Source: Paracoccaceae bacterium (lineage in GTDB: Bacteria > Pseudomonadota > Alphaproteobacteria > Rhodobacterales > Rhodobacteraceae). Taken from it: a DNA stretch of 64,000 nt. Both the position numbers and the translations under genes were made by a program. The notes below the pieces were generated by a model. The model saw only the letters and a list, made by a program, of their open reading frames with translations. It searched no databases and was not told where the DNA came from. Location: NCBI GenBank assembly GCA_965221575.1, contig CBDCSM010000007.1:84358-148357 (forward strand). The letters run 5' to 3'. Numbering within the stretch: position 1 is the first letter of the stretch; each line of letters begins with the position of its first letter. Below, one piece after another: positions 1 through 64,000 of this stretch.

Positions 1-27
1 TGCTACGTTCACAAGGGGATCTTCCAA

Positions 28-1047
28 GTGGTGACGAGAAGCACGGATGTGATCGCTCCCGGCGGGAAAAACTTCGGCTTCCTGGAACGCAACCCGGGGC
101 TGGTGCCGCCGCTCGGATTACTGGTGCCGCTGGTCCTCCTCATAGCCCTTATCACGGTCATCAATCCCGTTTTCCTGGATAGCCGGAACGTCTTCAATGT
201 CTTTCGCCAGGTTGCCATTTTCCTCGTCCTTGGCACAGGGATGACGATCGTCATGGCCGCCCGAGGTATCGACCTTTCCGTGGGTTCGACTGTGGCGTTG
301 ACGGGCTGTGTCGCGGGACTCGTCCTCAAGAGCGGGACGTTCGGCGATGGACTTGCGTCGGCGGTCGCTATCGTCGCGGCGATCGGAGTGGGCGCGGCCG
401 TCGGCTTCGTAAACGGATTCGCGATCACCGCTTTCAGGGTGCCGCCACTCATCGTGACTCTAGGTACGCTCACCGCCGTTCGAGGGTTCGCCTACCTCGT
501 CATGGGGTCTGACCAGGTGCGCAACTTCCCGGACGCGTTTCTCTGGATTGGACAAGGTCGGCCCTTTGGCCTTCCTGCCGCAGGAGCAATCGCGCTCGTC
601 GTTGTGCTTCTGGGCGCTTTCATCATGAATTGCACGCGTTTCGGAACCTACGTGCTCGCGGTAGGTGGGGACCGCAGCGCCGCCATCCGCGCCGGAATCC
701 GCGTTCGCCGGTACGAGATGGGCGCCTACATCATCTGTGGCGCGCTGGCGGGGCTGGCCGGTGCCATGCTCGTGGCCCGCCTCAACGCCGCGCAGGCGGT
801 GCTCGGCGCCACAATGGAACTTCATGCCATTGCCGTGGTGGTCCTCGGCGGTACTTTCCTGTTCGGGGGATACGCAACGCTATTGGGCACGTTTTTAGGT
901 GCCATCTTTCTCGGCGTCGCCGAAAACGGTCTGCTTCTGATGGGCGTGCCATTCTACTGGCAACAGATCGTCATCGGAACGACTCTCGTCGTCGCCGTCG
1001 CCATACAGCTTTACCGCTTCCGCCGCCAGGGCATGGCGAGCGGTTGA
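28..1047 (+). CDS. ABC sugar transporter permease (RbsC/AraH-like)
   Basis: 339-aa ORF with a GTG start. Multiple hydrophobic segments and ribose-type permease motifs (GIDLSVGS). Followed by binding-protein and ATPase genes. Confidence 0.8.
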   Translation: MVTRSTDVIAPGGKNFGFLERNPGLVPPLGLLVPLVLLIALITVINPVFLDSRNVFNVFRQVAIFLVLGTGMTIVMAARGIDLSVGSTVALTGCVAGLVLKSGTFGDGLASAVAIVAAIGVGAAVGFVNGFAITAFRVPPLIVTLGTLTAVRGFAYLVMGSDQVRNFPDAFLWIGQGRPFGLPAAGAIALVVVLLGAFIMNCTRFGTYVLAVGGDRSAAIRAGIRVRRYEMGAYIICGALAGLAGAMLVARLNAAQAVLGATMELHAIAVVVLGGTFLFGGYATLLGTFLGAIFLGVAENGLLLMGVPFYWQQIVIGTTLVVAVAIQLYRFRRQGMASG

Positions 1048-1101
1048 CCGCGCACGCCGCGGTCACATCATTGAATGCCCGAATTTAGGAAAGGACCCGC
1101 C

Positions 1102-2112
1102 ATGAAGAAACAACTAACAGGGATCGCCGTGGGACTGACGCTGGCGATCGGAGCCGGCTCCGGCGCCTTGGCTGCCGATGAGCCTCTGAAGATCGGATTT
1201 GCGCCGCCCGTCTATGACACACTGGACTATTTCGGCCAGTTCGCGGTGGCCTTCCAGGAGGAAATGGAAAGTCAGGGTGTGCCCATCGAATTCACTGCCC
1301 GCGCCTCGACCGCCGAGGCCAATGTCCAGCAGCAGTTGGACATTGTCGATGATCTCATCACCCTCGACATGGACTACATCATCGTCGGTCCCATCGATTA
1401 CTTCGGAATCGTCCCCGCGCTGAAGGCGGCCAACGAAGCGGGCATCCCGATCATCGTGGTGAACCATCTCGACGTGCATCCCGACGATGCCGGCGTCGAC
1501 GTGCTCGCATATAGCGGTTACTCCCACGCCGAAGGTGGCGAAGTCACGGCCAAGTGGGCGCTCGAAAATGTCCTGTCCGAAGGCGACAAGGTGGGGCTGA
1601 TGTTCGCGGAGCCCGGAAACCAGATTTCCGAGCAGCGTGTCGGCACTGCCCGAGATTTGTGGACCGAGGCAGGCATCGAGATCGCGTTCGAACATTACGC
1701 TTATTGGGAACAGGCGCGTGCCTTCGACGCCACCGAACGGCTCATCCTCGCCAATCCTGACGTGAAGGCGATCTATGCCGGCAACAGTTCCATGGCCATG
1801 GGCGTTGCCAGCGCACTCAAGGGGATGGGCGAAGACGGCGTCGACGTCTTCGGCTTCGGGGCCGTACCGCCCGAACTCGACATGATCTGGGAAGGGCTCA
1901 TCCGTGGCTCCATCTTCCGCGACAGCCAGTCCAGCGGCCGTTACATCGCCGATGCCGTCGCCCGCCATTCGAAAGGCGAAGAGATCGAAAAGCAGTATCC
2001 GCTTGACATGGTGATGGTCTCCTCCCGCGAGGACGTGCTCACCAAGGTCCCCGAGGGATCGCTCCGCCTCATGGAGAATTGGCCGGAGATCGAGATGGAA
2101 CTCCCGAAGTGA
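1102..2112 (+). CDS. Periplasmic sugar-binding protein (ABC, PBP type I)
   Basis: Tracked ORF is 1075-2112. The ATG at 1102 gives MKKQLTGIAVGLTLAIGAGSGALA, a signal peptide. Lies between permease and ATPase genes. Confidence 0.8.
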   Translation: MKKQLTGIAVGLTLAIGAGSGALAADEPLKIGFAPPVYDTLDYFGQFAVAFQEEMESQGVPIEFTARASTAEANVQQQLDIVDDLITLDMDYIIVGPIDYFGIVPALKAANEAGIPIIVVNHLDVHPDDAGVDVLAYSGYSHAEGGEVTAKWALENVLSEGDKVGLMFAEPGNQISEQRVGTARDLWTEAGIEIAFEHYAYWEQARAFDATERLILANPDVKAIYAGNSSMAMGVASALKGMGEDGVDVFGFGAVPPELDMIWEGLIRGSIFRDSQSSGRYIADAVARHSKGEEIEKQYPLDMVMVSSREDVLTKVPEGSLRLMENWPEIEMELPK

Positions 2113-2912
2113 CGACCGTGTCACGTGAATCTCGACCCTCCCCCGCCAAAGCGGGGGAGGTTCTCCTGGCGCTGCGTGACATCAAAAAAACCTTCGGCGG
2201 CGTGCAGGCCTTGCGCGGTGCATCCATCGACGTAGCGCGAGGCGAGGTCACGGCCCTCGTGGGTGACAACGGGGCCGGCAAGTCTACACTCATCAAAACC
2301 GTCATGGGTGTGCATCCGCCGACCTCCGGCAGTATCATCCTCGAAGGACAGGAGATCAGCGTCCCGAACCCGGAGGCCGCCCGTGATTTCGGAATCGAGG
2401 CCATTTACCAGGATCTGGCGCTTGTTGGCACCTTCGACCTTACCCAGAACTTCTTCCTTGGACGCGAGCGCATGAAGTCATATCTCGGCGGCCTCATCAA
2501 AGTCCTGGACAAGGCGGCCATGCGAGAGGAGGCGCTCAAGGTCCTGTCAGAGCGAGTGGGAATACGCATGGGCAATCCTTACGCGAACGCCTACGTCATG
2601 TCGGGCGGGCAGCGGCAGGCGGTTGCGATCGGCAGAGCAATACATTCCGACGCGCGGCTGATCATTATGGATGAGCCGACCGCTGCGCTCGGCGTGGAGG
2701 AAACCGACCGGGTACTGACGATCATCAAGCACCTCCTGCGCGGCCAGGGTCTGACCGTGCTCATGGTCAGTCACAACCTCGAGCATGTATTCCGCTGCGC
2801 CGACTCCATCGCCGTCATGCATCGTGGCGAGGTCAACGCGCAGGTTCGAACGAACGCGGTCACCAGGCAGGACATTGTGGCGCACATCATGGGCTCGCGC
2901 TCCGTGGCGTGA
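2109..2912 (+). CDS. ABC transporter ATP-binding protein
   Basis: Walker A GDNGAGKST, signature SGGQRQ, Walker B LIIMDEPT. An in-frame GTG at 2109 overlaps the upstream stop codon (GTGA), which favours it over the tracked start at 2079. Confidence 0.85.
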   Translation: MTTVSRESRPSPAKAGEVLLALRDIKKTFGGVQALRGASIDVARGEVTALVGDNGAGKSTLIKTVMGVHPPTSGSIILEGQEISVPNPEAARDFGIEAIYQDLALVGTFDLTQNFFLGRERMKSYLGGLIKVLDKAAMREEALKVLSERVGIRMGNPYANAYVMSGGQRQAVAIGRAIHSDARLIIMDEPTAALGVEETDRVLTIIKHLLRGQGLTVLMVSHNLEHVFRCADSIAVMHRGEVNAQVRTNAVTRQDIVAHIMGSRSVA

Positions 2913-3318
2913 ACGATCCGAAGTCACACAACCATCCGCTTGATCCCGGAATTCGGGAAATTTACCGCCAAGAACTCAAAGGCTCGCCGCAGGCGCTCCA
3001 CGGTCTTGGACCCATCAGCTCAGATTGGCACGATCGGCTTCACCGGCAGCGGGAAGCCATGACCCGTACCGCCCGGCAACGTCGCTTCGTTCAGTTTCAA
3101 CTTGGCCAGCCCGGCGTTGAGCGTCATGAGGGCGTGATCCGGCAAACCTCGGCGGCCCGTTTGGTATCGGCCTTGTCCCCGGCGGTCTTCGAGACCCTGG
3201 CAGGCTCTTACCGCATACGTGTGTCGTGCCGGCGCACCCCCGTGGTCTTCGTTGGCAAAGCCATCACGCCTTCTACCACGCGTAGCGCCGGTCAAGTTCA
3301 AGCTGATCAATATTCACC

Positions 3319-4308
3319 TTAACAGTATCTCTCGGGGCCTGCCCATTGGGCGACCGAATAACGGTCGCCATGCGCCCACCCGACCGGCAAGACCTCTTCA
3401 ATCCGGTCAAGGTCTTCCTCAGACAGATTCAGTTCGGCCCCGGCTGCAACTTCCCTCAGGTGCTCGACTTGTCTTGTTCCCGGTATCGGCAGAATGTGGT
3501 CGCCCTGGTGAATCAGCCAGGCGATGGCGAGGGTCGCCGCAGCCACTCCCATGTCGGCGGCAAGCGCCCTGAATTTCGCATTATAGGCCAGATTGTGACC
3601 GAGATTGGGCTCGAGAAACCTCGGATTCGTGGCCATCCAGGTCATGTCCTTGATGAATTCGGCCACGTGTGGCCGGTCGGTAAGCAAAGCGCGACCCACT
3701 GGTGAAAAAGCGACGAGCGAGGCCCCGAGTTCGTCACAGGTCTGCACCAGCCCCAATTCCGGAAAGCGCGTTGACAATGAGTATTCGGACTGGACAGCTG
3801 CGACCGGATGGACAGCATGCGCCCTGCGCAATGAAGATGGCGCGATCTCGGAGAAACCCATTGCCTTGATCTTGCCCGCTTTCACAAAACCGGCCATGGT
3901 TTCCGTGACCTCCTCGATTTCAAATCGTGTGTCACGCCGATGCACGTAGTAGAGGTCGATCGCCTCGACACCAAGTCGCCGCAGGCTCGCGTCAAGCTCC
4001 TGCCGCATGTGTTCGGGATCGTTATTCAGCCGCTGATCCGGATCCTGGGTGATGCCGACCTTGGTTGCAATCGTGAACGGATTTTTACCGCCGCGGGCTC
4101 TCAGCCAGTCCCCGATGATTGTCTCAGAGAGGCCCATACCGTAGGCGTTGGCGGTATCGATGTGGGAAATGCCCAAGTCGATGCACGCATCCAGTATCTT
4201 CATCGAGCCTTCGACAGTTGTCGGGCCGTAGACACCGGTAAGTGACATGGCTCCGTAGCCAACAACGCTGACATCCGGGCCGTTTTGTCCGAGTTTGCGG
4301 GAATTCAT
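3319..4308 (-). CDS. Aldo/keto reductase family oxidoreductase
   Basis: 329 aa. AKR hallmarks are GISHIDTANAYG, LYYVHRRD and IPGTR near the C-terminus. Confidence 0.85.
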   Translation of the reverse strand: MNSRKLGQNGPDVSVVGYGAMSLTGVYGPTTVEGSMKILDACIDLGISHIDTANAYGMGLSETIIGDWLRARGGKNPFTIATKVGITQDPDQRLNNDPEHMRQELDASLRRLGVEAIDLYYVHRRDTRFEIEEVTETMAGFVKAGKIKAMGFSEIAPSSLRRAHAVHPVAAVQSEYSLSTRFPELGLVQTCDELGASLVAFSPVGRALLTDRPHVAEFIKDMTWMATNPRFLEPNLGHNLAYNAKFRALAADMGVAAATLAIAWLIHQGDHILPIPGTRQVEHLREVAAGAELNLSEEDLDRIEEVLPVGWAHGDRYSVAQWAGPERYC

Positions 4309-4575
4309 TTCGATTCACATCCATATGAGTGAGACAGTCGCTCATTATAGAACACATCGCGCCGACTTGGAAAATCCTTGTCGGGCCGATGTCGGTTGCC
4401 ACGGCGGACCTGCAGCTTTCTTGCATAGTTGCAGGCAACGCCGGCTACGCGGTCGAACCCGCGGTAATCGTCTTGACCTCGGGATGCACGGGGGCCGAAA
4501 AACCGGTCTACCGCTCGAGCTTCGATGCCGCGACGTCAATCCGCGTACTCAATGTCCGAAATCTAACAGGAGCTT

Positions 4576-5610
4576 TCAGATCGTTTCGGTCACCTTGCGC
4601 AGGTGCAAGGGGGCATCGGGGTCCAGTCCGCGTGCGCGCGCGAACGCCTCGACAAAACGATAGAAGGTGATCGCCTGGCACAACGGAGTGAGCAACGGAT
4701 GCGGTGATTGTGCGGTCTGCAATGAAGCGCACCCGGTTACATTGGCGCCCGCGACCGCAACTGTCGCTCCGGCCATCGCAAGCGCATGCGCAGAATCGAC
4801 GACGCTTTGGCGACTCGCATCGTCGGTGACAAACGCAAGAACGGCAAGTTCTTTCGCGGCGAGCGCCATCGGGCCGTGCCGAACCTCCGCAGCACTGAAG
4901 GCCTCCGCGTGCAACCGGGAAACTTCTTTCAGTTTCAACGCAATTTCACCGGCCAGCGCCAGGCCAGGCCCCCGGCTCACCACGAACGCGGTAACTGCCT
5001 GCATTGATGAGGCGGACAAGCCTTGCCAATCGAGCGCCAGCGCCTTTTCGGCAATTTCCGGCATTTGCCGAAGCGCATCCTCCAGGGCATCATCCCGGTT
5101 GAGCCGGGCGTGAAGCGCGGCAATCGCAAACAGGCTGGCGGCAAAGGACTTTGTTGCCGCAACGGACATCTCCGGCCCCGCCAAGCTCGGCAACACCCGT
5201 TCCGCAGTTGTGCCGACAGGCGAATCCACCATGTTCAACAGCGCAATCGTCCTTGCGCCGCCCCGTGCCGCAACGGCCTGAAGCGCAACCAGGTCCGGAC
5301 TGCCGCCCGACTGGGAAATTGTCAGGCAGACGCTGCGGTCAAGCTTCAATGGCGCATCGAATACCGAAGCGACGGAAGGCCCGATCGAGGCGACCGGAAT
5401 ACCGGCGGACACTTCCATCAGATACTTGAAGTAGGTCGCCGCGTGGTCGGACGTACCACGGGCGCAGGTGACAAACAGGCTCGGTGACAATCCGCGCAGC
5501 CAATCAGCCGTTTCAAAATAGACCGGCAGCCCTTCGCTGATCTGCCTCGCCAGGACCCGTGGAATCTCGGACGTTTCCGAGAACATTCGCGTGGTCTTGC
5601 CAGTCATCAC
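4576..5610 (-). CDS. SIS-domain sugar-phosphate isomerase/deglycase (GlmS C-terminal-like, FrlB/AgaS type)
   Basis: 344 aa with two SIS-like repeats (CARGTSDHA..., ISQSGGSPD). There is no glutaminase domain. It is the last gene of the minus-strand operon. Confidence 0.7.
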   Translation of the reverse strand: MMTGKTTRMFSETSEIPRVLARQISEGLPVYFETADWLRGLSPSLFVTCARGTSDHAATYFKYLMEVSAGIPVASIGPSVASVFDAPLKLDRSVCLTISQSGGSPDLVALQAVAARGGARTIALLNMVDSPVGTTAERVLPSLAGPEMSVAATKSFAASLFAIAALHARLNRDDALEDALRQMPEIAEKALALDWQGLSASSMQAVTAFVVSRGPGLALAGEIALKLKEVSRLHAEAFSAAEVRHGPMALAAKELAVLAFVTDDASRQSVVDSAHALAMAGATVAVAGANVTGCASLQTAQSPHPLLTPLCQAITFYRFVEAFARARGLDPDAPLHLRKVTETI

Positions 5611-5620
5611 AATGACCCGC

Positions 5621-6376
5621 TCAGTTTACGCCCGTGATCATCGACACGATCTCGTTCTTGTCGGTTTCAATCGTACGGCGAACACCAATCTGAACTCCTC
5701 GCCTGAGGACGCAAATGCGGTCGGAAAGACGGAATACCTGGTCGAGACTGTGGCTGACGAGCAGGATTGCCAGGTTGCGCTCGCGCAGGCCGGAAATGGT
5801 TTTCTCGACCTTTGCCGTTTCCGCGACTCCGAGCGCCGCGGTCGGTTCGTCGAGCAGGATCAGTTTCCTGGCCCAGTGCGTTGCCCGTGCAATCGCGACG
5901 CCCTGGCGCTGACCGCCCGAAAGATCGCGCATACTCGCTCTTACGGACTGAACATGGACATCCAGTTGATCGACAAGCGCCTGGGTCTTGGAAATCATCT
6001 CCCTGCGGTCCAGCAGGCGCAAGGGTCCGCTCGCGAGTTCGCGGCCGAGAAACATGTTCATGTAGACCGGCTGCTGGTCGGCGAGCGCGAGGTCCTGATA
6101 GACAACCTCGATTCCGCGTGAGCGCGCTGCACTGGCGTCGCCGAAAGAGGCAGATTCTCCGTCCATTTCCATCGTGCCGCTTGTTGGTGCGTAGACGCCC
6201 GATATGATCTTGACGAGCGTGGATTTTCCCGCGCCGTTGTCGCCGACAAGCGCAAGGATTTCGGCCGACCTGAGGTCGAGTGAAAGGTTTTCTATCGCCA
6301 CAATGCCACCGAATGCCTTGTGGATGTTCTTCAATGAAAGCACAGGCACGTATGTCGCGGCAGTCATGGTCAGCAT
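5621..6376 (-). CDS. ABC transporter ATP-binding protein
   Basis: Walker A GDNGAGKST, signature SGGQRQ, Walker B LILLDEPT. The ATG at 6376 overlaps the stop of the upstream gene (ATGCTGA). The tracked 309-aa ORF start at 6550 looks like an over-extension. Confidence 0.85.
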   Translation of the reverse strand: MLTMTAATYVPVLSLKNIHKAFGGIVAIENLSLDLRSAEILALVGDNGAGKSTLVKIISGVYAPTSGTMEMDGESASFGDASAARSRGIEVVYQDLALADQQPVYMNMFLGRELASGPLRLLDRREMISKTQALVDQLDVHVQSVRASMRDLSGGQRQGVAIARATHWARKLILLDEPTAALGVAETAKVEKTISGLRERNLAILLVSHSLDQVFRLSDRICVLRRGVQIGVRRTIETDKNEIVSMITGVN

Positions 6377-7578
6377 CCGGGGTCCGGCCAGCACTCCGTC
6401 TGGCCAAAGCAGTTTTCGATTGTCTCGACTTCCGGGTTGCCCCGGGAAACACCCGAGACACCGACTGTGAACGCACGGGTAACGAAAGCCTGCCCGCGAA
6501 AACCGAATACCACGCTGTCGCCTGTTTTCGGTTTCACCTGCCCCGTGCAATCGATCATGCCGTAATAGTCGATGGACGACGGTGACGGAATTTCCACGCT
6601 TGCGAGCGCTTTGGGAGCGGTCGTGGGTTCGTCGGAAACGATTGCCTTTACATCGTAGTCAGGAAAAACCGGATCGATATAGAGCCCGCCGCCAAAACAG
6701 TATGCCCTGTCGCCGTGCAGGTGGGACACCTCGGTCAGGTAGAGGACGGCAGGCTTTTCAGGCAGATCTTCCATCGCGTGCAACGGAGTCGTGCCATGCA
6801 GGCCATTGCCGGGTTCGCATTGCGTTGCACCGGCGTCGGCCAGAGCATCCAGCACGATCGACGAGGTTGTGCCCGGCGCGTTTATCTCCACGTCCCGCCG
6901 TCCGGCTTTCGCCAACTCGTCCGCCGCTCTTTCGAGTGTCGAAAGGTTCGGCGTCGGGGAAACCTTTCGCGTCCTTTCGTCGAACAGAAGCGCCGGAAAT
7001 GTGGTGATGCCCGCGAAATGCGCTCCCGCCAGCCCGTCGATCCGGTCCGCAACGGACACGATCTCGTCCGCCGGGTATCCGCCTTCGTGACCCCGGTAGA
7101 AGATATCACCGTCGGTCAGGATCCGCGCGAGCAGAGCCTGGTCGCGACCAGCCGCGGCCGAGGCGCGCGCGGCTTCGGACGCCTTCGTGTCCCCAAAAAC
7201 TGTCCAGAAGTCAGGCGCGATCCGGGCGGATGCCGGATCGGCCTCGAAGCGGGGCACCTGAACGAGATGGCCGAGGTGACCTGTCTTCAGTCCTGCCCGG
7301 TCGCAGGCCACCGCGCATGCCATGTCGACCGCGACGGCGCGGTCAATACCTGCGCGCAATACCGCCCGGCAAAAGCCGCTGTTGCGCCCAACCTGCTTCG
7401 TCATCGCGAATACTTTCAGGCCGCGCCTCGTAGCCTCTGCCTTGAAAAGGCGCGAATTTTCCTCGACCGCGTCAAGATCGAGAACATACGAATTGGCGGG
7501 GATCTTGCCCTCGCGGTGCAGCCTTATGGCGGCTTCGACGAGTCGCGGGTTCCGCCGGCTGAGAACATCGAGAAACAT
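6370..7578 (-). CDS. YhfX-like PLP-dependent enzyme (alanine-racemase-fold, putative amino-acid racemase)
   Basis: From MFLDVLSRRNPRLVEAAIRLHREGKIP... the protein resembles E. coli YhfX over its whole length as I recall that sequence (AMTKQVGRN, GHLGHLVQVP, FPALL, SSIDYY). The upstream 99 codons of the tracked ORF overlap the permease gene. Confidence 0.65.
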   Translation of the reverse strand: MFLDVLSRRNPRLVEAAIRLHREGKIPANSYVLDLDAVEENSRLFKAEATRRGLKVFAMTKQVGRNSGFCRAVLRAGIDRAVAVDMACAVACDRAGLKTGHLGHLVQVPRFEADPASARIAPDFWTVFGDTKASEAARASAAAGRDQALLARILTDGDIFYRGHEGGYPADEIVSVADRIDGLAGAHFAGITTFPALLFDERTRKVSPTPNLSTLERAADELAKAGRRDVEINAPGTTSSIVLDALADAGATQCEPGNGLHGTTPLHAMEDLPEKPAVLYLTEVSHLHGDRAYCFGGGLYIDPVFPDYDVKAIVSDEPTTAPKALASVEIPSPSSIDYYGMIDCTGQVKPKTGDSVVFGFRGQAFVTRAFTVGVSGVSRGNPEVETIENCFGQTECWPDPGC

Positions 7579-8546
7579 CGCGCCATCTCCGATCGTTTCA
7601 ATTCGTGCAGCGAGATCGCCACGGCCACCAGGATGATCAGGCCACGCACGATCATCTGGTCGGAAACTGCAAGCCCCATGAGTATGAGACCGTTGTTGAG
7701 CATACCCATCAGGAGCGATCCGAAGAGTGCCCCTATGATCGTGCCCTTCCCGCCTTTGAGCGCCGTACCGCCGACTATGACGGCGGCGATCACGGTCAGG
7801 AGATCGCTTTCTCCAAGCGTGTATTTCGCCGCTTGCAGGCGGCCGGCATAAAGCAGGCCCGCGAGGCCAGCGCAACCGCCGCTGATCGCAAGCACGAGAA
7901 GACGAATTCTGGTCACCCTGATGCCGGACGCCTGGGCAGCATCCGCATTGTCGCCGGTCGCGATCACATGGGCGCCAAAAGGCGTTTCCCGATAGACCAG
8001 GTGCCCAACGATGACGGCGCCCAGCGTCCAGAAGATGAGTGACGGAACGCCAAAGAGCGAACCGGAGCCAAAAATGCCCGTGAAGGAATCATTAATGACG
8101 GGGATCGATCGCAGATCGGTCATGGAACGGGCAACGCCCGCAAACAATCCGAGCGTCGCCAGCGTGACCAGGAAGGACGGCAGGCGCAGCCACGCCACCA
8201 TTGCGCCGTTAAAGAAGCCGATCGCCAACCCGGCGCCCAGCCCGGCCAGGATCCCGAAAAGCATGGAATGGTTCTGCATCACTACGGCGGCCGACAGCGC
8301 GGACACGGCAGTGATCGAGCCGAAAGACAGATCGATTTCGCCGGCCGAAAGCACGAAGACGAAGCCGATCGCCATGACCGTCGCAGGGGCGGTCTGCAGA
8401 ACGATGTTGGACAGATTCCGCGTAGTCAGGAAACCGTCATCATGAAGTGTAAAGGCGAAAAACAGGAAGATTGCGAGAAACCCGGCATAGATCACGCCAC
8501 CTTGCAGGTCACGTCCTCTCGCAATCGCTGACAGCCAACGGATCAT
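7524..8546 (-). CDS. ABC sugar transporter permease (ribose-type)
   Basis: 340 aa, polytopic. Carries GEIDLSFGS and C-terminal motifs typical of RbsC-like permeases. Confidence 0.8.
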   Translation of the reverse strand: MIRWLSAIARGRDLQGGVIYAGFLAIFLFFAFTLHDDGFLTTRNLSNIVLQTAPATVMAIGFVFVLSAGEIDLSFGSITAVSALSAAVVMQNHSMLFGILAGLGAGLAIGFFNGAMVAWLRLPSFLVTLATLGLFAGVARSMTDLRSIPVINDSFTGIFGSGSLFGVPSLIFWTLGAVIVGHLVYRETPFGAHVIATGDNADAAQASGIRVTRIRLLVLAISGGCAGLAGLLYAGRLQAAKYTLGESDLLTVIAAVIVGGTALKGGKGTIIGALFGSLLMGMLNNGLILMGLAVSDQMIVRGLIILVAVAISLHELKRSEMARCFSMFSAGGTRDSSKPP

Positions 8547-8614
8547 CGGGCCTCACGGAAGGGGCAGACCTTTTCCTGGCGGGCCGCCGCAACGGCCCAC
8601 CAGGCCAGGGATGT

Positions 8615-9670
8615 CTATTGAGCCGACGTCACGCTTGCAGGCGGTTCCCTGTTCAACGAGCGCATCCAGCCTTCGGTTACGTTCCCGGCGGTAACAGTGA
8701 CGGCGGGCGCCACGACGAATGGCGGCGTTTCTTCGCCTACGAGCGCGCGCGCTCCGGCCGCCGCCATGGCACGGCCCAGTTCATAAGCCTCGTCTGCGAC
8801 TATCGCAACGACGTTTCCGCCCTTGACCATGTCAAGCGCGATCGGTTCGGAGAGATCGAGAGTGACGATTTTCGTGGTCTCGTTTCCGTTTGCGCGCAGC
8901 ACGGCAAGCACACCTTCCGCCGGTCCGGCCCAAGTGACATAGATGCCGCCGAGATCCGGGTTCTTGAGAAGCATTGCGTGCGCGATGTCCTCGGCACGCG
9001 CCGGGTCAGCGATGCCCTGCTCAGCGACGATCTCGATGTCAGCGTAGTCGTTCTCAATCGTTGACTTGAAGGCATTGTCGCGCTGGTTCGTCACGTAGTA
9101 GGCCGCGTCGTGATAGATCCATCCGACGGTACCCTTGCCGCCCATGGCCGCAGCCAGGGCGTCGGCCGCCTGCTTACCCATCTGGAACAGATCGTCGGTG
9201 ACAATCGCCGCGTAGTCAACCGGATGCACGTAGTCCTTTGGCAGGTTGGACAGGAAGACCAGCTTGACGCCCTCGGCCTTGGCTTCCTTGAAGGCGGCAG
9301 CGGAGGTCACCGGGTCAAGCGGCAGGGACAGGATGATGTCAGGATCCTTTGCCAACGCGGTCTCGATGTCGCTGCGCTGCTTGGCGGCATCGAACGCGGC
9401 GTTCGTGACCGCAACGACCTCGATGCCAAGACGGGTGAATTCATCGGTCGCGCCCGCGGTTACCGCGCTCACGAAGTCGGACTGGTCGTGCCAGAGCAAT
9501 GCAGCCTTGTGGTTGCCGGCCATCAGCGCCGAAACCTTGTCATCTGGAACGGTGATACTCGACGAAGGCGTCGCTGATTCGCCTCCCGGGCCGATTGTCT
9601 GGGCACCGGCGATGCTTCCAAGCATCAAGCCCATGGCAGACATGGCGACAGTTAGGTTTCTGAGTTTCAT
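8615..9670 (-). CDS. Periplasmic substrate-binding protein (ABC, PBP type I)
   Basis: 351 aa. Signal peptide MKLRNLTVAMSAMGLMLGSIAGA. PBP-like alternating pattern. Confidence 0.8.
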   Translation of the reverse strand: MKLRNLTVAMSAMGLMLGSIAGAQTIGPGGESATPSSSITVPDDKVSALMAGNHKAALLWHDQSDFVSAVTAGATDEFTRLGIEVVAVTNAAFDAAKQRSDIETALAKDPDIILSLPLDPVTSAAAFKEAKAEGVKLVFLSNLPKDYVHPVDYAAIVTDDLFQMGKQAADALAAAMGGKGTVGWIYHDAAYYVTNQRDNAFKSTIENDYADIEIVAEQGIADPARAEDIAHAMLLKNPDLGGIYVTWAGPAEGVLAVLRANGNETTKIVTLDLSEPIALDMVKGGNVVAIVADEAYELGRAMAAAGARALVGEETPPFVVAPAVTVTAGNVTEGWMRSLNREPPASVTSAQ

Positions 9671-9693
9671 TTCAAGCCCTCCTTTGGCTGGAT

Positions 9694-10962
9694 TCAGTGG
9701 AATCGGGTTTCAGCCACGCTGCAATAGCTGGCGATGAACACCGCGAAAGCGATGATTCCGGCGATGTATTCGTCGACATTCACCCGCTCCTCGAGCGTGT
9801 GACAGTTGGCTATGTCGCCAGGCGCGCTGTAAACGGCAGGGCAGCCCATCCGGTTGACGAAGAAAGACGTCTCCGACCAAAAGGGAGCACCCTCGATTTT
9901 TCCGCGCCCCGGCATTGCCGCTGATAGAGCTCTGGACAGTGCCCTGACCGGCGCGAGACCCGGTTCGATCTCGGCGGGCGACCCGCCATGCTTTCGGTCA
10001 CGGCCCGAAGGCCAGAAGATGTCGAAGGAGATACCTTCCTGGACCGGCACGCCCCGGATAACGGCCTCGAGTTCCGCGACCGCTCCGTCCATATCCTCGC
10101 CGGGAAGCAGCTTGCGGATCAGCGAAAACGAGCATTCGCCGGGCACAGCGATATAGCCGCCGCCGGAAATCCGCGTAACAAGCGCAAATCCCCTGCCGAC
10201 CAGCGGGTGTTCCGCGCGTCTCGAGATCGCTTCCGAGTGTTTCCAGACCGCGCCGAGTATTGCGTGCATCGCCTTGAGCGCATCGACGCCAAGTTCCGGC
10301 ATGCCGAAATAGGCTGTTTTTCCGGTAACGGTCACGTCGGCGATGAAAAAGCCCATCTGTGCGGGGAAGACGGAAAGCCGCGTCGGTTCGACATAGACGG
10401 CGAATTCCGGTCGCGGGATACGACCGGACAATATCTGTTCGGTGTAGTGCTTGATGCCGGCGCTGACTCCGGTGCCGGGTTCGCCGCTTTCCTCGTCGCC
10501 GACGAATGCGAAGGCCACGTCTCCGGCAAGTCCGATCCCGGCCTTGTCGAGCAGGTCCAGCGCAGCAAGCGATGCACAGATACCCGCCTTGAGGTCTCCG
10601 GCACCCCGGCCCCAGATTTCACCATCAACGATTGCGCCGCTGAAGGGGTTCTCGCGCTCGGTCCCCTTCCATCGTTCCTTCCAGCCACCGGCATGCACCG
10701 TGTCGGTGTGGCCGGCGAACAGCAGGCGCGGTCCTTCGCCGGCCCCCTTGCGCTCGCCCCATATGTTCGGACGGCCGGGCAGGAACTCGGCTCGCTCGGG
10801 CGAAAGGTTCCGTTCCTGCATCCGCGCTTCAAGGAAGTCGGCGAAATCGGCCTCGTTACCGGTTATGCTCTGCCGCGCAATCGCGCCCCGGAGAAGCGTC
10901 AGCGCCTCCTTTCGGTCGACCAGGCCGGCAAATCGTTCCGCGAGAGCCGAGGATTCGTTCAT
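9694..10962 (-). CDS. M20 family metallopeptidase / deacylase (ArgE/DapE-like)
   Basis: 422 aa. Metal-ligand motifs HTDTV, GRGAGDLKAG and DEESGE. Its start overlaps the stop of the ROK gene. Confidence 0.8.
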   Translation of the reverse strand: MNESSALAERFAGLVDRKEALTLLRGAIARQSITGNEADFADFLEARMQERNLSPERAEFLPGRPNIWGERKGAGEGPRLLFAGHTDTVHAGGWKERWKGTERENPFSGAIVDGEIWGRGAGDLKAGICASLAALDLLDKAGIGLAGDVAFAFVGDEESGEPGTGVSAGIKHYTEQILSGRIPRPEFAVYVEPTRLSVFPAQMGFFIADVTVTGKTAYFGMPELGVDALKAMHAILGAVWKHSEAISRRAEHPLVGRGFALVTRISGGGYIAVPGECSFSLIRKLLPGEDMDGAVAELEAVIRGVPVQEGISFDIFWPSGRDRKHGGSPAEIEPGLAPVRALSRALSAAMPGRGKIEGAPFWSETSFFVNRMGCPAVYSAPGDIANCHTLEERVNVDEYIAGIIAFAVFIASYCSVAETRFH

Positions 10963-12185
10963 TGCCGCGCATCCGCGAGCTTGACGACATCGGCGGGCGG
11001 CAATGAAATTTCCGCACCCGGAACGCCTCCCGAAAACAGGATCGTGTGCAACTGGCCCAGCCCAACCGCCGCACCGCCGACGAGAGTCGACTGGGAGCCG
11101 AGTCGGGACGCGACAACCTCAACCGGCCTTGACGAACACCTCGACACGAAAGCTCGCACCCGACTCAGCATCTCGTCCCGGCCACCGATCGAGCCTCCCA
11201 GGACGACGCGTTCCGGGTTCGTGAGCGCCGATATTGCCGCCACGGCCCTTGCGACGAGTTGCGCTGTCTCGTCAAGGACAGCCCGTGCCGCGGGGTCGCC
11301 TCTCGTCGAAAGATCGAAGATCGTCGGAACATCGACATCCTGACCGGTCTGCGCCCGGTATCGCGCGCGCATGCCGACGGTCGCGGTAACGCGTTCAAGC
11401 GCACCGACCCTCAGCGATTCCGGCTCGAACGGATCGGCTCCGAAAGGCAGGAACCCGAGTTCGCCGGCCGCACCGAGATGCCCGCGAACGAGTTCACCTC
11501 CGACCATGATGCCGGCACCGATACCGGTTCCAAGCGCCACATAGGCAAGGTCGTCGAAACCGGCGCCAGCGCCAATCCAGCTTTCTCCGATGACGGCCAG
11601 GTTAACATCGTTTTCGATGACGACGTCGATTCCGAGTTCCGCTTCCAGGCTAGCCGCAATGTCATGGGAGGCGAGACCGCGGATGTTCGGCGCCATCAGG
11701 ACACGCCCCGTCGTTTCTTCGGGCACACCGGGCACGCCGACAACCGCGAGACGGACGCGTCCGAAGGAGATGTCATTTTTCTTGGCTGCCTCGCGGCACA
11801 TTCGCGCGATCTGCCTGACGACGGCCATTCCACCTCGTTCGTCCGTCGGTTCGGTCAATGCAGCGGGCACGCGACAGGACAAATCGGCGATGGCGGCGCG
11901 AACCTTGGTGCCGCCAAGATCGACGGTCGCGATGCACGCGGCATCAGGAACGATTTCATAGGTTATGGCGCTGCGTCCCACGTGGCCGCTGGTCCGGCCG
12001 GTGCGGTGGATCCAGCCGTCCCTTTCCAGCAACAGAACGATCTCGGAAATGGTCTGCTTGGACAATCCCGTCTGCCTGGCAATGCTTGCCCGGGAGATTG
12101 GCCCGCAATGCGTGATGTGCTCCATCACCGTACAAAGGGAGAACTGCCTGGAATGGAGTTTCGCGTCGCTCAATGAGTTGTCCAA
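10959..12185 (-). CDS. ROK family transcriptional regulator (NagC/Mlc-like)
   Basis: 408 aa. N-terminal winged HTH (ISRASIARQTGLSKQTISEIV) plus a ROK sugar-kinase-like body (DLGGTK, GIGAGI). Confidence 0.8.
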   Translation of the reverse strand: MDNSLSDAKLHSRQFSLCTVMEHITHCGPISRASIARQTGLSKQTISEIVLLLERDGWIHRTGRTSGHVGRSAITYEIVPDAACIATVDLGGTKVRAAIADLSCRVPAALTEPTDERGGMAVVRQIARMCREAAKKNDISFGRVRLAVVGVPGVPEETTGRVLMAPNIRGLASHDIAASLEAELGIDVVIENDVNLAVIGESWIGAGAGFDDLAYVALGTGIGAGIMVGGELVRGHLGAAGELGFLPFGADPFEPESLRVGALERVTATVGMRARYRAQTGQDVDVPTIFDLSTRGDPAARAVLDETAQLVARAVAAISALTNPERVVLGGSIGGRDEMLSRVRAFVSRCSSRPVEVVASRLGSQSTLVGGAAVGLGQLHTILFSGGVPGAEISLPPADVVKLADARQ

Positions 12186-12255
12186 TTGATTCGTTCGGTT
12201 ACCGAACTAATTATCACGACGTCCGAAACTCGTCAAATTTAGCGTGACATGATAG

Positions 12256-12318
12256 TTCCCGATCAGGAATATTTTTTGGGTCCTTACCCGATTTGGGTGA
12301 CTTGTTCCCGATCGGGAA
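12256..12318. promoter_or_regulatory. Candidate HipB operator set (palindromes TTCCCGATCAGGAA, ACCCGATTTGGGT, TTCCCGATCGGGAA)
   Basis: A perfect 14-bp palindrome lies at 12305-12318. Near-copies lie at 12256-12269 and 12286-12298. All are directly upstream of hipB, analogous to the repeated dyad operators of E. coli hipBA. Confidence 0.5.
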
Positions 12319-12334
12319 TTTGGAAGTCACGATA

Positions 12335-12562
12335 ATGACCTACACGACAGAACAAATCGGCAAGCTGGTTCGGGATACGCGCAAAGCGCTGGGCAGAACC
12401 CAGAAAGACCTTGCGCTCACGTCGGGCACTGGCTTGCGTTTCATCATCGAGCTCGAAAAAGGCAAGCCAACCTGCCAGTTCGGCAAGGCGCTGACGGTCC
12501 TAAAGACACTCGGCATCTCGATCAGTCTGACGCCACCGACAACAGACGAGGCCGACCGATGA
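12335..12562 (+). CDS. hipB: HipB-like XRE-family antitoxin
   Basis: HTH core QKDLALTSGTGLRFIIELEKGK. The ATG at 12335 is preferred over the tracked start at 12293. Its stop overlaps the hipA ATG (ATGA). Confidence 0.8.
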   Translation: MTYTTEQIGKLVRDTRKALGRTQKDLALTSGTGLRFIIELEKGKPTCQFGKALTVLKTLGISISLTPPTTDEADR

Positions 12563-13825
12563 CCAAAACGCTTGATGTGTATCTGCACCGGAAATCTGTC
12601 GGCCGTCTCATTCAGGACGACCATGGACTTTTGCTGTTCGAGTATGACGAGAACTGGTTGAACAGCCCGGATGCAATCGCATTGTCGATTTCGCTACCGT
12701 TGCGGAAACGGCAGTTCAGGGGAAAAGAATGCAAAGGTTTTTTTAGCGGCATTCTGCCTGAAGAATCCAAACGCCGTCAGATCGCCAAAAACCTCGGGAT
12801 CAGCGCCCGCAACGACTATTCAATGCTGGAGCAGATCGGTGGCGAGTGTGCAGGCGCTGTTACCTTCATCCCTGGTGGTCAGCCTTTACCGGACACCGAT
12901 CACCAGTATCGAGAACTGAATGACGTGAATTTGTCACGAATCCTGCGGGAATTGCCTCACCGTCCCCTGATGGCCGGTGAAGCAGGCGTCCGGCTTTCGC
13001 TCGCCGGCGCACAGGACAAAATCGCTGTTCACTTTGAGGAAGGCAGGGTCTCTCTGCCACTTGGCGGCGCGCCCAGCACGCATATCCTGAAACCGGCGAT
13101 CGAACGATTCGAAGGTGTCGTGTTCAACGAAGCAGTTTGCATGAAACTCGCGTCTGCCGTCGGCATTCCCACGTCTGAAGTTGAGTTCCGGCAGGTTGAA
13201 GACATCGACTACCTAATGATCAAACGTTTCGATCGCCGAATCCGCAAGACATCCCCGGGGAACCCGGCTCAAACGCCTGCACCAGGAAGATTTCTGCCAG
13301 GCGATGGGGATTTCATCGGAATCAAAATATCAAAGCGAAGGCGGTCCCGGACTGAAGCAATGCTTTGCTTTGCTGCGCGATGTCTCAAGGATTCCGCTCA
13401 TCGACCTGCAGCAACTACTGGACGCGGTGATTTTCAACGTCCTGATCGGCAACCATGACGCGCACGCCAAGAACTTCTCACTCCCCTATGGAGAAAGAAC
13501 TGAGGGAACGGGGCCTGATGTCCGCCTGGCACCGCTCTACGATCTTGTCAGCACGGTCCATTATCCAGAGTTGACATCAAACATGGCCATGAAGCTTGGC
13601 GGTGAGTATCGATCTGACCGACTTGCAAAAAGACACTTCGAGAAATTTGCCGAGGACGCCGGTCTGGCGAAACCAATTGTCGTTCGACGGGTAACGGAAC
13701 TCGCACAATCCTGCCGCAGTGCACTCATCAATCTGGAAATATCTCACCAGGTCGCCAAAGATGTGATGTCAATGATCGACCGTAGTTGTGAAAAATTCGG
13801 AGAAACATTTTCGGCCCCGCAGTAA
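12559..13825 (+). pseudogene. hipA: HipA-family Ser/Thr kinase toxin, interrupted by a +1 frameshift near 13253-13265
   Basis: ORF 12559-13458 carries the N-terminal HipA couple/oligomerisation region (LSLAGAQDK, KRFDRR). It runs out of frame after ...RRIRKTSPG. The continuation RLKRLHQEDFCQAMGISSESKYQSEGGP...IGNHDAHAKNFSL is in the next frame (ORF 13304-13825). The shift sits in a CCCCGGGGAACCC run. Confidence 0.8.
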
Positions 13826-14011
13826 CGAGGGGCGCAAACGGGTTGCACCTGCTGATTGAGGCGATACCGGCTACCACATGTCTTGAGAAGGCGCTCGCCA
13901 TTCATTGATCCGGGCATGCCGCAAGTCCAGAGCAATTCATGGCAGGAAAACGGCTCGAACAGAGGCACAAGGCGGTTCGAACCACGTTTCCTCAGGCAAA
14001 AAATCAAGGAA

Positions 14012-14085
14012 TGGAGCGGGCGATGGGAATCGAACCCACGTCTTCAGCTTGGAAGGCTGTTGCTCTACCCCTGAGCTACGCCCGC
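14012..14085 (-). tRNA. tRNA-Gly (anticodon UCC)
   Basis: The reverse complement is GCGGGCGTAGCTCAGGGGTAGAGCAACAGCCTTCCAAGCTGAAGACGTGGGTTCGATTCCCATCGCCCGCTCCA. It folds as a cloverleaf with anticodon loop CTTCCAA, T-loop TTCGATT and an encoded CCA. Confidence 0.9.
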
Positions 14086-14829
14086 ATTCTCCAAACGATC
14101 TATGAAATGTTCCTGTCACAGGCAAGGCAATTCGTCCCGGTGCTGATTCCGCGCCGCCACGCAGCGCTCGCTGCGTCCCGTCTTTATCGCGACATGGTCG
14201 GGAATTCCCGGCAACCCGGAAACCACTTGCTTGCGAACCCGGGTTTCTTCTCGTTATCGAGATCGTCGGCGACTTCCGTTCCATTCAATCTGCACGGAGA
14301 TCCTCCAAACCTCGAGTTTTCCCGACATGCCGCCTGTCACGAGTCGACAGAGGTTATGCCCGGGATTCGAATTCGGAATTGCCTCGCTGTCCGGCACGAC
14401 GGCAAGCCGCGCCCTCACGGCGTCTTCGACAATCTCGTCAGCGTGATCACGTCATGGACCGCCCTGCCCCCGGCCTGACGTCGAACCTGATCGTTAAGGC
14501 TGCCGGTTGTCGTCATCGCCGGCCTGCAGTCTCACGCATATTGGCCAACCATGTTTCCGTGCAAGTCATTCCTCATTGTCGTGGACCCGACGGGTGCGGG
14601 TGCAGGCCGCTGCATCAACACCCGAGGTCGGCTCAACGCGGTGCTCAAGTGCGCCAGGCTGTCATCTCATTGTCATAAATCTTTCACGATTGATCATAAA
14701 AAGGCGATAAACCGAAAATTCAGTTGACGAGGTATCCGAATCCGGAAAGAGATTGCGCCGAATGCATTGATCCGGCGAGGTTTAGTGCATATTGTTGAGT
14801 GCGCAATAGCAGCAGAGGACACGAATCCA

Positions 14830-15372
14830 ATAGCACGACGCCCCCACCACGCGCCACCGCAGCGCGACACCGGTCCCCGCGTAAACGAACGCATAATCGC
14901 CCCTGAAATTCGACTTATTGGTCCCGACGGTCAAAACGTCGGAGTTGTTCATCCCGAACGAGGAATTGAACTCGCGCACGAGTCGGGCCTGGACCTTGTC
15001 GAAATTTCGCCTACCGCCAGCCCTCCCGTTTGCAAGGTCATGGACTACGGAAAGTTCAAGTACGAACGGCAAAAACGGGAATCGGAAGCCCGAAAAAAGC
15101 AGAAAACCATCGAGGTCAAAGAGGTCAAGTTTCGTCCGAACACTGACAGCCATGACTTCGACGTCAAGATGCGCAACGTGATGCGGTTTCTCTCGAACGG
15201 GGACAAGGTCAAGGTTACGATGCGATTCCGGGGACGTGAAATGGCTCACCAGAATCTTGGCCTCGCCGTTCTCGACCGGGTTGCAGAGACGGTCGGTCTG
15301 GCAGGCAAGGTTGAGATCATGCCGAAGCTGGAGGGACGGCAGATGGTCATGGTGATCGGACCTAGCAAGTAG
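14830..15372 (+). CDS. infC: Translation initiation factor IF-3
   Basis: Conserved IF3 sequence starts at [22 protein letters not shown]. An in-frame ATA at 14830 lies 10 nt after GAGGA, giving 180 aa. The tracked TTG at 14767 would add 21 non-conserved residues. Confidence 0.85.
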
Positions 15373-15993
15373 GTCGTGATTTGCCCGTTTCGCCGCGCCA
15401 CAGGCGGCAAACGCAATGACATGGCACCGAGGCACCGTTTCCGGTTTCTGATTTGTGCATAACCGGCCCCGCATCCAGCGGCCGTCGCACGGAACCAGAA
15501 CTAACGAGAACAAACCTAACTTGCGGCACATGCCTGGCTCAACCGTGTGCGCGAGGAGGAGCTGCACGAAATCCGTTTGGGCCCGCGCCCTCGGCGCCGT
15601 CTCAAGGAGGCGCCTGACACCATGCGGTGACACAGGCCGAACTTCAAAAGGGAAATCCGCTACCGCCGTATGGCCATCCGTATGACCAAGGGCACGGAAA
15701 TCACGAAACAGCCGCCCCCTTTGCCCCGCCCGGCCGACAACAACTCGGGAAACCAATCGAGAATCTGAAGTGTCAGCCCGTTGCCGGCACCTCAATTCCA
15801 TTTCCTTGATCTGAACCCCCGCTGGTTATTCCCCTGCCCTCATTGACGTTTGTTTCCGCAGACGCGGCCGACCCTTTCCTCCGTCGCCCATTGGTTCAAG
15901 CGGTACGCGTCCTTTTTCGGCGAAATACATTTCGAGGAGTTTCGGCTGAATTGACGATTGATTGCCGTATCCATGGAGAATAGACCTGCGCGC

Positions 15994-16341
15994 ATGGACG
16001 AATTTTCCGGTCGACAGTGGCATGACATGGGAGGTCAGGACTCGGGGCCCGTTTCCGGCGATGAACACGAATATGCGTTCTGGGAAAAGCGCGTTGATGC
16101 GCTCATGGTTATCACGAGCCGAAAAGGTCTGTTCACCGTGGACCAGCTTCGCCGCGTGCTGGAAGAGTTGGGCGAAAACGCTTTCGAGACCATGAGTTAC
16201 TACGAACGCTGGGTATTCGCGGTCAACCGGGCACTGATTGAAACCGGCGTCTATTCGACCGAAGAGCTAGCCAGGAAACTGTCGGAGGTCCGGGAAAGGG
16301 GATCGACCTATGGCGAATGCTGCCAAGCTGAACCGCGGTGA
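15994..16341 (+). CDS. Nitrile hydratase-family beta subunit, N-terminal half (stand-alone ORF)
   Basis: WHDMGG...YAFWEKRVDALMVI...SYYERWVFAV matches the N-terminal helical domain of NHase beta. The start is ambiguous between 15973 and 15994. The ORF ends 32 nt after the next ORF begins. Confidence 0.7.
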   Translation: MDEFSGRQWHDMGGQDSGPVSGDEHEYAFWEKRVDALMVITSRKGLFTVDQLRRVLEELGENAFETMSYYERWVFAVNRALIETGVYSTEELARKLSEVRERGSTYGECCQAEPR

Positions 16342-16615
16342 CAAGGTGCGCGTCCGGGCATTGGTTCCGCCCGGCCATGTCCGCACTCCCTGGTATCTTC
16401 GTGGGAAGAACGGAGTCGTCGAACGCCCGCTCGGTTGCACAATGAACCCCGAACAGCTTGCCTACGGACTGACATCCGGCGACGTCGAACTGTTGCGCGT
16501 ACGATTCACGATGCGCGAGATCTGGGGCGAAGATTGCGAATGCCCCGACGATACGCTTGATGCGGAGATTTTCGCGCATTGGCTTGAACGGATCGAATGG
16601 TCCGATGCTGCCTGA
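16310..16615 (+). CDS. Nitrile hydratase-family beta subunit, C-terminal half (stand-alone ORF)
   Basis: LNRGDKVRVRAL..GHVRTPWYLRGKNGVV...LLRVRFTMREIWGE matches the C-terminal beta-barrel domain of NHase beta. It has its own SD (AAAGGGGA) upstream of the ATG. Confidence 0.7.
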   Translation: MANAAKLNRGDKVRVRALVPPGHVRTPWYLRGKNGVVERPLGCTMNPEQLAYGLTSGDVELLRVRFTMREIWGEDCECPDDTLDAEIFAHWLERIEWSDAA

Positions 16616-17267
16616 ACCGGAACAACCGCACGGACCGGTATCGGAGGATGAGCATCATCATTCCGAACATGTTGATGAAGATTCTCCGTTAACCTACTGG
16701 CAGAACATGGAAATATCTGTACGGGAGCTTCTTGTCGAAAAAGGCGTGATCACCCCGGGCGAAATTACCGCGACAATCGAAGACATGGACCGGAGAACTC
16801 CGGCCAACGGTGCACGAATGGTCGCACGCGCCTGGGTCGATGACGACTTCCGCGAGAGATTGCTCGCGGATGCGAGTGCCGCCATGGCGGAAATGGGATT
16901 CGAACCCGGCGGGCTCCGCCTGATTGCCGTCGAAAACACCCGGGACATCCACAATGTCATCGTTTGTACCCTGTGTTCCTGCTACCCCCGGAACCTGCTT
17001 GGCCTGCCGCCGGACTGGTACAAACAGCGGGCGTACCGCTCTCGTCTCGTCAAATCGCCGCGTGCGACGCTCGAGGAGTTTGGACTCGAAATTCCCGGCG
17101 ATGTAACGGTGCGCGTCCACGACAGCACCGCAGACATGCGCTACATTGTCATTCCGGCACGTCCGGACGGGACACAGGGTCTCTCTGAATCAGAGTTGGC
17201 GGGGCTGGTAACCCGCGATTCCATGATCGGTGTTGCACTCGCGAACGAGCCGTCGGAAGAGCGTTGA
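16605..17267 (+). CDS. Nitrile hydratase-family alpha subunit, Co-type metal site
   Basis: Metal-binding claw VCTLCSCYP (the Co-type T/Y variant) sits in a typical alpha-subunit context. The ATG at 16605 overlaps the end of the preceding ORF. The N-terminal tail is acidic and His-rich (SEDEHHHSEHVDED). Confidence 0.85.
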   Translation: MLPEPEQPHGPVSEDEHHHSEHVDEDSPLTYWQNMEISVRELLVEKGVITPGEITATIEDMDRRTPANGARMVARAWVDDDFRERLLADASAAMAEMGFEPGGLRLIAVENTRDIHNVIVCTLCSCYPRNLLGLPPDWYKQRAYRSRLVKSPRATLEEFGLEIPGDVTVRVHDSTADMRYIVIPARPDGTQGLSESELAGLVTRDSMIGVALANEPSEER

Positions 17268-18172
17268 TGCTGAGATGGGGCGACCTGACACCGTTCGCCC
17301 GCGGTGCGACCCTCATGCTCGGCGCGATCTTCACCTTTTCGATCATGGATGCGGTCGCGAAGTTCCTGACCGGAAGCTACCACCCGGTACAGGTCGTCTG
17401 GGCGCGATACACGTTTCAGTTCGTCTTCGTGTTCCTGATTGCGGCACCGAGACTCCGCACGCTGCTCAGAACGAAGTACCCGCGGCTACAGCTGGTGCGG
17501 TCCGCGTTCCTCTTCGGGGCGACCGTGTGCTTTTTCCTTTCTCTTCCGCATCTCAAGCTTGTCACAGTTATCGCGATTTTCGAAGTCTCGCCTCTCGTGA
17601 TCTGTCTTTTCGCGTTCTTTTTTCTCGGCGAGCCAGTCGGTTGGCGGCGCTGGGCCGGTGTTGCATGTGGTCTGGTCGGGGCCTTGATCATCATCAGGCC
17701 TGCCGGCGATTTCTTTACGCCAGCGGCCTTGCTGCCCCTCATGTCCGCGACTCTCTTTGCGGCATACGCGGTCTCGACGCGATTTCTTGGCCAGGCCGAA
17801 AACCCCTGGACGAGTTTCCTGTACACCGCCCTGATCGGGACCATAGGCGCCAATCTCTGCCTTCCGTTTTTCTGGACCACTCCAGAGCCGACCGATGTCA
17901 TGTTCATGGCAATTCTCGGAGCGGGAGGCGGAATTGGTCACCTCATGTTGATCCGCGCGCTCGTCCAGGCGGACGCCTCAGCCCTCTCCCTCTTCACCTA
18001 TTGCGGGCTCATCTACAGCGCGATACTCGGATACTTCGTATTCTCCGAAGTCCCCGACGTGTTCACGGTCGTTGGATCGGTCTTTATCGTCTCGGCGGGA
18101 ATTTTCGTTTGGTATCGAGAAAACCAGGTCGCTGCACGAGATAAGCGGAACAAGAGACTATCGGAGGCCTGA
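17267..18172 (+). CDS. EamA/DMT family transporter
   Basis: About 300 aa and about 10 TM, with a duplicated EamA-like pattern. Its ATG overlaps the NHase alpha stop (TGATG). Confidence 0.8.
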   Translation: MLRWGDLTPFARGATLMLGAIFTFSIMDAVAKFLTGSYHPVQVVWARYTFQFVFVFLIAAPRLRTLLRTKYPRLQLVRSAFLFGATVCFFLSLPHLKLVTVIAIFEVSPLVICLFAFFFLGEPVGWRRWAGVACGLVGALIIIRPAGDFFTPAALLPLMSATLFAAYAVSTRFLGQAENPWTSFLYTALIGTIGANLCLPFFWTTPEPTDVMFMAILGAGGGIGHLMLIRALVQADASALSLFTYCGLIYSAILGYFVFSEVPDVFTVVGSVFIVSAGIFVWYRENQVAARDKRNKRLSEA

Positions 18173-18328
18173 ACCACCTTGGCCTGCCATTTCCTTCGGG
18201 ACATCCGCGTCGAAATTTCCGGTTAGGGAAGGTCTGCCTGGGCGCGCAAGAACGCGTGAGCCCGAACATGTTCGGCGCCGCGGACATGATTCGGCCGACG
18301 CCGAGGCGCCGGCCGATTCGCGGGTGTG

Positions 18329-19423
18329 TCATAAACACTCTGCAAGTGCTGTCGCAAGATTGCGAATCAACTGCGGATAAAGCGCCGGGCCAAGCTCGAG
18401 GCCTGAACCGAGCGGATCGAGTATGCCTGTATTGGCGTCGGTCCCGTCCATTACGGTATGCACCAAGCCCTCGTTGAACTGGGGCTCGGCCAGGACACAA
18501 TCGATACCCTCGTCGTGGATGAGATCCTGAATTTCTGCAATTCTCGCGGGGCTCGGGTCCGATGCGTCACCCAGCGAAATGGCGCCGGAAGCCTGGAGAC
18601 CGAAGGACACCTCGAAATACTGATAGGCATCGTGGAAGACGACAAACCGCCCGTCCCGTACCGGTTCCAGAATGCCATGGACCTCGGATACCAACTCCTC
18701 CAACTCGGCACGCGCCGCCGCGGCGTTGGCGAAGTAGGTTCCGGCATTGCCGGGATCGGCGGAGGAGAGCTGTGCAGCGATAAGGTTCAGCCAGGTGCTC
18801 GCGTTTTCCGGCGAGAGCCACGCGTGCGGGTCATGTTCGCCATGAGCGTGGCCGTGTTCGTCACGGGCGTTGTCGTCGTGCTCATCCTCGTGCGCATGCT
18901 CGGCATGCTCCTCGGTCTCGTCATGTTCTTCGTGCTCGTCCTCATGGGCATGCTCTTCGTCCTCGTCTTCATGGGCATGCTCGTCGTGCCCGTCGTCATC
19001 GGCATGTTCTTCGTGATCATGCTCGTGGCCGTGTTCGCCCTCTTCCTCGTGCATGTGGGGTCCGAACAACGCGCCTTCACGGAAGTCGAACAGGATCGTG
19101 CCATCCGCGTCCAGAAATGCCGTCACGACCGCGTCGCCTGCAAGCGTTTCAATCGCACCCTCCAACCATGGCGTCAGATCCTCACCTATCCAGAACACCA
19201 GGTCCGCGTCCTGCAACGCGGCGGCTTCAGAGGGGCGTAGGCTGTACTCATGGGGTGACGCGCCTGCCTGGATGATCAGGTTCGGCGTGCCGAGACCCTC
19301 CATCACTCGGGCTACCAACGAATGCACGGGTGCTATATCAACGGCAACGTTAGGGACGTCCCCCATCGCGGTACTGCCCATCAATGTCGCCGTGAGCGAG
19401 ACGGGAATGAGTTTTCTGGACAT
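18329..19423 (-). CDS. znuA: Zinc ABC transporter substrate-binding protein with very long His/Asp/Glu-rich loop
   Basis: 364 aa with a cluster A-I SBP pattern (SPHEYSLRPS, HDAYQYF). Lies next to zur-znuCB. Confidence 0.85.
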   Translation of the reverse strand: MSRKLIPVSLTATLMGSTAMGDVPNVAVDIAPVHSLVARVMEGLGTPNLIIQAGASPHEYSLRPSEAAALQDADLVFWIGEDLTPWLEGAIETLAGDAVVTAFLDADGTILFDFREGALFGPHMHEEEGEHGHEHDHEEHADDDGHDEHAHEDEDEEHAHEDEHEEHDETEEHAEHAHEDEHDDNARDEHGHAHGEHDPHAWLSPENASTWLNLIAAQLSSADPGNAGTYFANAAAARAELEELVSEVHGILEPVRDGRFVVFHDAYQYFEVSFGLQASGAISLGDASDPSPARIAEIQDLIHDEGIDCVLAEPQFNEGLVHTVMDGTDANTGILDPLGSGLELGPALYPQLIRNLATALAECL

Positions 19424-19434
19424 CGGATCCTCCG

Positions 19435-19454
19435 TGTGATTTTATAACATTACA
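19435..19454. promoter_or_regulatory. Candidate Zur box (TGTGATTTTATAACATTACA)
   Basis: AT-rich dyad, 16 of 20 positions palindromic, in the divergent znuA / zur-znuCB intergenic region. It resembles the alphaproteobacterial Zur consensus as I recall it (roughly TAATGTTATAACATTA). Confidence 0.5.
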
Positions 19455-19500
19455 AACTGCATAACTGAAATGAAATGACATCACAAGCGAGGTTCGAAGC

Positions 19501-19998
19501 GTGACAGCCAAAAACACGGACCCGGTCGGATTCGCGCCGCACGATCATTCGGCTTGCGTCGACGACGCGATTGCCGCGGCCGAAGCAAGCTGCGAAGCGG
19601 CCAGTCTGCGCTTGACCCCGGTCCGCCGCAAGGTCTTGGAATTTCTCCTCCGGGAGCATCGCGCTCTTGGCGCCTATGAAATCCTTGATCTCCTGCGCGA
19701 GGCGGGATTCGGTTCCCAGCCTCCGGTGGCGTACCGCGCGCTCGAATTCCTGATTGCCCACGGCTTCGTACACAAGCTTGAACGCATGAATGCCTTTGTT
19801 GCCTGTGCCCATCCCGGTCAAACCCATTCGCCAGCCTTCATGATCTGCCGCCTGTGCGAAACCGTGGCCGAAGCTCAATCGGAACCGACCAAGGGTGCCC
19901 TCGAGGCCGCCGCCCGCGCGGCCGGATTCCGGATCGAACGCACCGTTGTGGAAGCCGAAGGCGTATGTCCCGCCTGCGCCACGAAAACCGACCCATGA
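19501..19998 (+). CDS. zur: Fur-family zinc uptake regulator
   Basis: 165 aa with a GTG start. Winged HTH (AYEILDLLREAG), CxxC pairs (CRLC, CPAC), and znu gene context. Confidence 0.8.
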   Translation: MTAKNTDPVGFAPHDHSACVDDAIAAAEASCEAASLRLTPVRRKVLEFLLREHRALGAYEILDLLREAGFGSQPPVAYRALEFLIAHGFVHKLERMNAFVACAHPGQTHSPAFMICRLCETVAEAQSEPTKGALEAAARAAGFRIERTVVEAEGVCPACATKTDP

Positions 19999-20729
19999 GC
20001 CTGGTTTCCGTTGAAGATCTCAGCATCCGCTACGGTGCCCACATGGCATTGCGCAGTGTCAGCCTGTCGATCGAGCCAGGGGAGATCGTTACGATTGTCG
20101 GCCCGAATGGCTCGGGCAAGACCAGCCTCCTGCGCGCCATCGTTGGCGCGACCCAACCCGACAGCGGGACGGTCAAGTGCCGACCCGGCTTGCGAATCGG
20201 CTACGTGCCACAGAAGTTGCACGTCGATCCGAACTTGCCGATCACGGTGAGGCGGTTCCTGAGGCTCACCGATCGCGTCTCGCTGGATGCCTGCAAGGTT
20301 GCCCTTGAAGATGCGGGCGTGCCAAACATCTCGGAACGCCAGATGTCACATCTTTCGGGCGGGCAGTTTCAGCGCGTGCTTTTGGCCCGCGCCCTGATCA
20401 ACCGGCCAGAGATCCTGTTGCTTGACGAGGCGACTCAGGGCCTCGACCAACCGGGTTCGGCGGCTTTCTTTCGCCAGATCGAGACCGTGCGGCAGGAAAC
20501 CGGCTGCGCGGTTCTGATGATCAGCCATGAACTACACGTTGTCATGAGCGCGTCGGACCGGGTGATTTGCCTCAACGGCCATATCTGCTGCGAAGGGACG
20601 CCCGCGGTGGTCGCCTCGGCCCCGGAATACCGTATGCTCTTTGGCGCAGGAACGGGCGGTGCCCTGGCACTCTATCGTCACGAACATGACCACGATCACG
20701 ACGTCCCGTCGACTATGGCTGAGGAATAA
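19995..20729 (+). CDS. znuC: Zinc ABC transporter ATP-binding protein
   Basis: MSLVSVEDLSIRYG..., Walker A GPNGSGKTS, signature LSGGQFQR, Walker B LLLLDEAT. Its ATG overlaps the zur stop (ATGA). Confidence 0.85.
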   Translation: MSLVSVEDLSIRYGAHMALRSVSLSIEPGEIVTIVGPNGSGKTSLLRAIVGATQPDSGTVKCRPGLRIGYVPQKLHVDPNLPITVRRFLRLTDRVSLDACKVALEDAGVPNISERQMSHLSGGQFQRVLLARALINRPEILLLDEATQGLDQPGSAAFFRQIETVRQETGCAVLMISHELHVVMSASDRVICLNGHICCEGTPAVVASAPEYRMLFGAGTGGALALYRHEHDHDHDVPSTMAEE

Positions 20730-21526
20730 TGCTCGACGATTTCATGACGCGCGCGACGTTGGCGGGGATCGGCGTGGCATTCGCAGCGGCCCCACTCGGC
20801 TGCTTCGTGGTCTGGCGCCGCATGGCCTATTTCGGAGAAACAACGGCCCATGCGGCGATTCTGGGCATCGCCATTTCCCTGGCCCTGCAGGCGTCGATCT
20901 TTGCGGGTACGGTGGCGGTGGCGCTTATGATGGCAGTGACGGCGACACTCTTGGCGTGGCGGGGCTTTGCCATGGATACGCTTCTGGGCGTCCTGGCCCA
21001 CTCCTCACTTGCATTCGGACTTGTGGCGGTATCATTCCTGTCCGGCATCCGCGTTGATCTCATGGCTTATCTCTTTGGTGACATCCTGGCTGTGTCGCGC
21101 GTGGACCTTGTCGTGATCTGGGGTGGTGGCGCGCTGGTCATTGCTCTGATCGCCTGGCGCTGGTCAGCGCTCTTGGCCTCGACCCTGAACGAAGAACTGG
21201 CCTATGCCAGCGGGCTCGAACCCCGTCACGAACAACTGATCCTGACGCTGACCCTGGCGATCACCGTTGCCGTGGCAATCAAGGTTGTCGGTGTTCTGCT
21301 TATCGTAGCCATGTTGATCATCCCCGCCGCCGCCGCCAGCGGCCTTGCCCGAACGCCAGAGGCCATGGCCATGATCGCTGGAGCAATCGGCGCCTTCTCG
21401 GCTCTGGCAGGCCTGCGTGCCGCCTATGTGCTTGATACTCCAGCCGGTCCGTCCATCGTTTGCGTAGCCGCGGTAGCGTTTGCCGCCTGCAGCCTGATCG
21501 GAAGAAGCACACGACCCGGTTCGTAA
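20729..21526 (+). CDS. znuB: Zinc ABC transporter permease
   Basis: 265 aa, polytopic, ABC-3 family pattern. Translationally coupled to znuC. Confidence 0.85.
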   Translation: MLDDFMTRATLAGIGVAFAAAPLGCFVVWRRMAYFGETTAHAAILGIAISLALQASIFAGTVAVALMMAVTATLLAWRGFAMDTLLGVLAHSSLAFGLVAVSFLSGIRVDLMAYLFGDILAVSRVDLVVIWGGGALVIALIAWRWSALLASTLNEELAYASGLEPRHEQLILTLTLAITVAVAIKVVGVLLIVAMLIIPAAAASGLARTPEAMAMIAGAIGAFSALAGLRAAYVLDTPAGPSIVCVAAVAFAACSLIGRSTRPGS

Positions 21527-21763
21527 TAGCGTGTGCTCAGCACCCTGACGGGGCCGTCATGCAATGAAACGGGAATCCCAAACGGTTCAAACGCCCGTTA
21601 CCTCAGCGGCACCTGTTCCGGGCAATTCCAACATCCAGAGAATTCAATGCGTGATCAAACCGGGAGACCTGACCCACCTTCCGGCATTTCATTCAGGAGA
21701 AAAACACTCCGCCAGCGTGCCGCCGTGGAACCGTTTCGAGGAATTGATCGTCCTCTTCCGGAA

Positions 21764-22498
21764 CTATTCAACCTGGCGGGCGGCAAGAATTGGGCCGGTC
21801 CTGCCTTCCTGAAGCACAGCGACCAGCACCGCGGAAGGATCTACCTGCCCGGAAAGCTGCTTTTTCTCCTGCCCGTTCCACGTTGCTGCCCGCTTCCACG
21901 AGTCCACGACGTTAGTGTACAGGATCGTTCGTCCCCTGTTTTCGCCTCGTTCGATCTTGATCGTCGCTTCCGGCGTGATTTCAGCCAGGTAAATGCTGCA
22001 GCTGGCCTTGCAGATCTCGCGACCATGCTCCTTCGGTTCAAGACGAATTGTCAATCGGTCGCCTTCCCTCTTCACGACGAACTCGACCGGCTCCGGTTGC
22101 CTGCGGAGGGATTCGATCTTATCCGGAACTCCCCGAATTCGACCGCCCGCGTATTGGGCGACACCGTGCAAGATGATCTGGGGCGTGACCAGCCTGTACG
22201 GACTCATCAGCCGCATGTTGTACGCAGCCTGTCGCGGAGTGAATTCGGCGATCGCGAATTCGTCCTTCCACCCGATATAGTCCCAGTAATCCACATGCAT
22301 TCCGAGAGCGATGACGTCGTCCTGTTTCGCCAGTTCCGTCAGGAATCGATCGGCAGGCGGACAGGACGAACATCCCTGGCTCGTGTACAACTCGACCAGG
22401 ATTGGTCCGGCCAACACGGGGACAGAAGAAATCGCCCAGATACAGGACGTACAGACAATTCCAATCAAGCGCATCATGGCAAATCGACCTATCAACAT
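21764..22498 (-). CDS. DUF1223 family secreted thioredoxin-fold protein
   Basis: Signal peptide followed by ELYTSQGCSSCPPAD, which I recall as the signature of DUF1223. Confidence 0.65.
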   Translation of the reverse strand: MLIGRFAMMRLIGIVCTSCIWAISSVPVLAGPILVELYTSQGCSSCPPADRFLTELAKQDDVIALGMHVDYWDYIGWKDEFAIAEFTPRQAAYNMRLMSPYRLVTPQIILHGVAQYAGGRIRGVPDKIESLRRQPEPVEFVVKREGDRLTIRLEPKEHGREICKASCSIYLAEITPEATIKIERGENRGRTILYTNVVDSWKRAATWNGQEKKQLSGQVDPSAVLVAVLQEGRTGPILAARQVE

Positions 22499-22661
22499 TC
22501 CTTGTCGTGACGCAATTCACGATTAGGCGATCTTCCCACCTGCGAAGAACCTGGTCCAATAAACACCTTGCGAGCCGATTTGATCAGCAGGAATTCGGAT
22601 TGATGCCCGGGGATTCGAATGTTGCGGCAGGTCGCTTCGCCTACGCATTTGAACTTATGCT

Positions 22662-25358
22662 TCAGGATTGACCGACTCCCGCAAGGTTGCGAAGGACAAA
22701 TGGCAGAACTCCACCGTTCCGGACGTAGGAAATCTCGACTTCCGTATCGATACGACACTTGAGGGCAATTTCCCTCCTCTTGCCGTCGGAATACGTGATG
22801 ACCGCCGCGCAGTCCGAACCCGGAGCGAGTTGACCTTCCAGTCCTGTAATCGTGATCGATTCGTCCCCTGTCAGGGAAAGCGAATGTCTCGTGTCACCGC
22901 CGGAAAACTCGAACGGAACCACCCCCATGCCGACCAGGTTGGATCGATGAATCCGCTCGAAGTTCTCGGCGATTACCGCCTTGACTCCCAGGAGCGCGAC
23001 ACCTTTCGCCGCCCAGTCGCGGGATGACCCGGCACCGTACTGGCTTCCCGCAACGACCACCAACGGCGTTCCTGCCGCCGCGTACTCCATGGCGGCGTCG
23101 TAAACCGGCTTTTCCTTTCCGTCGGGCCCTTTCGTGAACCCGCCCTCCACACCGGACAGCATCTCGTTCCTGATGCGGATATTCCCGAAGGTTCCACGAA
23201 CCATGATCTCGTGGTTACCCCGCCGGGAGCCATAGGAATTGAATTCCTTCGGCGGCACCTGCCGTTCGGTCAGGTACGAGCCGGCCGGCGTCGTGTCCCT
23301 GAAGGATCCCGCCGGCGAAATGTGGTCCGTCGTTACCATGTCGCCCAGCATCATGAGAATTCTCGCGTCGTGAACGTCCGAAATCACGCCCGGTTCGGGC
23401 GTGATTCCTTCAAAATACGGAGGTTTCCGCACATAGGTCGAAACCGCCGGCCAGTCATATGTCAGGCTGTCGGTCGTGAGGACTTGGCGCCATCTTTCGT
23501 CCCCGGTGAAGACCTCGGCGTATTTCCTCTCGAACGCCTCGCGGGTTACCGTCCTGTCGACGATTTCGGCAATCTCCGATGTCGCCGGCCAGATATCCTT
23601 GAGAAATACGTCCCTTCCGTCGCCATCCTGCCCGACCGGTTCGCTCGTCAGATCGATCCCGATATCGCCGACAAGCGCGTAGACAACGACAAGCGGCGGG
23701 GATGCCAGGTAGTTTGCCCTGACGTCGGGTGAGATCCTTCCCTCGAAATTTCGGTTGCCAGACAGGACCGAAACGGCGACGAGATCGTTGTCATGGATCG
23801 CCGCGCTGATCTCCTCCTGGATGGGTCCGGAGTTGCCGATACAGGTCGTGCATCCATAACCCACGAGGTTGAACCCGAGCGCGTCCAGATCTTCCTGAAG
23901 CCCCGAAGCCTCGAGATAATCCGAAACGACCTGGGAGCCCGGCGCGAGCGATGTCTTGACCCAGGGCTTGACCTGCAATCCGAGCGCCCTCGCCTTTCTC
24001 GCCACCAGTCCAGCCCCTATCATGACATAGGGGTTCGACGTGTTGGTGCAGGACGTGATCGACGCAATGACCACCTTGCCGGATGAGATGTCATAGTTCT
24101 CGCCGTTGACCGGGACCGTCTTGTCGAGAGGACGCTTGAAATTGCTGGCCATCTCGTTGGCGAAGGCCGACTTCGCCTCGGTCAGAGGGACGAAGTCCTG
24201 CGGACGCCTCGGGCCTGAAATCGCCGGAACGATCGTGCTCATGTCCAGTTCCAGCGTATCCGTATAGATCGGGGAGTATTCCGTTCCCCGCCAGATTCCG
24301 TTTTCCTTGGCGAAGGCCTCGACGAGGGCGATCCCCTCGCGATCACGTCCCGAAACCTCGAGATATCTCAGCGTTTCAGCATCGACGGGAAAAAACCCGC
24401 ACGTGGCCCCGTATTCGGGCGCCATGTTCGCGATCGTCGCACGGTCCGCCAACGGCAACGTGTCCAGACCGTCACCGTAGAACTCGACGAACTTGCCCAC
24501 GACCCCTTTCTCGCGGAGCATCGCGACGACCTTGAGCACCAGGTCCGTGGCAGTCGTTCCTTCAACCATGGTTCCGGTCAGCCGAAACCCGACGACCTCC
24601 GGAATGAGCATCGATACCGGCTGGCCGAGCATTGCGGCTTCGGCCTCGATTCCGCCGACGCCCCAACCCAGTACCGCCAGTCCATTGACCATGGTCGTGT
24701 GAGAATCCGTCCCGACGAGGGTGTCGGGAAACGCGATCCAGGCTCCGTCCGGATCCTTGTCGGTCCAGACCGTCCTTGACAGGTACTCCAGATTGACCTG
24801 GTGGCAGATTCCGGTTCCCGGCGGCACAACCCGAAAATTCTCGAACGCCGCCTGCCCCCATTTCAGGAACGTGTACCTTTCCAGGTTTCGTTCGTATTCG
24901 CGCTCGACATTGACCCTGAATGCACGCGGATTGCCGAATTCGTCGATCATGACCGAATGGTCGATGACGAGATCGACCGGGGTCAGCGGATTGATCTTTT
25001 CCGGATCTCCCCCGAGTTCGATTATTCCGTCGCGCATGGCTGCGAGGTCGACCACGGCCGGTACACCGGTAAAATCCTGCATGAGCACGCGCGCGGGCCG
25101 GTAGGAAATCTCCTTCGGATTCCTGCCGCTGTTCCTGCCCCATTCGGAAAACGCCCGGATATCGTCGGCATCGACGCTGGTCCCGTCCTCGAACCGGAGC
25201 ATGTTCTCGAGCACGACGTTGAGGACAGCCGGAAGCCCGGAAAATTCGCCCAGGCCGGCCTTTTCGGCGGCCCGGATCGAGTAGTAATCGATGTGACCGT
25301 GCCCGGTATCCAAAGATGACCTGGTTCCGAAACTGTTGCGACCGACCGCGACAACCAT
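22662..25358 (-). CDS. acnA: Aconitate hydratase A
   Basis: Full-length AcnA/IRP-type sequence (DLVIDHSV, GTDSHT, CTTCIGNSG, SGNRNFEGR). The start at 25358 or 25394 gives about 900 aa. The tracked 972-aa start looks over-extended. Confidence 0.9.
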   Translation of the reverse strand: MVVAVGRNSFGTRSSLDTGHGHIDYYSIRAAEKAGLGEFSGLPAVLNVVLENMLRFEDGTSVDADDIRAFSEWGRNSGRNPKEISYRPARVLMQDFTGVPAVVDLAAMRDGIIELGGDPEKINPLTPVDLVIDHSVMIDEFGNPRAFRVNVEREYERNLERYTFLKWGQAAFENFRVVPPGTGICHQVNLEYLSRTVWTDKDPDGAWIAFPDTLVGTDSHTTMVNGLAVLGWGVGGIEAEAAMLGQPVSMLIPEVVGFRLTGTMVEGTTATDLVLKVVAMLREKGVVGKFVEFYGDGLDTLPLADRATIANMAPEYGATCGFFPVDAETLRYLEVSGRDREGIALVEAFAKENGIWRGTEYSPIYTDTLELDMSTIVPAISGPRRPQDFVPLTEAKSAFANEMASNFKRPLDKTVPVNGENYDISSGKVVIASITSCTNTSNPYVMIGAGLVARKARALGLQVKPWVKTSLAPGSQVVSDYLEASGLQEDLDALGFNLVGYGCTTCIGNSGPIQEEISAAIHDNDLVAVSVLSGNRNFEGRISPDVRANYLASPPLVVVYALVGDIGIDLTSEPVGQDGDGRDVFLKDIWPATSEIAEIVDRTVTREAFERKYAEVFTGDERWRQVLTTDSLTYDWPAVSTYVRKPPYFEGITPEPGVISDVHDARILMMLGDMVTTDHISPAGSFRDTTPAGSYLTERQVPPKEFNSYGSRRGNHEIMVRGTFGNIRIRNEMLSGVEGGFTKGPDGKEKPVYDAAMEYAAAGTPLVVVAGSQYGAGSSRDWAAKGVALLGVKAVIAENFERIHRSNLVGMGVVPFEFSGGDTRHSLSLTGDESITITGLEGQLAPGSDCAAVITYSDGKRREIALKCRIDTEVEISYVRNGGVLPFVLRNLAGVGQS

Positions 25359-25731
25359 CTCCAACTCCGCCGCTTGACCTTGAATGAGTCGCATATGCAC
25401 CAGCGATAGAGGCGATACAAGATTGACCGGGTCAGCCCTCGGCAAATTTGATTGATCCGATTGCGCGGTTCCGTCCCTCTGGCAGGCCGAGGGGCGTCTA
25501 AGCCAGAGCGTCGCGTCTGGAGACCCGCGTTTTTCCGTTCCCTGCCCGGCCCTCTTCCGCTTCGCCGGACTGTTCGTCACCGTGCCCGGTCATCCAATGA
25601 ATCCTTGCCTCCAATTCCAAAACCCTTCATTCCGTACGTCGCCAATCCGGGTCATTCGGTTCGTCATGACAGGGCTGACGAATCGATCACCGGATCGTCG
25701 CAATCCTGAAGTGCGGCACGAGGAACTGCCC

Positions 25732-26418
25732 ATGGACCTTGAAGTCACCGACCTTGCATGTCGACATGGCTCACGGTTGATTTTTTCGGGCGTTGGATTT
25801 CGTGCCGGACCGGGCCGTCTCATCGTTGTTCACGGCCCGAACGGCAGTGGGAAAACAACCCTGCTGCGTTGCCTCGCGGGACTCGCCCGCCCTGCTTCGG
25901 GAACGATCAGGATTGATCCCGACCAAGCGACGTTCCTCGGCCACAGGAGCGCCGTCACCGCGACGATGAGCGTTGCCGACAATCTCCGGTTCTGGGCCAA
26001 TGTGCACGGACACTTTGGCAAGGATGCGGACATCCGGACACAAAAGGCTGCCGAGATGCTCAACATCACGCCGTACATTGATCAACCCGCCGGATCGCTA
26101 TCGGCGGGTCAGCATCGCCGGCTCGGAATTGCACGGATTCACGCCGCCGGTCGAACCGTATGGTTACTGGACGAGCCGACGACGGCACTGGATGCCGATT
26201 CGATCACCGGGTTCAGGACACTCCTGGATGATCACCTTGATGGCGGTGGGCAGGCAGTCCTGACCAGTCAACGGCCGGACGCTTCGAGAAACGCGGCCTC
26301 CTTGGACCTTGCCTTACACTCCGGCATGGCAAACGGGTCGCCTGACGGCAGGCCCGGGTATTCCGGCGTTTCGGCCAGGTCAGCCCGGGAAACCCGGCCT
26401 CGACCGGAACTCGCCTGA
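25732..26418 (+). CDS. ccmA: Heme exporter ATP-binding protein CcmA
   Basis: MDLEVTDLACRHG..., Walker A GPNGSGKTT, signature LSAGQHRR, Walker B WLLDEPT. Followed by ccmB. Confidence 0.8.
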   Translation: MDLEVTDLACRHGSRLIFSGVGFRAGPGRLIVVHGPNGSGKTTLLRCLAGLARPASGTIRIDPDQATFLGHRSAVTATMSVADNLRFWANVHGHFGKDADIRTQKAAEMLNITPYIDQPAGSLSAGQHRRLGIARIHAAGRTVWLLDEPTTALDADSITGFRTLLDDHLDGGGQAVLTSQRPDASRNAASLDLALHSGMANGSPDGRPGYSGVSARSARETRPRPELA

Positions 26419-27074
26419 TGCTGGCACTGTTTCGCCGGGACTGTGGATTGGCCCTCACGTCAGGAAGCAATTCTGGCCTTGTCCTGGCTTTCCTTTTCCT
26501 TCTCGTCGTCATGACGGCCATCGCGATCGGACCTGATCCGGAGCAACTCCAGATACTCGCGCCTGCCGTCATCTGGGTGGGTGTCCTGCTTTCATCGTTG
26601 TTGTCGCTTGAAAGTATCTTTCGGCAGGATCACGAGGACGGGATTCTCGAGGCCCTGATGACAAGCCCGTTGCCGCCGGAAGGGATCGCGGTGTCAAAGG
26701 CATGCGCCCATTGGGTGACCACCGGCCTGCCCCTTGCCGTTATTGCCCCCGTGGCGGCGTTTCTCTTGAATTTTCCCGCCAGTTCCAGCCTTTGGCTGGT
26801 ACTGAGCCTCGTCGTGGGAACGCCGGCCCTGAGTTTCGTCGGTACGTTCAACGCGGCCCTGACTCTCAGGGTCAGGCGCGGCGGACTGCTCCTGTCAATT
26901 CTTGTCCTTCCGATGTGCGTTCCGACATTGATTTTCGGGGTTCAGGCGATACAGGTTCCCGTCGCTACCCATTCATATGATGCCGCAATCGTGTACTTGA
27001 CCGGGTTGACCCTCGTGTCAGCGGCAACCATGCCATTCGCGACAGCGGTCGCCTTGCGTGCAAGCGTCGAGTGA
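26418..27074 (+). CDS. ccmB: Heme exporter permease CcmB
   Basis: 218 aa, 6 TM, with the FRQDHEDGILE motif typical of CcmB. Confidence 0.85.
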   Translation: MLALFRRDCGLALTSGSNSGLVLAFLFLLVVMTAIAIGPDPEQLQILAPAVIWVGVLLSSLLSLESIFRQDHEDGILEALMTSPLPPEGIAVSKACAHWVTTGLPLAVIAPVAAFLLNFPASSSLWLVLSLVVGTPALSFVGTFNAALTLRVRRGGLLLSILVLPMCVPTLIFGVQAIQVPVATHSYDAAIVYLTGLTLVSAATMPFATAVALRASVE

Positions 27075-27087
27075 ACTCAGGTCTGCC

Positions 27088-27846
27088 ATGCGGAACAGCA
27101 CGGACTCCCATCAGCGTAAATTCAATTCGCTCTGGCAATATGCGAACCCGTCGCTGTTCATGACCGCGTCCGACCGGATTCTACCTTACCTGGTTGTCCT
27201 GACCTGCTGTTCTTTGGCCGTCGGAGTGTCCTGGGGGCTGTTTTTCACGCCCGACGATTACCAACACGGCCCGAACGTCAAGATCATGTTCCTTCATGTC
27301 CCGGCAGCGCTGATGGCAATCAACGGTTGGCTGATGATGCTCGCCGCGTCGCTGATCTGGCTCGTTCGGCGGCACCACGTCTCGGCACTGGCGGCCAAGG
27401 CGGCGGCGCCCGTCGGCTTTACGCTGACCCTGGTTGCGCTGGCAACGGGAGCCATCTGGGGCAAGCCTGCCTGGGGGACCTACTGGGTTTGGGATCCCCG
27501 GCTGACGTCGTTTCTGATCCTGGCGCTGTTTTACGTGGGCTACATCGGCCTGTGGAAAGCTCTCGATAAAACGGATCAGGCCGCCGACCTGACCTCAATC
27601 CTGTGCATCGTCGGATCCGTCTTCGCATTGTTGTCGCGCTACGCCGTCCTTTTCTGGTCCCGGGGCCTGCACCAGGGTTCGACCCTCTCCCTCGACCGGG
27701 AAACGCACATCGACAACGCGTTCTATTATCCCCTGATCGTCTGCATCACCGGGTTCGTCCTTCTCTTCGTCACATTGGTGGTGCTCGGTACACGCCATGA
27801 AGTCAGGCTTCGCCGGCTCGAAGCAATTCGTGCACGGAGGAGTTGA
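27088..27846 (+). CDS. ccmC: Heme exporter protein CcmC
   Basis: YANPSLF..., MFLHVPAA, and the WGxxWxWDPRLTS tryptophan-rich motif. Confidence 0.85.
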   Translation: MRNSTDSHQRKFNSLWQYANPSLFMTASDRILPYLVVLTCCSLAVGVSWGLFFTPDDYQHGPNVKIMFLHVPAALMAINGWLMMLAASLIWLVRRHHVSALAAKAAAPVGFTLTLVALATGAIWGKPAWGTYWVWDPRLTSFLILALFYVGYIGLWKALDKTDQAADLTSILCIVGSVFALLSRYAVLFWSRGLHQGSTLSLDRETHIDNAFYYPLIVCITGFVLLFVTLVVLGTRHEVRLRRLEAIRARRS

Positions 27847-27872
27847 CGTTGATTCCCGAATTCAACGACACC

Positions 27873-28001
27873 ATGATCAACGTCCTTACGGCCTACGGCA
27901 TCGCAGCCGTGCTCATCGCCGCACTTGTCGTTCATACGCTCATCAAGGCCGGAAGGAGCAAGCGGTGGCTGCGGGAGGCGGAGAAACACGAGAGTGACTA
28001 G
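27873..28001 (+). CDS. ccmD: Heme exporter protein CcmD (small, not in ORF track)
   Basis: 42-codon [45 protein letters not shown]: one TM plus a basic tail, in the expected ccmC-ccmG slot. It could start at the TTG at 27843. Its stop overlaps the ccmG GTG. Confidence 0.5.
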   Translation: MINVLTAYGIAAVLIAALVVHTLIKAGRSKRWLREAEKHESD

Positions 28002-28560
28002 ATTGTCGCCACGGTTCCTGATCATTCTCGTCGCGGCCGGGTTTACGGCGCTTGCCGTTCTTTTCGCGCTTGCCTTGGAGCGCCCCGATCCTGACCAGCT
28101 TCCAAGCGCCTTCGTCGGCCGCAAGACGCCTTCCCTGACGATCGAACATCTCCATACCGTGGATTCTCCCATTACCAGAAAAGACGACCTTGAGGCTGCC
28201 GGGATCAAGCTGGTCAATTTCTGGGCGAGTTGGTGCGCACCGTGCAGGGTCGAACATCCTATTCTCGAGAAGCTCGCTCTCGCGGGCATCCCGATTCACG
28301 GGATCAATTACAAGGATAAACCGGAGCACGCGGCGCAATTCCTTGCCGAACTGGGCAACCCGTTCGCCACGCTCGCCGCCGACCCGAATGGTCGCACGGG
28401 ACTCGATTGGGGCATTTACGGTGTACCCGAGACATTCGTGATCGATGCAAACGGCGAGATCATTCTCCGTCACGCCGGGCCAATCACTTCCCGCATCCTC
28501 GAGAGTCGAATTCTGCCGTCGCTCGGGGACGATGCGAGCGCCAGGATTTCGGGACAATGA
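27994..28560 (+). CDS. ccmG: Thiol:disulfide oxidoreductase CcmG/DsbE
   Basis: N-terminal TM anchor, then the [13 protein letters not shown] thioredoxin motif and GVPETF. GTG at 27994 is proposed as the start. Confidence 0.8.
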
Positions 28561-29663
28561 CCGTTCAAACGGCGCGCAACATGATTCAGAAGCTGACAAT
28601 TCGTCGACCCGACGACTGGCACCTGCACCTCCGGGACGGCGAACTCATGCGCGGCGTCCTGCCTGAATCACTCCGGCACTTCTCGCGCGCGCTCGTCATG
28701 CCCAATCTCGTTCCCCCGGTTGTCACGGCGGATGACGCGAACAGGTATCGCCGCCGCCTCGAGGACGCCTTGCCTGTGGGGAGCGACTTTCGGTTCTTGA
28801 TGACCCTTTACCTGACCGAGACGACAGATCCACAGGATGTCGTTGCGGCGTATTCGGACGGGGTCGTTTCCGCGGTCAAGCTTTATCCGGCCGGTGCGAC
28901 GACCAATTCGGACTCCGGTGTTCGCGATATCGCGCGCGTGATGCCTGTTCTCGAAGCCATGGCAAGCGCCGGCTGCCCGCTCTGCGTGCACGGGGAAGTC
29001 ACGGACCACGATGTCGATATCTTCGACCGGGAAGCCGTGTTCATCGAATCCGTTCTCGAACCCTTGAGGCGCGCGCTCCCCGAACTGAGGGTCATCCTCG
29101 AGCATGTCACAACCAGGGACGGAGTCGACTACGTGGTATCCGGCGGCGACCGGATTGCCGCAACCATCACCGCCCACCACCTGTTGATCAATCGAAACCA
29201 CATCCTGGCCGGGGGCATCCGTCCCCACTACTATTGCCTCCCGGTGGCCAAGCGAGAGGCCCACAGGGTTTCGCTGATCGAGGCCGCGACTGGAGGAAAC
29301 CCGAGGTTCTTCCTCGGGACCGACAGTGCTCCACACAGTACTGTCGACAAGGAATCCGACTGTGGCTGCGCCGGGATTTTCACGGCCCTCAACGCGCTTC
29401 CCTGCCTTGCCCAGGTTTTCGATGACCACTACGCGCTTGACCGACTCGAATCTTTCGTGTCGCTGAACGGCGCCGGGTATTACGGCTTACCCGTTAATCG
29501 CCCGATTATCACCCTGACCAAGCTGCAGAATCCCGTGGAGTTTCCGTCGGCTATCGAAACGCCGGTTGGTTCCGTAACGGTTTTCGACCCCGGGACCCCA
29601 GTCTTTTGGGAGTGTGAGACCGATCCGTTGGAATCCGAATGCTCTCCACTAAATCGGGCGTGA
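28557..29663 (+). CDS. pyrC: Dihydroorotase (homodimeric PyrC type)
   Basis: [27 protein letters not shown] and FLGTDSAPH motifs. Its ATG overlaps the ccmG stop (ATGA). Confidence 0.9.
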
Positions 29664-29704
29664 ACTTGGCTTGAGCATCCATGTTTGGAGTCAACTGTTT
29701 TTTT

Positions 29705-29745
29705 GAAGCCGAAAGGCAGATTTTCATGCCTCTTTCGGAGCTTTT
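29705..29745 (+). terminator. Candidate intrinsic terminator after pyrC
   Basis: GAAGCCGAAAGGCA-loop-TGCCTCTTTCGGAGC hairpin with one bulge, followed by TTTT. Confidence 0.4.
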
Positions 29746-29878
29746 CCCCGGGTTTTCCACACAGCGAATCAGCCCCGTTGGCGACAGCCCGAGGCTTCAT
29801 CCCCTGCCAGGCCCGGCGACCGCGCCGGCGGCGCAGCACGGCCTGGCCCGTGTGGTTGCCGACCTCCTTTCGATCGCC

Positions 29879-31168
<1,290 letters not shown>

Positions 31169-31267
31169 CTATGAGATCCGACGAATTGGCGTACGACCTG
31201 AAGCCGCAGGCTCAAGGCACTAATTGCACAGAGCACTGTCGCAAATCTTGCCAGCACTGATCGACGC

Positions 31268-31702
31268 TCAAGCAGCTTCTTCCACGGTGACCACCAAGCG
31301 CTTCTTGAAGCGGGCCAGGGCTTCCTCAAGCCTACCGATCTTGGTGGCGTGGCGGGGATCGAGCATGCGGCGAACGTCGCTTTCCTGAATGCCCATGGCC
31401 GCCGCAAAGCCACTGTTGGACAGCCGCTCTTCGCGCAGGGCTTCATAGAGCGCCGTCTTGGCGGCCAGGACCGCGCAGGGAACCGCTGCGGGTCGGCCCC
31501 TGGCCGGGCTCGGTGTCGGGATATCCTCCCGCCGTGCGATGCGACCCGCGAGTGCTTCCTCCAGGCAGACCGCGGCTTCCGCGACCGCCTCGACGAGCGT
31601 ATCGCCGTCCGTGAAAGCTTCGTCGAAGTCAGGGAAGGTGACCGAGAAGCCGCCTTCGCGTTCCTTGTGAAGGTCGATGGGATAGCTGTATCGCGTTGCC
31701 AT
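31268..31702 (-). CDS. hicB: HicB-family antitoxin with C-terminal HTH
   Basis: YPIDLHKEREGGFSVTFPDFDEAFTDGDTLVEAVAEA (HicB RNase-H-like fold pattern) plus an XRE-like HTH (LSNSGFAAAMGIQESDVRRML). Confidence 0.75.
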   Translation of the reverse strand: MATRYSYPIDLHKEREGGFSVTFPDFDEAFTDGDTLVEAVAEAAVCLEEALAGRIARREDIPTPSPARGRPAAVPCAVLAAKTALYEALREERLSNSGFAAAMGIQESDVRRMLDPRHATKIGRLEEALARFKKRLVVTVEEAA

Positions 31703-31714
31703 ATTAGGAACTCT

Positions 31715-31926
31715 CTAAAGGTCGTTCGGGTCGATGCCGAGGTGTTTGCACATGCCGCGCAGCGTACCGGTCTTGAGCGGCTTCCTGTGGTCTTTCACCA
31801 AGGTATGGCGGTCGCCACAATACAGGGTGCCGTGGCTGCCCGGCCCCTCGTCTGGTCGAACCTGACCGCGATTCCGTTCCTGCGCGCCAGCTTTCTCACC
31901 CTCCCTATGAATTCACGCCCGTTCAC
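31715..31926 (-). pseudogene. hicA: HicA-family toxin with a 1-nt frameshift
   Basis: The GTG at 31926 gives (M)NGREFIGRVRKLARRNGIAVRFDQTRGR. The expected continuation GSHGTLYCGDRHTLVKDHRKPLKTGTLRGMCKHLGIDPNDL* is in another frame. The total is 212 nt, one short of a multiple of 3. The shift is at the GGCCGGGCAGCC run (about 31839-31843). The stop lies 12 nt before the hicB ATG. Confidence 0.65.
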
Positions 31927-32849
31927 GGACGGTAGTGTCGCAAAAAAATGAGCGAATGGACAAGGATCGTCTCGAATAATTTTTTTAATCCGGTGATGGC
32001 CGCAGGGCCCAACCGTAGGCGAGACCTTCCGTGCGACTTCGCGGGCGATCTGCAGGAACTTGGAAGCCATGTCCGGTTCTGCCTGCACCACCGCCACGAT
32101 GGACGCGCCGCCATTTCGGCCATGGTCCTCGACATAAGCCGGCGACCCGGTCGCCCGGGAACAGTGCTAGGACGGCGTCTGCCGGCGCGTCGTGTATCAC
32201 CATGATCCGGGATTTCACCGCGGCCTTGCGGTCGACGATCTCGTTGATCTCCGCAATCGAACACTCCTCGGCCTCCCACCAGTTCAGCCCCCGGGGTGCG
32301 CAGGTACCGGTCGACCGAGAATGCGCAGCCCTCGAACATGATGCCCCAGTTCGGATCGTAATGCACAAGCAACACCCCCTCTGAAGTTCGGCCGCGGCTG
32401 CCGGGGTTCGGTCCGGAGTTGGACAGGCCTGCGCGCAATCCTGCCCGGTGCCGCTAATTCAGGTTGTTCCTGCCATGCACACATCGCATGTCGCGGGGCT
32501 GCCTGCGATCCCGATTCAAGTCAGGCTGACAAACGATTTTTTCTCTCACCGATAGTGCCTAAGTCACTATCGCAGGACTCAAATAATGTGATCGGAAACT
32601 TCGCCGTGCATTCACCGTTTGGATGACTGCCTGACGACCCAAATCGCCCATTTGTAGTTTGAAATTGGCATTCATACCATATATTGTCGATTTCAGGTGT
32701 TGATTGACTGTCCTCAAGCTGTGCTGGAGGGATTTCGAAGGGTTTCCCGATTCGCACACAGGGTATCCACAGGAAATCCAGATTGAACCGATTTACAGGG
32801 TGACTAAAGTCCTTCCGGTCGGATTCGATTCCAGTTGAAAGGGACGTAG

Positions 32850-34427
32850 ATGGTGGATGTCAGAGCGTTCCAGAGATCGTCGGAGCAAGACACCTCCTCG
32901 ACCGAACTTCCGTATAATATTGAACTGGAACAGAACCTCCTCGGCGCATTACTCATCAACAATGAAGTCTTCTCGAAGATCGAGGGAGTCGTCGCCGCGG
33001 AGCATTTTTTCGATCCTGTCCACGCGAAGATATTCGGATTGATTTCGGACCGGATCCGCGCAAACACCATCGCCTCACCGATCACACTCAAGGTCTTCCT
33101 GGAAAACGACCCGGGACTGGCTGGAATAGGTGGCCCCGCCTACCTCGCGAGGCTCGCCGGATCGGCAACTTCGATCTTTGCATCCAGGGACTACGCCAAA
33201 ATCATCCATGACCTGGCAGTACGCCGAAGCCTGATTTCTCTTGGCGAAGAAATCTCCATGAAGGCAGCAAGGGTCGATGCGGACACCGAGCCTGAAGAGC
33301 AGATCGTCGAAGCCGAGCAGCAGCTCTACCAACTCGGGGAACACGGCCGGATCGACCGCGGTTTTCGCAGCCTGAGAAAGGCACTCACGGAGTCCGTTGA
33401 CATCGCCACCGCGGCCTACCAGCGGGGCAGCGGGCTGGCCGGACTGGCAACCGGCCTTCATGACCTGGACCAAAGGCTCGGCGGGCTTCACAAGTCTGAT
33501 CTGGTTATCCTCGCGGGAAGGCCGTCGATGGGCAAGACCGCACTTGCCACCAACATGGCCTTCCATATTGCCACCCATCGCGACCGCGACGGAACGAACG
33601 GTTCAGGCAATGACAAGGTCCAAGGGGGGGTCGTCGGGTTTTTCTCCCTCGAGATGTCGCGTGAGCAGCTTGCCACGAGGATACTCGCCGACCTGGCCCG
33701 AACACCTTCCCACCTGATTCGGCAAGGCAGGGTCGAAAGGGACGACTTCCGAAAATTTGTCGAAGCGGCAAACAAGTTTGAAGCCGCTCCGCTGTTCATC
33801 GATGACACACCGGCTTTGCCGATTAACCAGGTCGCCAGTCGGTCAAGAAGACTCAAGCGGACGCACGGGCTTGATCTGATCGTTGTCGACTACCTTCAGC
33901 TTGTTCGCCCGACCAATCTCAGGGACAGCCGCGTCAACGAGATCACCGAAATCACCCAGGGGCTGAAGGCGCTGGCGAAAGAACTTGATGTCCCGGTCCT
34001 CGCCTTGTCCCAGCTTTCCAGGCAAGTCGAAAACCGTGACGACAAACGACCGATGCTGTCGGACCTTCGCGAGTCGGGCTCGATCGAGCAGGACGCCGAT
34101 GTCGTGATGTTCGTGTTTCGCGAGGAATATTACGAAGAACGGAAAAAGCCATCGGAAGACGACGGTGAGAAACTGAAGGAATGGCTCGAAAAGATGGAAA
34201 AAATCCATGGTGTTGCCGAAGTCATAATCGGCAAGCAACGTCATGGTCCGATCGGAACCGTCGAACTCAGTTTCGAGAGCCAGTTCACCAGGTTCGGCAA
34301 TCTCGCAAGGGACCGCGACAAACCGGCGTATGGCGCACCTGGCGGATCATCAACTTACGGTTATCGATCAACAAGTTCGTCGGCCGGAAACCTTCCTTTT
34401 CCCGATGACGACGAGTTGCCCATCTGA
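32850..34427 (+). CDS. dnaB: Replicative DNA helicase DnaB
   Basis: 525 aa. N-terminal LPYNIELEQNLLGALL, Walker A GRPSMGKTA, and the DLIVVDYLQL and LSQLSR motifs. Confidence 0.9.
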   Translation: MVDVRAFQRSSEQDTSSTELPYNIELEQNLLGALLINNEVFSKIEGVVAAEHFFDPVHAKIFGLISDRIRANTIASPITLKVFLENDPGLAGIGGPAYLARLAGSATSIFASRDYAKIIHDLAVRRSLISLGEEISMKAARVDADTEPEEQIVEAEQQLYQLGEHGRIDRGFRSLRKALTESVDIATAAYQRGSGLAGLATGLHDLDQRLGGLHKSDLVILAGRPSMGKTALATNMAFHIATHRDRDGTNGSGNDKVQGGVVGFFSLEMSREQLATRILADLARTPSHLIRQGRVERDDFRKFVEAANKFEAAPLFIDDTPALPINQVASRSRRLKRTHGLDLIVVDYLQLVRPTNLRDSRVNEITEITQGLKALAKELDVPVLALSQLSRQVENRDDKRPMLSDLRESGSIEQDADVVMFVFREEYYEERKKPSEDDGEKLKEWLEKMEKIHGVAEVIIGKQRHGPIGTVELSFESQFTRFGNLARDRDKPAYGAPGGSSTYGYRSTSSSAGNLPFPDDDELPI

Positions 34428-34492
34428 GGTCGACGCTTCCCCCTTGTCGATCGGCACTCACAACCGGGAAGGGCAGCCGAAAGTAGACGCTA

Positions 34493-35698
34493 GTGTTGTG
34501 TTCGATTTTGGGGATTCCGTTTTTCCCTGGAGTGTGATTCAACCGCTCCCGGCGAAAGCCGCACAGTTTTCGAACGGGAGCAGAGCTGCAATGGCAAAGA
34601 GCAGGAGAACCAAGATCGTCCTCAGCGAACAAGACCGGGAACGTCTCGAGAGGATCAAGACCGATCCGCATTCGATCCTCAAGCATGTGCAGAGGGCGAC
34701 CATCATCCTTCACCTCGGCGACGGCCTCACCCTGTCGCAGACGATGAGGGCCACCGGCATGTCCAAGCCGACGGTCTGGCGCTGGTGGGACCGCTTCCTC
34801 GTGGAGGGTGTTGACGGCCTGCTTTACGACATCCCCAGGAGACGGGGCCGCAAGCCGATATCCGAGGACAAGGTCAGCGAACTGATCGCGCTTGCGATGT
34901 CGCCGCCGCCGGAGCACGCCAGTCACTGGACGCTGCGGGCGCTGGCGAAAAAGATGGGGATCGCCGTCTCGACGGTGTTCGGCATCCTGAAGAGCCATGG
35001 CCTCAAGCCCCACAGGGTCAAGACATTCAAGGTCTCCCGCGATCCGAGGTTCGAGCTGAAGGTCCGCGATGTCGTCGGCCTCTACGTCAACCCGCCCGAC
35101 CACGCTGTCGTCATCTCGGTGGACGAGAAGACACAGATCCAGGCATTGGGACGGACGCAGAATCCTCTGCCGATGAAGCCCGGCCATCCCGAGACCCGCA
35201 CTCACGATTACAAACGCAATGGTACTACCTGCCTGATGGCGGCCCTCGATGTCGCCACCGGAAAGGTCACCGGCCAGATGGTCAAGCGTCACCGCTCGGA
35301 GGAATTCCTCGCCTTCCTCGATCTCGTCTCCGAGGGGATCGAGCCCGGAACCCAGGTTCATGTTGTCCTCGACAACGTCTCCTCTCACAAATCGTTCGAG
35401 GTCAACGAATGGCTGAAGGACAACGCCAATTGGACGTTTCACTTCACTCCGACCTCGGCCTCGTGGATGAATGCTGTCGAGGGGTTCTTCTCCAAGCTCT
35501 CGAGGCAGAGGCTCAAGCACGCGATCTTCAACTCGCTCGACGAGTGCATCGCGGCGATCGAGGGTTACATCGAGCATCACAATGCCAATGACGCCCGCCC
35601 GTTTCGCTGGAGCAAGAAGCCCGAAGATCTCGTGGAGGCATGGAAGAAGGGTCACCAGAAGTTGCAGGAATCGGCATCGTGAAAAAGAATCAAACCAC
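34493..35698 (+). mobile_element. IS630-family insertion sequence flanked by TA
   Basis: 1206 bp. The ends read TA|GTGTTGTGTTCGATTTT...AAAGAATCAAACCAC|TA, with imperfect terminal inverted repeats. The TA on both sides fits IS630/Tc1 TA target duplication. Confidence 0.65.
34591..35682 (+). CDS. IS630-family DDE transposase
   Basis: 363 aa from MAKSRRTKIVL.... Two N-terminal HTH units, then the DDE region (VISVDEKTQIQAL, HVVLDNVSSHKS, WMNAVEGFF). Confidence 0.85.
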   Translation: MAKSRRTKIVLSEQDRERLERIKTDPHSILKHVQRATIILHLGDGLTLSQTMRATGMSKPTVWRWWDRFLVEGVDGLLYDIPRRRGRKPISEDKVSELIALAMSPPPEHASHWTLRALAKKMGIAVSTVFGILKSHGLKPHRVKTFKVSRDPRFELKVRDVVGLYVNPPDHAVVISVDEKTQIQALGRTQNPLPMKPGHPETRTHDYKRNGTTCLMAALDVATGKVTGQMVKRHRSEEFLAFLDLVSEGIEPGTQVHVVLDNVSSHKSFEVNEWLKDNANWTFHFTPTSASWMNAVEGFFSKLSRQRLKHAIFNSLDECIAAIEGYIEHHNANDARPFRWSKKPEDLVEAWKKGHQKLQESAS

Positions 35699-35844
35699 TA
35701 GCGCCAATACCTGTCGATTGGTTGGCTGGATGGTATGATGTCGCAGACTTGTTGCCAGTGTTTCCGGACCCTGAAACCCGAACCCGGACAACTCTCAATC
35801 CAATTTGAATCGACAGGGTACAAGCGATATGTGCCTGAGGGCCG

Positions 35845-36915
35845 TTGCCGGAAAAAGGAACGACTTTGGCCAGTCCCGATCTGACCATCGACCTCGACGC
35901 GATCGTCGCCAACTGGAAGGCCCTGGACCGGATGTCGGCCGCGTCAGTCGAGACCGCGGCTGTCGTCAAGGCCGATGGATACGGACTCGGCGCCGATCGT
36001 GTCGTCACGAGCCTGCGCCGCGCGGGTGTGCGAACCTTCTTCGTCGCGATTGCAGAAGAAGGGCCGGCGGTCCGCCGTGCAGCCGGTCCGGATGCGGAAA
36101 TATTCGTCTTCGGCGGCCACATGGACGGGGACACCCGAATTCTTGCCGACCACGGTCTCATTCCGCTCCTGAATTCGAGACAGCAGGTACGACGTCACCT
36201 TGCGTCGCTGCCAGAACATCCGTTCGGCCTCCAGATCGACACGGGGATGAGCCGGTTGGGCATGTCCGACGGGGAATTCGCCTTCGTACGCCGAGCGATC
36301 GATCCGGGAGAGACCAGGTTGGTCGTCAGTCACCTTGCATGCTCGGACGACCAAACCGACGAACGGAACCAGGCTCAACTCGCGGCCTTTCGAGAACTGA
36401 CGGCGGACTTCCCTGCCCCGCGTTCTCTATCCGCGACCGGAGGAATACTGCTCGGTTCGGAGTTTCACTTCGACCTGTGCCGGCCAGGGATCGGATTATA
36501 CGGAGGCGCGCCGTTTCGGTCCGGCGCACCGGCCGTTTCACTGGAAGTCCCCGTGATCCAGGCCCGCGAATTGTCCATCGGAGATTTCGTTGGCTACGGA
36601 GCGGACTGGACTGCGAAAAGGGCGAGCAGGATCGCGACAATTGCCGCTGGATATGCCGACGGGTTGCACCGGGTCATGGTTGGCGGCGGCGCATTTTCCT
36701 GTTGGGTCGGTGACACCCCTTGCCGGGTCGTGGGAAGGATATCGATGGATCTGATCACGATCGACATCACGGACATCGAGGGCACGCCCGAACGGGTCCA
36801 GGTTCTGAACGAACACCAGACAATTGACGATCTGGCCGAAGTCGCGGGCACGATCGGATATGAAATCCTCACTACCCTTGGACGACGCTTTCGTCGCAGG
36901 TACATAGGTGGCTGA
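35845..36915 (+). CDS. alr: Alanine racemase
   Basis: AAVVKADGYGLG (PLP-Lys motif) and the C-terminal MDLITIDITD pattern. The start is uncertain (TTG at 35845 or TTG at 35866). Confidence 0.85.
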   Translation: MPEKGTTLASPDLTIDLDAIVANWKALDRMSAASVETAAVVKADGYGLGADRVVTSLRRAGVRTFFVAIAEEGPAVRRAAGPDAEIFVFGGHMDGDTRILADHGLIPLLNSRQQVRRHLASLPEHPFGLQIDTGMSRLGMSDGEFAFVRRAIDPGETRLVVSHLACSDDQTDERNQAQLAAFRELTADFPAPRSLSATGGILLGSEFHFDLCRPGIGLYGGAPFRSGAPAVSLEVPVIQARELSIGDFVGYGADWTAKRASRIATIAAGYADGLHRVMVGGGAFSCWVGDTPCRVVGRISMDLITIDITDIEGTPERVQVLNEHQTIDDLAEVAGTIGYEILTTLGRRFRRRYIGG

Positions 36916-37765
36916 TCGTTACAATGGTTCTGCCCAGGTGCCTGAAAGCCAGCGAGTCACTTTCATGATATTGCGATTGGTCCACTGGATCGGCTTGGTA
37001 TGCGCTTCGGTCGGGAGATCGACTCTTGCAATGTGCAGAGCGGTCGGAAGCGTCGCGATGTTTTCCGCAAATACGGTCAGCCACATCGTGCGTCCGCCCG
37101 TCTATGCCCGGGAATTCGGACAGCAGCTCATTTCCGTGGGCTACTTCAGCCTGCCAGTCGTCGGACTGACAACCCTGTTCACCGGGGCAGCGCTTGCCCT
37201 TCAAATCTTTGCTGGCGGTTCCCGCTTCAACGCCGAATCCGTCGTTCCCACGATCGTCGCGATCGGAATCATCAGGGAACTCGGACCGGTCATCGGCGGA
37301 CTGATGGTCGCTGGCAGGGTCTCGGCTTCAATTGCGGCCGAAATCGGCACCATGCGGGTGACTGAACAGATCGATGCTCTTGAGACGCTGTCGACCAATC
37401 CCATCAAGTACCTGGTCGTTCCGCGCGTCCTCGCCGGAGTCGTTACCATGCCGGTCCTCGTGTTCATCGGCGACGTCATCGGGATTTTCGGAGGATTCCT
37501 GGTCGGGACGCAAAGGCTTGGCTTCAACGCGGCCGCCTACATCCACAACACATGGAACTTCCTCGAAGTCGGCGACGTGGCGTCGAGCCTGATCAAGGCG
37601 GCCGTATTCGGGTTCATCATCACGATGATGGGCTGTTACCATGGATATCGGTCGGGACGCGGCGCCAAGGGCGTCGGGCGCGCCACGACAAACGCGGTGG
37701 TTGCGGCATCTGTGCTGATTTTCGCGGCCAACTATCTTTTGACGGAATTGTTCTTTTCAGCATGA
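36908..37765 (+). CDS. mlaE: MlaE-family ABC permease
   Basis: 285 aa. Motif GRVSASIAAEIGTMRVTEQIDALETLSTNPIKYLVVPR is typical of MlaE/YrbE. Confidence 0.8.
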   Translation: MADRYNGSAQVPESQRVTFMILRLVHWIGLVCASVGRSTLAMCRAVGSVAMFSANTVSHIVRPPVYAREFGQQLISVGYFSLPVVGLTTLFTGAALALQIFAGGSRFNAESVVPTIVAIGIIRELGPVIGGLMVAGRVSASIAAEIGTMRVTEQIDALETLSTNPIKYLVVPRVLAGVVTMPVLVFIGDVIGIFGGFLVGTQRLGFNAAAYIHNTWNFLEVGDVASSLIKAAVFGFIITMMGCYHGYRSGRGAKGVGRATTNAVVAASVLIFAANYLLTELFFSA

Positions 37766-38556
37766 CGATCATTTCCATCGACGGCGTTCACAAGTCCTTC
37801 GGAGACAACAGGGTTCTCCGCGGGATCGATCTGGACATCAAGGAGGGCGAGAGCCTGATCGTTGCCGGAAGATCCGGCAGCGGCAAGTCGGTTCTGCTCA
37901 AGTGCATTCTCGGTCTGGTCAGGATCGACCAGGGCTCCATCAGGGTCCACGGGGAACCGCTGACCAACCGGAAACGGACAGAGTTTCTCGAACACTTCGG
38001 GATGCTGTTCCAGGGAGGCGCGCTTTTTGACTCTCTACCCGTGTGGCAGAATGTTTCGTTCCGGCTGTTGCGTGGCAAACAGAAACGTCCTCCCGGCGAA
38101 GCCCGCGGAGTCGCGATCGACAAACTTGGACGGGTGGGACTGGATCCGGAGATCGCGGACCTGTACCCGGCCGAGCTTTCGGGCGGAATGCAAAAGCGGG
38201 TCAGCCTGGCCCGTGCGATCGCGGCGGATCCGAGCGTCATATTCTTTGATGAACCCACGACCGGTCTCGATCCGGTCATGGCAGACGTCATCAATGACCT
38301 TATCCGCGGAATCGTTGATGAACTTGGAGCGACTGCGGTCACGATCACCCATGACATGTCGTCGGTTCGGGCCATCGGTGACCAGATCGCGATGATTCAC
38401 GAGGGAACGATCGGCTGGTACGGCCCGGTTGCCGCCATGGACCGTTCCGGCAATCCTCACATGGAAAGGTTTCTCGGGCGTCACCGCGTCGACACGAAGG
38501 ATCAAGTCCCGGGGAATGGGGCCGATCGCCCGAGCACGCCCGTTCAGGACGGCTGA
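37762..38556 (+). CDS. mlaF: MlaF-family ABC ATP-binding protein
   Basis: MTIISIDGVHKSFG..., Walker A GRSGSGKSV, signature LSGGMQKRV, Walker B IFFDEPTTGLDP. Its ATG overlaps the mlaE stop. Confidence 0.8.
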   Translation: MTIISIDGVHKSFGDNRVLRGIDLDIKEGESLIVAGRSGSGKSVLLKCILGLVRIDQGSIRVHGEPLTNRKRTEFLEHFGMLFQGGALFDSLPVWQNVSFRLLRGKQKRPPGEARGVAIDKLGRVGLDPEIADLYPAELSGGMQKRVSLARAIAADPSVIFFDEPTTGLDPVMADVINDLIRGIVDELGATAVTITHDMSSVRAIGDQIAMIHEGTIGWYGPVAAMDRSGNPHMERFLGRHRVDTKDQVPGNGADRPSTPVQDG

Positions 38557-38560
38557 CGCC

Positions 38561-38884
38561 ATGACCATCCTCACCCTGCTGCTCGCGATTCTCCTCGCCG
38601 CATTCATATTCGCCGCGACCCTGTTCTCCGCTTCGCAGGTGTACTTTTCCTGGAATCGCAGGTGGATCAGCTTGTCACATGCGTTGTCGGTATTCGCGAC
38701 ATTGGTCGGGATGGCGGCGCTTCATTTCGGATCCGGGGTTCTATCGGTCGTGGCGGGCTTGCCGTTACTTGTGTCAGCAAGTGCGACGTTCTTTCTTGAG
38801 AAGCGCTGGAATCGCGTCTTCCCGCCATTCCAGGTCGGGTTTGCAGCCGTGCTGCTGATGTATCCCGCACTGGTCGTCGCGTAA
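38561..38884 (+). CDS. Small hypothetical membrane protein (3 TM)
   Basis: An internal ATG of tracked ORF 38429-38884 gives a 107-aa hydrophobic protein. I recognise no family. Confidence 0.4.
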   Translation: MTILTLLLAILLAAFIFAATLFSASQVYFSWNRRWISLSHALSVFATLVGMAALHFGSGVLSVVAGLPLLVSASATFFLEKRWNRVFPPFQVGFAAVLLMYPALVVA

Positions 38885-38893
38885 GCGTTAATA

Positions 38894-40291
38894 ATGGCGA
38901 GACCGGTCACGACATTCGTTTGCCGCTCCTGCGGAGCGACTCACAGCAAATGGAGCGGCCAGTGCGACGCCTGCGGCGAGTGGAACACGATCGAGAATTC
39001 CGTTTCACTCGACAAATCGCGCGCGGGCCGGGCGACCGGTTTTCGAGCCGTCGACCTGAAGAAATTGTCGGACGAGGACGTCGAAGCCTCGCGAACCCTG
39101 ACCGGGGTTTCCGAACTCGATCGCGTCTTCGGCGGTGGTATTGTCCAGGCGTCCGCAATTCTTCTTGGGGGCGATCCCGGAATCGGCAAATCGACCCTGC
39201 TCCTCCAGGCGGCCGCCCGCCTCGCCGAAAGTGGCACGAACACTGTTTACGTGTCCGGCGAAGAAGCCGCGGCCCAGATCCGCATGCGGGCGCGACGCCT
39301 TGGCCTTGCATCCGCGCCCGTCCGAATCGCCATCGATACGAGTCTGCGGGATGTCCTGGCAATGCTCGGCCAGGAACGGCCCGATGTCGTGATCATCGAT
39401 TCAATACAGACGATGTGGTTGGAAGGAATCGACGCATCACCCGGCTCGATAGGCCAGGTTCGTGCGTCAACGCATGAGCTCGTAAACTTTGCCAAGAGTA
39501 CCGGAACGACGGTCGTTCTCGTCGGCCATGTAACCAAGGACGGCCAGATCGCCGGGCCGCGCGCCATCGAACACATGGTTGACACGGTCCTTTATTTCGA
39601 GGGCGACAGGGGTCATCATTTCCGCATCCTGCGCGCGGTCAAGAATCGCTTTGGCCCGGCCGACGAAATCGGTGTGTTCGAGATGACCGGGAAGGGTCTG
39701 GAGGAGGTCGCCAATCCATCGGCCCTGTTCCTGTCCAATCGCGAGTCCGTCACCCCGGGTTCCGCCGTCTTTGCCGGGATCGAGGGATCGAGGCCCCTGC
39801 TCGTTGAAATACAGGCCCTGGTCGCGAATTCTCCGCTCGGCTCTCCACGCAGGACAGTCGTTGGCTGGGACGCCGGTCGGCTTGCCATGATCCTCGCCGT
39901 GCTCGACGCCCGTGCCGGCATGTCGTTTGCCGGAAAGGACGTATATCTGAACGTGGCCGGGGGCCTGCGGATCACGGACCCGGCAGCGGACCTTGCCGTC
40001 GCCGGTGCGCTAGTCTCAGCCAACGAGGGAATAGCGATCGCCGGTTCGACGGCCCTGTTCGGAGAAGTGAGCCTCTCCGGCGCTCTCAGGCCGGTTGCCC
40101 AGGTTGACCCAAGGCTGCGCGAAGCACGGAAACTCGGATTCGACACGGTCTACTCACCCTTACAGAAGAAGATCCGGGCGGATTCCGGCCTTGTCATTCG
40201 GGAAGTGCTTGAACTTGGGGAATTTGTGAACGAAATAATGGCGGCCCGGCCATCAAAGAGCCGCCCGCCTGACGCACAATCTGGAGACTGA
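38894..40291 (+). CDS. radA: DNA repair protein RadA
   Basis: Zn finger CRSCGATHSKWSGQCDACGEW, Walker A GDPGIGKST, KNRFG motif, and a Lon-like C-terminal domain. Confidence 0.9.
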   Translation: MARPVTTFVCRSCGATHSKWSGQCDACGEWNTIENSVSLDKSRAGRATGFRAVDLKKLSDEDVEASRTLTGVSELDRVFGGGIVQASAILLGGDPGIGKSTLLLQAAARLAESGTNTVYVSGEEAAAQIRMRARRLGLASAPVRIAIDTSLRDVLAMLGQERPDVVIIDSIQTMWLEGIDASPGSIGQVRASTHELVNFAKSTGTTVVLVGHVTKDGQIAGPRAIEHMVDTVLYFEGDRGHHFRILRAVKNRFGPADEIGVFEMTGKGLEEVANPSALFLSNRESVTPGSAVFAGIEGSRPLLVEIQALVANSPLGSPRRTVVGWDAGRLAMILAVLDARAGMSFAGKDVYLNVAGGLRITDPAADLAVAGALVSANEGIAIAGSTALFGEVSLSGALRPVAQVDPRLREARKLGFDTVYSPLQKKIRADSGLVIREVLELGEFVNEIMAARPSKSRPPDAQSGD

Positions 40292-40295
40292 CCGG

Positions 40296-40988
40296 ATGGA
40301 GGAGATCACGATCTTCGATGGTATCGTCGCGTTCGTGATGCTGTTCTCGGGAATTCTCGCCTATTCCCGTGGCCTGCTCCGGGAAACACTGGCGATCGCC
40401 GGCTGGATTGTCGCGGCGATCGGCGCGTTTTTCATCGCGCCAATGGCGACGCCGCTCGTTTACGAAATCCCGTTTCTGAGCGACATCATCGGGAGTTCCT
40501 GCGAGCTTTCGATTATCTCGGCGTTCATTGTCACGTTCATACTTGTCCTCATCGTCGTCTCGGTTCTCGTTCCTGTTCTTTCGGGAACCGTACGCAATTC
40601 CGCGCTCGGCGGGATCGATCAGATGTTGGGGTTGATGTTCGGGATTCTGCGCGGACTGGTGCTTGTCCTCGTCGTGCTGATCGTCCACGACCGCCTAGTG
40701 CCGAAGGGCGACGGAATTGGCATGATCGAAGACAGCTTGACGAAACAGCTGTTGTCGACGAGCCAGGCCGGAATCGAAACCCAGATTCCGAACAACGCGC
40801 CGAAGTGGATCATTGACAGGTTCGACGAACTCATGGTGTCCTGCCGACCTCCGGATCAATCTTCGACGCCGGGTTCGGACACTGAGACTGAAAACGAAGA
40901 ATCCGCTGGCAACGATTCCCAAGCGACCGAAAGTACGTCCGGTGACGGTGATGGCAATGCGGACTCAGAACAGGGAGCCGAGGAATGA
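40296..40988 (+). CDS. cvpA: CvpA family membrane protein
   Basis: 4 TM N-terminal region plus an acidic low-complexity tail. Sits in the conserved radA-cvpA-purF position. Confidence 0.75.
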   Translation: MEEITIFDGIVAFVMLFSGILAYSRGLLRETLAIAGWIVAAIGAFFIAPMATPLVYEIPFLSDIIGSSCELSIISAFIVTFILVLIVVSVLVPVLSGTVRNSALGGIDQMLGLMFGILRGLVLVLVVLIVHDRLVPKGDGIGMIEDSLTKQLLSTSQAGIETQIPNNAPKWIIDRFDELMVSCRPPDQSSTPGSDTETENEESAGNDSQATESTSGDGDGNADSEQGAEE

Positions 40989-41045
40989 AGCGGCGGTGCC
41001 GCTCGACCGGATGTCGGTGTACCGACTTGAACCGAAAGTATACCC

Positions 41046-42521
41046 ATGCACGTTGATGCGCCCGCATTTCATCCGGATCCGTTCGGGTTCGGGAAACCCC
41101 GGGAAGAATGCGGGATTTTCGGCATCACCAACAATTCGGACTCCGCGCAATTTGTCGCACTAGGACTGCATGCGCTTCAGCACAGGGGGCAGGAAGCAGG
41201 CGGCATTTGCGCCTATGATCGCGTCGAAGGATTCAACACGATCCGGCGCTTCGGATATGTTCGCGACAACTTCACCAAGACGTCGGTAATCGAATCCCTT
41301 CCCGGGGACCTTTCCATCGGGCATGTCCGTTACGCGACTACCGGCACGAAAGGTCACACGGCCATTCGAGACGTGCAGCCGTTCTTCGGGGAACTCAGAC
41401 ACGGCGGCTGCGCCATCGCACATAACGGTCACCTGACCAACGCTGATTCACTCAGGCGTTCCCTGATTGGCGACGGTTCCATCTTCCAGTCGTCGTCGGA
41501 TTCCGAGTGCATCATTCACCTGATGGCGCGTTCGAAGGAACATGGCATCCTCGGCCAATTGAAGGACGCCCTTCGCCGGGTCGAAGGCGCGTTCTCGGTC
41601 ATTGCCATGTCGCGGGACCACCTGTTCGGGGTTAGGGATCGCTTCGGCATCCGGCCCCTGGTGCTCGGGCGCGTGGGCAACAGCCATGTTCTCGCCTCGG
41701 AGACATGCGCCCTTGATATCATTGGCGCCGAGTTCGAACGCGAAATCGAGCCAGGAGAACTGGTGGAAATTTCGCCGGAGGGGATCGCGAGCCATTTTCC
41801 GTTTAAACCGGCGAACCCGCGTCCCTGCATCTTCGAGCACGTCTATTTCTCGCGGCCGGACAGCGTTTTCGGTGGCAAGTCGGTCTACGAAACCCGCCGG
41901 CGGATCGGCGTCGAGCTCGCGCGCGAAGCGCCGGTCGAAGCGGACCTGGTGTGCCCGGTCCCCGACAGCGGGACGCCGGCGGCGATCGGGTTTTCCCAGG
42001 AAAGTGGAATTCCTTACGCCCTGGGCATCATCCGGAACCAGTACATCGGCAGGACGTTCATCGAGCCGAGCGAGAGAATCCGCAACATCGGAGTCCGCCT
42101 GAAACTCAACGTCAACCGGGCGCTCATCAGGAACAAGAAGATCGTCCTGGTCGACGATTCGGTCGTGCGCGGGACAACATCCCGCAAGATCCGCGAAATG
42201 ATCGTCGACGCCGGGGCGAGCGAGGTTCACTACCGTATCGCGTCTCCGCCGACGACATGGCCCTGTTTTTACGGCGTCGACACGCCTCAGCGCGAAAAGC
42301 TTCTGGCGGCAACCATGTCGGAAGATGAAATTCGCGAGCATTTGCAGGTGGCAAGCCTCAAGTTCATCTCGCTTGACGGCCTATACCGTGCATGTGGCCA
42401 GGCATCGGGGCGTGACTCGTCGTTCCCCGCGTATTGCGACGCTTGTTTCTCAGGCGACTATCCCGTCCAGCCGCCTACGACGGCGAACGTCTCCCAGGAT
42501 CTTGCTGCGGTACAGGCCTGA
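41046..42521 (+). CDS. purF: Amidophosphoribosyltransferase
   Basis: Propeptide followed by the CGIFGI Ntn nucleophile. PRPP-binding motif VLVDDSVVRGTT. C-terminal Cys cluster. Confidence 0.9.
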   Translation: MHVDAPAFHPDPFGFGKPREECGIFGITNNSDSAQFVALGLHALQHRGQEAGGICAYDRVEGFNTIRRFGYVRDNFTKTSVIESLPGDLSIGHVRYATTGTKGHTAIRDVQPFFGELRHGGCAIAHNGHLTNADSLRRSLIGDGSIFQSSSDSECIIHLMARSKEHGILGQLKDALRRVEGAFSVIAMSRDHLFGVRDRFGIRPLVLGRVGNSHVLASETCALDIIGAEFEREIEPGELVEISPEGIASHFPFKPANPRPCIFEHVYFSRPDSVFGGKSVYETRRRIGVELAREAPVEADLVCPVPDSGTPAAIGFSQESGIPYALGIIRNQYIGRTFIEPSERIRNIGVRLKLNVNRALIRNKKIVLVDDSVVRGTTSRKIREMIVDAGASEVHYRIASPPTTWPCFYGVDTPQREKLLAATMSEDEIREHLQVASLKFISLDGLYRACGQASGRDSSFPAYCDACFSGDYPVQPPTTANVSQDLAAVQA

Positions 42522-42523
42522 GC

Positions 42524-43198
42524 ATGGACGCATTTGAAGGTCGGGTTGCACTAGTGACAGGTGCATCGCGGGGCTTCGGATTCGCAGTCGCCACGGCCTT
42601 CGCGAGCCGCGGTACCCACGTGATTTCGGTCGGACGAACAGTCGGCGCGCTCGAATCCCTGGATGATCGAATTCGGGAATTGGGCGGAAGCACGACCCTC
42701 GTGCCGCTCGACATTTGCGACGCGGATGGAGTCGGACGCCTCTGCGGTGAAATCCGGAAACGGTGGCAACAACTGGATTTCTGGGTTCACACGGCGGTTC
42801 ACGCGCCTCCGCTCTCGCCACTCGCTCATTCGTTTCAACGCGACCTGACCAAGTGCCTTGAGATCAACGTCGTTGCGGTCTCAGGATTGATTGGCGCAAT
42901 CACGCCGATGCTGACGCCCAGGACAGGGACAATCATACACGTTGACGATCAAGTTCACGGTGGAAAGTTCCATGGCGCATATTCGGCATCAAAGGCAGCA
43001 CAACGCACTCTCTTCGAAACATGGCGAGACGAGGCCGCGTTCGGCCATGAGCGTTTGCTGACATTCTCTCCTTGTCCAATGCCTACTGGCGTAAGGGCAA
43101 TGTTTTATCCTGGTGAGGATCAATCTTCGTTGAATTCACCTGACCGACAAGCTGAGGAATTGATGTTTCAAATCAGCATCATGTTTTCAACGTCATAA
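42524..43198 (+). CDS. SDR family oxidoreductase
   Basis: ALVTGASRGFGFAVA Rossmann motif and YSASKAA catalytic motif. The ATG at 42524 follows the purF stop. Confidence 0.75.
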   Translation: MDAFEGRVALVTGASRGFGFAVATAFASRGTHVISVGRTVGALESLDDRIRELGGSTTLVPLDICDADGVGRLCGEIRKRWQQLDFWVHTAVHAPPLSPLAHSFQRDLTKCLEINVVAVSGLIGAITPMLTPRTGTIIHVDDQVHGGKFHGAYSASKAAQRTLFETWRDEAAFGHERLLTFSPCPMPTGVRAMFYPGEDQSSLNSPDRQAEELMFQISIMFSTS

Positions 43199-43662
43199 AC
43201 TAAGCTTCGCTTTAAAAAATTTTTCATCCCAAAACGCCGCTTTCCGATCGAAGGACCCACTGTTTTGACGATCTGTGTTGCGTCAAATCCAGCACGCCGA
43301 TCCACGGCGGAAAATGCCGATCGGTGAACTACTGGCACCACATTACCTGAAAACATGCACTTTTGTCTCTCTCTCTCTGGAACGCAGGATCTCGCAAGGA
43401 TGAAGTCACAAAATTGCAGGATAAATTTGTGAGGCGTTCTCTATTGAGAGTGAAAATCATGAAACGACTTGCTTTGCGCCGTCCTTCAAAGGAGGTCACG
43501 CCCCATGTCGAGAAGAGTACCCGGTACCGTGCGCACACGGCAAACCCTTAACCGAAGTTTGACATTCGCAAAAAAAGGTGATTGTTTTTCAGTGGCTTGT
43601 GCCGACTGAACCGGCGGTTATGGCACTACAAGTCCGTGCCCGGACATGATGTCACCGACCCG

Positions 43663-44331
43663 TCATGCAACCATCCTCCGCTTCTTCCCGGGCTCGGGAT
43701 CAAGACCGAGTGCCCGATAGATCTCCCGTTGCCGGGGCTCCGCCCGGGTCGCCTTGCGGATGTGAATGACCCGTCCGTCGGCACGACGGAAACAGGCGGT
43801 GACCCGGATCTGGCCCGAAAGAATGTCCCGCAGCGTTCTCCAGCTCGCCGTCTCGCCATGAGCCCGAAGGCGGCTGCGAATGACCTGAACCAGCTGGTAG
43901 GCCAGAACGCTGATGAACAGGTGACCGTCGGACCGGACCTGCTTGCGGTGATACACGGGACGCAGACCCAGTTCGGATTTGAGCGAACGGAACACCGATT
44001 CCACATCCGTCAACATGGAATAGGTCCGCCACAGGGTCTCCGCATCCCAGTCGAGCTGGTTGGTGCGCAGGCAGTAGACGCCGGGATGGGTGAGCATGGT
44101 GCCGCTACGCGGTGTCCGCGTCCAGATGAGCCCGATCGCCTTTTCGGCATTCTCCGGATCGGTGACGACGTCGATACTGTAGTGCTGGCCAGCGCCGCGG
44201 CTCTTCTGCCGGATGCGTCCGATCCGTTGCCAGACATAGGCGACCTGCTTGCGGGTACGCGGTCGTGACAACCCGTCGTGCAGCTTCTGCAACTCGTTCT
44301 CGAAGCGCGTCATGAAGCGTTCGGTGATGCC
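43663..44331 (-). pseudogene. IS1634-like DDE transposase, C-terminal fragment
   Basis: ...ITERFMTRFENEL...YCLRTNQLDWDAETLWRTYSMLTDVESVFRSLKSELGLRPVYH.... It continues fragment 50633-51093 exactly once the IS21 element and one ATGCC copy are removed. Confidence 0.75.
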
Positions 44332-44524
44332 TGCCAAATTTCACCAACGTACCACCCGAATTTCATCCAACGTAGCCACCCAATTTCACCATGGTAGCCA
44401 CCCGGAGCGAAGCGACGCGATCAAGCTGAATTCGGCAAGCAGATCTCCTTTTCTGTTCCCGCCTCGAGGTTATTCCCCCGAAGGCCCTTTTTCAAATCCA
44501 TATTGAATGGATTGTTGTTGTTGT

Positions 44525-44658
44525 CCTGTGGAGCCTGTGGGCGAGAAGCCCGCGAGTGTGGTCAATGCGGTGGGCGAGGCGCCAGCCTCGTCCACGGCTT
44601 GTCCACACGTCCCGCAGGGCGCGGGCTGGCCCGAAGGGCTCGTCCACAACTCCACAGG
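44525..44658. repeat. 134-nt extended imperfect hairpin in the istB-to-terminus spacer
   Basis: CCTGTGGAGCCTGTGGGCGAG...GTGGGCGAGGC-GCCA-GCCTCGTCCAC...CTCGTCCACAACTCCACAGG. Nested complementary blocks were read directly from the sequence. Confidence 0.6.
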
Positions 44659-44753
44659 ACCCCTCCCGACCGATGCAGGGTTGCGTCTCGGCTCGCCGCC
44701 TCCGGCGGCGGCGCCGATTCCGCGTGGCGAAGCGCGGCCCCTTCTTTCGTCGC

Positions 44754-45509
44754 TCATTTTCCGGCCTCGGCGCTGTCGGCGCGCATTGATGTGCCGTGCA
44801 ACGCGAACCGGATCGCGCCATGGACGAGGCGGTCGAGTATGGCGTCCGCGACTGTCGGCTCTGCGACTTTCTGATGCCAGTCGGGCACCGGCAACTGGGA
44901 GGTGACGATCACCGAGCGGCGATCGAAGCGGTCGTCGAGGATTTCCAGCAGGTCGCGCGCCCGGGCCGCGTCGACGGGTGCCAGGCCCCAGTCGTCGAGG
45001 ATGAGGACGTCGAGCCTGGCGAGATCGCGGTAGAGCTTGGGAATGCTCCCTTCGCCATGGGCGATCCGTAGATTGGTGAGCAGTCGCGGGACGCGCAGGT
45101 ACTGGGCCTGGAAGCCTTCGAGACATGCCTTGTGGGCGAGCGCGCAGGCGATCCAGCTCTTGCCCGTGCCACACGGGCCGGTGATCAGGATGTTGGCGCC
45201 GCTTCGGATCCAGCTGCAGTCGCCGAGGCCAAGCACGACGCTGCGGCTGAGGCCACGGGGTCGTGTGAGGTTGATGTCCTCGAAGCAGGCGTCCTGGTGG
45301 CGCAACTGGGCCTTCTTGAGGCGCCGCTGAAGGGCGCGCGAGCGACGCTCGACCACCTCGCGGTCGATCAACAGTGCAAGTCGGTCCTCGAACGGCATGT
45401 CGTCGAGATCGTGGCGCGCCATTTGCTCCTGGAAGGCGGCCAGCATGCCCGGCAGGCGCAGTGAGGCGATGCGCTGGGTGAGCGGGTGCAGGATGGCAGT
45501 GTCGGTCAT
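44754..45509 (-). CDS. istB: IS21-family helper ATPase IstB
   Basis: 251 aa. Walker A GPCGTGKSW, Walker B LILDDWG. Its start overlaps the istA stop. Confidence 0.85.
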   Translation of the reverse strand: MTDTAILHPLTQRIASLRLPGMLAAFQEQMARHDLDDMPFEDRLALLIDREVVERRSRALQRRLKKAQLRHQDACFEDINLTRPRGLSRSVVLGLGDCSWIRSGANILITGPCGTGKSWIACALAHKACLEGFQAQYLRVPRLLTNLRIAHGEGSIPKLYRDLARLDVLILDDWGLAPVDAARARDLLEILDDRFDRRSVIVTSQLPVPDWHQKVAEPTVADAILDRLVHGAIRFALHGTSMRADSAEAGK

Positions 45510-46288
45510 CTGTAATACTCCGGTCCTCTGATATTCGAATGGTTGATGGGTGCAGTCTCGGGTTCCGGCTCGTCGACGAGATCGGTTCCGGTCCGCAGGA
45601 TGTTGTCGAGGCCGCGCCAGGTCCTGGTGCCGAGATCCAGCGCGTAACGGCAGGCGTTATCGAGGCGATCCGGCCCATGGGTCTTCGCCAGGCGGAGCAC
45701 GCCGTAGCAGGAGCGGAAGCCGAATTCCGGATTGTGATTGCGTTCCAGGATCGTGGTGACAAAGGCGTAAACGTGGGGACCGATGTCGCGTGCACGATGT
45801 TCGAGTTGTGTGCGGGTGTTCTCGACATCGGCGCGCTGGTGCGCCTCGGGCTGATGCTCCTTGAGCGTGGTGGCACGCCCCCTGGCATCGCTGCGCAGAT
45901 GGCTTGCGATCTGTTTGCCGCGGTAGAACACGTCGATCATCCGGCCGCGCAGGCGGACATCGACCTTCTTGCGGGAATAGTTGTGGGGCACGGAATAGAA
46001 ATGGCGGTCGATGGCAATATGGTAGTCGCGATGGACAGTGTTCTCGCGCCACACCGTCCGCTGCCAGCGCTGGTCCGGCAGCGGCTTCATGTGTGGGACA
46101 TCGACGCTTTCGAACCGGTTGAAGCGGTTCTCGCCCGTGCCGTCGGCGTAGGGTTTCCGGTTGACCTTTCGCACCTGGGCTGCAATTGCCCGGTTCAGCG
46201 ATGCCAGGTCATGGAAAACATGTTTGCGCAACGGCGCCAGGACCCGGCGGCCGGCCAAAAGGACTCCATTTTCGACCAGTGCCTTGTC
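45506..46288 (-). pseudogene. istA: IS21-family transposase IstA, C-terminal fragment
   Basis: The true IstA sequence starts at DKALVENGV...APLRKHVFHDLASLNRAI.... Upstream residues of the tracked ORF come from the inserted element. Confidence 0.8.
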
Positions 46289-46290
46289 AG

Positions 46291-46617
46291 TTGTTTCCAA
46301 ATGCGGTTGGTTCCGCGGTTGCGAACGAGTTTCGGGACGTTCGCATAACGCACCGGTTCCATCCGCTGCGGGGGCGTGCACTGCGGATCCACGACCGCGT
46401 GACGGTGCTCAATGTTCCGCTGGTTCGGCACCGTGTGGAGGGTCCGGCGGGTCCGGTCTTTGTCAGCGTTCCTGTTTCCTGGACGTCTCTTCGTCACGTG
46501 GATGATTTCGAACGCGTGTCCTCGGGCCGCAGCCTGCTGCGTTCGGACGATCTGGTGGCGCTTCGCGAACTTGTGGATTGCCTTCTGGCCGCGGTCGGGG
46601 ACCGTAATCAGAAATGA
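46291..46617 (+). CDS. Small conserved left-end ORF (orfL-A; possibly DUF5372-like), lacking its own ATG/GTG start in the integrated state
   Basis: ...VRITHRFHPLRGRALRIHDRV...VEGPAGPVFVSVPVSWTSL...LVALRELVDCL. It is homologous to the left-end ORF of cassette B. The only in-element start candidate is a TTG 2 nt from the element end. An in-frame ATG lies at the other end of the element (49694). Confidence 0.5.
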   Translation: MFPNAVGSAVANEFRDVRITHRFHPLRGRALRIHDRVTVLNVPLVRHRVEGPAGPVFVSVPVSWTSLRHVDDFERVSSGRSLLRSDDLVALRELVDCLLAAVGDRNQK

Positions 46618-46737
46618 TGGCGCTGTTTGATCATAAATTCGGGCGCTTTCGGCTTCCCCTTCCCGGCATTCCGGGGCACGGAGGACAATTTTATCCCGTA
46701 TTTAAAGGCTTTTCTGCGCAAATGCCGCGATCATGCC

Positions 46738-46767
46738 TTGACAGCGGTGGAGCAGGTAGCGTATTAT
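46738..46767 (+). promoter_or_regulatory. Candidate sigma70-type promoter (TTGACA-18 nt-TATTAT) inside cassette A
   Basis: Hexamers were read directly in an AT-richer patch about 35 nt upstream of the HTH gene ATG at 46800. Confidence 0.35.
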
Positions 46768-46799
46768 TTAGTGAACATATATCGGAAGAACGCGACCGC

Positions 46800-47270
46800 A
46801 TGGAAGACCAGCGCAAAAAGCAGGACCGGCTCAGGGAGGCCGGCACCCTCAACCGGACGCCGGAAAAGGTCGGCGATCCGGCGTTCGCCGCGGGCGACTT
46901 CTTCGATTCCCGCGACCTGCTCCAGGTTCGCTACGAGATGGTCCGGCTGGTCCGGAAGGGAGGCGCCACGCTCGCGCAGGCCGCGGAACGCTTCGGGGTC
47001 TCCCGCCCGACCTGCTTCCGCATGGTCAAGTCGTTCGAGCGTGGCGGGCTGCAGGAGCTGATCCCGGCGAAACGGGGGCCGCGCGGACCACACAAGATCA
47101 CCGCGGAGATGCTCCGCTTCGTCGAAGACCACAGGGAGCGGCATGGACGGGTGGGTGCGCGGCGGCTGGTGCGGATGATCGAGGCCGAGTTCGGCGTCAG
47201 GATCCATCCGCGCGGTCTCGAGAAGGCGCTCGGGCGGGATAAAAAAAAATCGCAGGAGCCCGGGCCATGA
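46800..47270 (+). CDS. Helix-turn-helix protein of cassette A
   Basis: 156 aa. HTH (ATLAQAAERFGVSRPTCFRMVKSF) followed by a second DNA-binding-like segment. An alternative upstream start at 46614 overlaps the orfL-A stop, but it spans AT-rich sequence that does not look protein-like. Confidence 0.65.
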   Translation: MEDQRKKQDRLREAGTLNRTPEKVGDPAFAAGDFFDSRDLLQVRYEMVRLVRKGGATLAQAAERFGVSRPTCFRMVKSFERGGLQELIPAKRGPRGPHKITAEMLRFVEDHRERHGRVGARRLVRMIEAEFGVRIHPRGLEKALGRDKKKSQEPGP

Positions 47271-47572
47271 TGCGCGCCGACGCGCCGCAGGTTTACGAGG
47301 GCTGGCGCCAGCTCTGGCTGTCGGGCGGCGACAGCAACGCGATCGCCGCGCTGCGCTACCACGGCCTGCGCCGTGCCCTGGTCATGGCCGGGGCCGCATG
47401 CAACCGCACCGGCCCTCGGCCGCCGCTGCCGTCGTCCGCCAACGTGGACCTGCCCGTCGCCAAGGCCGCGATCACCGAGGCCGCCAGCCAGGTCCGGCAC
47501 CTGCTGCGTGTTCCGACACCTCCCGCAAACGGCGGCACGACACGGGAATACGGGGAGAATCGTCATGTCTGA
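47267..47572 (+). CDS. Small hypothetical protein of cassette A
   Basis: 101 aa. Has an ATGA overlap with the HTH gene and an 8-nt overlap with the recombinase ATG. No family recognised. Confidence 0.45.
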   Translation: MMRADAPQVYEGWRQLWLSGGDSNAIAALRYHGLRRALVMAGAACNRTGPRPPLPSSANVDLPVAKAAITEAASQVRHLLRVPTPPANGGTTREYGENRHV

Positions 47573-49697
47573 AGCACAGACGCGCAAGATCGCACCGCAT
47601 CATCTGGAACGTGAGGCATGCCTCTACGTGCGTCAGTCCTCGCCTCGACAGGTCATGCAAAACACCGAAAGCACGCTGCGCCAGTACGGGCTGAGCCAAA
47701 GGGCGATGGCGCTGGGCTGGCCTGCGGAGCGTATCCGGGTGATCGATGACGACCAGGGCAAGTCGGGCGCCCACAGCGAAAACCGTGACGGCTTTCGCGA
47801 CCTCATGGGGAGCGTCGCAGCCGGCGATGTGGGTATCGTTCTCGGCCTGGAAGTCTCGAGGCTGGCCCGCGACAATGCCGACTGGCACCAGTTGTTGCGT
47901 ATCGCCGGCATCACCAATACGCTGATCCTCGACGAGACCGGCATCTTCGATCCCAACGACGTGAACGACAAGCTATTGCTCGGCGTGAAGGGGACCCTGA
48001 GCGAGTTCGAGCTTCAGGGGATCATGGCACGGCTGATCGGTGGCCAGCGCAACGCGGCTGCACGGGGCGCCCTGAAAATGATTTTGCCGATCGGCCTGGC
48101 CTACAACGACAGGGACGAGGTTGTGTTCAATCCCGACCGGTCGATCGTCGATGCCATCCGCCTCGTGTTCGACGGCTTTCGCCGCAGGGGTTCGGCGATG
48201 GCGGTGGTGAAGTGGATGCACCGGGAGAACATGACGCTGCCGTCACGTCCGCTGAGCGGTCCGACCCGCGGTGAGCTGCGCTGGGCCCTCCCGAGCTTTG
48301 CGCAAGTTGGCCGCATTCTCAAAAATCCCCGCTACGCCGGTGCGTTCGTCTACGGTCGACACCGTTCCCGGCGACAGGGTGACGGGACCACGACGTACCG
48401 GACCGTGCCGATGGACGAGTGGGAGGTCTGCATTCCCGGTGCTCATGCGGGATTCATCGACTGGGACGAATTCCTCCGCAATCAGGCCACCCTGGCGAGC
48501 AATGCCGCATCGTTCCTGCGGTCGGGCTCGCGCACTGCGGCACCGCGCGAAGGGGCGGCGCTCTTGCAGTCGCGGATACTCTGCGGCCACTGTGGGCGGC
48601 GCATGTTCGTGAACTACAGCCGCGCCGCCAGGGCGAACGGCGACACCCGAGCCCCGTATTACTACGTCTGCAAGGAAGACCTCGTCCGCTACGGTCGAAA
48701 GACCTGCCAGAGCATGCGCGGCGATCTGGTCGACATCGAGGTATCCCGCTTCGTGATTGAGGTGATGAACCGAAAGAACATCGACCTGGCACTTGCGGTC
48801 CAGGAACAGGTCCGTGCGGAGTTCGCCAGCGCCGATGCCCAGCGCTCCCGGCGCATCGAGGCCATGCGCTACGAAGCCGACATGGCGCGCCGCAGGTTCT
48901 TCGAGGTCGATCCCGCCAACCGGCTCGTCGCGGCTGCGCTCGAAGCCGAATGGAACGATCGGCTGCGTGTTCTGGAGGAGGCCTGTCAGGAGCGCGAAAC
49001 GCGCGCCGCGGCCCGCGATATCGAACTCTCCGAGCGCCAGGTGGAGCGCGTCAGGGAACTGACCCGGGACTTCGAGCAGGTCTGGCATGCTCCCGAGACC
49101 GGCAACACCGACCGCAAACGGTTGCTCGGGCTTCTGATCGAAGATGCGACGCTGACCCGGGACGGCTACGAGGTCACCATCGGTCTGCGCATGCGGGGCG
49201 GCAAGTGCCTGACACTCGAAACGCAGCTGCCGAGGCCGATCGCACTGATCCGCAAGACCCCTCCCGAAACCATCGCCGAACTCGACCGCCTGTTGGGGAT
49301 GCACACCGATGAGCGAACCGCGGAAGAGCTCAACCGGATGGGGTACAGAAACTGGAAAGGTGAGTGCTACACCGCCAAGCGCGTCCGCAGCACACGACAG
49401 ACATATGGATTGCCCAGCTATCGCGAGCGGGAAAGGAAACGGCTTCGTGACCAGGGCTTCGCGGACGCCGGGGAAATGGCTGATCGGCTCGGCCTCAACG
49501 AGGGAAGCGTCCGGAAAATGGGCAGGACCGCGGACGACCCGCGCGTGGAGCGAGCGGTCATTCGCACGGATGGGCGGACATATTGCATGTACAGGGCCAA
49601 CGGCCACGACGAATCGGCTTGCGGGGAGCCGGGAGACGACGGCATGATCCCGCAATCGACAGTGGAAATCCCAAAAGCGCAACAAGGTGCATCATGA
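47565..49697 (+). CDS. Large serine recombinase (cassette A)
   Basis: 710 aa from MSEAQTRKIAPHHLEREACLYVRQSSPRQV (catalytic Ser motif). Has a resolvase domain (GLEVSRLARD), a recombinase domain, a Zn ribbon (CGHCGRRM...YYYVC), a coiled coil and a long C-terminal extension. Confidence 0.85.
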   Translation: MSEAQTRKIAPHHLEREACLYVRQSSPRQVMQNTESTLRQYGLSQRAMALGWPAERIRVIDDDQGKSGAHSENRDGFRDLMGSVAAGDVGIVLGLEVSRLARDNADWHQLLRIAGITNTLILDETGIFDPNDVNDKLLLGVKGTLSEFELQGIMARLIGGQRNAAARGALKMILPIGLAYNDRDEVVFNPDRSIVDAIRLVFDGFRRRGSAMAVVKWMHRENMTLPSRPLSGPTRGELRWALPSFAQVGRILKNPRYAGAFVYGRHRSRRQGDGTTTYRTVPMDEWEVCIPGAHAGFIDWDEFLRNQATLASNAASFLRSGSRTAAPREGAALLQSRILCGHCGRRMFVNYSRAARANGDTRAPYYYVCKEDLVRYGRKTCQSMRGDLVDIEVSRFVIEVMNRKNIDLALAVQEQVRAEFASADAQRSRRIEAMRYEADMARRRFFEVDPANRLVAAALEAEWNDRLRVLEEACQERETRAAARDIELSERQVERVRELTRDFEQVWHAPETGNTDRKRLLGLLIEDATLTRDGYEVTIGLRMRGGKCLTLETQLPRPIALIRKTPPETIAELDRLLGMHTDERTAEELNRMGYRNWKGECYTAKRVRSTRQTYGLPSYRERERKRLRDQGFADAGEMADRLGLNEGSVRKMGRTADDPRVERAVIRTDGRTYCMYRANGHDESACGEPGDDGMIPQSTVEIPKAQQGAS

Positions 49698-49706
49698 AAC
49701 AAGAGA

Positions 49707-50459
49707 CTTGTCGCGCGGCTTCTTGACCCGCGCCGGCAAGCCCTCGACGCCGTAATGCTCAAGCAGATCGGCGTAGGTCTCGTTCAGGACCGGTTCGTAG
49801 CGTGACGGGGTCTTCACTGCTGCCTTGACGTTGTCGGGCACCGCAACCTGCGGCGCCCAGCCCATGTCTTCGAAACAGCGCACGTGAGAGTTGCACCAGT
49901 CATCGATCTTCTGGCTGAGGGTCGCTTCGGCGTAGACCCGACCCGAGACCCCCATCGAGGCGACGAACACCTGCGCGGCATGCTCAACCCCGTCGAGGAA
50001 CAGCGGGATGGTCGTGCCAGCGTAATCAACGAACAGCCGTTCGCCGGGACGGCGGTTCTGGCGCATCGTCACATCCACGCACGGCCGCCAGTCGCGGAAC
50101 CGGCGCGTCCAGGTCACATAGCTCATGCCGTCGGGATGGGTCTCGCGCCATTCCTCCCACAGCAATTTCAACGTCACGCCGCGGTCCGAAAGGTCGCTCT
50201 CAACCGTTGCCCAATCCACATCTTCGTCCGCAGGCCGAACCTGCCGCACCGGATAGAGCGCCGCCTCCAGCACCTCATCGTCCATGTCGGCCGCTTCCGG
50301 CCAACTCAAGCCCGAAGCCGCAAACCGCTCCAGGGTCTGTCCCACCGAGCGTCGGGCGAGACCGCAGTGGGTCGCGATCGCCCGGGCGCTGCGGCCCTCG
50401 TCAAAGTGAAATTCCAGTATCTTCCTGACTTTCCTCATGGGCAGCCTCTTCTGTGCCAT
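49707..50459 (-). pseudogene. istA: IS21-family transposase IstA, N-terminal fragment
   Basis: MAQKRLPMRKVRKILEFHFDEGRSARAIATHCGLARRSV... (HTH) through the DDE region (...LFVDYAG...) to ...PARVKKPRDK. The last 5 tracked codons and the stop come from cassette A. Confidence 0.8.
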
Positions 50460-50632
50460 TCCTTACTCCTCGGACTGATCGCAAAATCCGAGGTGTAAAC
50501 CGGCATCCTGATTCAAACCAAAGCCAGTCACCCCGAGGGGTGGCTACCATGGTGAAATCAGGCGGCTACCTTGAGTGAAATTCGGTGGCTACTTTCAGTG
50601 AAATTGGGTGGCTACTTTCGTGAAATTTTGCA

Positions 50633-51093
50633 ATGCCCAGCTCCTTCTCGGCCCGGGCCTCGGAGCAACAGAACAGGCGGAGCTCGGAAGCCTCCTCGTC
50701 GGTGACGGCCTGGATGTGGACCTTCCCGCGGGTGCGGGTCTCGATCGCCGTCGCCAGGTCGGGGTCGAAGTGGCGGACCCGTTCGCGACTGACCACGAGA
50801 TAGCGGTAGCCATTGTCGCGGAGCCAAGCGACGTTGTCCTCGGTGGCGACGCCGGCGTCCATCACCACCAGCGCATCCCGGGGTGCCGAAAGCCTGGTCA
50901 GCATCCCCTCCAGCGTGCTGCTTTCCTTGACGTTGCCGGGGAACACGTCCGAGCGCTGCACGAAACCGCTGCCGTCGAGAACCAGGCCCAGGGTCAGTAA
51001 CGGACAGTCGCTGCGCTTCTCCTTCGAGTGGCCACGCTGGGCCTTGGGCTGCTTGTCAGCCGCACCCTCGAAAAACGTGTTGGTCAGGTCGAA
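50633..51093 (-). pseudogene. IS1634-like DDE transposase, middle fragment
   Basis: DLTNTFFEGAADKQPKAQRGHSKEKRSDCPLLTLGLVLDGSGF...VVMDAGVATEDN...ARAEKELGI. Bounded by cassette B on one side and the IS21 element on the other. Confidence 0.75.
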
Positions 51094-51444
51094 CGAACTG
51101 CCATCTGACTGATCACCTCCATGTTGCATTTCTGTACGGATTCCGGGAGCGCCCCGCAACCCGTTGACATGATACTGTTTTCTTCATGTTGCCGCGCTCG
51201 GGCTTGAAACGCCTGTTCCTGGTTTACAACGTGCAACTGCCGAAATGCCCGCGATTGGGGCCCATGTTCGCCGGGTCCGGACCCGCCGACCCGGTGCGTC
51301 CCCCTCGCTTGAACGCCGGATCCTCGCCGAAAACCCGTACGACAGGGGATCCGACGGCGATTCCGCGCAGGCAGGGTCGCAAAATCGGCCCCGCAGGCGG
51401 GGTTTACGTCATGCAACTCCGGGGCCGCAGCCGGGATCACCGGG

Positions 51445-53631
51445 TCAGCCATCGCCTGCCTCCGGGGTCTCGAAAAGCGGAAGCCGGTCGTCGCCAAGCT
51501 GAACATACAATCCCTTGACTGAACCGCGGCGGATGTGCCGGGCCTTCAGCGCACCGGACCGGATCCGCTGCCAGATCACCTGACGGGACACGCCAAGACG
51601 TTTCATCGCCCTGTGAAGCGACACGAAGCCGGCCGGCGGTTCGTCGCAGAACTGGCTGCGCAACTCCGGCGTCATGCGGATCCGATAGGGTGCCCCGGAT
51701 GCCGGTTGTTCGGCCGGCACGATCCCTGCCCGGATCCAGCGGTAGAGCGTGCCGACAGTTGTTTGCAGTTCACGGGCCGCTTCGGCCACGCTGAGCAGGG
51801 GGGCGTTGGTGTCTCGCCTGTCGGCGCGCCAGGCCGGAATGTCGTTGCGCAGCCGCAACTGCCGGACGAGATACGCGGTGAACGCAAGCCCCTTGGCGGT
51901 GCGCCGCCCCTGGCGGTTGAGAATGATCGCCGTCCGGGCGTCCGGGTAATGCGCGGCCAGCCGGCGGACGAGCGCCACCGTGTCGATATCGTCACGGACC
52001 ACCGCCGGAGCCTGGTGCGAGGGCAGCTCAAACTCATCCGTCGCGCCCCCGTGCCAACGCACGAGGATCCGAATGACTTTCGCCGTCCCGTCGCGCCAGA
52101 GCATGACCTCCTCCACCAGGCAGGCCAGAAGACGCTTGCGGTCCCGGGCGGTGACAACGGGAGACTCCCAGAGCCGGGAGAGGCGCATGCCCAGGGCATT
52201 CAGCCGCGCCAGGGGCGGCGGTTCGGGACGGTCCCGCTGCGCCTGCTCCAGGGCGTCCCGGGCCGCGGCCAGGGCCTCCAGGGCCCGGTTCCAGTCGCGT
52301 TCGAGCGTATCGGCGACCAGGCGATTGTCGGGGTCCACCTTGCGATAGCGGCGTTCCGCAAGCGAGGCTTCATAGTTGCAGCGGTCAACGTCCAACCGCA
52401 GTGTCCGATGCGCCTCCTGGTCCTTTTGCTGCTGCTGCCTGAACGCCTCGGCCGCCGCCTCGATGCCGGACGCCGAAACCGCTTCAAGGAATGTGTCGCC
52501 AATCAGGGCATCGATGCGCTTGCCGCCGACCGTCATGCACGACCGTCGGTCGGCATCTCCGTTGCGTGGCGCGCAGATGTAGGTCCACGCCTTGCCGTAG
52601 GCGACGTTCATGGCGCGGCCGCAGTGACCGCAGACCACGCGACCCTGCAGCAGCGCCTTGCCTTCCCGCTCTGCGCCCCCCGTTCCCGATGCCGTCGAGT
52701 TCGCCGACAGCCGGTCCTGGATCTCAAGCCAGACCGGCCAGGGGACGTAACCCTCGTGATGATCCTTGATCAGGACATGCCAGTCATCCGGGCCAACCTT
52801 GCGGATGATGCGCCGGACCTGGTTGTCGTCGCCCAATACCCGCTCCGTCCGCTGGCGCCCGTAGACATAAGCGCCCCCCATGGCCGGATTGCGGAGAATC
52901 GAATGGACGCGCTCATAGCGGGCTTCGCTCCACACGACGGTGTCGCTGCCCGATTGACGGCTGGGAAGCCGGACCCCCTCATCCCGAAGCGCCTGGATCG
53001 CCTGGCGTGCCGAGCCGTGCGCCAGGAAACCGGAAAACACCCGGTCGATCGCATGCCGGACCTGCAGGTCCGGATCCTTGAGCAGCGAAGTCCCCTCCAG
53101 CACGTATCCGATCGGAATGTGGTGATACAATTCGCCGCGGGCGGCCTTGTTCCGGATGCCGCCCTGCAGGCGCGTCCGGATCAGGAAGGCTTCCGATTCC
53201 GAAAGCGTGCCCTTGATCGAGAGAACAAGATTGTCGTCATGGCGGGCCGGGGAATACACCTGCTCCCCTTCAACCAGCAGCGTATCCGTCATCCGGCACC
53301 AGTCGAGCAATTGAAACCACTCCACAGGATTGCGCGCCAGGCGACTGACCTCAAGACCGAAGACCGCCCCCACACGACCGCGCGCGACCGCATCGGCAAG
53401 CCGCGAAAAGCCGTCGCGTTCGCCCGCAAACGAACCCGACCGGCCCTGGTCCGCATCCACGGTCTCAATCAGGTCGTCGTGCCAGCCCAGGGCGCGCGCC
53501 TCGTTGGCCAGCGCGTACTGACGCTCCGTGGATTCCCGGTTCGCGTTGACCTGCGTCGGCGTCGATTGCCGGATGTAAATCAGGGCACGGCGTTCAAGGT
53601 GGCGGGCCGTGATCTTCTCGCCTGCGCTCAT
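51445..53631 (-). CDS. Large serine recombinase (cassette B)
   Basis: MSAGEKITARHLERRALIYIRQSTPTQV (catalytic Ser motif), GLEVSRLARN, Zn ribbon CGHCGRAM...YICAP, a coiled coil, and two C-terminal HTH-like segments. Its ATG at 53631 overlaps the upstream ORF stop (ATGA). Confidence 0.85.
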   Translation of the reverse strand: MSAGEKITARHLERRALIYIRQSTPTQVNANRESTERQYALANEARALGWHDDLIETVDADQGRSGSFAGERDGFSRLADAVARGRVGAVFGLEVSRLARNPVEWFQLLDWCRMTDTLLVEGEQVYSPARHDDNLVLSIKGTLSESEAFLIRTRLQGGIRNKAARGELYHHIPIGYVLEGTSLLKDPDLQVRHAIDRVFSGFLAHGSARQAIQALRDEGVRLPSRQSGSDTVVWSEARYERVHSILRNPAMGGAYVYGRQRTERVLGDDNQVRRIIRKVGPDDWHVLIKDHHEGYVPWPVWLEIQDRLSANSTASGTGGAEREGKALLQGRVVCGHCGRAMNVAYGKAWTYICAPRNGDADRRSCMTVGGKRIDALIGDTFLEAVSASGIEAAAEAFRQQQQKDQEAHRTLRLDVDRCNYEASLAERRYRKVDPDNRLVADTLERDWNRALEALAAARDALEQAQRDRPEPPPLARLNALGMRLSRLWESPVVTARDRKRLLACLVEEVMLWRDGTAKVIRILVRWHGGATDEFELPSHQAPAVVRDDIDTVALVRRLAAHYPDARTAIILNRQGRRTAKGLAFTAYLVRQLRLRNDIPAWRADRRDTNAPLLSVAEAARELQTTVGTLYRWIRAGIVPAEQPASGAPYRIRMTPELRSQFCDEPPAGFVSLHRAMKRLGVSRQVIWQRIRSGALKARHIRRGSVKGLYVQLGDDRLPLFETPEAGDG

Positions 53632-54085
53632 CGTCCATCTCCGCTGCAGCAACCTTCGTCATCAGTTGCGACAGTTGCGTCACAAACGCCGCCCGGCTCT
53701 CCTGCGGAAACCTCTGCCACCGCGCCAGACGTTCCTCCCAGGCCAGAAGCGCCAGAAGCGGCGGTTCCCGATCGTGGCCCTGTGATCCCAACCCGATCCT
53801 CCAGTGTCCTGATCCGTTCAAGCAGGGCGAAAAATGCGTCAAGCGTGCCGCGGGTGCAAGCCACCGGGCGCGCGCATCCGCCCAGCGTCGTCCAATCCGA
53901 CGGAATCCGGAAACGCTGACCGTCCGGCATCTCCACATCCAGAAAAACGCGGCCGCAGGCGTGCCTGCGAACCTTGTTAACCTTCAGTTCCCGGGTATCG
54001 TACGGGTGCTTGAAACGCTTGAGAAAAACCGGCTCCGACGGCAGGCGCCGGGAAAGCCCTCGAAGTGTATTAGTCTGTTGCCCCT
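53628..54085 (-). CDS. Left-end ORF of cassette B (orfL-B), homologous to orfL-A, with no in-element start upstream of its conserved motif
   Basis: The frame is open from the element end: ...VFLKRFKHPYDTRELKVNKV...VEMPDGQRFRIPSDWTTL...LDAFFALLERIRTL.... The first canonical in-element start (GTG 53936) lies after the conserved RF.HP motif. The C-terminal 50 codons are low-complexity, and a second frame overlaps them. Confidence 0.5.
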
Positions 54086-54777
54086 TCGAAAAGCGTCACC
54101 GTGTGTCCCAGTGAGAACAGGTCCGTCACCCGCTCGAACATGTGGGTCTCGATCTCCCGGCGCCGCGACAGCAGGGCATCCGAGGCCCGGTACAGGCGCA
54201 TCATGTCCATGGTCTCGAAATCGACATCGAGCAGTTCGCCGAGCGCACTCCGCTCGCAGAGCCAGCGCCAGGTCGCACGCTCCGAGCCCGGCACCGCCAT
54301 GCGGCCGATGATCGACCCCATGGCCACGGCCCGCGAGCGGCGGTTGAAACCCAGGCGCACAAGAAGTTCCCCGATGCCGAGTTGTTCCATCGCCCACAGC
54401 CCCACGTGCTCGACACCGGCAGAACGCGGGCGCACCATCTCCAGGGACGTCACGTCCACCGTTTCCATTCTGGGACCGGTCCCGGCGCCTGCGACCGGAG
54501 GCGAACGGCTGACCAGCCGGGCGGCGATGCGCTGCGCTTCCGCCTCGACCTCATCGGGCCAGGGGAGCGGCAGAAGTGTCTCCTGGCGCCCGATGAGCTG
54601 GGTGATGCGCGCGCACAACAGGCGCCAGTGTTTCTTCTCCACGGGGAAATTGCTTCCGAGGTTGAGGAGGGTCCTCTGCCTGACCCTGTCGCCCTGTCGT
54701 TCGTTGCGGACGAGGCGGTAGGAGAAGTACTCGGTTCCGTCCTCTGTGGTGCGTGTTTTGGCGCGCCTGATGAACAT
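54086..54777 (-). pseudogene. IS1634-like DDE transposase, N-terminal fragment
   Basis: MFIRRAKTRTTEDGTEYFSYRLVRNERQGDRVRQRTLLNLG... through ...DLFSLGHTVTLF. The frame then runs into cassette B and stops. Confidence 0.75.
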
Positions 54778-55334
54778 GGCGTGAGTTTATCATGTTGTGG
54801 GGAGTGCTGGAATCCCCTTTCTTTCAGATTATGGCACCACGATCCACTGGCACGAATACAATATCAGGTAAAAACAGAGCGTTGGAGGATACGGGAAGTC
54901 AAAAATACCCCGAAATCGGCAGAATCGCGCCAAAAAATGTCAAACATGGGTTAACAAATTTATGGAAGGCTACCTGACCTCGCCGGACGGCCACGCCTCC
55001 GCACCTGAAATCCTCCTGAATGAACGAGCCTTAAAAAGGCCTGATGACCTGCAACCCTACTTGAGCCGCAGGAAAAACAGCAGACTTCGGACTTGACGAG
55101 ATGGGACCCAAGGGAACAGAAATGAGAGGTGACGAACAGAGACACTGGATGACTTCTAGGCAAATGTTGGTCGAATTCGCCCTGGTTCATGCGCTGCATG
55201 ACCTGTGAATCCTTCCCGGCCAGATTTCTCCTTTTCGGGATTGATACGCCTGATTTTGCGTCCGTCCGGTCACAAGTGCGGCGCATCAGGGCATCAGGAA
55301 TCTCGGACGTTTTTTTGACGGAGCAAACATCGCG

Positions 55335-58300
55335 ATGATGGATTCCAACTTGCCTGCCTGTCCTGACGAAGAACCGCAAGACCCCACCGAAGCACGTTCG
55401 CCGGACTTTTCCGAATTCGGGGCGCCGGTGGCGATTGTCGGCATGGCCTGCCGATTCCCCGGGGCAGACGGCCTTTCCGCTTTCTGGCGCCTTCTGGAAG
55501 CCGGTGGAAACGCGGTGCAGGAGGGCCTTCCAGGGTCCGGAATCGGGCGCGTGGGCGCCATGTTCCCGGACGATACTGGACAGATCGACGCCTGCCGTTT
55601 TGGCGCCTATCTTGACGATCTCGACCGGTTTGACGCCGCCTTCTTCCGCATTTCTCCGGTCGAAGCACAACTGCTGGATCCGCAGCAACGGCTGATCCTG
55701 GAGATAAGCTGGCGGGCTCTCGAAGATGCCGGCATTGATCCCGAACTGCTGAAAGACAGCCCTGCTGGCGTCTATGCGGGCATCAGCAACAACGACTACC
55801 GGGGGTTGATTCTGGAGGCCAGCGAGAATGCCGGGCCGGCCGAGCCAGCCGCCAGCCTGTATGCGGTCACCGGCACATCCCTCAATACGGCGATCGGCCG
55901 GGTTGCGTTTGCTCTCGGGTTCGGCGGGCCGGCGATGGCGGTGGACACTGCCTGCTCGTCATCGCTGGTCGCGATGCACCAGGCGGTCACGGGCTTGCAG
56001 CGGGGAGATGCTGACCTCGCCCTCGCAGGCGGTGTGAACATCATTCTTTCCGGCCGGCTTCTCGAATTCAGGGCCAATGCGGGAATGCTGTCGCCCGACG
56101 GCCAATGCAAGACTTTCGATGCCTCCGCCAACGGATATGTCAGGGGCGAAGGCTGCGGCATCGTCGTCCTGAAACGACTCGCTGACGCGGAAGCCGACGG
56201 CGACCGCATCTGGGGCGTGATCCGGGGTACGGCGCTGAACCAGGACGGGGCAAGTCCCGGACTGACGGTTCCTAACGGGGCGGCGCAGGAACGTGTGATC
56301 GCGGCGGCGCTCGGGAGGGCCGGTGTCCAAGCTTCGGATATCGACTACCTGGAGGCGCACGGAACGGGCACCGAGGTGGGCGACCCGATCGAGATCAAGG
56401 CAACGGCCGCGGTTTACGGGCGCGATCGCGATGCCTCCTGCCCGCTGCTGATCGGATCGGTAAAAACCAACATTGGCCATCTGGAGTCGGCGGCAGGGGT
56501 AGCAGGGGTAATCAAGACCGTGCTTGCGATGAACCGCGGCATCATCCCCAGGCACCTCCATTTCAATGACCCGAATCCCGAGATGGACTGGGAGCGGCTG
56601 CCATTGCAGGTGACGTCCTCACCGACGCCGTGGCCCACCAACGCGGACCGCCCGCCGCTGGCAGGCGTCAGTGGTTTCGGATGGTCGGGGACAAACGCCC
56701 ATGTCGTGCTTGAAGGATACGTCCCGCCCGATGGTGCCACGCGCTCGCCTGACCCGGACAGTTGGATCGCCGGCGCTCCGAAACAGATCGCGGTTTCACA
56801 GCTGATACCAGCCGCGCCACGAAAGTCGAAGGACGGCCTAGCGCCGCGCACGACGCGCCTTCTGCCGCTCTCCGGAAAGTCGGATGGAGCGCTGCGTGAT
56901 TCGGCCGGGCGTTATCTCGCCTGGCTCGATGAAAAGGAGGACCCGCTTGCGGCCGGGAGCACGGGAGCCGATCCGCTGCTTTCCGACATGGCCTGGTCGG
57001 CCAGTATCGGGCGAAGCCATTTCGGCTACCGCGCGGGCTTGGCATTCCGGGACGTTGCGTCACTGCGCGAGGGTTTGCGGGCGATTGCCGATACGGACGA
57101 AGGACCATCTGCATCGCGAAATGCCTCCATGGTGGCGTTCGCTTACACCGGACAGGCCAGTCAATGGCCGGGCATGGGCGCTGTACTCTATGACAGCGAA
57201 CCCGTCGTGCGCGCCGTGCTTGACAGGTGCGATGACGTGCTCAGGCAAATGCGTGGCGCCTCGCTGCTCGCCGTGATGTTCGGTCGTCCCGGAGCCGCGG
57301 GAGACCTCGACGATCCGCAGTGGAAACAGCCTGCGATTTACGCGCTCGAATGCGCCCTCACGGCGCTGTGGTCGAGCCACGGCATCCGGCCGGACGTCGT
57401 GCTCGGACACAGCCTGGGAGAGGTCGCCGCAGCGAATGCCGCGGGCGCGCTCGAACTGGAGGATGGTTTGCACCTTGCGGCGGCGCGGGGAACGTTGGTC
57501 GGCGCCCTGCCGGGTGATGGAGCCATGGGGGCGGTATTCGCGCCAGCCGCGCGCGTTTCGAATGCGTTGGAAGAGCACAACGCGGCGACTCAAGGTATCG
57601 GCCTCTGCATCGCCGCCGACAACGGAGCGCACCAGGTCATCAGCGGTCCGGCTGAGGAGATCGTGGCGATCCTCGAACAGCTGGAGGCGGCCGGAATTCG
57701 GGTCGCACGGTTGCGCAAGAGCCCCGCCTACCACAGTGCCATGATCGAGCCCGCGCTGGACGAACTGGAGGCAGCCCTTTCCCGGATTCCCTCAGTGCCG
57801 CCGAAGATTCCCTTCGTCAGCAATCTGAGTGGACAGACGCTCCGTTCTGGCCAAACGCTGGACGCGGCTTACTGGCGCCAGCAGATGCGCGCACCGGTGG
57901 CGTTCCGTACCTGTGTCGAGACCCTGGCAGGGCTTGGCGTGGACGCGGTTGTCGAGATCGGTCCGCACGCCGTGCTCGGGCCTATGATCTCGATGGCCTG
58001 GCCGGAATCCGGCAGGGTCACCGAGCCGGCGGTCGTGTCGAGTCTCAGGAGACCGGCAACTGGCGAAGAACCACCGGCGCCAGGGTCAGGCGGTGGTTTT
58101 GTGGAAGCCCTTGCCGGCGCGTATGAGGCCGGGCTTCCTCTACGCTTCGAAGGCCTTTTCGCGGGTGAATCACGGCGACGCATTGCGCTGCCAGGCTATC
58201 CGTTTCAGCGCGAACGCTACTGGGTCGAGGCCCCCAGGCGGCGGCGGTCGGGCACCGGCCACCCCTTGCTGGGAGTGCGCCACGAGTCCGCGAGCGGCGA

Positions 58301-61300
58301 AACCAGTTTCGACACCGAGTTGTTCCCGTCAGACCCGGCGTGGCTGGGCGACCACCGCGTTTTCAACCGGCTGGTGACGCCAGGCGCCCTTTACGGAGCG
58401 ATGGCGTTAACCGCGTGCACCGCCGAGCGGCCCGGTTCGGCAGCCATCGAGGATTTCCAGATTCAAAGCGCGCTTGTCCTCCCGGAAAAAGGCGACGCGG
58501 AGGGAAGCGGCGAAGAAGGCCGCCGGCTGCAGGTGCTGCTTGACGACTCCGGGGAGGACTCGTCACGCCGAGTCCGGGTACTGAGTCGGGGCGCGGACGA
58601 CGAGGACTGGACGCTGCACGCGGAGGGACGGATCCCGGGCGGCACTGATTCAAGTCCGCAAGCGGCCGGTGCGCCTTTGGACCCGGCACTTCTGAAGGCT
58701 GACCTGGCGCCCGTGGATCTCGCTGCCTATTACCGGGCGAAGGCCGAGGTTGGCATCGATCTTGGCCCCTCTTTCCGAACGCTGGAGGGGTTGTGGTCCC
58801 GGCCAGGCGAAGCGCTCGCCGAAGTGGCCCTGCCGGAATCCGTTGGTGGAAGCGGGTTGGAATTTCACCCGCTCATGCTTGACGGTTGCTTTCAGGCGAT
58901 GGCGGCGGCACGCGAGCCTACTGATTCCGATGACGGGATCACTTACCTGCCATTCGGGTGGGAGCGACTGTCGTTGCCGGGGCCGCTACCGGAACGGATG
59001 TTCTGCCACGTGTGCATGAGGGATGCGCCGGCAGAGACAAATGCCGATCTGCGGGAGGTGTTTAGCGCCGACATCGCTCTCTACGACAACGCCGGATCGC
59101 CCGTTGGAACCCTGAGTGGGTATACGGTGAAGCGTGCGGTTCGGAGCGCATTGCTCGCCGCGGTGGAGGGAGTGGACGAGCTGCTCTACGAAATCGTATG
59201 GCGCGATAGTGCCCTGCCGACAGGCATGCTGCCTGCAGACTTCCTCCCGAGCCCGTCGGAAGCGGCTTCCCGTTCGCAACCGTTTTCACGGTACCTGGCC
59301 GACGAGAAGATCGAAGTCACAGACGAAAGTGACCTCCAGGGAGAGATGGAAAAGGCCGCTTGGTGTTACGCGCTCTCGACACTGGAAAGTCTCGGATGGG
59401 TACGCGACGCGGGCACGTCCATTGACCCGGAGAAACTCCGTGAGCACCTTGAGGTTCTACCCGAGCACACGCATTTGTTCCGCCGGATACTCGAGATTCT
59501 GGTCCGCTCGGGCGTGTTGCAGGAGAAGGACGCGGAATTCGTGGTGGCAGTCGGATCCGGCGATCCGTTACCGAATGGAATGCCGCGTGATTCAGAGGTA
59601 TTTCTGGACGAAGTCACGGGTCGGTTTCCGCATGCGACGAACGAGGTCGGGCTGTTTCGACGCTGTGCAGGCGCCCTGCCCGAGGTGCTTCGCGGCGATG
59701 AGGATCCGCTGTCGCTGTTGTTCGGCGATGCGAAGCCGCAGGCAGGAGATCTCTATCGAATGGCGCCGGTCTGGCGGGCGGCGAACCGGATGTTGGGTGA
59801 CGTCGTTCGAACGCTCGTCGACCAGTTGCCGGAAAGCCGGCGACTGCGCGTGCTGGAAGTGGGCGCCGGCATCGGTTCGGCAACGGAATGCATCCTGCCC
59901 GAACTTCCGGCTGAACGGTTCGATTACATGTACACCGACATCTCCGCGGGCTTTTTTGCCGACGCGGAGGCGCGATTCAGCGCATCGGGCGCTCCGATCG
60001 ACTACAGCGTACTGGATATCGAGAAAAACCCGGTTGCCGCGGGCTTCGAACCACATTCTTACGACCTGGTCATTGCGGCCAACGTGTTGCACGCGACACG
60101 GTATCTTGACGAGACACTTGCCCACTGCCTGGCGCTCATGGCGCCGTCGGGGCTGCTGGTGGCGCTCGAGAACCAGCGCAGCAGGGGATGGATGGACCTG
60201 ATATTCGGTCAGTTGGACGGATGGTGGCGTTTCGCTGATCGCTATCGTGCGGACCACGCCCTCGCGGGACCGGACGTGTGGTGCGAGGCGCTCGCCGATG
60301 CCGGATTTTCTGAGTCCGACGTGCTCGGCGTGGATCCTTCGGACGCAGCCGTCCTGCCGGATCGCGGAGTGATCGTGGCGCAGGCCCCGGCCGAGATCGC
60401 ATTGCCGGTGGGCGTCTGGATCCTGGCAGCGGACCGGGACGGCACTGCGGAGGCACTCGCGGCGCAGCTCGCAGCAGAGAACCAGAAGGTGGTTCTGGCA
60501 AGCGACGGCCCTGAGGACACCGGTGCGGAAGGACTCGGGACCGACATCGTCGCAGCTTCGGTCGAAATCGAGCGTCGGGAATCCTGGCGATCGCTCATCG
60601 AAAGTCTGCCCGCGGATGTGCCACTCGCCGGCGTGGTGCATCTCGTCGCGCAGGACGGCCACGGTGCGGAAGCGACGACAGCGGAAATGGCGGAGGACGC
60701 AAGACGCACGGCGGCGAGCGCACTCGCGCTCGTGCAGGGAATCTCCGACGCGGACGTCGTGCCCGAGAAAGGCGTGTGGTTCGTCACCCGGGGTGCGCAG
60801 GTTCTCGAACGCGAGCGCACCGGGCAATTTGCCGGCGCGACCCTTTGGGGCCTCGGCAAGGTGGTGGTGCGGGAAGCGCCACAGCTGCAATCGCGAATGC
60901 TTGATCTCGACCCGGAGACATCGGATCCACAGGCAGCGATCCTCGTGAATGAATTGCTGTTTTCCGACCCGGAGAACCATATTGCGCATCGCCAGGGGCG
61001 CCGCCAGGTAGCGCGGCTTGTCCGGAAGGGTTCAGGTGTCGCGCACATTGACCTGCCGGAGGAAGCGGGTTGGGTGCTGGCGCCTGACGAAGGTGGAGCG
61101 ATCGAGTCTCTGGAGGTGCGGCCATTGGCGACGGGCGCCCTGAACCCGAACGACGTGCGCGTCGCGGTCGAGGCCTGCGGGCTCAACTTCCTCGACGTGT
61201 TCCGGGCAATGGGCCTGGTCGAGGAGGGATTGCTCGGGGAGGAATTCTTTGGCCAGATTGTCGAAACCGGTTCCGACGTAACGACCGTCTCGGTGGGCGA

Positions 61301-64000
61301 CCGCGTGGCTGGCTTCGCGTTCGGCACGTTCGCTCCGGAAGTGGTCACGAGGGAGGAACTGGTCGCTCCCGCGCCTCCGAACGTGCCGGCGACGGCGCTC
61401 GCCACCATCCCCTCCGTGTTCGTGACGTCCGTTCTTTCCTACGAGTTGGCCGGGTTGAAGGCCGAGGATCGCGTGCTGATTCACGCTGGTGCGGGCGGCG
61501 TCGGGCTTTCCGCAATTCAGCTCGCCAAGGCGGCGGGTGCAGAGGTTTTCACCACTGCGAGCGCGCGCAAGCAGGCCTTCATCCGCTCGCTCGGTGTCGA
61601 GCATGTGTTCGACAGCCGCTCGACCGCGTTCGGTCAGGAAATCCTCGACGCCACAGGCGGTGCCGGAGTCGACGTCGTGCTGAACAGCCTGACCGGAGAG
61701 GGATTCATCGAGGCGAGCCTCGCCTGCCTCGCAGAGGGCGGCCGCTTCGTCGAACTCGCCAGGAGGGACATTCTGAGCGAGGACGAAATGGCAGCACTGC
61801 GGCCGGACGTCGCCTATTCGATCCTCGATCTCTACACCCTCAAGGAGCAGGATCCCGCGCGGCCGGGTGCAGCCCTGAAAGAGGTGCTGGCGCGCATGGA
61901 ATCGGGTGAACTTGCGCCGCTCATGCACACGAGGTGGCCGTTGGCCGAGGCAAGCACAGCGATGGGTTACATGCGTGCGGCCCGGCACATTGGCAAGATC
62001 GTGCTGACCATGCCTCCCCTCAGGAATGGGCGGTTACGGCAGAATGGGACCTACCTAGTGACGGGCGGGCTGGGCGGAATCGGCTGTGCGCTCGCCGAGT
62101 GGCTCGCCGAACACGGAGCGGGCACGGTCGCGCTGAACGGCCGGAGACCGCCGGACCCGGAGGCGGAAAAAGCCATCGAGGCGTTACGCGCCCGCGGCTT
62201 CAGGATCGAGGTCGAGATTGCGGACGTCACGGACACGGCTGCGCTCGATGCGATGCTGGCGCGGGTCGACGGGACACTGCCGCCGCTTGCCGGCGTGATC
62301 CATAGCGTCGGCGCGTTGTCGGATGCTTCCATTGGCAACCAGAGCTGGGAAAGCTTCGAAACTGTGCTGTGGCCGAAGATTCTGGGGGCCTGGCACCTTC
62401 ATCGGGCGACAGAGGATCGCGATCTGGACATGTTTGTCCTGTTCTCCAGCGTCGCAGGCATTTTGGGAAATCCGGGCCAGGCCAATCATGCGGCGGCCAA
62501 CGCATTCCTTGACCAGCTCGCCGCCCACCGGCGCGCGCTGGGTCTCCCCGGGCAGGCCATCGTTTGGGGCGCCTGGTCCGAGCTGGGCGAGGCAGAGGAG
62601 CAGCGCGAACGGATCGCCGGGCGGCGGCAGGCATTCGGCACCGGTTGGTTCACGCCGGAGCAGGGTTTCAAGGCTTTTGAGCGTCTGCTGCACCAGGATG
62701 CGGCGGGCGTCGTGGTTGCGGCGGTGGACTGGCAGTTGTTCGGAGACGCTGTCGGCGACCGCCCTTCCCTCCTGGAAGACCTGCTCGCCGGCACGGCAGA
62801 CGACGACGAAGATTCATCATCCGCGCCGGAAGACCTGATCGCACAGCTTGGCGCAACGCCGGCAGCCGGACGCGAGGACCTGCTCGTGTCGTTCCTGCAG
62901 CGTGAAGTCCAGGCAGTCCTGAGGTTGCCGTCTGCGCCAGCCTCTGCGGTCGGGTTTTTCGATCTGGGGATGGATTCCCTGGTGGCAGTCGAACTGCGGA
63001 ATCGCCTCAATCGTGCGTTTTCGGACACCTATGTGGCGCCGAATACCCTGGTGTTCGACTACCCGACCATTGCCGATCTCGCGCGTCATCTTGTGGACGC
63101 ATTGGGCGAACTGACCCCGGTCTCCGGGGTGACATCCGATCAGGACCCACAACCTCCCGCGCTGCCTCGGGATGATGGAATCGCGATCGTGGGCATGGCG
63201 TGCAAGTTCCCCGGCGCGCCTGACCTTGCAACCTTTTGGCGCCAGCTCGAGTCGGGCCACGACGCGGTGACGAGCGGGAGGCAGGATAACGGGTCGTGGA
63301 CCGGCGTTGCGGGCAACCCCGCAGACGTCGCCGGCGCTTGGAGTCATGGAGGGTTCATCGAAGGGATCGACCGATTCGACGCGCGTTTCTTCGGCATGAC
63401 ACCCATCGGCGCGCGCGTGATGGACCCGCAGCAGCGGCTTCTCCTGGAGACAAGCTGGCGTGCGCTTGAGGACGCGGGGATCGATCCCGTGAGCCTGAGG
63501 GGCAGCCGCTCCGGGGTCTACGCGGGTATCGCGACCAGCGAGTACCGTGATCTGATGATTTTGGCGGGCGGTGAAGGCCTCAACTATCTCGGCACCGCCA
63601 GCAGCATGGCGGTCGGTGGAGTCGCTTTCAAATTGGGCTTCACCGGTCCTGCGATGCCGGTAACGCTGAACTGCGCCGCGTCACTTGTCACGGTGCAGCA
63701 GGCCGTCGCGGATTTGCGGAGGGGAGACGTTGATCTGGCCCTGGTCGGTGGCGTGAACGCGGTCCTCTCACCCGGTCTGACTAAAGAAATGGTTGCATTG
63801 GGAATGTTGTCCATGCAGGGCCGCTGCAAGACATTCGACGCGGCCGCGGACGGTTTCGTGCGGAGCGAAGGCTGCGGGATGATCGTCCTTAAGCGGCTGC
63901 GGGAGGCCGAGGCCGACGGCGATCGCATTTGGGGAGTGATCCGGGGTGCGGCCGTCAACCAAAACGGGGCGACGGCGGGGCCGACGGTGCCGAACGGCCC
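55335..64000 (+). CDS. Type I modular polyketide synthase, 5' part (KS-AT-DH-MT-ER-KR-ACP-KS...), continues beyond the window
   Basis: A single open frame runs from ATG 55335 to the window edge. It is absent from the ORF track, presumably because it has no stop. KS1: Cys codon 55953 (DTACSSS), HGTGT at about 56358. AT: GHSLGE, Ser codon 57411. DH: HPLLG at 58260 and GDHRVFNRLVTPG, His codon 58353. MT: LEVGAGIGS at about 59853. ER: HAGAGGVG at about 61481. KR: TYLVTGGLGGIG at about 62049. ACP: GMDSL, Ser codon 62976. KS2 runs from about 63180 (IAIVGMACKFPG). Confidence 0.9.
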   Translation, partial: MMDSNLPACPDEEPQDPTEARSPDFSEFGAPVAIVGMACRFPGADGLSAFWRLLEAGGNAVQEGLPGSGIGRVGAMFPDDTGQIDACRFGAYLDDLDRFDAAFFRISPVEAQLLDPQQRLILEISWRALEDAGIDPELLKDSPAGVYAGISNNDYRGLILEASENAGPAEPAASLYAVTGTSLNTAIGRVAFALGFGGPAMAVDTACSSSLVAMHQAVTGLQRGDADLALAGGVNIILSGRLLEFRANAGMLSPDGQCKTFDASANGYVRGEGCGIVVLKRLADAEADGDRIWGVIRGTALNQDGASPGLTVPNGAAQERVIAAALGRAGVQASDIDYLEAHGTGTEVGDPIEIKATAAVYGRDRDASCPLLIGSVKTNIGHLESAAGVAGVIKTVLAMNRGIIPRHLHFNDPNPEMDWERLPLQVTSSPTPWPTNADRPPLAGVSGFGWSGTNAHVVLEGYVPPDGATRSPDPDSWIAGAPKQIAVSQLIPAAPRKSKDGLAPRTTRLLPLSGKSDGALRDSAGRYLAWLDEKEDPLAAGSTGADPLLSDMAWSASIGRSHFGYRAGLAFRDVASLREGLRAIADTDEGPSASRNASMVAFAYTGQASQWPGMGAVLYDSEPVVRAVLDRCDDVLRQMRGASLLAVMFGRPGAAGDLDDPQWKQPAIYALECALTALWSSHGIRPDVVLGHSLGEVAAANAAGALELEDGLHLAAARGTLVGALPGDGAMGAVFAPAARVSNALEEHNAATQGIGLCIAADNGAHQVISGPAEEIVAILEQLEAAGIRVARLRKSPAYHSAMIEPALDELEAALSRIPSVPPKIPFVSNLSGQTLRSGQTLDAAYWRQQMRAPVAFRTCVETLAGLGVDAVVEIGPHAVLGPMISMAWPESGRVTEPAVVSSLRRPATGEEPPAPGSGGGFVEALAGAYEAGLPLRFEGLFAGESRRRIALPGYPFQRERYWVEAPRRRRSGTGHPLLGVRHESASGETSFDTELFPSDPAWLGDHRVFNRLVTPGALYGAMALTACTAERPGSAAIEDFQIQSALVLPEKGDAEGSGEEGRRLQVLLDDSGEDSSRRVRVLSRGADDEDWTLHAEGRIPGGTDSSPQAAGAPLDPALLKADLAPVDLAAYYRAKAEVGIDLGPSFRTLEGLWSRPGEALAEVALPESVGGSGLEFHPLMLDGCFQAMAAAREPTDSDDGITYLPFGWERLSLPGPLPERMFCHVCMRDAPAETNADLREVFSADIALYDNAGSPVGTLSGYTVKRAVRSALLAAVEGVDELLYEIVWRDSALPTGMLPADFLPSPSEAASRSQPFSRYLADEKIEVTDESDLQGEMEKAAWCYALSTLESLGWVRDAGTSIDPEKLREHLEVLPEHTHLFRRILEILVRSGVLQEKDAEFVVAVGSGDPLPNGMPRDSEVFLDEVTGRFPHATNEVGLFRRCAGALPEVLRGDEDPLSLLFGDAKPQAGDLYRMAPVWRAANRMLGDVVRTLVDQLPESRRLRVLEVGAGIGSATECILPELPAERFDYMYTDISAGFFADAEARFSASGAPIDYSVLDIEKNPVAAGFEPHSYDLVIAANVLHATRYLDETLAHCLALMAPSGLLVALENQRSRGWMDLIFGQLDGWWRFADRYRADHALAGPDVWCEALADAGFSESDVLGVDPSDAAVLPDRGVIVAQAPAEIALPVGVWILAADRDGTAEALAAQLAAENQKVVLASDGPEDTGAEGLGTDIVAASVEIERRESWRSLIESLPADVPLAGVVHLVAQDGHGAEATTAEMAEDARRTAASALALVQGISDADVVPEKGVWFVTRGAQVLERERTGQFAGATLWGLGKVVVREAPQLQSRMLDLDPETSDPQAAILVNELLFSDPENHIAHRQGRRQVARLVRKGSGVAHIDLPEEAGWVLAPDEGGAIESLEVRPLATGALNPNDVRVAVEACGLNFLDVFRAMGLVEEGLLGEEFFGQIVETGSDVTTVSVGDRVAGFAFGTFAPEVVTREELVAPAPPNVPATALATIPSVFVTSVLSYELAGLKAEDRVLIHAGAGGVGLSAIQLAKAAGAEVFTTASARKQAFIRSLGVEHVFDSRSTAFGQEILDATGGAGVDVVLNSLTGEGFIEASLACLAEGGRFVELARRDILSEDEMAALRPDVAYSILDLYTLKEQDPARPGAALKEVLARMESGELAPLMHTRWPLAEASTAMGYMRAARHIGKIVLTMPPLRNGRLRQNGTYLVTGGLGGIGCALAEWLAEHGAGTVALNGRRPPDPEAEKAIEALRARGFRIEVEIADVTDTAALDAMLARVDGTLPPLAGVIHSVGALSDASIGNQSWESFETVLWPKILGAWHLHRATEDRDLDMFVLFSSVAGILGNPGQANHAAANAFLDQLAAHRRALGLPGQAIVWGAWSELGEAEEQRERIAGRRQAFGTGWFTPEQGFKAFERLLHQDAAGVVVAAVDWQLFGDAVGDRPSLLEDLLAGTADDDEDSSSAPEDLIAQLGATPAAGREDLLVSFLQREVQAVLRLPSAPASAVGFFDLGMDSLVAVELRNRLNRAFSDTYVAPNTLVFDYPTIADLARHLVDALGELTPVSGVTSDQDPQPPALPRDDGIAIVGMACKFPGAPDLATFWRQLESGHDAVTSGRQDNGSWTGVAGNPADVAGAWSHGGFIEGIDRFDARFFGMTPIGARVMDPQQRLLLETSWRALEDAGIDPVSLRGSRSGVYAGIATSEYRDLMILAGGEGLNYLGTASSMAVGGVAFKLGFTGPAMPVTLNCAASLVTVQQAVADLRRGDVDLALVGGVNAVLSPGLTKEMVALGMLSMQGRCKTFDAAADGFVRSEGCGMIVLKRLREAEADGDRIWGVIRGAAVNQNGATAGPTVPNG

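What the first reader, a model, noticed from the sequence alone, without database searches (positions are those of the whole stretch)
15973..17267. Three-ORF nitrile-hydratase-family enzyme with a split beta subunit (thiocyanate hydrolase / ToyJKL-like layout)
The usual single beta subunit is encoded as two ORFs. The N-terminal helical half is at 15994-16341. The C-terminal barrel half is at 16310-16615, with its own SD and a 32-nt overlap in a different frame. A Co-type alpha subunit follows (VCTLCSCYP). A beta-N, beta-C, alpha gene order with comparable sizes is the known arrangement of thiocyanate hydrolase (scnB-scnA-scnC). The three-subunit toyocamycin nitrile hydratase likewise has the beta subunit split into two proteins. 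The substrate may therefore not be a simple nitrile.
Basis: partly seen in the sequence, partly recalled or inferred. Interest (0 to 1): 0.65.

Follow-up and report, generated by a model that had tools for sequence, protein, structure and literature searches.

The report
Three-gene split-beta cobalt nitrile hydratase
This is a real cobalt-type nitrile hydratase whose beta subunit is encoded as two separate genes, an arrangement already known from Streptomyces enzymes and thiocyanate hydrolase and conserved across many marine Rhodobacterales, but its natural substrate is unknown.

Summary
Window 15973-17267 holds three translationally coupled ORFs:
- the N-terminal half of nitrile hydratase (NHase) beta (bN);
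- the C-terminal SH3-like half of beta (bC);
- a Co-type alpha subunit carrying VCTLCSCYP.

An EamA transporter gene overlaps the alpha stop codon.

The split is not an assembly artefact.
- All 80 related genome loci (Roseovarius, Jannaschia, Marimonas, Yoonia and others) encode bN and bC in different reading frames upstream of alpha.
- Four of those loci have a cupin gene between the two halves.
- Each ORF is under purifying selection (dN/dS 0.11-0.23).

In a small neighbour-joining tree, alpha falls outside the classical two-subunit NHases that have an accessory protein. It groups with other split-beta enzymes and with thiocyanate-hydrolase gamma, and shares CSCYPR and a beta-N Arg-Arg pair with them. 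It is not a thiocyanate hydrolase by the curated model (194 bits, cutoff 291). It is not in a toyocamycin gene cluster.

No accessory, amidase or cobalt-transporter gene was found in the 64-kb window.

The three-subunit layout is already published for Streptomyces canus AnhDEA, ToyJKL and thiocyanate hydrolase. This is therefore a new member of a known kind, of modest interest. The open point is its substrate in marine roseobacters.

The parts
15806..15972 (+). Conserved upstream region, putatively the promoter and 5' leader of the operon
   Evidence: this stretch aligns with the closest relatives (L001 from 15806, L002 from 15862, L003 from 15916, at 75-86% identity). The spacer 15381-15805 after infC does not align. 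No sigma-70-like site was found and no Rfam family. The assignment is inferred.
15973..16341 (+). bN: the N-terminal helical half of NHase beta (122 aa from ATG 15973; alternative starts are ATG 15994 and TTG 15958)
   Evidence: Pfam PF21006, E 3.6e-20. TIGR03888 positions 3-101 of 226. 1432 relatives. Motifs HDMGG, TVDQLRR and SYYERW are conserved in the family. dN/dS 0.17-0.23. Weak match to the accessory-protein model TIGR03889 (21 bits, cutoff 46) and to a Thioclava accessory protein.
16310..16615 (+). bC: the C-terminal SH3-like barrel half of NHase beta (101 aa). It overlaps bN by 32 nt in another frame.
   Evidence: Pfam PF02211, E 1.8e-19. TIGR03888 positions 135-225. 417 stand-alone relatives; the 120 listed are 86-110 aa. 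843 relatives in the 50% representative library, and most of the best 150 are short. GHVRTPWYLRG motif. dN/dS 0.11-0.17.
16605..17267 (+). Alpha subunit, Co-type (220 aa). Its start overlaps the bC stop by 11 nt. The N-terminus is rich in His and acidic residues.
   Evidence: PF02979, E 7.5e-78. TIGR01323 scores 253.6 bits against a cutoff of 249.85. The best solved relatives are Co-NHases 1V29, 2DPP and 3QXE at about 1e-60. dN/dS 0.16-0.22.
16965..16982 (+). Metal-binding and active-site motif CTLCSC (alpha Cys121, Cys124, Ser125, Cys126), followed by Tyr-Pro-Arg129
   Evidence: Read directly from the sequence. CTLCSCYPRN is present in 79 of 81 family members. Thr and Tyr in this motif mark Co-type enzymes (established knowledge of NHases).
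17267..18172 (+). EamA-family (DMT) transporter. Its ATG overlaps the alpha TGA (TGATG).
   Evidence: PF00892, E 5.8e-24, two domains. The gene sits directly downstream of alpha in 32 of 81 loci. dN/dS 0.10-0.12. A functional link to the hydratase is inferred from the coupling only.

Best explanation
The region encodes a functional cobalt-type nitrile-hydratase-family enzyme built from three polypeptides.

**Shown from sequence**
- Alpha carries the Co-binding motif Cys-Thr-Leu-Cys-Ser-Cys.
- The usual beta subunit is supplied by two independent gene products, bN and bC.
- bN has the N-terminal HDMGG motif, the Arg60-Arg61 pair and the Tyr76-Tyr77-x-x-Trp80 segment. These align with the beta residues that line the pocket and hold the active-site cysteines in solved NHases.
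- bC supplies the second conserved arginine, Arg25 in GHVRTP.
- The four ORFs overlap at their junctions, which suggests a translationally coupled operon of bN, bC, alpha and an EamA transporter.
- The split is ancestral and conserved in marine Rhodobacterales and other Alphaproteobacteria.

**Inferred**
- By analogy with Streptomyces canus AnhD2E2A2 and ToyJKL, the enzyme is probably an (alpha-bN-bC)2 hexamer.
- It would hydrate a nitrile to its amide at a Co(III) centre whose cysteines are oxidised to sulfinate and sulfenate.
- No accessory gene is present. Cobalt insertion is therefore probably activator-independent or helped by bN, as shown for AnhD, possibly with the His-rich alpha N-terminus.
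- The physiological substrate is unknown. The Arg-rich pocket (alpha Arg129, bN Arg60 and Arg61) is shared with thiocyanate hydrolase and other split enzymes. This hints at a polar, anionic or heteroatom-linked nitrile rather than a small aliphatic one.
- The EamA protein may move the substrate or the product.
For: **Domain identity.** Pfam and NCBIfam assign the three ORFs to beta-N, beta-C and alpha. Solved-structure matches agree.

**The split is real.**
- 417 stand-alone bC and 1432 bN relatives were found.
- In 80 of 80 genome loci the order is bN-bC-alpha with the two halves in different frames. In most loci the bN stop lies within about 30 nt of the bC start.
- A Cupin_2 gene sits between bN and bC in four loci.
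- dN/dS is 0.11-0.23 in each frame.

**Catalytic motifs.** They are invariant across 81 members.

**Lineage.**
- A neighbour-joining tree separates five classical alphas at 99% bootstrap from all split-beta alphas plus an scnC-type protein.
- The split and SCNase-type group shares the CSCYPR signature, a one-residue deletion, and a double Arg in bN.
- HMM scores are intermediate. TIGR01323 gives 253.6 bits, against 278-288 for classical alphas. TIGR03887 gives 194 bits, against 155-183 for classical alphas and 357 for scnC.

**No helper genes.** Tblastn with single example proteins found no accessory, amidase or cobalt-transporter gene in the 64-kb window. The only accessory-like signal lies in bN itself.

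**Precedent.** Streptomyces canus NHase has the order anhD-anhE-anhA and no activator, and AnhD acts as chaperone (PMC7329996). A Streptomyces plasmid shows the same three-gene layout.
Against: - No activity, metal content or quaternary structure was measured. Everything about catalysis rests on homology.
- The tree is neighbour-joining on 24 sequences, with few classical representatives and no ToyJ or AnhA sequence. Midpoint rooting is arbitrary.
- Alpha passes the NHase-alpha equivalog cutoff only narrowly.
- bC is closer to classical Co-NHase beta (52 bits) than to SCNase alpha (32 bits). The subunits therefore do not all point the same way.
- The neighbourhood is housekeeping (infC, zinc-uptake genes, DUF1223, aconitase) and gives no clue to the substrate.
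- An accessory gene could lie elsewhere in the genome.
- The chaperone role of bN and the transport role of EamA are analogies only.
Confidence: 0.82

Rival explanations
1. The two beta ORFs are an artefact or a pseudogene. A single beta gene would have been broken by a 1-nt sequencing or assembly error or by a recent frameshift mutation.
For: The two ORFs overlap by 32 nt in different frames. A hipA-like gene 3 kb upstream is split into two overlapping ORFs, so frame breaks do occur in this window.
Against: All 80 related loci from different species keep bN and bC as separate frames. Junction spacing varies, and four loci have a whole cupin gene between the halves. Hundreds of stand-alone bC proteins exist. 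dN/dS is 0.11-0.23 in each frame. The linker region of a normal beta (model positions 102-134) is absent rather than frame-shifted.
Confidence: 0.01
2. It is a thiocyanate hydrolase (scnB-scnA-scnC type) that converts SCN- to carbonyl sulfide and ammonia.
For: The three-gene layout is the same. The best solved-structure match of bN is SCNase beta (42.9 bits against 37.2 for NHase beta). Alpha has Arg after CSCYP and bN has the Arg-Arg pair, as in the scnC-type locus. NCBI names a homologue 'ScnB-like protein'. Alpha groups on the SCNase side of the tree.
Against: Alpha scores 194 bits on TIGR03887 against a cutoff of 291, while a genuine scnC-type protein scores 357. Alpha lacks the insertion seen in the scnC-type sequence. 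Solved SCNase gamma is a much weaker match (150 bits) than Co-NHase alphas (about 209 bits). bC is closer to NHase beta. The Arg residues are shared by all split-beta NHases, including the Streptomyces type, so they are not specific to SCNase.
Confidence: 0.05
3. bN is not a structural beta half but the accessory protein (self-subunit-swapping chaperone). The mature enzyme would be alpha plus bC only, or alpha plus a beta encoded elsewhere.
For: Accessory proteins are beta-N homologues of similar size. bN gives a weak hit to TIGR03889 (E 2.5e-4) and to the Thioclava and PCC 7002 accessory proteins. AnhD of Streptomyces canus has chaperone activity.
Against: bN keeps the beta-specific HDMGG N-terminus, the conserved Arg and the YYERW pocket segment. 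The aligned accessory proteins lack the HDxGG N-terminus, and one of the three also lacks the conserved Arg. Its Pfam beta-N score is 72.6 bits, against 21 bits for the accessory model whose cutoff is 46. AnhD is both a subunit and a chaperone in the purified AnhD2E2A2 enzyme.
Confidence: 0.07
4. A programmed ribosomal frameshift in the 32-nt overlap joins bN and bC into one full-length beta.
For: The overlap lies in a shifted frame. In most loci bC is in the +1 frame relative to bN, and none of the 80 loci has the two in the same frame.
Against: bC has its own ATG and Shine-Dalgarno sequence. Junctions range from a 32-nt overlap to a gap of more than 20 nt, and about 500-770 bp is inserted between the halves in five loci, a whole gene in each. 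No conserved slippery site is possible across these variants. Some loci use the other frame offset.
Confidence: 0.02

Closest known systems
Streptomyces canus CGMCC 13662 three-subunit Co-NHase (AnhD-AnhE-AnhA; PMC7329996)
   Same: Same gene order: beta-N half, beta-C half, alpha. Co-type alpha. No activator gene. The beta-N half resembles accessory proteins. A Streptomyces plasmid locus with this layout has an alpha about 51-56% identical to the window's and shares CSCYPR and RVHDS.
   Different: The host is from a different phylum. In the tree the Streptomyces alpha groups with the Rhizobium, Azospirillum and SCNase-type branch, not directly with the Rhodobacterales clade. The AnhDEA sequence itself was not available for comparison. 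The Streptomyces locus is followed by aquaporin and HoxN cobalt-transporter genes, whereas this one is followed by EamA. The known substrates of ScNHase are neonicotinoids, and it has almost no activity on indole-3-acetonitrile.
Toyocamycin nitrile hydratase ToyJKL (Streptomyces rimosus)
   Same: A three-subunit Co-NHase with the beta subunit encoded as two proteins. It is described as a three-subunit NHase whose alpha alone can mature (cited).
   Different: ToyJKL is part of a 7-deazapurine biosynthetic cluster. Here the neighbours are infC, tRNA-Gly, EamA, zinc-uptake genes, DUF1223 and aconitase. From my own recollection the gene order is alpha first (toyJ-K-L). No sequence comparison was possible.
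Thiocyanate hydrolase (Thiobacillus thioparus SCNase; PDB 2DD4)
   Same: Three subunits corresponding to beta-N, beta-C and alpha. Shares the Arg after CSCYP and the Arg-Arg pair in the beta-N homologue. The best solved-structure match of bN is SCNase beta.
   Different: Alpha fails the SCNase-gamma equivalog model (194 bits against a cutoff of 291) and lacks the gamma insertion. SCNase has a dedicated activator according to the review read.
Classical two-subunit Co-type NHases with accessory protein (P. putida 3QXE, B. smithii 1V29, P. thermophila 1IRE, R. rhodochrous type)
   Same: Same fold and same CTLCSC Co site. Same conserved beta Arg and Tyr residues. Alpha is 44-49% identical.
   Different: These have a single beta of about 220-230 aa and a separate accessory gene. 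Their alpha has CSCYPW or CSCYPF and an extra residue before GP. Their beta has an EPxF insert and a single Arg. They separate from the split group at 99% bootstrap.
Eukaryotic fused beta-alpha NHase (Monosiga brevicollis)
   Same: No activator is known, and a His-rich segment lies next to alpha. The window's alpha has a His/acidic N-terminus.
   Different: It has the opposite topology: a fusion instead of a split.

Membership tests
Nitrile hydratase family (Co-type) | Alpha subunit with the metal-binding motif C-(T/S)-L-C-S-C. Thr and a following Tyr mark Co-type enzymes. | tested here: met
   VCTLCSCYP at 16962-16988. PF02979 E 7.5e-78. TIGR01323 253.6 bits, at or above the cutoff of 249.85.
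Nitrile hydratase family (Co-type) | Beta subunit providing two conserved arginines and the YYxxW pocket segment | tested here: met
   bN Arg60 and SYYERW, and bC Arg25 in GHVRTP, align with classical beta sequences and are conserved in 81 loci. Neither half alone reaches the full-length TIGR03888 cutoff of 152 bits (62.2 and 59.7 bits).
Nitrile hydratase family (Co-type) | Hydration of a nitrile to an amide, Co(III) bound, cysteines oxidised | not testable with these tools
   Needs protein expression, metal analysis and assays.
Three-subunit (split-beta) NHase, AnhDEA/ToyJKL kind | Beta encoded as two separate polypeptides (beta-N and beta-C) | tested here: met
Three-subunit (split-beta) NHase, AnhDEA/ToyJKL kind | Gene order beta-N, beta-C, alpha (as anhD-anhE-anhA) | tested here: met
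   Window coordinates. The same order holds in 80 of 80 loci and in Streptomyces sp. NBC_01176. The published order is quoted.
Three-subunit (split-beta) NHase, AnhDEA/ToyJKL kind | No separate activator or accessory gene | tested here: met
   Four accessory proteins used as tblastn queries hit only bN in the 64-kb window. The only TIGR03889 signal is in bN. The rest of the genome was not visible.
Three-subunit (split-beta) NHase, AnhDEA/ToyJKL kind | Alpha related to alphas of other split enzymes rather than to classical ones | tested here: met
   Neighbour-joining tree, with 99% support for the split from classical alphas. Shared signatures. ToyJ and AnhA themselves were not in the tree.
Thiocyanate hydrolase (SCNase) | Gamma subunit reaching the TIGR03887 equivalog cutoff | tested here: not met
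   194.1 bits against a cutoff of 291.45. The Azospirillum ramasamyi scnC control scores 356.8.
Thiocyanate hydrolase (SCNase) | Hydrolysis of thiocyanate to COS and ammonia | not testable with these tools
   Enzyme assay needed.
Toyocamycin NHase (ToyJKL) | Located in a 7-deazapurine (toyocamycin/sangivamycin) biosynthetic cluster | tested here: not met
   Neighbours within about 6 kb are hipA, tRNA-Gly, infC, EamA, znuA/zur/znuCB, DUF1223 and aconitase. Conserved neighbours in the 80 loci are an acyltransferase, DUF1223, aconitase, purB and infC.

The most novel reading that the evidence does not exclude
The split-beta enzyme may be the widespread nitrile hydratase of marine roseobacters. 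That trait was reported as gained in marine Rhodobacteraceae and is routinely read as the indole-3-acetonitrile step of auxin synthesis.

On this reading the enzyme is not an indole-3-acetonitrile hydratase. It would belong to the SCNase/three-subunit lineage with an arginine-lined pocket. It would act on a polar or heteroatom-linked nitrile, such as an N-cyano, S-cyano or cyano-deazapurine compound or an acidic nitrile. bN would serve as a built-in cobalt-insertion chaperone, and EamA would move the substrate or product.
Probability: 0.2. Interest if true: 0.55.

Novelty: new member of a known kind. Interest (0 to 1): 0.3.

Why it matters
Nitrile hydratase was reported in 62% of marine and 0% of non-marine Rhodobacteraceae (PMC5437341). 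It is used to infer bacterial auxin production for phytoplankton. All 80 closest genome loci to this alpha are Rhodobacterales-type genomes that carry the split-beta form. The closest characterised enzyme of that layout has almost no activity on indole-3-acetonitrile. If the split form is the common marine one, that pathway inference needs an enzymological check. For biocatalysis, activator-independent three-subunit Co-NHases are easier to express, and this clade offers many uncharacterised variants. For annotation, the locus shows that 'truncated' or 'SH3-like domain' beta genes in these genomes are intact subunits and not pseudogenes.

Tried and rejected
- **Regulatory RNA.** An Rfam scan of 12000-20000 found only tRNA-Gly and no riboswitch upstream of the operon.
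- **Promoters and terminators.** The sigma-70 and terminator scan of 15300-18400 gave nothing above the shuffled expectation.
- **Pathway partners.** I searched the window and the 80 loci for amidase, HoxN, CbtA/B, HupE, aquaporin and accessory-protein genes. There were no hits except accessory-like similarity within bN.
- **Neighbourhood clustering.** Clustering of neighbours gave only housekeeping synteny, so there is no substrate clue.
- **Literature on the SCNase pocket.** Searches for SCNase pocket residues found no open paper with residue-level detail. The statement that SCNase uses the Arg after the Cys motif rests on my recollection only.
- **Missing comparators.** ToyJ/K/L and AnhD/E/A sequences could not be obtained with the tools, so they were not compared directly.
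- **Structure prediction.** I did not run it. Only single chains can be modelled, and alpha is already about 45-50% identical to solved NHases.
- **Rejected readings.** Frameshift artefact, programmed frameshift, thiocyanate hydrolase and accessory-only bN were considered and rejected (see the rival explanations).
Full report
**Observation**

ORF listing and the raw sequence show three same-strand ORFs at the stated place.
- bN runs 15973-16341. In-frame starts lie at TTG 15958, ATG 15973 and ATG 15994.
- bC runs 16310-16615. Its ATG is preceded by AGGGGA, and it overlaps bN by 32 nt in another frame.
- Alpha runs from ATG 16605 to 17267 and overlaps the bC stop by 11 nt.
- A fourth ORF, an EamA-family transporter, starts at 17267 inside the alpha stop codon (TGATG).

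Pfam assigns the ORFs as follows.

| ORF | Pfam family | E-value |
|---|---|---|
| bN | NHase_beta_N | 3.6e-20 |
| bC | NHase_beta_C | 1.8e-19 |
| alpha | NHase_alpha | 7.5e-78 |
| fourth ORF | EamA | 5.8e-24 |

On the NCBIfam beta model of 226 positions, bN covers 3-101 and bC covers 135-225. The two ORFs are the two halves of one beta, and the linker is missing. Alpha carries VCTLCSCYP at 16962-16988.

**Is the split real?**

- A search with bC found 417 relatives. The 120 listed are 86-110 aa with only the beta-C domain, and many come from named Roseovarius and Thalassovita genomes.
- A search with bN found 1432 relatives.
- A genome scan with alpha returned 80 loci from different species, mostly Rhodobacterales: Roseovarius, Jannaschia, Marimonas, Yoonia, Neptunicoccus, Planktotalea and others.
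- In all 80 loci, tblastn finds bN, then bC, then alpha, with bN and bC never in the same frame.
- In most loci the bN stop lies within about 30 nt of the bC start. In several loci the bN frame runs on past the usual stop, and five loci carry an inserted gene.
- In L035, L039, L048 and L056 a 165-186 aa Cupin_2 gene sits between the two halves. In L050 a 258-aa ORF sits there. The two halves are therefore independent genes.
- Against the three closest loci (about 87-92% nucleotide identity), dN/dS is 0.17-0.23 for bN, 0.11-0.17 for bC, 0.16-0.22 for alpha and 0.10-0.12 for eamA. Each frame is therefore under purifying selection.
- In the exhaustive 50%-representative library, bC has 843 relatives. 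Most of the best 150 are 85-130 aa. Named members come from Stellaceae, Magnetovibrio and Rhodospirillaceae.

An assembly error, a recent pseudogene and a programmed frameshift are all excluded for practical purposes.

**What kind of NHase is it?**

Alpha's best solved relatives are Co-type NHases: 1V29, 2DPP and 3QXE at about 205-209 bits. Fe-type enzymes score about 169 bits and SCNase gamma about 150 bits. It passes the NHase-alpha equivalog model narrowly and fails the SCNase-gamma model.

| Alpha | TIGR01323 (NHase alpha, cutoff 249.85) | TIGR03887 (SCNase gamma, cutoff 291.45) |
|---|---|---|
| Window | 253.6 | 194.1 |
| Classical controls | 278-288 | 155-183 |
| Other split-beta alphas | 248-267 | 218-231 |
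| scnC-annotated control | 211 | 357 |

The split-type alphas are thus intermediate between the two models.

Comparators were fetched from annotated plasmids.
- Rhodococcus sp. M8, Sulfitobacter pontiacus, Thioclava and Picosynechococcus PCC 7002 have the classical full-length beta plus an accessory protein. Ensifer adhaerens has the full-length beta, but no accessory gene is annotated next to it.
- Streptomyces sp. NBC_01176 has the same beta-N, beta-C, alpha layout, followed by aquaporin and a HoxN cobalt transporter.
- Rhizobium leguminosarum and Azospirillum brasilense have the order beta-C, alpha, beta-N.
- Azospirillum ramasamyi has an scnC-type gene.

A neighbour-joining tree of 24 alphas separates the five classical sequences from everything else with 99% bootstrap. 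The Rhodobacterales clade plus a double-beta-N variant has 86% support. Streptomyces, Rhizobium, Azospirillum and scnC form the sister group at 87%.

Alignments show derived characters shared by the split and scnC sequences.
- Alpha has CSCYPR where classical sequences have CSCYPW or CSCYPF. It also has a one-residue deletion before the conserved GP, and RVHDS(T/N)A in the Rhodobacterales, double-beta-N and Streptomyces alphas.
- bN lacks the classical EPxF insert and has an Arg-Arg pair where classical betas have a single Arg.
- All of these motifs, plus HDMGG, (S/T)YYERW and GH(V/I)R(T/A)PxYLRG, are essentially invariant in the 81 family members.
- The subunits do not agree fully. bN's best solved match is SCNase beta, while bC's is P. 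putida NHase beta.

**Mechanism**

The metal ligands, the two beta arginines and the beta tyrosine segment that define catalytically competent NHases are all present. Everything beyond that is inferred.
- The enzyme is most likely a Co(III) hydratase assembled from alpha, bN and bC.
- By analogy with Streptomyces canus AnhD2E2A2, it is probably a dimer of heterotrimers.
- No accessory protein, amidase or cobalt transporter is detectable in the 64-kb window by tblastn. The only accessory-like similarity is within bN.
- In S. canus the beta-N subunit AnhD doubles as metal and subunit-swapping chaperone, and cobalt can enter without an activator. The same is a reasonable hypothesis here.
- Alpha subunits of this family begin with a His/Asp-rich tail, MPHDHHDH...SPSGHPYR. 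The window and its three closest relatives carry a diverged form, MLPEPEQPHGPVSEDEHHHSEH. Such tails also occur in the classical alphas I aligned, so this is not distinctive.

**Substrate**

The genomic context is conserved housekeeping synteny: purB, infC, a lipid A acyltransferase, DUF1223 and aconitase. It gives no metabolic clue. An EamA transporter directly follows alpha in 32 of 81 loci, including this one. The arginine-rich pocket is shared with SCNase and with the Streptomyces-type enzymes. The characterised S. canus enzyme hydrates N-cyano neonicotinoids but hardly any indole-3-acetonitrile. This makes a polar or heteroatom-linked nitrile plausible but unproven.

**Comparison with what is known**

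- Three-subunit NHases with a split beta are published: ToyJKL, S. canus AnhDEA with the identical gene order and no activator, and thiocyanate hydrolase.
- Databases already annotate these genes as 'nitrile hydratase subunit alpha', 'SH3-like domain-containing protein' and 'ScnB-like protein'.
- Marron et al. noted a 'truncated' beta in Roseobacter sp. CCS2. This is probably the same split.
- A Roseobacter NHase that was expressed functionally was chosen with a putative accessory protein and is listed with one alpha and one beta accession, so it is probably the classical type.
- I found no biochemical study of the Rhodobacterales split enzyme in the searchable library.
- NHase was reported as a trait gained in marine Rhodobacteraceae and linked to auxin synthesis from indole-3-acetonitrile.

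**Verdict**

It is an intact member of an already described architecture that is common in marine Alphaproteobacteria. It is not a thiocyanate hydrolase by the curated model and not a toyocamycin-pathway enzyme by context. Interest is modest at 0.3. The worthwhile open question is the physiological substrate of this large marine clade, and whether its routine reading as an auxin-pathway enzyme is justified.

Noticed in passing
window 12559-13458 and 13304-13825 (+): A hipA-like toxin kinase gene is split into two overlapping ORFs. The first holds the HipA N-terminal domain plus HipA_C positions 1-75. The second holds HipA_C positions 87-212. This is a frameshifted pseudogene or a sequencing error.
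   Followed up: partly
window 14012-14085 (-): tRNA-Gly (anticodon TCC) lies between the hipA remnant and infC (14767-15372).
   Followed up: yes
window 15381-15805: The roughly 430-bp spacer between infC and the operon does not align even with the closest relatives (87-94% identical in infC). The last 57-167 bp before bN do align. No Rfam family or promoter-like site was found there.
   Followed up: partly
L035 5169-5666, L039 5192-5698, L048 5183-5743, L056 5115-5627: A Cupin_2 gene (165-186 aa, with an HRHH...EEW motif) is inserted between bN and bC and abuts both. This gives a four-gene bN-cupin-bC-alpha unit. Its role is unknown; it could be a metal-binding helper or a second enzyme.
   Followed up: partly
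L050 4965-5741: A 258-aa ORF sits between bN and bC in this locus. By eye it looks lysozyme- or chitinase-like with a peptidoglycan-binding tail. It was not scanned.
   Followed up: no
L081 5001-6486 and L082 5001-6473 (metagenome contigs): A related variant has a 200-aa protein made of two tandem beta-N domains, followed by a 95-aa beta-C and a 199-aa alpha. It lies in an operon with a thiamine-diphosphate enzyme upstream and 5-oxoprolinase-like genes (CT_C_D, CT_A_B, LamB_YcsF) downstream. About 95 such roughly 200-aa proteins were among the 120 best bN hits.
   Followed up: partly
proteins P0291 (316 aa) and P0256 (310 aa): These are natural beta-C-alpha fusion proteins. P0291 (Tara Oceans and others) keeps CTLCSCYPK. 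P0256 has lost all three cysteines (VSSLGGSYPR), so it may be a catalytically dead relative.
   Followed up: no
L091 2073-3411 (Rhizobium leguminosarum plasmid) and L085 2649-3902 (Azospirillum brasilense): Here the split-beta NHase has a different gene order: beta-C, alpha, beta-N. In Rhizobium it lies next to the cobalt transporter genes cbtA and cbtB. Both halves are annotated only as 'SH3-like domain-containing protein'.
   Followed up: partly
L084 2018-3660 (Azospirillum ramasamyi plasmid): An scnC-type gamma (357 bits on TIGR03887) is preceded by a single 283-aa protein spanning both beta halves. This is a thiocyanate-hydrolase-like enzyme with the beta halves fused, next to a HupE/UreJ gene.
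   Followed up: no
L003, near 5735 (equivalent to window 16339-16341): In this close relative the bN stop TGA is TGG, so the bN frame runs on for about 220 nt over bC. This is either a natural C-terminal extension or an error in a long-read MAG.
   Followed up: no
window 16605-16694, and the alpha N-termini of the 80 loci: Alpha subunits of the family begin with a conserved His/Asp-rich tail (MPHDHHDH...LSPSGHPYRxDxD). The window and L001-L003 carry a diverged acidic version, which is also His-rich in the window (EDEHHHSEH).
   Followed up: partly
window 18329-25580: Downstream lie a zinc-uptake cluster (znuA with a long His/Asp/Glu-rich loop, a Fur-family regulator, an ABC ATPase-like ORF not scanned and a znuB permease), a DUF1223 gene and a 972-aa aconitase. 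DUF1223 and aconitase are syntenic with the NHase genes in many of the 80 loci.
   Followed up: partly

Follow-up and report, generated by a model that had tools for sequence, protein, structure and literature searches.

The window analysed here, a 64,000-nucleotide stretch of DNA, contains an IS21 element with an intact istB and an istA that is split by an insert of 3424 bp (Table 1). The IS21 is flanked by a 5-bp target duplication (ATGCC, an ATCCC-type repeat, at 44327–44331 and 50628–50632) and itself sits inside an IS4/IS1634-like element. The two istA halves rejoin to encode a 509-aa protein with the junction ...KKPRD/KALVE (slash, insertion point), and the rejoined IstA (...KKPRDKALVENG) aligns without gaps over the junction with the intact 516-aa IstA of ISRsp2 from pNGR234a (...RKPRDKGRVEGA). 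This fit bears out the exact interruption described in the initial annotation, with one hexamer copy restoring the frame, and the insert boundaries agree with the uninterrupted homologue.

The spacing between the two junction hexamers is 3418 bp, or 3424 bp with one copy counted. The insert comprises four plus-strand ORFs, encoding a DUF5372 protein, a helix-turn-helix (HTH) protein, a small protein, and a 710-aa large serine recombinase (LSR). ORFs and Pfam domains agree on this content, as first annotated, and the other details of the annotated layout also hold: CTTGTC on both sides of the insert; linkage of the genes by overlapping stop and start codons (ATGA at 46614–46617, ATGA at 47267–47270, and the LSR ATG at 47565 versus the small-gene stop at 47570–47572); and an LSR stop codon 9 nt from the element end. 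A Pfam search detects no DDE gene in the 3424-bp insert, and there are no terminal inverted repeats beyond an imperfect att dyad centred on TT. Phage structural or replication genes and transfer genes are absent, the unit consisting of four genes only, which argues against a prophage or ICE remnant. The insert is not an IS in the classical ISfinder sense (no DDE gene, no terminal inverted repeats, no fixed-length target duplication), and what it has in common with ISs is its size, its lack of cargo, and its occurrence in multiple copies.

Table 1. Features of the insert and of the interrupted IS21 (window positions)
Feature	Positions	Strand	Evidence or remarks
Probable mobile element, 3424 bp including one TT-core copy	46286–49709	+	Empty site, copies, shared end motifs
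Left junction hexamer CTTGTC, putative attL core (TT 46284–46285)	46283–46288		CTT = IstA Lys codon (...PRD-K), minus strand
Right junction hexamer CTTGTC, putative attR core (TT 49708–49709)	49707–49712		GTC = IstA Asp codon, minus strand
DUF5372 gene body (orfL)	46288–46617	+	Pfam PF17342, 4e-9
Sigma-70-like promoter TTGACA-18-TATTAT, facing HTH gene, small gene, and LSR gene	46738–46767	+	11/12 match
HTH gene, 156 aa, likely start ATG 46800	46800–47270	+	Pfam HTH_29/28/23/32
Small helical gene, 101 aa	47267–47572	+	Pattern YE.LR..AL...G.AAW...LA.MAL kept in 25 relatives
LSR gene, 710 aa	47565–49697	+	Resolvase + Recombinase + Zn_ribbon_recom
Right-end attP arm (predicted)	49684–49709	+	AAGGTG (Shine-Dalgarno-like); ATG 49694–49696 overlapping LSR stop TGA 49695–49697; 11 nt; TT
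IS21 istA, N-terminal part, 249 aa, ends ...KKPRD+K	49713–50459	−	
IS21 istA, C-terminal part, 260 aa, starts (DK)ALVENG	45506–46288	−	Mu-transpos_C_2 domain
IS21 istB, intact	44754–45509	−	Pfam IstB_IS21, 1.8e-64
Host IS21, TG...CA ends	44332–50627	−	

The recombinase has the features of the LSR class: a resolvase-type catalytic domain (Pfam Resolvase, 2.4e-16) followed by a Recombinase domain (PF07508, 2.6e-13) and a zinc ribbon (Zn_ribbon_recom, PF13408, 6.2e-8), the latter being the domain that carries a coiled-coil insert in this class. It matches a PHROG integrase at 3e-46 and is homologous to the SPbeta LSR SprA (PDB 9dxh), with an alignment spanning residues 67–375. The motifs YVRQSS and EVSRLAR are present and are invariant in four family members; the catalytic residue roles (Ser nucleophile, Arg) are assigned by analogy with gamma-delta resolvase and phiC31. 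The HTH protein, whose frame is open from an ATG at 46614 that overlaps the DUF5372 stop, is similar to the DNA-binding N terminus of IS630/IS481 transposases and to PHROG transposases, and in about 75 of 80 loci its gene lies upstream of the LSR gene in a constant arrangement and at a constant distance. The small protein has no match in Pfam, NCBIfam, or PHROG, and its structure is modelled, with low confidence, as helical. None of the three accessory genes (DUF5372, HTH, small) matches a known RDF; we infer accessory roles for their products. The promoter is the sole 11/12 match in the cassette, and matches of at least 10/12 are present in the gap between DUF5372 and HTH genes in 24 of 56 relatives, the background maximum being mostly 7–9.

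The insert belongs to a family that we compared by using 80 relatives from many phyla together with the y4bA–y4bD and y4pH–y4pK genes of pNGR234a. The relatives compared keep the gene set, the ends, and a size of 3.3–3.4 kb; the window element conforms, with four genes on one strand in the order DUF5372-HTH-small-LSR. In all, 543 relatives were counted in GTDB genomes and 586 in plasmid records. The genomes and plasmids involved thus number in the hundreds, and their hosts range from Proteobacteria to Actinobacteria and to Acidobacteria. The distribution of the family is patchy (DUF5372 is present in 6 of 400 genomes of a phylum sample), and many relatives make up a whole contig of about 3.3 kb, as is typical of collapsed repeats. 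The initial annotation had placed this category outside the standard IS families; this stands insofar as PGAP annotation gives the family no IS call, but the four-gene unit has already been recorded twice on pNGR234a. A literature search returned no paper on the lifestyle, recombinase mechanism, or target rule of the family, which is widespread and, apart from the record on pNGR234a, almost undescribed. It would add a class of cargo-less, IS-sized, LSR-driven elements that the IS families and standard genome annotation have missed.

Both an empty site and further copies are found. A contig of metagenome run X5 joins position 46282 to position 49707, skipping exactly 3424 bp, with 6 ambiguous letters. 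The genome has a second copy, in an IS21 with its own 5-bp duplication (C7:153871–160166): the 3430-bp cassettes are 100% identical, while the IS21 arms differ by 15 substitutions and 2 indels, the nearest at 46250 and 49728, 33 and 16 bp from the cassette (P of about 8e-6, by our own arithmetic, for a difference-free cassette if differences were evenly spread). An independent insertion is present in a Paracoccaceae MAG, where an element 95.5% identical to the cassette occupies an IS21 that is much more diverged; identity is limited to 46272–49712. A circle junction or excision product was not seen for this strain in assembler contigs, which lose rare forms.

The zero divergence of the two cassettes could reflect gene conversion instead of separate insertions. 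Such conversion forms part of an alternative that we consider improbable, in which the cassette entered IS21 once and became a passive passenger, no longer self-mobile here, the composite being duplicated by IS21 with IstA acting in trans and the cassettes being equalised afterwards. IS21 transposition did take place, because both copies are bounded by complete IS21 ends, retain an intact istB, and have their own 5-bp duplications, and no empty copy of this IS21 was found in this genome or in 200 genomes of the same family. However, the genome also lacks an intact istA of this IS21 type to act in trans; the arms diverge almost up to the identical 3430 bp, so that any conversion would need to have halted at the boundaries of the element; none of the four ORFs is disrupted; and the 95.5%-identical element occupies a different IS21 elsewhere, just as an empty site exists.

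The junctions of the relatives reveal a target rule. In particular, 41 of 51 reconstructed junctions lie in phase 0 at a K/N codon, and the orientation relative to the target gene is constant, namely antisense. Of 40 abutting ORFs, 27 match Pfam rve; all of these matches run to profile position 100–102 of 102 and stop at most 6 aa from the junction; further loci were confirmed as IS21 through the other flank. Sequence comparison of the family indicates clearly that most relatives insert antisense at a K/N codon positioned four codons before the predicted catalytic Glu in transposases of the rve type (IS21, IS3, and others), and that the predicted attB is the DNA encoding (D)(K/N)(G/A)xxE in rve-type DDE transposases (IS21 IstA, IS3 OrfB, and others). 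The window junction fits this rule, and since the family aims at the transposase motif, the IS21 insertion in the window is no accident, a point that the initial annotation had missed. Landing antisense at the motif splits the catalytic triad, yet is exactly reversible, and use of one codon site across many kinds of IS makes the element a parasite of other jumping genes, specialised on reversibly inactivating them. The rule bears on the control of IS load and on the build-up of IS nests on plasmids. Element pairs that are 96–99.7% identical occupy IS21 and IS3, or IS3 and another type, and target types are interspersed on the LSR tree. Some relatives occupy the non-transposase genes ssb and citrate synthase; these retargeted relatives offer a natural series on specificity change in serine integrases, and the recognition of a short motif in diverged genes is of interest for genome engineering.

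This range of targets also bears on a second alternative, in which the insert is a programmed gene-interruption element of the fdxN/XisF or skin/SpoIVCA type, excised under regulation so as to switch istA on and not for spread. Although XisF is the NCBIfam model that the LSR matches best (1.9e-23, well short of the curated cut-off) and excision would restore istA exactly, the element is multicopy, is found in numerous IS families and phyla, has near-identical copies that occupy different targets, and is patchy and often a collapsed repeat contig. These are the traits of a selfish mobile element and not of a fixed developmental switch, and we regard the switch as very improbable.

The ends of the element point to the recombinase as the agent of insertion. 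TT is invariant at both junctions in 48 distinct loci and is the sole constant repeat, the repeated stretch otherwise being of variable length; that TT alone is common to all junctions is as expected of an LSR crossover. The end motifs are common to the window element and 59 relatives: the right-end layout, (A/G)(A/G)GGTGCA, 2–3 nt, ATG or GTG, 11 nt, TT, is present in 68 of 75 loci scanned, and the left-end layout, TT, 10 nt, and a CAAC/CAAA-TGC motif, is located at 46284–46305 in the window. Joining the ends yields a putative attP with a dyad symmetry of 15/24 (at most 9 in shifted controls), the family mean being 10.5/24 versus 5.7 in shifted controls. The common crossover core of attL and attR suggested in the initial annotation exists, but consists of TT only, the rest of the hexamer being a resemblance between attP and attB that is peculiar to this element and target. 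The compared junctions strongly indicate that integration in the family proceeds by conservative site-specific recombination at the TT core, and the predicted cleavage, with crossover at an asymmetric 2-bp core between a dyad-symmetric attP and an attB, is that of an LSR. It is scarcely credible that the hexamer is a 6-bp target duplication made in trans by a DDE-type transposase, with the serine recombinase as a resolvase or cargo: a single CTTGTC at the empty site and a copy on either side of the insert would fit, but the element has no DDE gene, the repeat length varies over 48 distinct junction pairs with only TT constant, the ends are an imperfect TT-centred dyad and not DDE-kind terminal inverted repeats, and the orientation to the target is always the same.

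The exact empty site, the identity that stops at the element ends, the ends and TT core kept by 59 relatives, and the missing DDE gene thus uphold the original view of a compact IS-like unit driven by an LSR. Cassette A is very probably an autonomous, cargo-less 3424-bp LSR-moved element of the DUF5372-HTH-small-LSR family, inserted at the transposase motif and having a circle cycle as outlined below.

The ends also bear on DUF5372. Specifically, the native RBS, the start codon, and the first five codons of this gene are located at the opposite end of the element (49684–49709). In 58 of 59 loci, the joined ends supply both the RBS and the start codon and give an ORF of 101–121 aa (115 aa here), as compared with mostly 5–30 aa in shifted-frame controls. 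Conservation of the right-end motif may in part reflect a recombinase binding site instead of a translation signal. Possible internal starts exist (TTG at 46291 here; versions of 88 aa called by PGAP elsewhere), and expression strictly limited to the circle is therefore advanced as a proposal. The predicted structure of DUF5372 is a small SH3-like beta-barrel with two helices (pLDDT 78), and the model has no significant match in the PDB and gives no functional lead.

In the proposed cycle, the promoter between DUF5372 and HTH genes would drive the HTH, small, and LSR genes in the integrated state. The LSR, with one accessory protein as a directionality factor, would recombine attL with attR, releasing a circle and restoring istA. 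In the circle, the joined ends would form the dyad-symmetric attP, and the transcript would continue past the LSR stop, through the ATGA overlap, into DUF5372, which would gain its RBS and start codon only there. The DUF5372 protein, which would be made only in the circle, might tilt the reaction toward re-integration or turn expression off, and the LSR would next bring attP together with the motif of a further transposase gene. Such genes, being multicopy, dispensable, and mobile, offer a safe and self-spreading landing site. It is quite possible, though we say so tentatively, that the element is an IS hyperparasite with a topological switch, in which split DUF5372 is made only in the excised circle and sets the LSR toward re-integration as an anti-excision or integration factor, and in which landings disable IS21, IS3, and related transposases across phyla. 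If so, such a hyperparasite may shape the IS load of bacterial genomes, and a gene completed only on circularisation would be a simple way to sense the integrated versus the free state.

The closest described units are y4bA–y4bD and y4pH–y4pK of Sinorhizobium fredii NGR234 (pNGR234a), which we take to be NGRIS-4, with NGRIS-4 inside an IS21-like element being NGRRS-1. Perret et al. (1997, J Bacteriol 179:7488) reportedly noted repeated landing of an IS in other ISs, without a serine-recombinase mechanism, a codon-level target rule, or a split gene. Both units share with the window element the order DUF5372, HTH, small, recombinase, the end motifs, and the TT core. The y4p copy (3320 bp) likewise lies in an IS21 istA, at ...RPRD/KAKVE and adjoining istB, and the y4b copy lies at PQA/KGRVER of another transposase. 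However, their LSRs are only 46–48% identical to that of the window element, which falls in a separate long-branched clade, exceeds the pNGR234a units in length by about 100 bp, and has overlaps between all its genes.

Serine integrases use a 2-bp attP/attB core that is asymmetric, and direction is expected to need an accessory factor. The window LSR shares its enzyme class and domain set with SPbeta SprA, skin SpoIVCA, fdxN XisF, Bxb1, and phiC31, and the element shares with serine-integrase prophages and excision elements the 2-bp core and the predicted precise restoration of a gene on excision. In contrast to the prophages, it has no phage genes in its 3.4 kb, is multicopy, and carries three small accessory genes; and whereas prophages and excision elements of this kind use one locus, the window family targets a short motif across several transposase families. 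IS607 is a recognised IS family with a serine transposase, and its members, like the window element, are IS-sized and have no terminal inverted repeats or target duplications. However, the serine recombinase of IS607 is small and bears a MerR-like HTH at its N terminus, TnpB usually accompanies it, and target specificity is low. Membership of cassette A in IS607 was rejected, its LSR having no match to NF033518 and having, at 710 aa, LSR architecture.

In Tn4451/Tn4453 (TnpX) and Tn5397 (TndX) of clostridia, an LSR is the sole enzyme of excision and insertion, with a circle intermediate and a 2-bp core. These elements carry resistance cargo, cross over at GA, and are not known to target transposase genes, whereas the window element is cargo-less and IS-sized. 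In Tn4451, the tnpX promoter is reported to arise at the circle junction (Lyras and Rood 2000). Gene expression would thus hinge on joined ends in both Tn4451 and, as proposed here, the window element; the Tn4451 junction makes a promoter, whereas that of the window element completes a coding sequence (RBS, start codon, and five codons).

Cassette A, the element that interrupts istA of an IS21 in the window, carries four plus-strand ORFs between its two CTTGTC copies. By its domains, the 710-aa product of the last ORF is a bona fide large serine recombinase (LSR). The overlapping stop and start codons described in the initial annotation, and the 9-nt gap that it placed between the LSR stop codon and the right hexamer, are present in the sequence. 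On the minus strand, Pfam matches identify the flanks as two IS21 IstA halves, followed by an intact istB. Joining the halves with one hexamer copy gives a protein of 509 aa, and alignment of the rejoined IstA with the intact ISRsp2 IstA of pNGR234a is gap-free at the junction (KKPRDKALVENG versus RKPRDKGRVEGA), confirming that istA is interrupted exactly. The host IS21 is itself nested in an IS4/IS1634-like element, which in the window is also cut by a second, different LSR element, cassette B; an intact copy of the outer type is present on contig C6 of the same genome.

Coordinates of cassette A, its host and related features (bare numbers, window positions; C-numbers, contigs of the same genome; L009, a family locus from a GTDB genome)
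Feature	Coordinates	Strand	Remarks
Hexamer CTTGTC, two copies	46283-46288; 49707-49712		sequence
Cassette A	46286-49709	+	3424 bp, with one TT core copy
DUF5372 gene, first ORF		+	Pfam PF17342, 4e-9
Sigma-70-like promoter TTGACA-18-TATTAT	46738-46767		toward HTH, small and LSR genes; only strong one in cassette
Helix-turn-helix (HTH) gene	46800-47270	+	Pfam HTH_29/28/23/32
Small gene, third ORF		+	101 aa; no family assigned
LSR gene	stop 49695-97	+	710 aa; Pfam Resolvase, Recombinase, Zn_ribbon_recom
Host IS21	44332-50627		5-bp duplication ATGCC
Second IS21::cassette copy	C7:153871-160166		own duplication GTCAC
Spacer repeat	44495-44680		~185 bp
Spacer repeat, further copy	C6:223874-224048		93% identical
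Cassette B	51093-54094	-	approximate as a cut in the outer IS
Cassette B, ORF upstream of LSR	53628-54095		DUF5372-like '...IPSDWTT...' segment
Intact copy of IS cut by cassette B	C6:80652-82755		
Sister-clade element	L009:3724-7889		~4.17 kb
Sister-clade ssb	L009:7173-7805	-	complete; ends DDDIPF
~3.5-kb repeat, copy 1	C14:~670312-673783		
~3.5-kb repeat, copy 2	C6:~238.5-242.3 kb		
~3.5-kb repeat, copy 3	C12:~622.8-626.2 kb		
LSR paralogue	C14:685918-687681		
LSR paralogue	C2:145603-146901		adjoins weak DUF5372 match

The initial annotation had proposed looking for empty sites and further copies, and both were found. Specifically, alignment of public assemblies to 45900-50100 identified a metagenome contig from sequencing run X5 that joins 46282 to 49707 and lacks the 3424 bp, the six letters at the join being assignable to either side. 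A contig from run X6, from a second organism, also bridges both IS21 flanks. A second IS21::cassette copy is present in the same genome. Between the two copies, the IS21 arms show 15 base differences, one indel of 1 bp and one of 23 bp; the differences closest to the cassette are at 46250 and 49728, with 3430 bp between them identical in both copies. By our own arithmetic, the chance of zero cassette differences, if differences were evenly spread, is ~8e-6. Since the arms differ and the cassette is identical, the cassette either entered the two IS21 copies separately or was renewed after their divergence. An alternative that we considered, and hold to be unlikely, is that the cassette is a passive passenger, duplicated with its IS21 and homogenised by conversion. 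Against this alternative, an independent insertion is seen in L007, a locus from a Paracoccaceae MAG, where an element 95.5% identical across 46272-49712 strikes the same codon of a much more diverged IS21 (~69% in istB); pieces of contigs from run X12 end at 46272 and 49712 and run on into L007-type flank. No near-identical IS21 that might represent an empty site was present in 200 genomes searched from the same family, and the closest plasmid IstA proteins are only ~42% identical. Megablast of PLSDB plasmids with the cassette gave no match, the relatives there being detected at the protein level only.

Cassette A belongs to a widespread family with the gene order DUF5372-HTH-small gene-LSR. 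The LSR was found by tblastn in 586 plasmid records, mostly from rhizobia, at up to 14 places per record, and a pattern search across GTDB, with one genome for each species, yielded 543 relatives, 80 of which served as the comparison sample. Represented among the 80 loci are Proteobacteria, Actinobacteria, Acidobacteria, Chloroflexi and others; many of the loci are separate contigs ~3.3 kb long, the form in which collapsed repeats would assemble. The order and spacing of the HTH and LSR genes are constant in ~75 of the 80, and element length ranges from 3289 to 3424 bp. DUF5372 occurs in 6 of 400 sampled genomes of the phylum and in 0 of 19 from the window's own family, a patchy occurrence that fits horizontal spread. 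In the LSR tree, the window enzyme forms a separate long-branched clade with L007, L008 and L009-L011, ~45% identical to the main family. The nearest recorded relative of cassette A is the unit of NGR234, present on pNGR234a as two identical copies and one decayed copy and known as y4bA-D and y4pH-K. The y4p unit, of 3320 bp, interrupts an IS21 istA at ...RPRD↓KAKVE (arrows mark junctions), adjoining istB, which is the architecture of the window. Perret et al. (1997) reportedly named the unit NGRIS-4 and noted that all copies lie inside other ISs. A full-text literature search returned no description of the mechanism, target rule or split gene discussed below, and literature on DUF5372, NGRIS-4, or serine recombinases with transposase targets and IS21 yielded nothing relevant.

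Reconstruction of attB, the rejoined target, for 51 loci reveals a common target rule. In 41 of the 51, the insertion point is in phase 0 at a Lys or Asn codon within a long ORF on the minus strand, and the element is always antisense to the target gene. Pfam rve is matched in 27 of the 40 ORFs abutting the right end, and all 27 matches stop at profile position 100-102 of 102, at most 6 residues from the junction; several other targets are IS21, identified by a Mu-transpos_C_2 domain on the opposite flank. The junction peptides read ...PRD↓K(G/A)KVE in IS21, ...GNxWD↓NAxAESF in IS3, and PQA↓KGRVER or WQ↓NPxAER in other types. The target DNA consensus includes a Glu codon four codons past the Lys/Asn codon, which in IS3 and IS21 transposases presumably corresponds to the E of the DDE triad. 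Pairs of elements 96-99.7% identical occupy different IS families (L004 in IS21 and L022 in IS3; L058 in IS3 and L059 in IS21; L070 in IS3 and L076 in the KGRVER type; L075 in IS256 and L077 in IS3), and target types are interspersed on the LSR tree, indicating that the recombinase reads a short DNA motif common to the target genes, not one locus. We also considered a programmed gene-switch element, an unlikely alternative given near-identical copies in different targets. Exceptions to the rule include IS256 and IS110 transposases, struck at look-alike sequences, ssb in the sister clade L009-L011, and citrate synthase in two Desulfopila loci (L044 and L054, MAG). The two Desulfopila elements are 89% identical to each other and lie at about the same citrate synthase profile position (114/123); they represent another lineage whose target has shifted to a housekeeping gene. 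When the window's own genome was scanned with a relaxed attB pattern, there were 11 matches, none in a transposase gene, so that this genome has no obvious free target.

The right end of the element, found in 68 of 75 loci scanned, reads (A/G)(A/G)GGTGCA, 2-3 nt, ATG or GTG, 11 nt, TT; at the left end, TT is followed by 10 nt and a CAAC/CAAA-TGC motif. The initial annotation had interpreted CTTGTC as the shared crossover core. A shared core exists, but across 48 distinct junction pairs TT alone is common to both junctions; longer junction repeats (CCTT in many loci, CTTGTC here) reflect local likeness of attP and attB. As only TT is constant and the element has no DDE gene, we rejected the reading of CTTGTC as a 6-bp target duplication made by some DDE enzyme acting in trans. 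Serine integrase attP sites comprise a 2-bp asymmetric core within an imperfect dyad. The joined ends of cassette A match this layout, with core TT and arms that match at 15 of 24 dyad positions versus at most 9 when shifted (family mean, 10.5 versus 5.7). A repeat finder detected no terminal inverted repeats in cassette A. Interpretations of the cassette as a prophage remnant or as an IS21 passenger gene set were rejected.

Joining the ends also completes a gene. The promoter lies between the DUF5372 stop codon and the probable HTH start (ATG 46800), and in 24 of 56 relatives this gap likewise contains a promoter that matches at 10 or more of 12 positions, with a perfect match in three. Because the promoter sits past its stop codon, DUF5372 is upstream of the promoter when the element is integrated. 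The DUF5372 frame is open through to the left end, and the right end contributes AAGGTG, an ATG (49694-96) whose overlap with the LSR stop reads ATGA, and five in-frame codons. The joined ORF encodes 115 aa in the window element and 101-121 aa in 58 of 59 loci, versus mostly 5-30 aa for control frames shifted by one or two bases. The Shine-Dalgarno-like motif is not merely part of the dyad, because it has no mirror in the left arm. On a circle, the four genes would thus be linked by translational coupling into a single closed ring in which DUF5372 comes last, and the DUF5372 protein may be made, and act, only there. Its predicted model is a small SH3-like barrel with two helices (pLDDT 78); a PDB search with it gave no significant match, all hits being generic SH3-like barrels (E > 0.03). 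The small protein is conserved and helical, with a low-confidence model, and a protein atlas gave no functional lead for it or for DUF5372. The closest resemblance of the HTH protein is to the N-terminal, DNA-binding part of transposases of the IS630/IS481 type (NCBIfam 8e-14 and 4e-13, well short of the curated cut-offs in both cases), and the element may have borrowed a transposase DNA-binding domain.

We propose that, in the integrated state, the promoter would drive the HTH, small and LSR genes. In this strain, we infer, the LSR and a directionality factor among the accessory proteins would release the 3424-bp circle and restore istA, giving rise to attP and the complete DUF5372 gene. The LSR would then bring attP together with the target motif of a further rve-type transposase gene, with strand exchange at TT/AA. 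Sequence comparison shows the ends, the core, the target rule, the empty site, the independent insertions, the split ORF and the position of the promoter; which accessory protein sets directionality and what DUF5372 does are, like excision in this strain, inferred. The element resembles Tn4451 and Tn5397 in having an LSR as transposase on a circular intermediate, and also works in the manner of integrase elements whose insertion disrupts a gene and whose excision restores it. What sets it apart is that it is IS-sized, multicopy and without cargo, is aimed at the transposase genes of other elements, and has one gene split across its ends.

The sister clade (L009, L010 and L011), whose LSR is 76% identical to that of the window, inserts in ssb at ...DESYIN↓KQTGERVDKTEWH. 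Its element has an ssb of its own, in which the equivalent site reads ID↓RNSGNRV and therefore lacks the target; this ssb has the look of a back-up for the essential gene that insertion destroys.

Cassette B exactly interrupts the outer IS4/IS1634-like transposase. Its LSR, of 735 aa, is 38% identical to that of cassette A and has a C-terminal excisionase-type HTH; the element is without a separate HTH gene. Elsewhere in the genome, the ~3.5-kb repeat, with copies 96-97.5% identical, encodes an LSR 34% identical to that of cassette A; together with the further paralogues, it indicates that this genome hosts several LSR-element lineages.

The two IS21::cassette copies are inverted and ~19 kb apart, enclosing cassette B, a portion of the outer IS, and the beginning of a large PKS gene (55335 onward). 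In the second copy, 23 bp are duplicated in tandem among the repeated terminal motifs of the IS21 end (C7:~160100-160166, corresponding to 44360), and 1 bp is deleted at the equivalent of 50456, near the istA start. Because each copy has its own target duplication, the pair did not arrive by a single composite transposition; it could promote inversion of the PKS segment. An Rfam search of 43000-55500 returned no RNA family. The spacer repeat, located in the long stretch that separates istB from the IS21 end, overlaps a hairpin noted in the sequence and recurs in the otherwise diverged L007 IS21 (92% identical) as well as on C6; this repeat may be a small insert, either mobile or structured.

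Follow-up and report, generated by a model that had tools for sequence, protein, structure and literature searches.

Cassette B, on the minus strand at positions 51093..54089 of the window (the whole 64,000-nucleotide stretch of Paracoccaceae DNA analysed here), is in our reading, to which we give a probability of about 0.85, an autonomous and cargo-free integrative element of 2997 bp that would be moved by conservative site-specific recombination through its own large serine recombinase (LSR). The insertion sites compared show that its attB is the stretch coding for L-[Y/F/I]-D-[L/V]-[T/S]-[N/S], which in IS1634-family DDE transposases is the first catalytic-aspartate motif. Since relatives sit at the same codon in very different IS1634-type transposases, the element appears to be a site-specific parasite of a parasite.

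Borders of the element and its empty sites

The gene that cassette B interrupts encodes an IS1634-family transposase, whose N-terminal part (54091..54777, minus strand; NF033559 positions 1-132) is 94% identical to a paralogue on contig C6 of the same genome. The next part (50633..51092, minus strand; NF033559 positions 137-294; borders taken from BLAST against the own genome) opens with the catalytic-aspartate motif DLTNTFFEG and is cut a second time at 50632, by the IS21 that bears cassette A. Read on the minus strand across the insert, the outer gene gives ...GHTVTLF | DLTNTFFEG..., as the initial annotation had it. The C6 paralogue (290.6 bits against NF033559, the IS1634 transposase model, with a cut-off of 100) is uninterrupted and continuous over the site, has the TCGA in common and reads TLIDLTN; checked for a different junction, this intact homologue agrees with the predicted join. 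Logan contigs from two runs likewise pass directly from 51088 into 54086; exactly 2997 bases are missing, and the five letters TCGAA fit both sides. This junction is the predicted attB, ACGCTTTTCGACCTGACC, which therefore occurs in nature; the site of the C6 paralogue is a variant with the dinucleotide AT.

The empty paralogue and the public contigs without the insert bear out the earlier proposal of a discrete insert that splits an IS1634-like transposase. That proposal had given the insert as 2992 bp bracketed by TCGAA; the two TCGAA copies are there (51089-51093 and 54086-54090), but the period is 2997 bp, counting one copy of the crossover dinucleotide, and the smaller figure omits one core copy. 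The same borders are found in copies elsewhere, which end at the same bases: near-identical copies in other genomes match for 4 bp beyond either end, and their flanks differ. Because these copies keep the 2997-bp unit in different flanks, the 351-nt non-coding stretch at the 3' end (51094..51444, minus strand) belongs to the element, and the alternative that it is part of another element did not hold, as it is present in every copy. Its conservation is patchy. It has no match in Rfam and a folding z-score of 0.13, giving no sign of a stable RNA, and a search near the element's 3' end gave no sigma-70 consensus promoter.

Copy number reaches seven or more per genome, and the element alone makes up many public contigs of 2.6-3.5 kb. 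A search at the DNA level for cassette B in 400 genomes of the same family gave no further copy; the close copies were found through a protein-guided scan and cluster look-ups. A 16-mer of the 3' end matched 137 loci in metagenome and viral contigs, all of them chance hits unrelated to the element. The internal repeats of cassette B look like chance repeats. One Logan contig of 3027 nt spans the element, and 3027 equals 2997 + 30; if Logan uses k = 31, as we take it to do, this is the length expected of a circular 31-mer cycle and would give a candidate circle, by length alone.

Because an LSR most often serves as the integrase of a large element, the LSR of cassette B and the genes beside it might be thought cargo, or what is left of a larger integration module of a prophage or ICE. 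This is the least credible of the alternatives, and the empty sites together with the recurrence of the 3-kb unit in our view refute it: the exact borders are separated by just 2997 bp, the unit is found by itself in different flanks, and the 2.6-3.5 kb contigs hold nothing else. Cassette B comprises three open reading frames, a DUF5372-like orfL, an ORF of about 64 aa and an LSR of 728 aa. A mobilisation module (relaxase, oriT) is absent, the 2997 bp having room only for these three, and no other family is matched.

Crossover site and target choice

The attL core (54086..54090, with the crossover dinucleotide at 54089-54090) and the attR core (51089..51093, dinucleotide at 51092-51093) both read TCGAA on the plus strand, the element itself lying on the minus strand, where the dinucleotide is TT. 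Both were placed by comparing attL and attR over 16 tabulated sites and by the dyad centre of attP. In the 50-bp attP rebuilt by joining the ends, the dyad matches at 15/24 positions about the inferred centre, compared with 1-9/24 at 16 shifted centres, and this centre is the TT that forms the first two letters of the minus-strand TTCGAA, not the whole hexamer. An attP of about 50 bp with an imperfect dyad, together with no target duplication past the shared core, is as in LSR integrases. The dinucleotide is TT in cassette B and TA at 12 of the 16 tabulated sites. TA is palindromic, yet every transposase insertion has one orientation; in characterised LSRs a palindromic dinucleotide would abolish orientation control. 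In two elements (L239 and L015) the attL and attR dinucleotides differ, and such inequality is poorly tolerated by characterised LSRs.

The 16 tabulated sites are insertions of close relatives, with LSR identities of 64-100%. The initial annotation had called for a survey of a preference for transposase genes, and the survey shows it: in 13 of the 16 the element has entered an IS1634-family transposase at one and the same position, immediately ahead of the D codon of [Y/F/I]-D-[L/V]-[T/S]-[N/S]. These target transposases are as little as 28% identical to one another; every one scanned exceeds the NF033559 cut-off (190-233 bits for those of L008, L237, L240 and L223, cut-off 100), and the targets were also confirmed as DDE_Tnp_1. 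All transposase insertions are co-oriented with the transposase gene. L015, a relative outside the table with an LSR identity of 58%, has the same attR. The other three are in ordinary DNA, one of them in an ABC permease, one in a hydantoinase and one unclassified, from which it follows that specificity is relaxed and not absolute, a point missed in the earlier annotation.

We therefore weighed whether the LSR might have only a weak sequence preference, with the enrichment in transposases produced by selection, insertions into useful genes being purged and those into IS being neutral and multiplied by hitch-hiking. The three off-target sites have in common only a short core such as CTC-TA-CG, and composites of IS and element do multiply: element-bearing IS copies occur at several loci, and one chromosome holds, at two loci (L012 and L013), a composite with a third-level IS in the LSR gene. 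Neutrality, however, would hold anywhere along the transposase gene, which spans about 1.8 kb. Selection cannot explain why ten or more independent insertions all fall on a single codon boundary and point the same way, in transposases down to 28% identity. We regard selection as the sole cause as unlikely; the two probably act together, with recognition required.

Under the preferred reading, of an element that recognises its target, the site would be chosen by recognising, in the DNA, flanking bases and a core that is short and degenerate (approximately CTY-TA-CGA); as the protein motif is conserved, the core sequence stays available in many IS lineages and hosts. Residence in an IS would be harmless to the host, and the broken IS could be mobilised in trans by intact IS copies, with the element riding along. 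More distant relatives split IS66, IS21 and TnpB genes as well as group II intron reverse transcriptase (RT) genes. Elements of one further group (P0011, 61% identity) are embedded in a larger repeat, over 6 kb long.

The recombinase, the small ORF and the split start of orfL

The LSR gene of cassette B (P0001) was found as initially annotated, with a length of 728 aa in place of 727 (53631..51445 on the minus strand, stop included). LSR-B has its catalytic serine in YIRQS and the domain series Resolvase, Recombinase and Zn_ribbon_recom, followed by a long C-terminal extension; PF00239 scores 70.4 bits over residues 23-174, and PF07508 (54.7 bits) and PF13408 (27.3 bits) both exceed their cut-offs. 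With dN/dS of 0.17-0.36 against its relatives, LSR-B is, as judged from these comparisons, intact in its domains and under purifying selection. Its PDB sequence matches cover the catalytic domain alone. The initial annotation was right that cassette B has no separate helix-turn-helix (HTH) gene; an excisionase-type HTH_17 DNA-binding domain is instead fused to the LSR towards its C-terminus (residues 619-659, positions 51676..51798, minus strand; PF12728, 37.8 bits), where TIGR01764 also scores 29.8 bits against a cut-off of 28.8. That this domain equals the HTH protein of cassette A was rejected on comparison. An assignment to the IS607 family, with its small serine recombinase and N-terminal MerR-type HTH, was also rejected, given the N-terminal catalytic domain, the HTH at 619-659 and the 728 aa of LSR-B.

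The best NCBIfam match of LSR-B is XisF (NF041201), far below threshold at 70 bits against a cut-off of 375. Together with the fact that excision would exactly restore the transposase reading frame, this match could suggest a domesticated IS switch in the manner of fdxN/XisF or sigK/skin, in which regulated excision restores the transposase and controls IS activity. We consider this very improbable: quite apart from the low score, the element is found in IS1634 lineages that are unrelated, outside IS genes and across many hosts, it is multi-copy, and it has no tie to one IS lineage.

The body of orfL (53628..54089, minus strand) encodes a probable, divergent DUF5372 protein in a frame that is open from the first base of the element and lacks a start codon of its own ahead of the conserved part. 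OrfL-B has no Pfam match; PF17342 (DUF5372, cut-off 25) scores 36.7 bits on OrfL-A and 20.2 and 18.4 bits on the L223 and L015 homologues of OrfL-B, the latter being 35% identical to OrfL-B (E 2e-16). BLASTP finds nothing between OrfL-B and OrfL-A, and the sole link between the two is an hhalign comparison of the B profile with OrfL-A (81% probability, E 1.2e-5). The Atlas score in this DUF5372 comparison is 0.92. The predicted structure is an SH3-like barrel with a helix (pLDDT 69.5), and a fold search returned weak SH3/Tudor/KOW-like matches only (best E 0.07), a lead that assigns no function.

The start of orfL lies at the other end of the element. Its 3' terminus (51093..51120, minus strand), which is also the P-left arm of attP, carries a Shine-Dalgarno sequence, GGAGGT (51120..51115), and an ATG (51104..51102) followed by three codons, which run in frame into orfL only when both ends are joined. 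The right-end block that had been noticed as common to cassettes A and B is real and is this Shine-Dalgarno sequence and ATG of orfL, a meaning missed at the time. The split start is kept in six B-clade elements (B, L008, L014, L222, L223 and L015) and in cassette A, and it is also seen in the L018-L020 elements, where it was read by eye from printed ends and not computed. From this layout we infer that orfL is complete only in the predicted excised circle. The LSR would excise the element as a circle and then re-integrate it, and because the start region and the body of orfL occupy opposite ends of the element (3' and 5' respectively), OrfL would be translated from that circle only. The stop of orfL overlaps the ATG of the LSR gene (ATGA) in all six B-clade elements, so that translation of the recombinase is probably boosted in the circle, favouring re-integration.

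Between orfL and the LSR gene, at 53594..53800 (minus strand), there is a third conserved ORF, of about 64 aa, which was overlooked in the initial annotation. Lying in the +1 frame, it shares bases with the end of orfL and extends 37 nt into the LSR gene. Its frame has dN/dS of 0.34-0.61, while the same bases read in the orfL frame give 0.8-1.25; this indicates that the small ORF is under purifying selection, and in relatives gene callers place ORFs of 64-65 aa at this spot. BLASTP between the small ORFs of A and B finds nothing.

The wider family and known systems

As initially proposed, the LSRs of cassettes A and B are collinear, and pairwise alignment identifies them as homologues (38% identity over 627 aa), although LSR-A is without the C-terminal HTH_17 domain of LSR-B. 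Both cassettes do lie inside transposase genes: A in the istA gene of IS21 (profile positions 225/229) and B in the IS1634 transposase (132/137). At least 7977 proteins match at E <= 1e-50, and their source names are all generic recombinase or invertase labels. A broader reading, which we offer tentatively and at somewhat less than even odds, is that cargo-free LSR mini-elements form a very large radiation and that cassette B is a single branch among them, each branch with its attB in the most conserved coding motif of the enzyme of another selfish element (IS1634, IS66, IS21, IS605 TnpB or group II intron RT), and with a common DUF5372 gene whose separated start would let the element sense excision and drive re-integration.

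Cassette B reveals a layer of hyperparasitism among bacterial mobile elements, in which the DNA of a transposase catalytic motif is a portable landing pad found in every host, and the IS that is entered is inactivated and then serves as carrier. It would provide natural attP/attB pairs for a large LSR family for which no characterisation was found in the literature, and the tolerance of some members for variation in the central dinucleotide is of interest for integrase tools. The split start of the DUF5372 gene offers a concrete way to express functions only when excised. In addition, thousands of "recombinase family protein" genes beside "pseudogenised" transposase or RT genes could be read correctly in annotation. 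Our literature searches on such elements, on DUF5372 and on NGRIS-4 returned nothing relevant, and no published account of this target preference was found.

The closest known arrangement is a repeat on plasmid pNGR234a of Sinorhizobium fredii NGR234 (33989-37258, with a second copy on the same plasmid), in which the order DUF5372, HTH, small ORF and LSR is that of cassette A. Its first gene is annotated as "DUF5372 family protein" and its last as "recombinase family protein", the LSR is 50% identical to LSR-A, and the annotation gives no mechanism or target preference. We take this repeat to be the y4bA-D / y4pH-K genes of NGRIS-4, a name unconfirmed in a paper. Cassette B is like such mini-elements in its small ORF overlapping the LSR start and its LSR of about 700 aa (728), and differs from the four-gene repeat in having no separate HTH gene and an HTH_17 domain fused to the LSR.

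The clostridial transposons Tn4451/Tn4453 (TnpX) and Tn5397 (TndX) use an LSR as their sole "transposase", form a circular intermediate and have several target sites. Cassette B differs from them in having no cargo, another crossover dinucleotide, a far more defined target and no DUF4368 (TnpX/TndX-type) in its LSR, this domain being absent from the Pfam matches at E up to 0.01. A TndX-like clade is mentioned in PMC10083194. With the phiC31, Bxb1 and A118 integrases cassette B shares the catalytic, recombinase and zinc-ribbon domains and an attP dyad of about 50 bp around a central dinucleotide, but its LSR is extended at the C-terminus by about 250 aa that include HTH_17, and the cassette is a multi-copy, 3-kb non-phage element.

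In IS circles of the IS911, IS2 and IS30 type, a junction promoter is formed only when the ends are joined; in cassette B the joined ends would assemble a ribosome-binding site and start codon, not a promoter, and the recombinase is of the serine type. Integrative mobilizable elements of streptococci with serine integrases insert in traG, maff2 or snf2 of Tn5252-type ICEs and, like cassette B, have their attB in a conserved gene of another mobile element, disrupt that gene and travel jointly with it (PMC5357655). The streptococcal elements bear cargo as well as mobilisation genes and insert into genes for conjugation, whereas cassette B, at 3 kb, has no gene for mobilisation, and its target is the catalytic motif of an IS transposase.

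Precise insertion into a transposase gene and the surrounding nest

The outer IS1634-family transposase gene (minus strand, start at 54777) reads ...GHTVTLF to position 54090, and its frame picks up again at 51092 with DLTNTFFEG..., the two halves corresponding to positions 1-132 and 137-294 of NCBIfam NF033559. They are separated by the 2997 bp of cassette B, with TCGAA at both sides (51089-51093 and 54086-54090). An unsplit transposase paralogue on contig C6 of the same genome, 603 aa long, scores 290.6 bits on NF033559 and is about 95% identical; it runs unbroken over the insertion site, shares TCGA, and reads TLIDLTN. Logan contigs from two public runs contain the joint 51088->54086, in which 2997 bases are skipped and five letters fit both sides; a second type of joint, with letters of the C6 type, was seen in two runs. 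From the paralogue and the Logan joints it follows that the insert is real and precise and that an empty site exists in nature; together with the two profile halves they confirm the TCGAA-bracketed splitting described in the initial annotation, and the 51088-54086 joint is the attB (empty target) that it had predicted. One further Logan contig, of 3027 nt (run X4, record 30), consists of window positions 51092-54090 alone plus 28 further letters; its length equals 2997 + 30, that of a circular 31-mer cycle, and it is possibly an excised circle or a tandem of cassette B.

BLAST against the whole genome of origin resolved the layers of the nest: the outer IS spans 43549-54956 and is split a second time by a 6.3-kb IS21 (44331-50632), in whose istA the paralogous cassette A sits, between positions 225 and 229 of NF033546. 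A second IS21 copy with cassette A lies elsewhere on this contig, beyond the window and in the opposite orientation (C7:153871-160194; 99.4% identical), and the broken IS21 was therefore copied along with its parasite. This parallels what we find among relatives of cassette B, where a composite of IS and element occurs at several loci of one MAG chromosome, and where a composite with an extra 1.46-kb IS inside the LSR (large serine recombinase) gene occurs at two loci (L012:2541-9037 and L013:2541-9037; 6497 bp, 99.4% identity). This three-level nest, present at both loci, must have moved as one piece by means of the outer IS ends.

Gene content and a split start

The LSR-B gene (53631..51445, minus strand) encodes 728 aa with Resolvase, Recombinase, and zinc-ribbon domains and a C-terminal HTH_17. 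It reached no NCBIfam equivalog (XisF scored 70 bits, with the cut-off at 375), its PDB sequence matches cover catalytic domains only, and its dN/dS against relatives is 0.17-0.36. LSR-A lacks the HTH, cassette A having a separate HTH gene instead. Upstream of LSR-B, the orfL frame opens at the first base of the element and is kept in relatives as far as 58% LSR identity (35% identity, E 2e-16). OrfL-A is a DUF5372 protein (36.7 bits), to which a profile of B-clade OrfL aligns with 81% probability, and a protein atlas likewise points to DUF5372; OrfL is modeled, with moderate confidence, as an SH3-like barrel plus a helix, for which no significant structural neighbors were found. Over the 56 codons that immediately precede the LSR, purifying selection acts on the +1 frame (dN/dS 0.34-0.61; orfL frame 0.8-1.25), which forms a conserved small ORF of about 64 aa ending 37 nt into the LSR gene. 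The 351 nt 3' of the LSR stop are present in every copy of the element, and we found in them no known RNA, no stable fold, and no consensus promoter. The motif TTGCA-Y-G-N-N-GTAAACC occurs twice in this region (51385-51425 and 51215-51245, minus strand), is partly conserved in the relatives L222, L223, and L015, and could be an accessory binding site.

The final 28 nt of cassette B consist of GGAGGT, a 10-nt spacer, ATG, and three codons. When the element ends are joined, this ATG and its three codons become continuous with the orfL reading frame. In an integrated copy the frame instead closes at a stop no more than two codons into the target, and the orfL body has no start codon ahead of its conserved part. 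The arrangement is kept in six B-clade elements, in all of which (6/6) the orfL stop and the LSR ATG overlap as ATGA, and the right end of cassette A has a split start too, with AAGGTG and ATG. Judged by eye from the printed ends, it also appears to be present in the RT-targeting elements of Burkholderiaceae. OrfL would thus be made from the excised circle only, where coupling to orfL would raise translation of the LSR. The block that the initial annotation saw in the right ends of both cassettes is real and is this SD-like sequence with its ATG; the two LSRs are also collinear, as it had stated (38% identity over 627 aa), and its gene list for cassette B holds for orfL and the LSR but omitted the small ORF.

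Target motif and crossover point

We identified relatives by a protein-guided scan of species genomes and by look-ups of cluster members. Near-identical and related copies come mainly from Paracoccaceae MAGs, with up to seven or more per chromosome, and the sequence is also found in sponge metagenome runs. Tabulating 16 sites with both junctions bore out the suspected preference for transposase genes (13/16), and every target transposase scanned with NCBIfam belongs to the IS1634 family above cut-off. All 13 insertions lie immediately 5' of the D codon in [Y/F/I]-D-[L/V]-[T/S]-[N/S], with target gene and LSR co-oriented, for example at TVTLF|DLTNTFFEG, TLVLY|DVSSSFLEG, TIALY|DLTNTFYEG, DILLY|DLTSTYFES, and TIAFY|DLTNVHYHG. 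Outside the table, a Bryobacterales MAG (L015; 58% LSR identity) has an attR reading Y|DLTNVHTFG in a homologous transposase. Including this one, the target genes amount to about ten different sequences, and the window-type and L008-type transposases share only 28% protein identity. Such enrichment might also be sought in random insertion followed by selection, but that cannot place ten insertions at one codon boundary; the motif DNA of IS1634 transposases is therefore what the element recognizes. Specificity is nevertheless relaxed, as the three remaining sites (a branched-chain ABC permease, a hydantoinase, and one of unknown kind) have only a core like CTC-TA-CG in common.

We placed the crossover by comparing attL with attR across sites. 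Two positions to the left of the core, attL carries the base of the target and attR that of the element; from +1 rightwards, attL has the constant CGA of the element and attR the variable bases of the target. Exchange therefore falls within the dinucleotide between them. The window copy has TT here, 12 sites have TA, and one has AT; the two junctions disagree at L239 (TT at attL, AT at attR; in the table) and at L015 (TG and TA). TA junctions include L008, L234, L236, L240, L014, L222, L223, L245, and L246. The joined ends give a 50-bp attP with a dyad (15/24 matches) centered exactly on the crossover dinucleotide, compared with 1-9 matches at 16 other centers tried.

These data support the reading of cassette B as a site-specific LSR mini-element homing into the catalytic-aspartate motif of IS1634 transposase genes, and the initial observation is confirmed as a whole. 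The element is probably active; its recombination, its circular form, and a role for OrfL are what we infer.

The wider recombinase family and known systems

LSR-B matches at least 7977 proteins at E <= 1e-50, many on contigs of 2.6-3.5 kb and named by their sources only as generic recombinase or invertase; in a plasmid collection, 467 records, the majority rhizobial, contain relatives under the label "recombinase family protein." A survey of flanks at 92 loci of LSR relatives found IS66 transposase at 23, the fragment ending at positions 250-268 of a 284-position profile in the four checked with Pfam; at about 17 loci the element borders directly on a group II intron RT. Other abutting genes are IS4-type, IS91, and IS3 transposases, a tyrosine integrase, and another copy of such an element; at a few loci the neighbor is an ordinary gene, for example PPK2. 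A 56%-identical relative (L248-L250, ENA contigs) splits the TnpB of an IS605-type element between profile positions 178 and 195. This element (about 1557-4467 of L248) lies about 15 codons before the GIDVG motif of TnpB, an RNA-guided nuclease; a single metagenome assembly has three copies of the composite, spread over two contigs.

In Paraburkholderia and Caballeronia (L018, L019, and L020), 2.7-kb relatives lie in three different group II intron reverse transcriptases, on the opposite strand and within the motif D-I/L-x-x-F-D; their attP arm motif, ACAGACTA, and the crossover are spaced as they are in cassette B. At L070:3856-5592, a truncated copy of a related LSR gene runs on the other strand some 400 nt from an LSR mini-element, which may have inserted into a fellow family member. 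In ten places of one metagenome (L224-L233), a 61%-identical LSR within a repeat of >6 kb adjoins a 700-aa DruA-plus-DDE_Tnp_1 protein on the other strand, and the ends of its own element were not found there. The genome of cassette B itself holds at least eight LSR-family copies of five lineages, the five further loci being C14:685933-688056, C14:671027-672967, C6:239263-241203, C12:623533-625473, and C2:145573-146901 (33-51% identical to LSR-B); one type, in three copies, adjoins an IS66 transposase.

The rule known from phiC31 and Bxb1 is fitted neither by the palindromic TA of cassette B relatives, which still goes with a single orientation in all transposase insertions, nor by the mismatched dinucleotides of L239 and L015. 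A four-gene unit of DUF5372, HTH, small ORF, and LSR occurs twice on plasmid pNGR234a; its LSR is 50% identical to LSR-A, and we take the unit to be NGRIS-4 (y4bA-D). We found no paper on NGRIS-4 and no mention of DUF5372 in the literature searched. Transposase targets do not figure in a large LSR survey (PMC10083194). The nearest published concept is that of streptococcal IMEs with serine integrases, which integrate into the traG, maff2, or snf2 genes of ICEs (PMC5357655).

Follow-up and report, generated by a model that had tools for sequence, protein, structure and literature searches.

The type I PKS gene that runs out of the right-hand end of the 64,000-nt window (the whole stretch of DNA analysed) very probably codes for an intact PKS of the Sup type ('sponge symbiont ubiquitous'), for which we propose a split-terminal-module mechanism; its host would be a Rhodobacterales-like alphaproteobacterium of a marine-invertebrate holobiont. 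The open reading frame of the gene (55335..63998, plus strand) stays open up to the window end over 2,888 codons. In the contig continuation it reaches a stop 1.7 kb past the window, at window-equivalent position 65669 (C7:150026; window-equivalent positions are C7 coordinates minus 84357), giving a protein of 3,444 aa. The initial annotation had pointed to an uninterrupted frame of more than 2880 codons and had named stops or frameshifts as the finding that would speak against it; the frame is as long as claimed, and the gene contains 0 stops and 0 frameshifts. Compared with two relatives, whole-gene dN/dS was 0.17–0.24, and the PKS is under purifying selection, KS2 included. A scan of the upstream region for sigma-70 promoters and terminators returned no match. 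One metatranscriptome contained a handful of short contigs, most of which belong to relatives, and one identical contig of 185 nt; this does not amount to evidence of expression.

Pfam HMMs placed the domains in the order KS-AT-DH-MT-ER-KR-ACP-KS (KS, residues 31–410; AT, 602–908; DH, 976–1273; MT, 1493–1614; ER, 1938–2224; KR, 2238–2416; ACP, 2521–2586), with the second KS starting at about residue 2615 (Table 1). This is the order that had been read from motifs before, including a KS after only about 30 residues and no loading module in cis. The suggested iterative/HR-type or lipid-forming character likewise held up in the HMM and comparative tests, which returned a FAS/HR-PKS-like enzyme. 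What the earlier reading had missed, while describing the architecture correctly, is that the protein ends in a KS2-AT0 didomain and follows a conserved Sup design, rather than opening a longer line.

Table 1. Features of the PKS locus and its upstream insertion (positions in the window; positions beyond 64000 are window-equivalent)
Feature	Position	Strand	Basis
Nested mobile-element insertion, 11.4 kb	43553..54950	.	Absent from ~99%-identical strain
Native upstream region of PKS, 384 bp, retained after insertion	54951..55334	+	Strain comparison
supA-like PKS gene, in-window part	55335..64000	+	ORF calling; >100 full-length homologue clusters
KS1	55425..56564	+	Pfam PF00109/PF02801; family alignment
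AT1	57138..58058	+	Pfam PF00698; conservation; alignment to CurL AT 4MZ0
DH	58260..59153	+	Pfam PF21089/PF14765
C-methyltransferase (MT)	59811..60176	+	Pfam PF08242 and related families
ER	61146..62006	+	Pfam PF08240/PF00107/PF13602
KR, His type	62046..62582	+	Pfam PF08659
In-line ACP	62895..63092	+	Pfam PF00550
KS2, in-window part	63177..64000 (domain runs on to 64283)	+	Pfam; family alignment
AT0 remnant and post-AT linker	64839-65666 (off window)	+	HMM, family alignment
Alpha/beta-hydrolase, 299 aa	65687-66586 (off window)	-	Domain search, family alignment, fold search
Free ACP, 76 aa	66760-66990 (off window)	-	Conservation across loci

Across 57 family sequences, KS1, AT1, DH, MT, ER, ACP and KS2 keep their catalytic residues. 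In KS1, Cys207, His342 and His382 are invariant in the family alignment, and the motifs DPQQR and HGTGT (residues 342–346) are present. His1007 and Asp1183 of the DH and Ser2548 of the in-line ACP are likewise invariant; SAM motif I of the MT (LEVGAGIGSAT) and the NADPH motif of the ER (HAGAGGVG) are conserved. AT1 carries GHSLGE (691–696, with Ser693) and SPAYHS (796–801), both kept family-wide. These motifs had been recognized earlier, with the comment that extender specificity could not be read from them; that part did not stand, since in the malonyl-type AT of CurL they align with GHSVGE...SHAFHS, whereas DEBS has the contrasting GHSQGE...DYASHS. AT1, active by its motifs, leans towards the malonyl type, and from this alignment malonyl-CoA with SAM-derived methyl branches is the likelier reading. 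The KR has His2385 (codon 62487–62489) at the usual position of the catalytic Tyr, where MAS (9d2y) and AmphB (3mjv) carry their Tyr in the alignment, while the NADPH motif and Ser of the KR are intact. The His was found in 57 of 57 and in 112 of 112 family members, and KR dN/dS was 0.07–0.13; given the substitution, we infer solely from this conservation that the KR would be active. His-type KRs of other cMT-containing PKS modules share the motif GQxNHAAAN in place of NYAAAN, and in multimodular relatives the His occurred in all five modules with an MT motif and Tyr in both modules lacking one. Unlike these KRs, the one described here sits in a fully reducing module.

Sup PKSs have been described as small and monomodular, ubiquitous in sponges, with mid-chain methyl-branched fatty acids as the proposed product (PMC4245539), and sup KSs dominate sponge amplicons obtained with degenerate DPQQR/HGTGT primers (PMC3908369, PMC4245539). 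Most of the sup KS clade has been assigned to Gemmatimonadetes and Alphaproteobacteria (bioRxiv 2023.01.09.523365), SUP-like clusters occur in MAGs of several phyla independently of taxonomy (PMC9426513), and the Sup cluster listing includes the permease SupE (PMC3908369). The present gene resembles this description in most respects. It is a small type I PKS with a single complete module plus the terminal KS2-AT0 and no further PKS genes nearby; it has the domain set for methyl-branched fatty acids (MT with DH, ER and KR, the KR being the His variant), and both primer sites lie in KS1. Its relatives are spread, independently of taxonomy, over many phyla of sponge-associated bacteria. For the accessory genes the picture is mixed: a SupE-type permease adjoins the PKS in half of the family loci, while neither a permease nor a PPTase lies next to the present gene. 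It also differs in its Rhodobacterales-like host and in being bracketed by recent IS and recombinase insertions. Judged by descriptors and distribution, rather than by a KS tree with named SupA sequences, the protein appears to fit the Sup family; the names SupA to SupE occurred neither among the 120 best matches of the PKS search nor among those of the hydrolase search. As a separate candidate we considered the Swf (sponge widespread FAS-like) PKS, whose architecture is KS-AT-DH-ER-KR-ACP without an MT and whose partners are swfB (reductase-sulfotransferase) and swfC (B12 radical SAM). It was rejected because of the MT and the second KS, and because swfB/swfC partners are missing.

The homologue search returned more than 100 protein clusters of 3,400–3,480 aa with 70–98% identity at full coverage. 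Of the 67 genome loci, 64 share the same end point, most of them without nearby IS elements, and they come from at least six phyla (Acidobacteriota, Alpha- and Gammaproteobacteria, Gemmatimonadota, Chloroflexota and Nitrospirota). The family tree mixes phyla, and sequencing runs containing DNA of the locus include sponge and coral metagenomes. Because length and end point are the same across clusters, loci and phyla, the AT0 ending is not a truncation. KS2 keeps its Cys-His-His triad across the family (Cys2780, codon 63672–63674, in the window; His2915 and His2955 beyond it), in a family-specific xLNCAAS context instead of DTACSSS, with a dN/dS of 0.12–0.17. It carries HGAGS and would not amplify with the DPQQR/HGTGT primers. 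In AT0 (dN/dS 0.45–0.54), Gly stands in place of the nucleophile Ser, and the small subdomain has lost about 96 aa; the second AT nucleophile is never Ser in the 57 family sequences, and the whole second AT is deleted in three loci that keep KS2, ACP and hydrolase. The structure predicted for KS2-AT0 with AlphaFold was of low quality (mean pLDDT 53, KS half <50), and a fold search with it found KS-AT didomains at a TM of only ~0.35, adding nothing beyond sequence.

Two genes, both present in this genome and here convergent to the PKS, accompany it at nearly all loci: the free ACP, with an invariant attachment Ser, at 60 of 67, and the alpha/beta-hydrolase, with an invariant triad (Ser115/Asp246/His275), at 59. 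An NCS2-type permease is adjacent at 33, and no second PKS gene is conserved nearby. Here, neither a permease nor a PPTase gene adjoins the PKS; homologues lie on other contigs, the permease homologue (74% identical) on contig C11. A sequence search of the PDB with the hydrolase gave no match; by fold, its best match was the off-loading thioesterase of CurM (PDB 3QIT), although the hydrolase stands as a protein of its own, the identity is only about 15%, and numerous generic alpha/beta-hydrolases reach nearly the same score. ORF clustering had also produced an 'unknown' neighbour cluster of ~317 aa, which is explained by a frame on the opposite strand of the hydrolase gene.

The initial annotation had placed the gene start about 380 bp from an IS1634-like terminus, and the distance is indeed 384 bp from the junction at 54950/54951 to the PKS ATG. 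Upstream of this junction lies an 11.4-kb nest that a ~99%-identical strain lacks; at the junction the overlap is 5 bp. The nest consists of an outer IS4/IS1634-like element and, inside it, an IS21-family element carrying a large-serine-recombinase cassette, as well as a second recombinase cassette (recombinase and HTH domains assigned by domain search). Contig C6 bears an intact copy of the outermost element, whose transposase is a 603-aa DDE_Tnp_1 (IS4/IS1634-type) protein. The 384-bp upstream region is 100% identical to that of the uninterrupted strain L075, its proximal ~170 bp are partly conserved in an 87% relative, and in a contig of sequencing run X3 the match begins exactly at 54951. 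A second copy of a 6.3-kb element lies downstream of the PKS locus. The nest and this downstream copy are recent, strain-specific insertions that disrupted neither the gene nor its 384-bp upstream region, and the nest is not part of the PKS cluster. Strain-level comparison also revealed recombination inside the PKS gene.

From their co-occurrence we infer the roles that KS2, the free ACP and the hydrolase would play. In the most likely scheme, AT1 would load malonyl, with a starter taken from primary metabolism in place of a cis loader. Module 1 would carry out the extension, probably in iterative rounds, reducing fully and adding SAM-derived alpha-methyl groups, which would give an acyl chain that is saturated and methyl-branched. 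This chain would pass to KS2 for condensation with malonate bound to the free ACP, KS2 and that ACP together forming a split terminal module. As AT0 could not do so, the free ACP would be charged in trans by AT1, and the hydrolase would off-load or transfer the product.

Since neither an ACP nor a TE closes the protein, its second AT is dead and shortened, and IS elements and recombinases flank the locus, the gene might be taken for the remnant of a longer multimodular line that mobile-element activity cut after KS2-AT and that is now decaying. We consider this extremely improbable: the shared length and end point recur across phyla, mostly at loci with no IS elements nearby, in a close strain the PKS gene ends alike although nothing is inserted at that point, none of the insertions falls within the gene, and purifying selection extends to KS2. 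When the locus was compared with the features of a colinear multimodular cis-AT line, neither a TE nor downstream PKS genes were found, and the protein stops after KS2-AT0. It is also very unlikely that KS2 passes its chain to a PKS or NRPS encoded elsewhere, which would make the protein the first of a dispersed colinear line and not a self-contained lipid synthase. Split modules are known in other PKS systems, and the genome does hold a second megasynthase, on contig C14, but that synthase is part of a self-contained swf-type cluster, and the only near-universal partners in the 67 loci are the free ACP and the hydrolase.

KS2 itself may be non-elongating, serving as a transacylase, a gatekeeper or a structural dimerisation piece, with the free ACP and the hydrolase involved in priming or editing; the unusual active-site context and the lack of a working AT or of reductive domains of its own would suit such a role. 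Non-elongating KS0 domains, however, typically lose a His, whereas KS2 keeps the Cys and both decarboxylation His residues at low dN/dS, and we regard this reading as unlikely. A MAS-like, mycobacterial type of multimethyl-branched fatty-acid synthase using methylmalonyl-CoA, instead of a Sup PKS, was suggested by the KR, which is closest to MAS structures, and by the best partial NCBIfam matches, which include the phthioceranic acid synthase Pks2 and Pks13. Yet all NCBIfam scores were far below the cut-offs (NF041183: 1241 bits vs 2400), the module includes an in-line cMT, in alignment the AT motifs agree with malonyl-type CurL and not with methylmalonyl-type ATs, and the family occurs in sponge and coral symbionts, not in Actinobacteria, all of which renders this identity highly improbable.

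MAS obtains its methyl branches from methylmalonyl-CoA, without an MT. It is a bacterial enzyme that works iteratively and with full reduction to give methyl-branched lipids, as the PKS described here probably would, and among solved structures it comes closest to the KR region (PDB 9d2y, 5bp4); it differs in lacking a second KS and in the canonical Tyr of its KR. Animal FAS and fungal highly reducing PKSs (KS-MAT-DH-(psi)MT-ER-KR-ACP) share the domain order and the absence of a separate loading module, and iteration is plausible. In contrast to them, the PKS described here has no terminal TE or release domain in cis; a KS-AT0 didomain is added instead, and a free ACP and the hydrolase are encoded by genes of their own. 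Moreover, animal FAS has a pseudo-MT, whereas the MT here looks active. From the curacin pathway, the CurL KS-AT (PDB 4MZ0) was the best sequence match of AT1; the PKS locus has no sulfotransferase partner.

Taken as a Sup PKS, the locus is one more intact example of a known design and adds little that is new. Its use lies in being a clean, complete copy from a near-complete genome that also has swf, in a family that is among the most abundant biosynthetic genes of sponge microbiomes and whose product, methyl-branched fatty acids, is only proposed in the literature. The recent insertions and the recombination inside the gene bear on how the cluster spreads between phyla. A speculative and rather unlikely reading is that KS2 and the free ACP do more than a last extension and serve to hand the chain on: a single SAM-methylated, fully reduced unit would be added by module 1 to a growing fatty acyl chain, KS2 would condense this alpha-methyl product onto the free ACP, and the branched intermediate would re-enter type II fatty-acid elongation. 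This would explain why the methyl branches of sponge lipids are mid-chain rather than at the chain end and, if true, would give the Sup family, long without an assignment, a defined role.

The initial annotation described the PKS gene correctly. The window corresponds to C7:84358-148357 of genome G000. From window position 55335, the frame reported as unbroken stays open for the remaining 2,888 codons of the window, and it continues to position 150026 of the same contig, C7 (window-equivalent 65669), giving a full protein of 3,444 aa. Pfam matched the claimed domain order, a KS-AT-DH-MT-ER-KR-ACP module followed by a second ketosynthase (KS2), and both AT motifs that had been quoted, GHSLGE and SPAYHS, are found in AT1. 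NCBIfam yielded sub-threshold matches only, to generic type I PKS, Pks2, Pks13 and PfaA models. In a large protein collection, >100 clusters of 3,400–3,480 aa showed 99–100% query coverage and 70–98% identity, and a scan of species-representative genomes located the gene at 67 loci, with the same ORF length and end point in nearly all complete ones. This shared length and end point, across clusters and loci alike, rules out a truncated PKS. Host MAGs belong to Acidobacteriota (Bryobacterales, Thermoanaerobaculia), Alpha- and Gammaproteobacteria, Gemmatimonadota (Ca. Palauibacter, Longimicrobiales), Chloroflexota and Nitrospirota.

Coordinates of the PKS domains, partner genes, mobile elements and swf-type cluster (window-equivalent, C7 coordinate minus 84357; L075, locus of a close strain)
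Feature	Position	Strand	Remark
KS1	residues 31-410	+	Pfam
AT1	residues 602-908	+	Pfam
DH	residues 976-1273	+	Pfam
MT	residues 1493-1614	+	Pfam
ER	residues 1938-2224	+	Pfam
KR	residues 2238-2416	+	Pfam
In-line ACP	residues 2521-2586	+	Pfam; followed by KS2
Alpha/beta-hydrolase, 299 aa	window-equivalent 65687-66586	-	18 bp 3' of PKS, opposite strand
Free ACP, 76 aa	window-equivalent 66760-66990	-	just upstream of hydrolase, same strand
Mobile-element nest, 11.4 kb	window 43553-54950		inserted 384 bp before PKS ATG; absent from L075, 5-bp junction overlap
6.3-kb IS21-plus-cassette unit, nest copy	window 44334-50632 (C7:128691-134989)		own 5-bp junction overlap vs L075
6.3-kb unit, downstream inverted copy	window-equivalent 69514-75812 (C7:153871-160169; whole insertion C7:153871-160193)		99.6% identical, own 5-bp overlap
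Strain-specific insertion, 1.2 kb	window 34494-35697		relative to L075
Strain-specific insertion, 2 kb	window-equivalent 76144-78168		relative to L075
swf-type cluster	L078:1366-12754 = G000 C14:138366-149754	-	matches published swfA/swfC/swfB description
swf synthase KS-AT-DH-ER-KR, 2,370 aa	within C14:138366-149754
swf B12-binding radical-SAM protein, 580 aa	within C14:138366-149754
swf NAD_binding_4 reductase-sulfotransferase fusion, 842 aa	within C14:138366-149754

Behind KS2, the protein ends with a KS-AT linker, an AT remnant (AT0), the post-AT linker LPDYPFERRRHW and the stop, beyond which, in the PKS reading direction, neither an ACP or TE nor another PKS gene is encoded. AT0 covers only positions 2–114 of the 319-position Pfam AT model; aligned with AT1, it lacks ∼96 residues, namely the stretch that follows the nucleophile elbow and the entire small subdomain, including its specificity motif. 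The serine of its GHSxG motif is replaced by glycine (GCGIG), and 51 of the 57 aligned family members have Gly at this nucleophile position, none Ser. KS2 keeps its Cys-His-His triad, in the family-specific context xLNCAAS (57-member alignment), and the catalytic residues of KS1, AT1, DH, MT, ER and ACP are likewise conserved (n = 57). Three loci with PKS ORFs of 3,188 aa have lost the AT remnant altogether; KS2 and the post-AT linker are still present, as are the hydrolase and the free ACP. These variants (L059, L065 and L067, from Thermoanaerobaculia and Ca. Multivorans MAGs) carry a clean deletion that fuses the KS-AT linker straight to the post-AT linker, and their KS2 motif reads DMTCASS rather than xLNCAAS.

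The PKS is under purifying selection, with dN/dS values of 0.24 and 0.17 for the whole gene against one 98% and one 87% relative, respectively. In the same order, the values were 0.17 and 0.12 for KS2, 0.13 and 0.07 for the KR, and 0.54 and 0.45 for the linker plus AT0. The low KS2 values and the retention of KS2 in loci without AT0 show that KS2 is under selection and that AT0 is a dead, dispensable scaffold.

Within 10 kb of the PKS, tblastn detected the free ACP in 60 of the 67 loci and the hydrolase in 59. An NCS2/xanthine-uracil-type permease was detected at 33 loci, and an Sfp/HetI-type PPTase at 32; homologues of the permease (74% identical) and the PPTase lie on other contigs of the window's genome. 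The hydrolase looks active, judging from a Ser115-Asp246-His275 triad and HG oxyanion motif invariant in 52/52 orthologues. A sequence search against the PDB returned no relative; the closest fold to its AlphaFold model (pLDDT 85) was 3QIT, the off-loading thioesterase of CurM (E 1e-14, TM ∼0.7), and many generic alpha/beta-hydrolases score almost as high. The attachment serine of the free ACP is invariant; at this locus it stands in G-V-S-S-V-D instead of the usual D-S-L context, and the residue before it is Ser or Thr in 60/60 orthologues. A second, PcaD/BioH-like alpha/beta-hydrolase of 264 aa (window-equivalent 68621–69415; L003:13978–14772, + strand) lies downstream of the cluster; the close strain has it too, and it lacks family-wide conservation.

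The best solved relative of AT1 is the malonyl-type CurL AT, whose GHSVGE...SHAFHS aligns with GHSLGE...SPAYHS, whereas DEBS AT3 has GHSQGE...DYASHS; SPAYHS is common to the whole family. The match to CurL suggests that AT1 takes malonyl extender units and that the methyl branches would be added by the in-line MT. In the KR, His2385 occupies the position of the catalytic Tyr of MAS and AmphB, as in 57/57 aligned members and 112/112 family matches. In four related multimodular PKSs, the KR was His-type in each of the five modules that have an MT motif and had Tyr in both MT-less modules. The low dN/dS and an intact NADPH site suggest that the KR is probably active.

Directly observed are the set of domains with their conserved catalytic residues, an AT0 that is dead, a free ACP and an active-looking hydrolase conserved alongside the PKS, and purifying selection. 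In the proposed mechanism, module 1 would draw its starter from primary metabolism and, with malonyl units supplied by AT1, carry out condensation, C-methylation, ketoreduction, dehydration and enoyl reduction, once or repeatedly. KS2, a putative condensing domain because both decarboxylation histidines are kept, would then condense this chain with malonate carried by the free ACP, which AT1 would charge in trans, and the hydrolase would release or transfer the product. We have good confidence that the PKS is a Sup-type (sponge symbiont ubiquitous) lipid-forming synthase with a split terminal module; the exact order of these steps is tentative.

The surroundings of the gene are shaped by mobile elements, none of which breaks the PKS. 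The close strain L075, on a 3.55-Mb metagenome contig (98.5–99.9% DNA identity), has CvpA-PurF-SDR, a 733-bp spacer, PKS, hydrolase and ACP, and strain comparison revealed no insertion upstream of its PKS. The 384 bp between nest and ATG are identical in L075, and one contig of sequencing run X3 begins matching exactly at window 54951. The nest contains an IS4/IS1634-like element, an intact copy of which on contig C6 encodes a 603-aa DDE_Tnp_1 transposase. Inside it lie an IS21-family element, whose istA is split by a 3.4-kb cassette (an HTH gene and a 774-aa large serine recombinase), and a second cassette with a 735-aa recombinase. Inverted copies of the 6.3-kb unit, an IS21-family element with a serine-recombinase cassette in its istA, bracket the PKS-hydrolase-ACP core, which has the same orientation relative to its flanks as in the close strain. 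A separate 5-bp junction overlap accompanies each copy, so the composite unit transposed as a whole at least twice. L075 has an uninterrupted 2.9-kb IS21 element (IstA, IstB; L075:22236–25138) that separates the free ACP from the second hydrolase; the window's genome has no insertion at this site (C7:∼151925–151932), and the two strains differ in insertions around the same locus. The 599-aa ORF of the 2-kb insertion has ∼95%-identical copies on C7, C12 and C14.

PurF encoded beside the PKS shares 70–71% identity with the PurF proteins in Paracoccaceae and Silicimonas MAGs and only 42–49% with those of the acidobacterial, gemmatimonadotal and gammaproteobacterial hosts. The PKS is 78–80% identical to Bryobacterales copies, and a FastTree of 57 PKS proteins placed it with Bryobacterales and gammaproteobacterial copies, apart from other Paracoccaceae copies (support 90–98, FastTree only). 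Tree and PurF identity agree with the reported distribution of SUP-like clusters over MAGs from several phyla irrespective of taxonomy (PMC9426513). Divergence from L075 is mosaic: ≤0.2% over the upstream housekeeping genes, KS1 and the greater part of AT1, it rises to 1.5–3.7% per kb from ∼57951 to ∼66950, which suggests a homologous-recombination breakpoint inside the PKS gene at window ∼57950 (end of AT1).

Sup enzymes are monomodular PKSs of unusually small size, dominant among the KS amplicons from high-microbial-abundance sponges, with mid-chain methyl-branched fatty acids as the proposed product (PMC4245539). Their listed cluster includes a SupE permease (PMC3908369), and the sup KS clade is mostly from Gemmatimonadetes and Alphaproteobacteria (bioRxiv 2023.01.09.523365). 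These descriptors, and the taxonomy-independent occurrence, fit the PKS family, with the permease lying within 10 kb in 33 of the 67 loci and on another contig in the window's genome; KS1 has both primer motifs, DPQQR and HGTGT, and sponge and coral metagenomes are among the runs holding window DNA. Across KS1-AT1 (window 55300–58300), summed contig depth in runs X1, X3 and X5 was 10–100x that of flanking strain-specific DNA, with many variant letters, so the same holobiont samples contain many different sup alleles, as PCR surveys reported. The same genome holds a textbook cluster for swf (sponge widespread FAS-like PKS), the second synthase taken as a hallmark of sponge symbionts (PMC3908369), adjoined by an AcrB-type pump gene. 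Assigned by published descriptors and distribution, the PKS is very likely a Sup family member, and it is a typical representative of a widespread family that was already known and has a proposed product.
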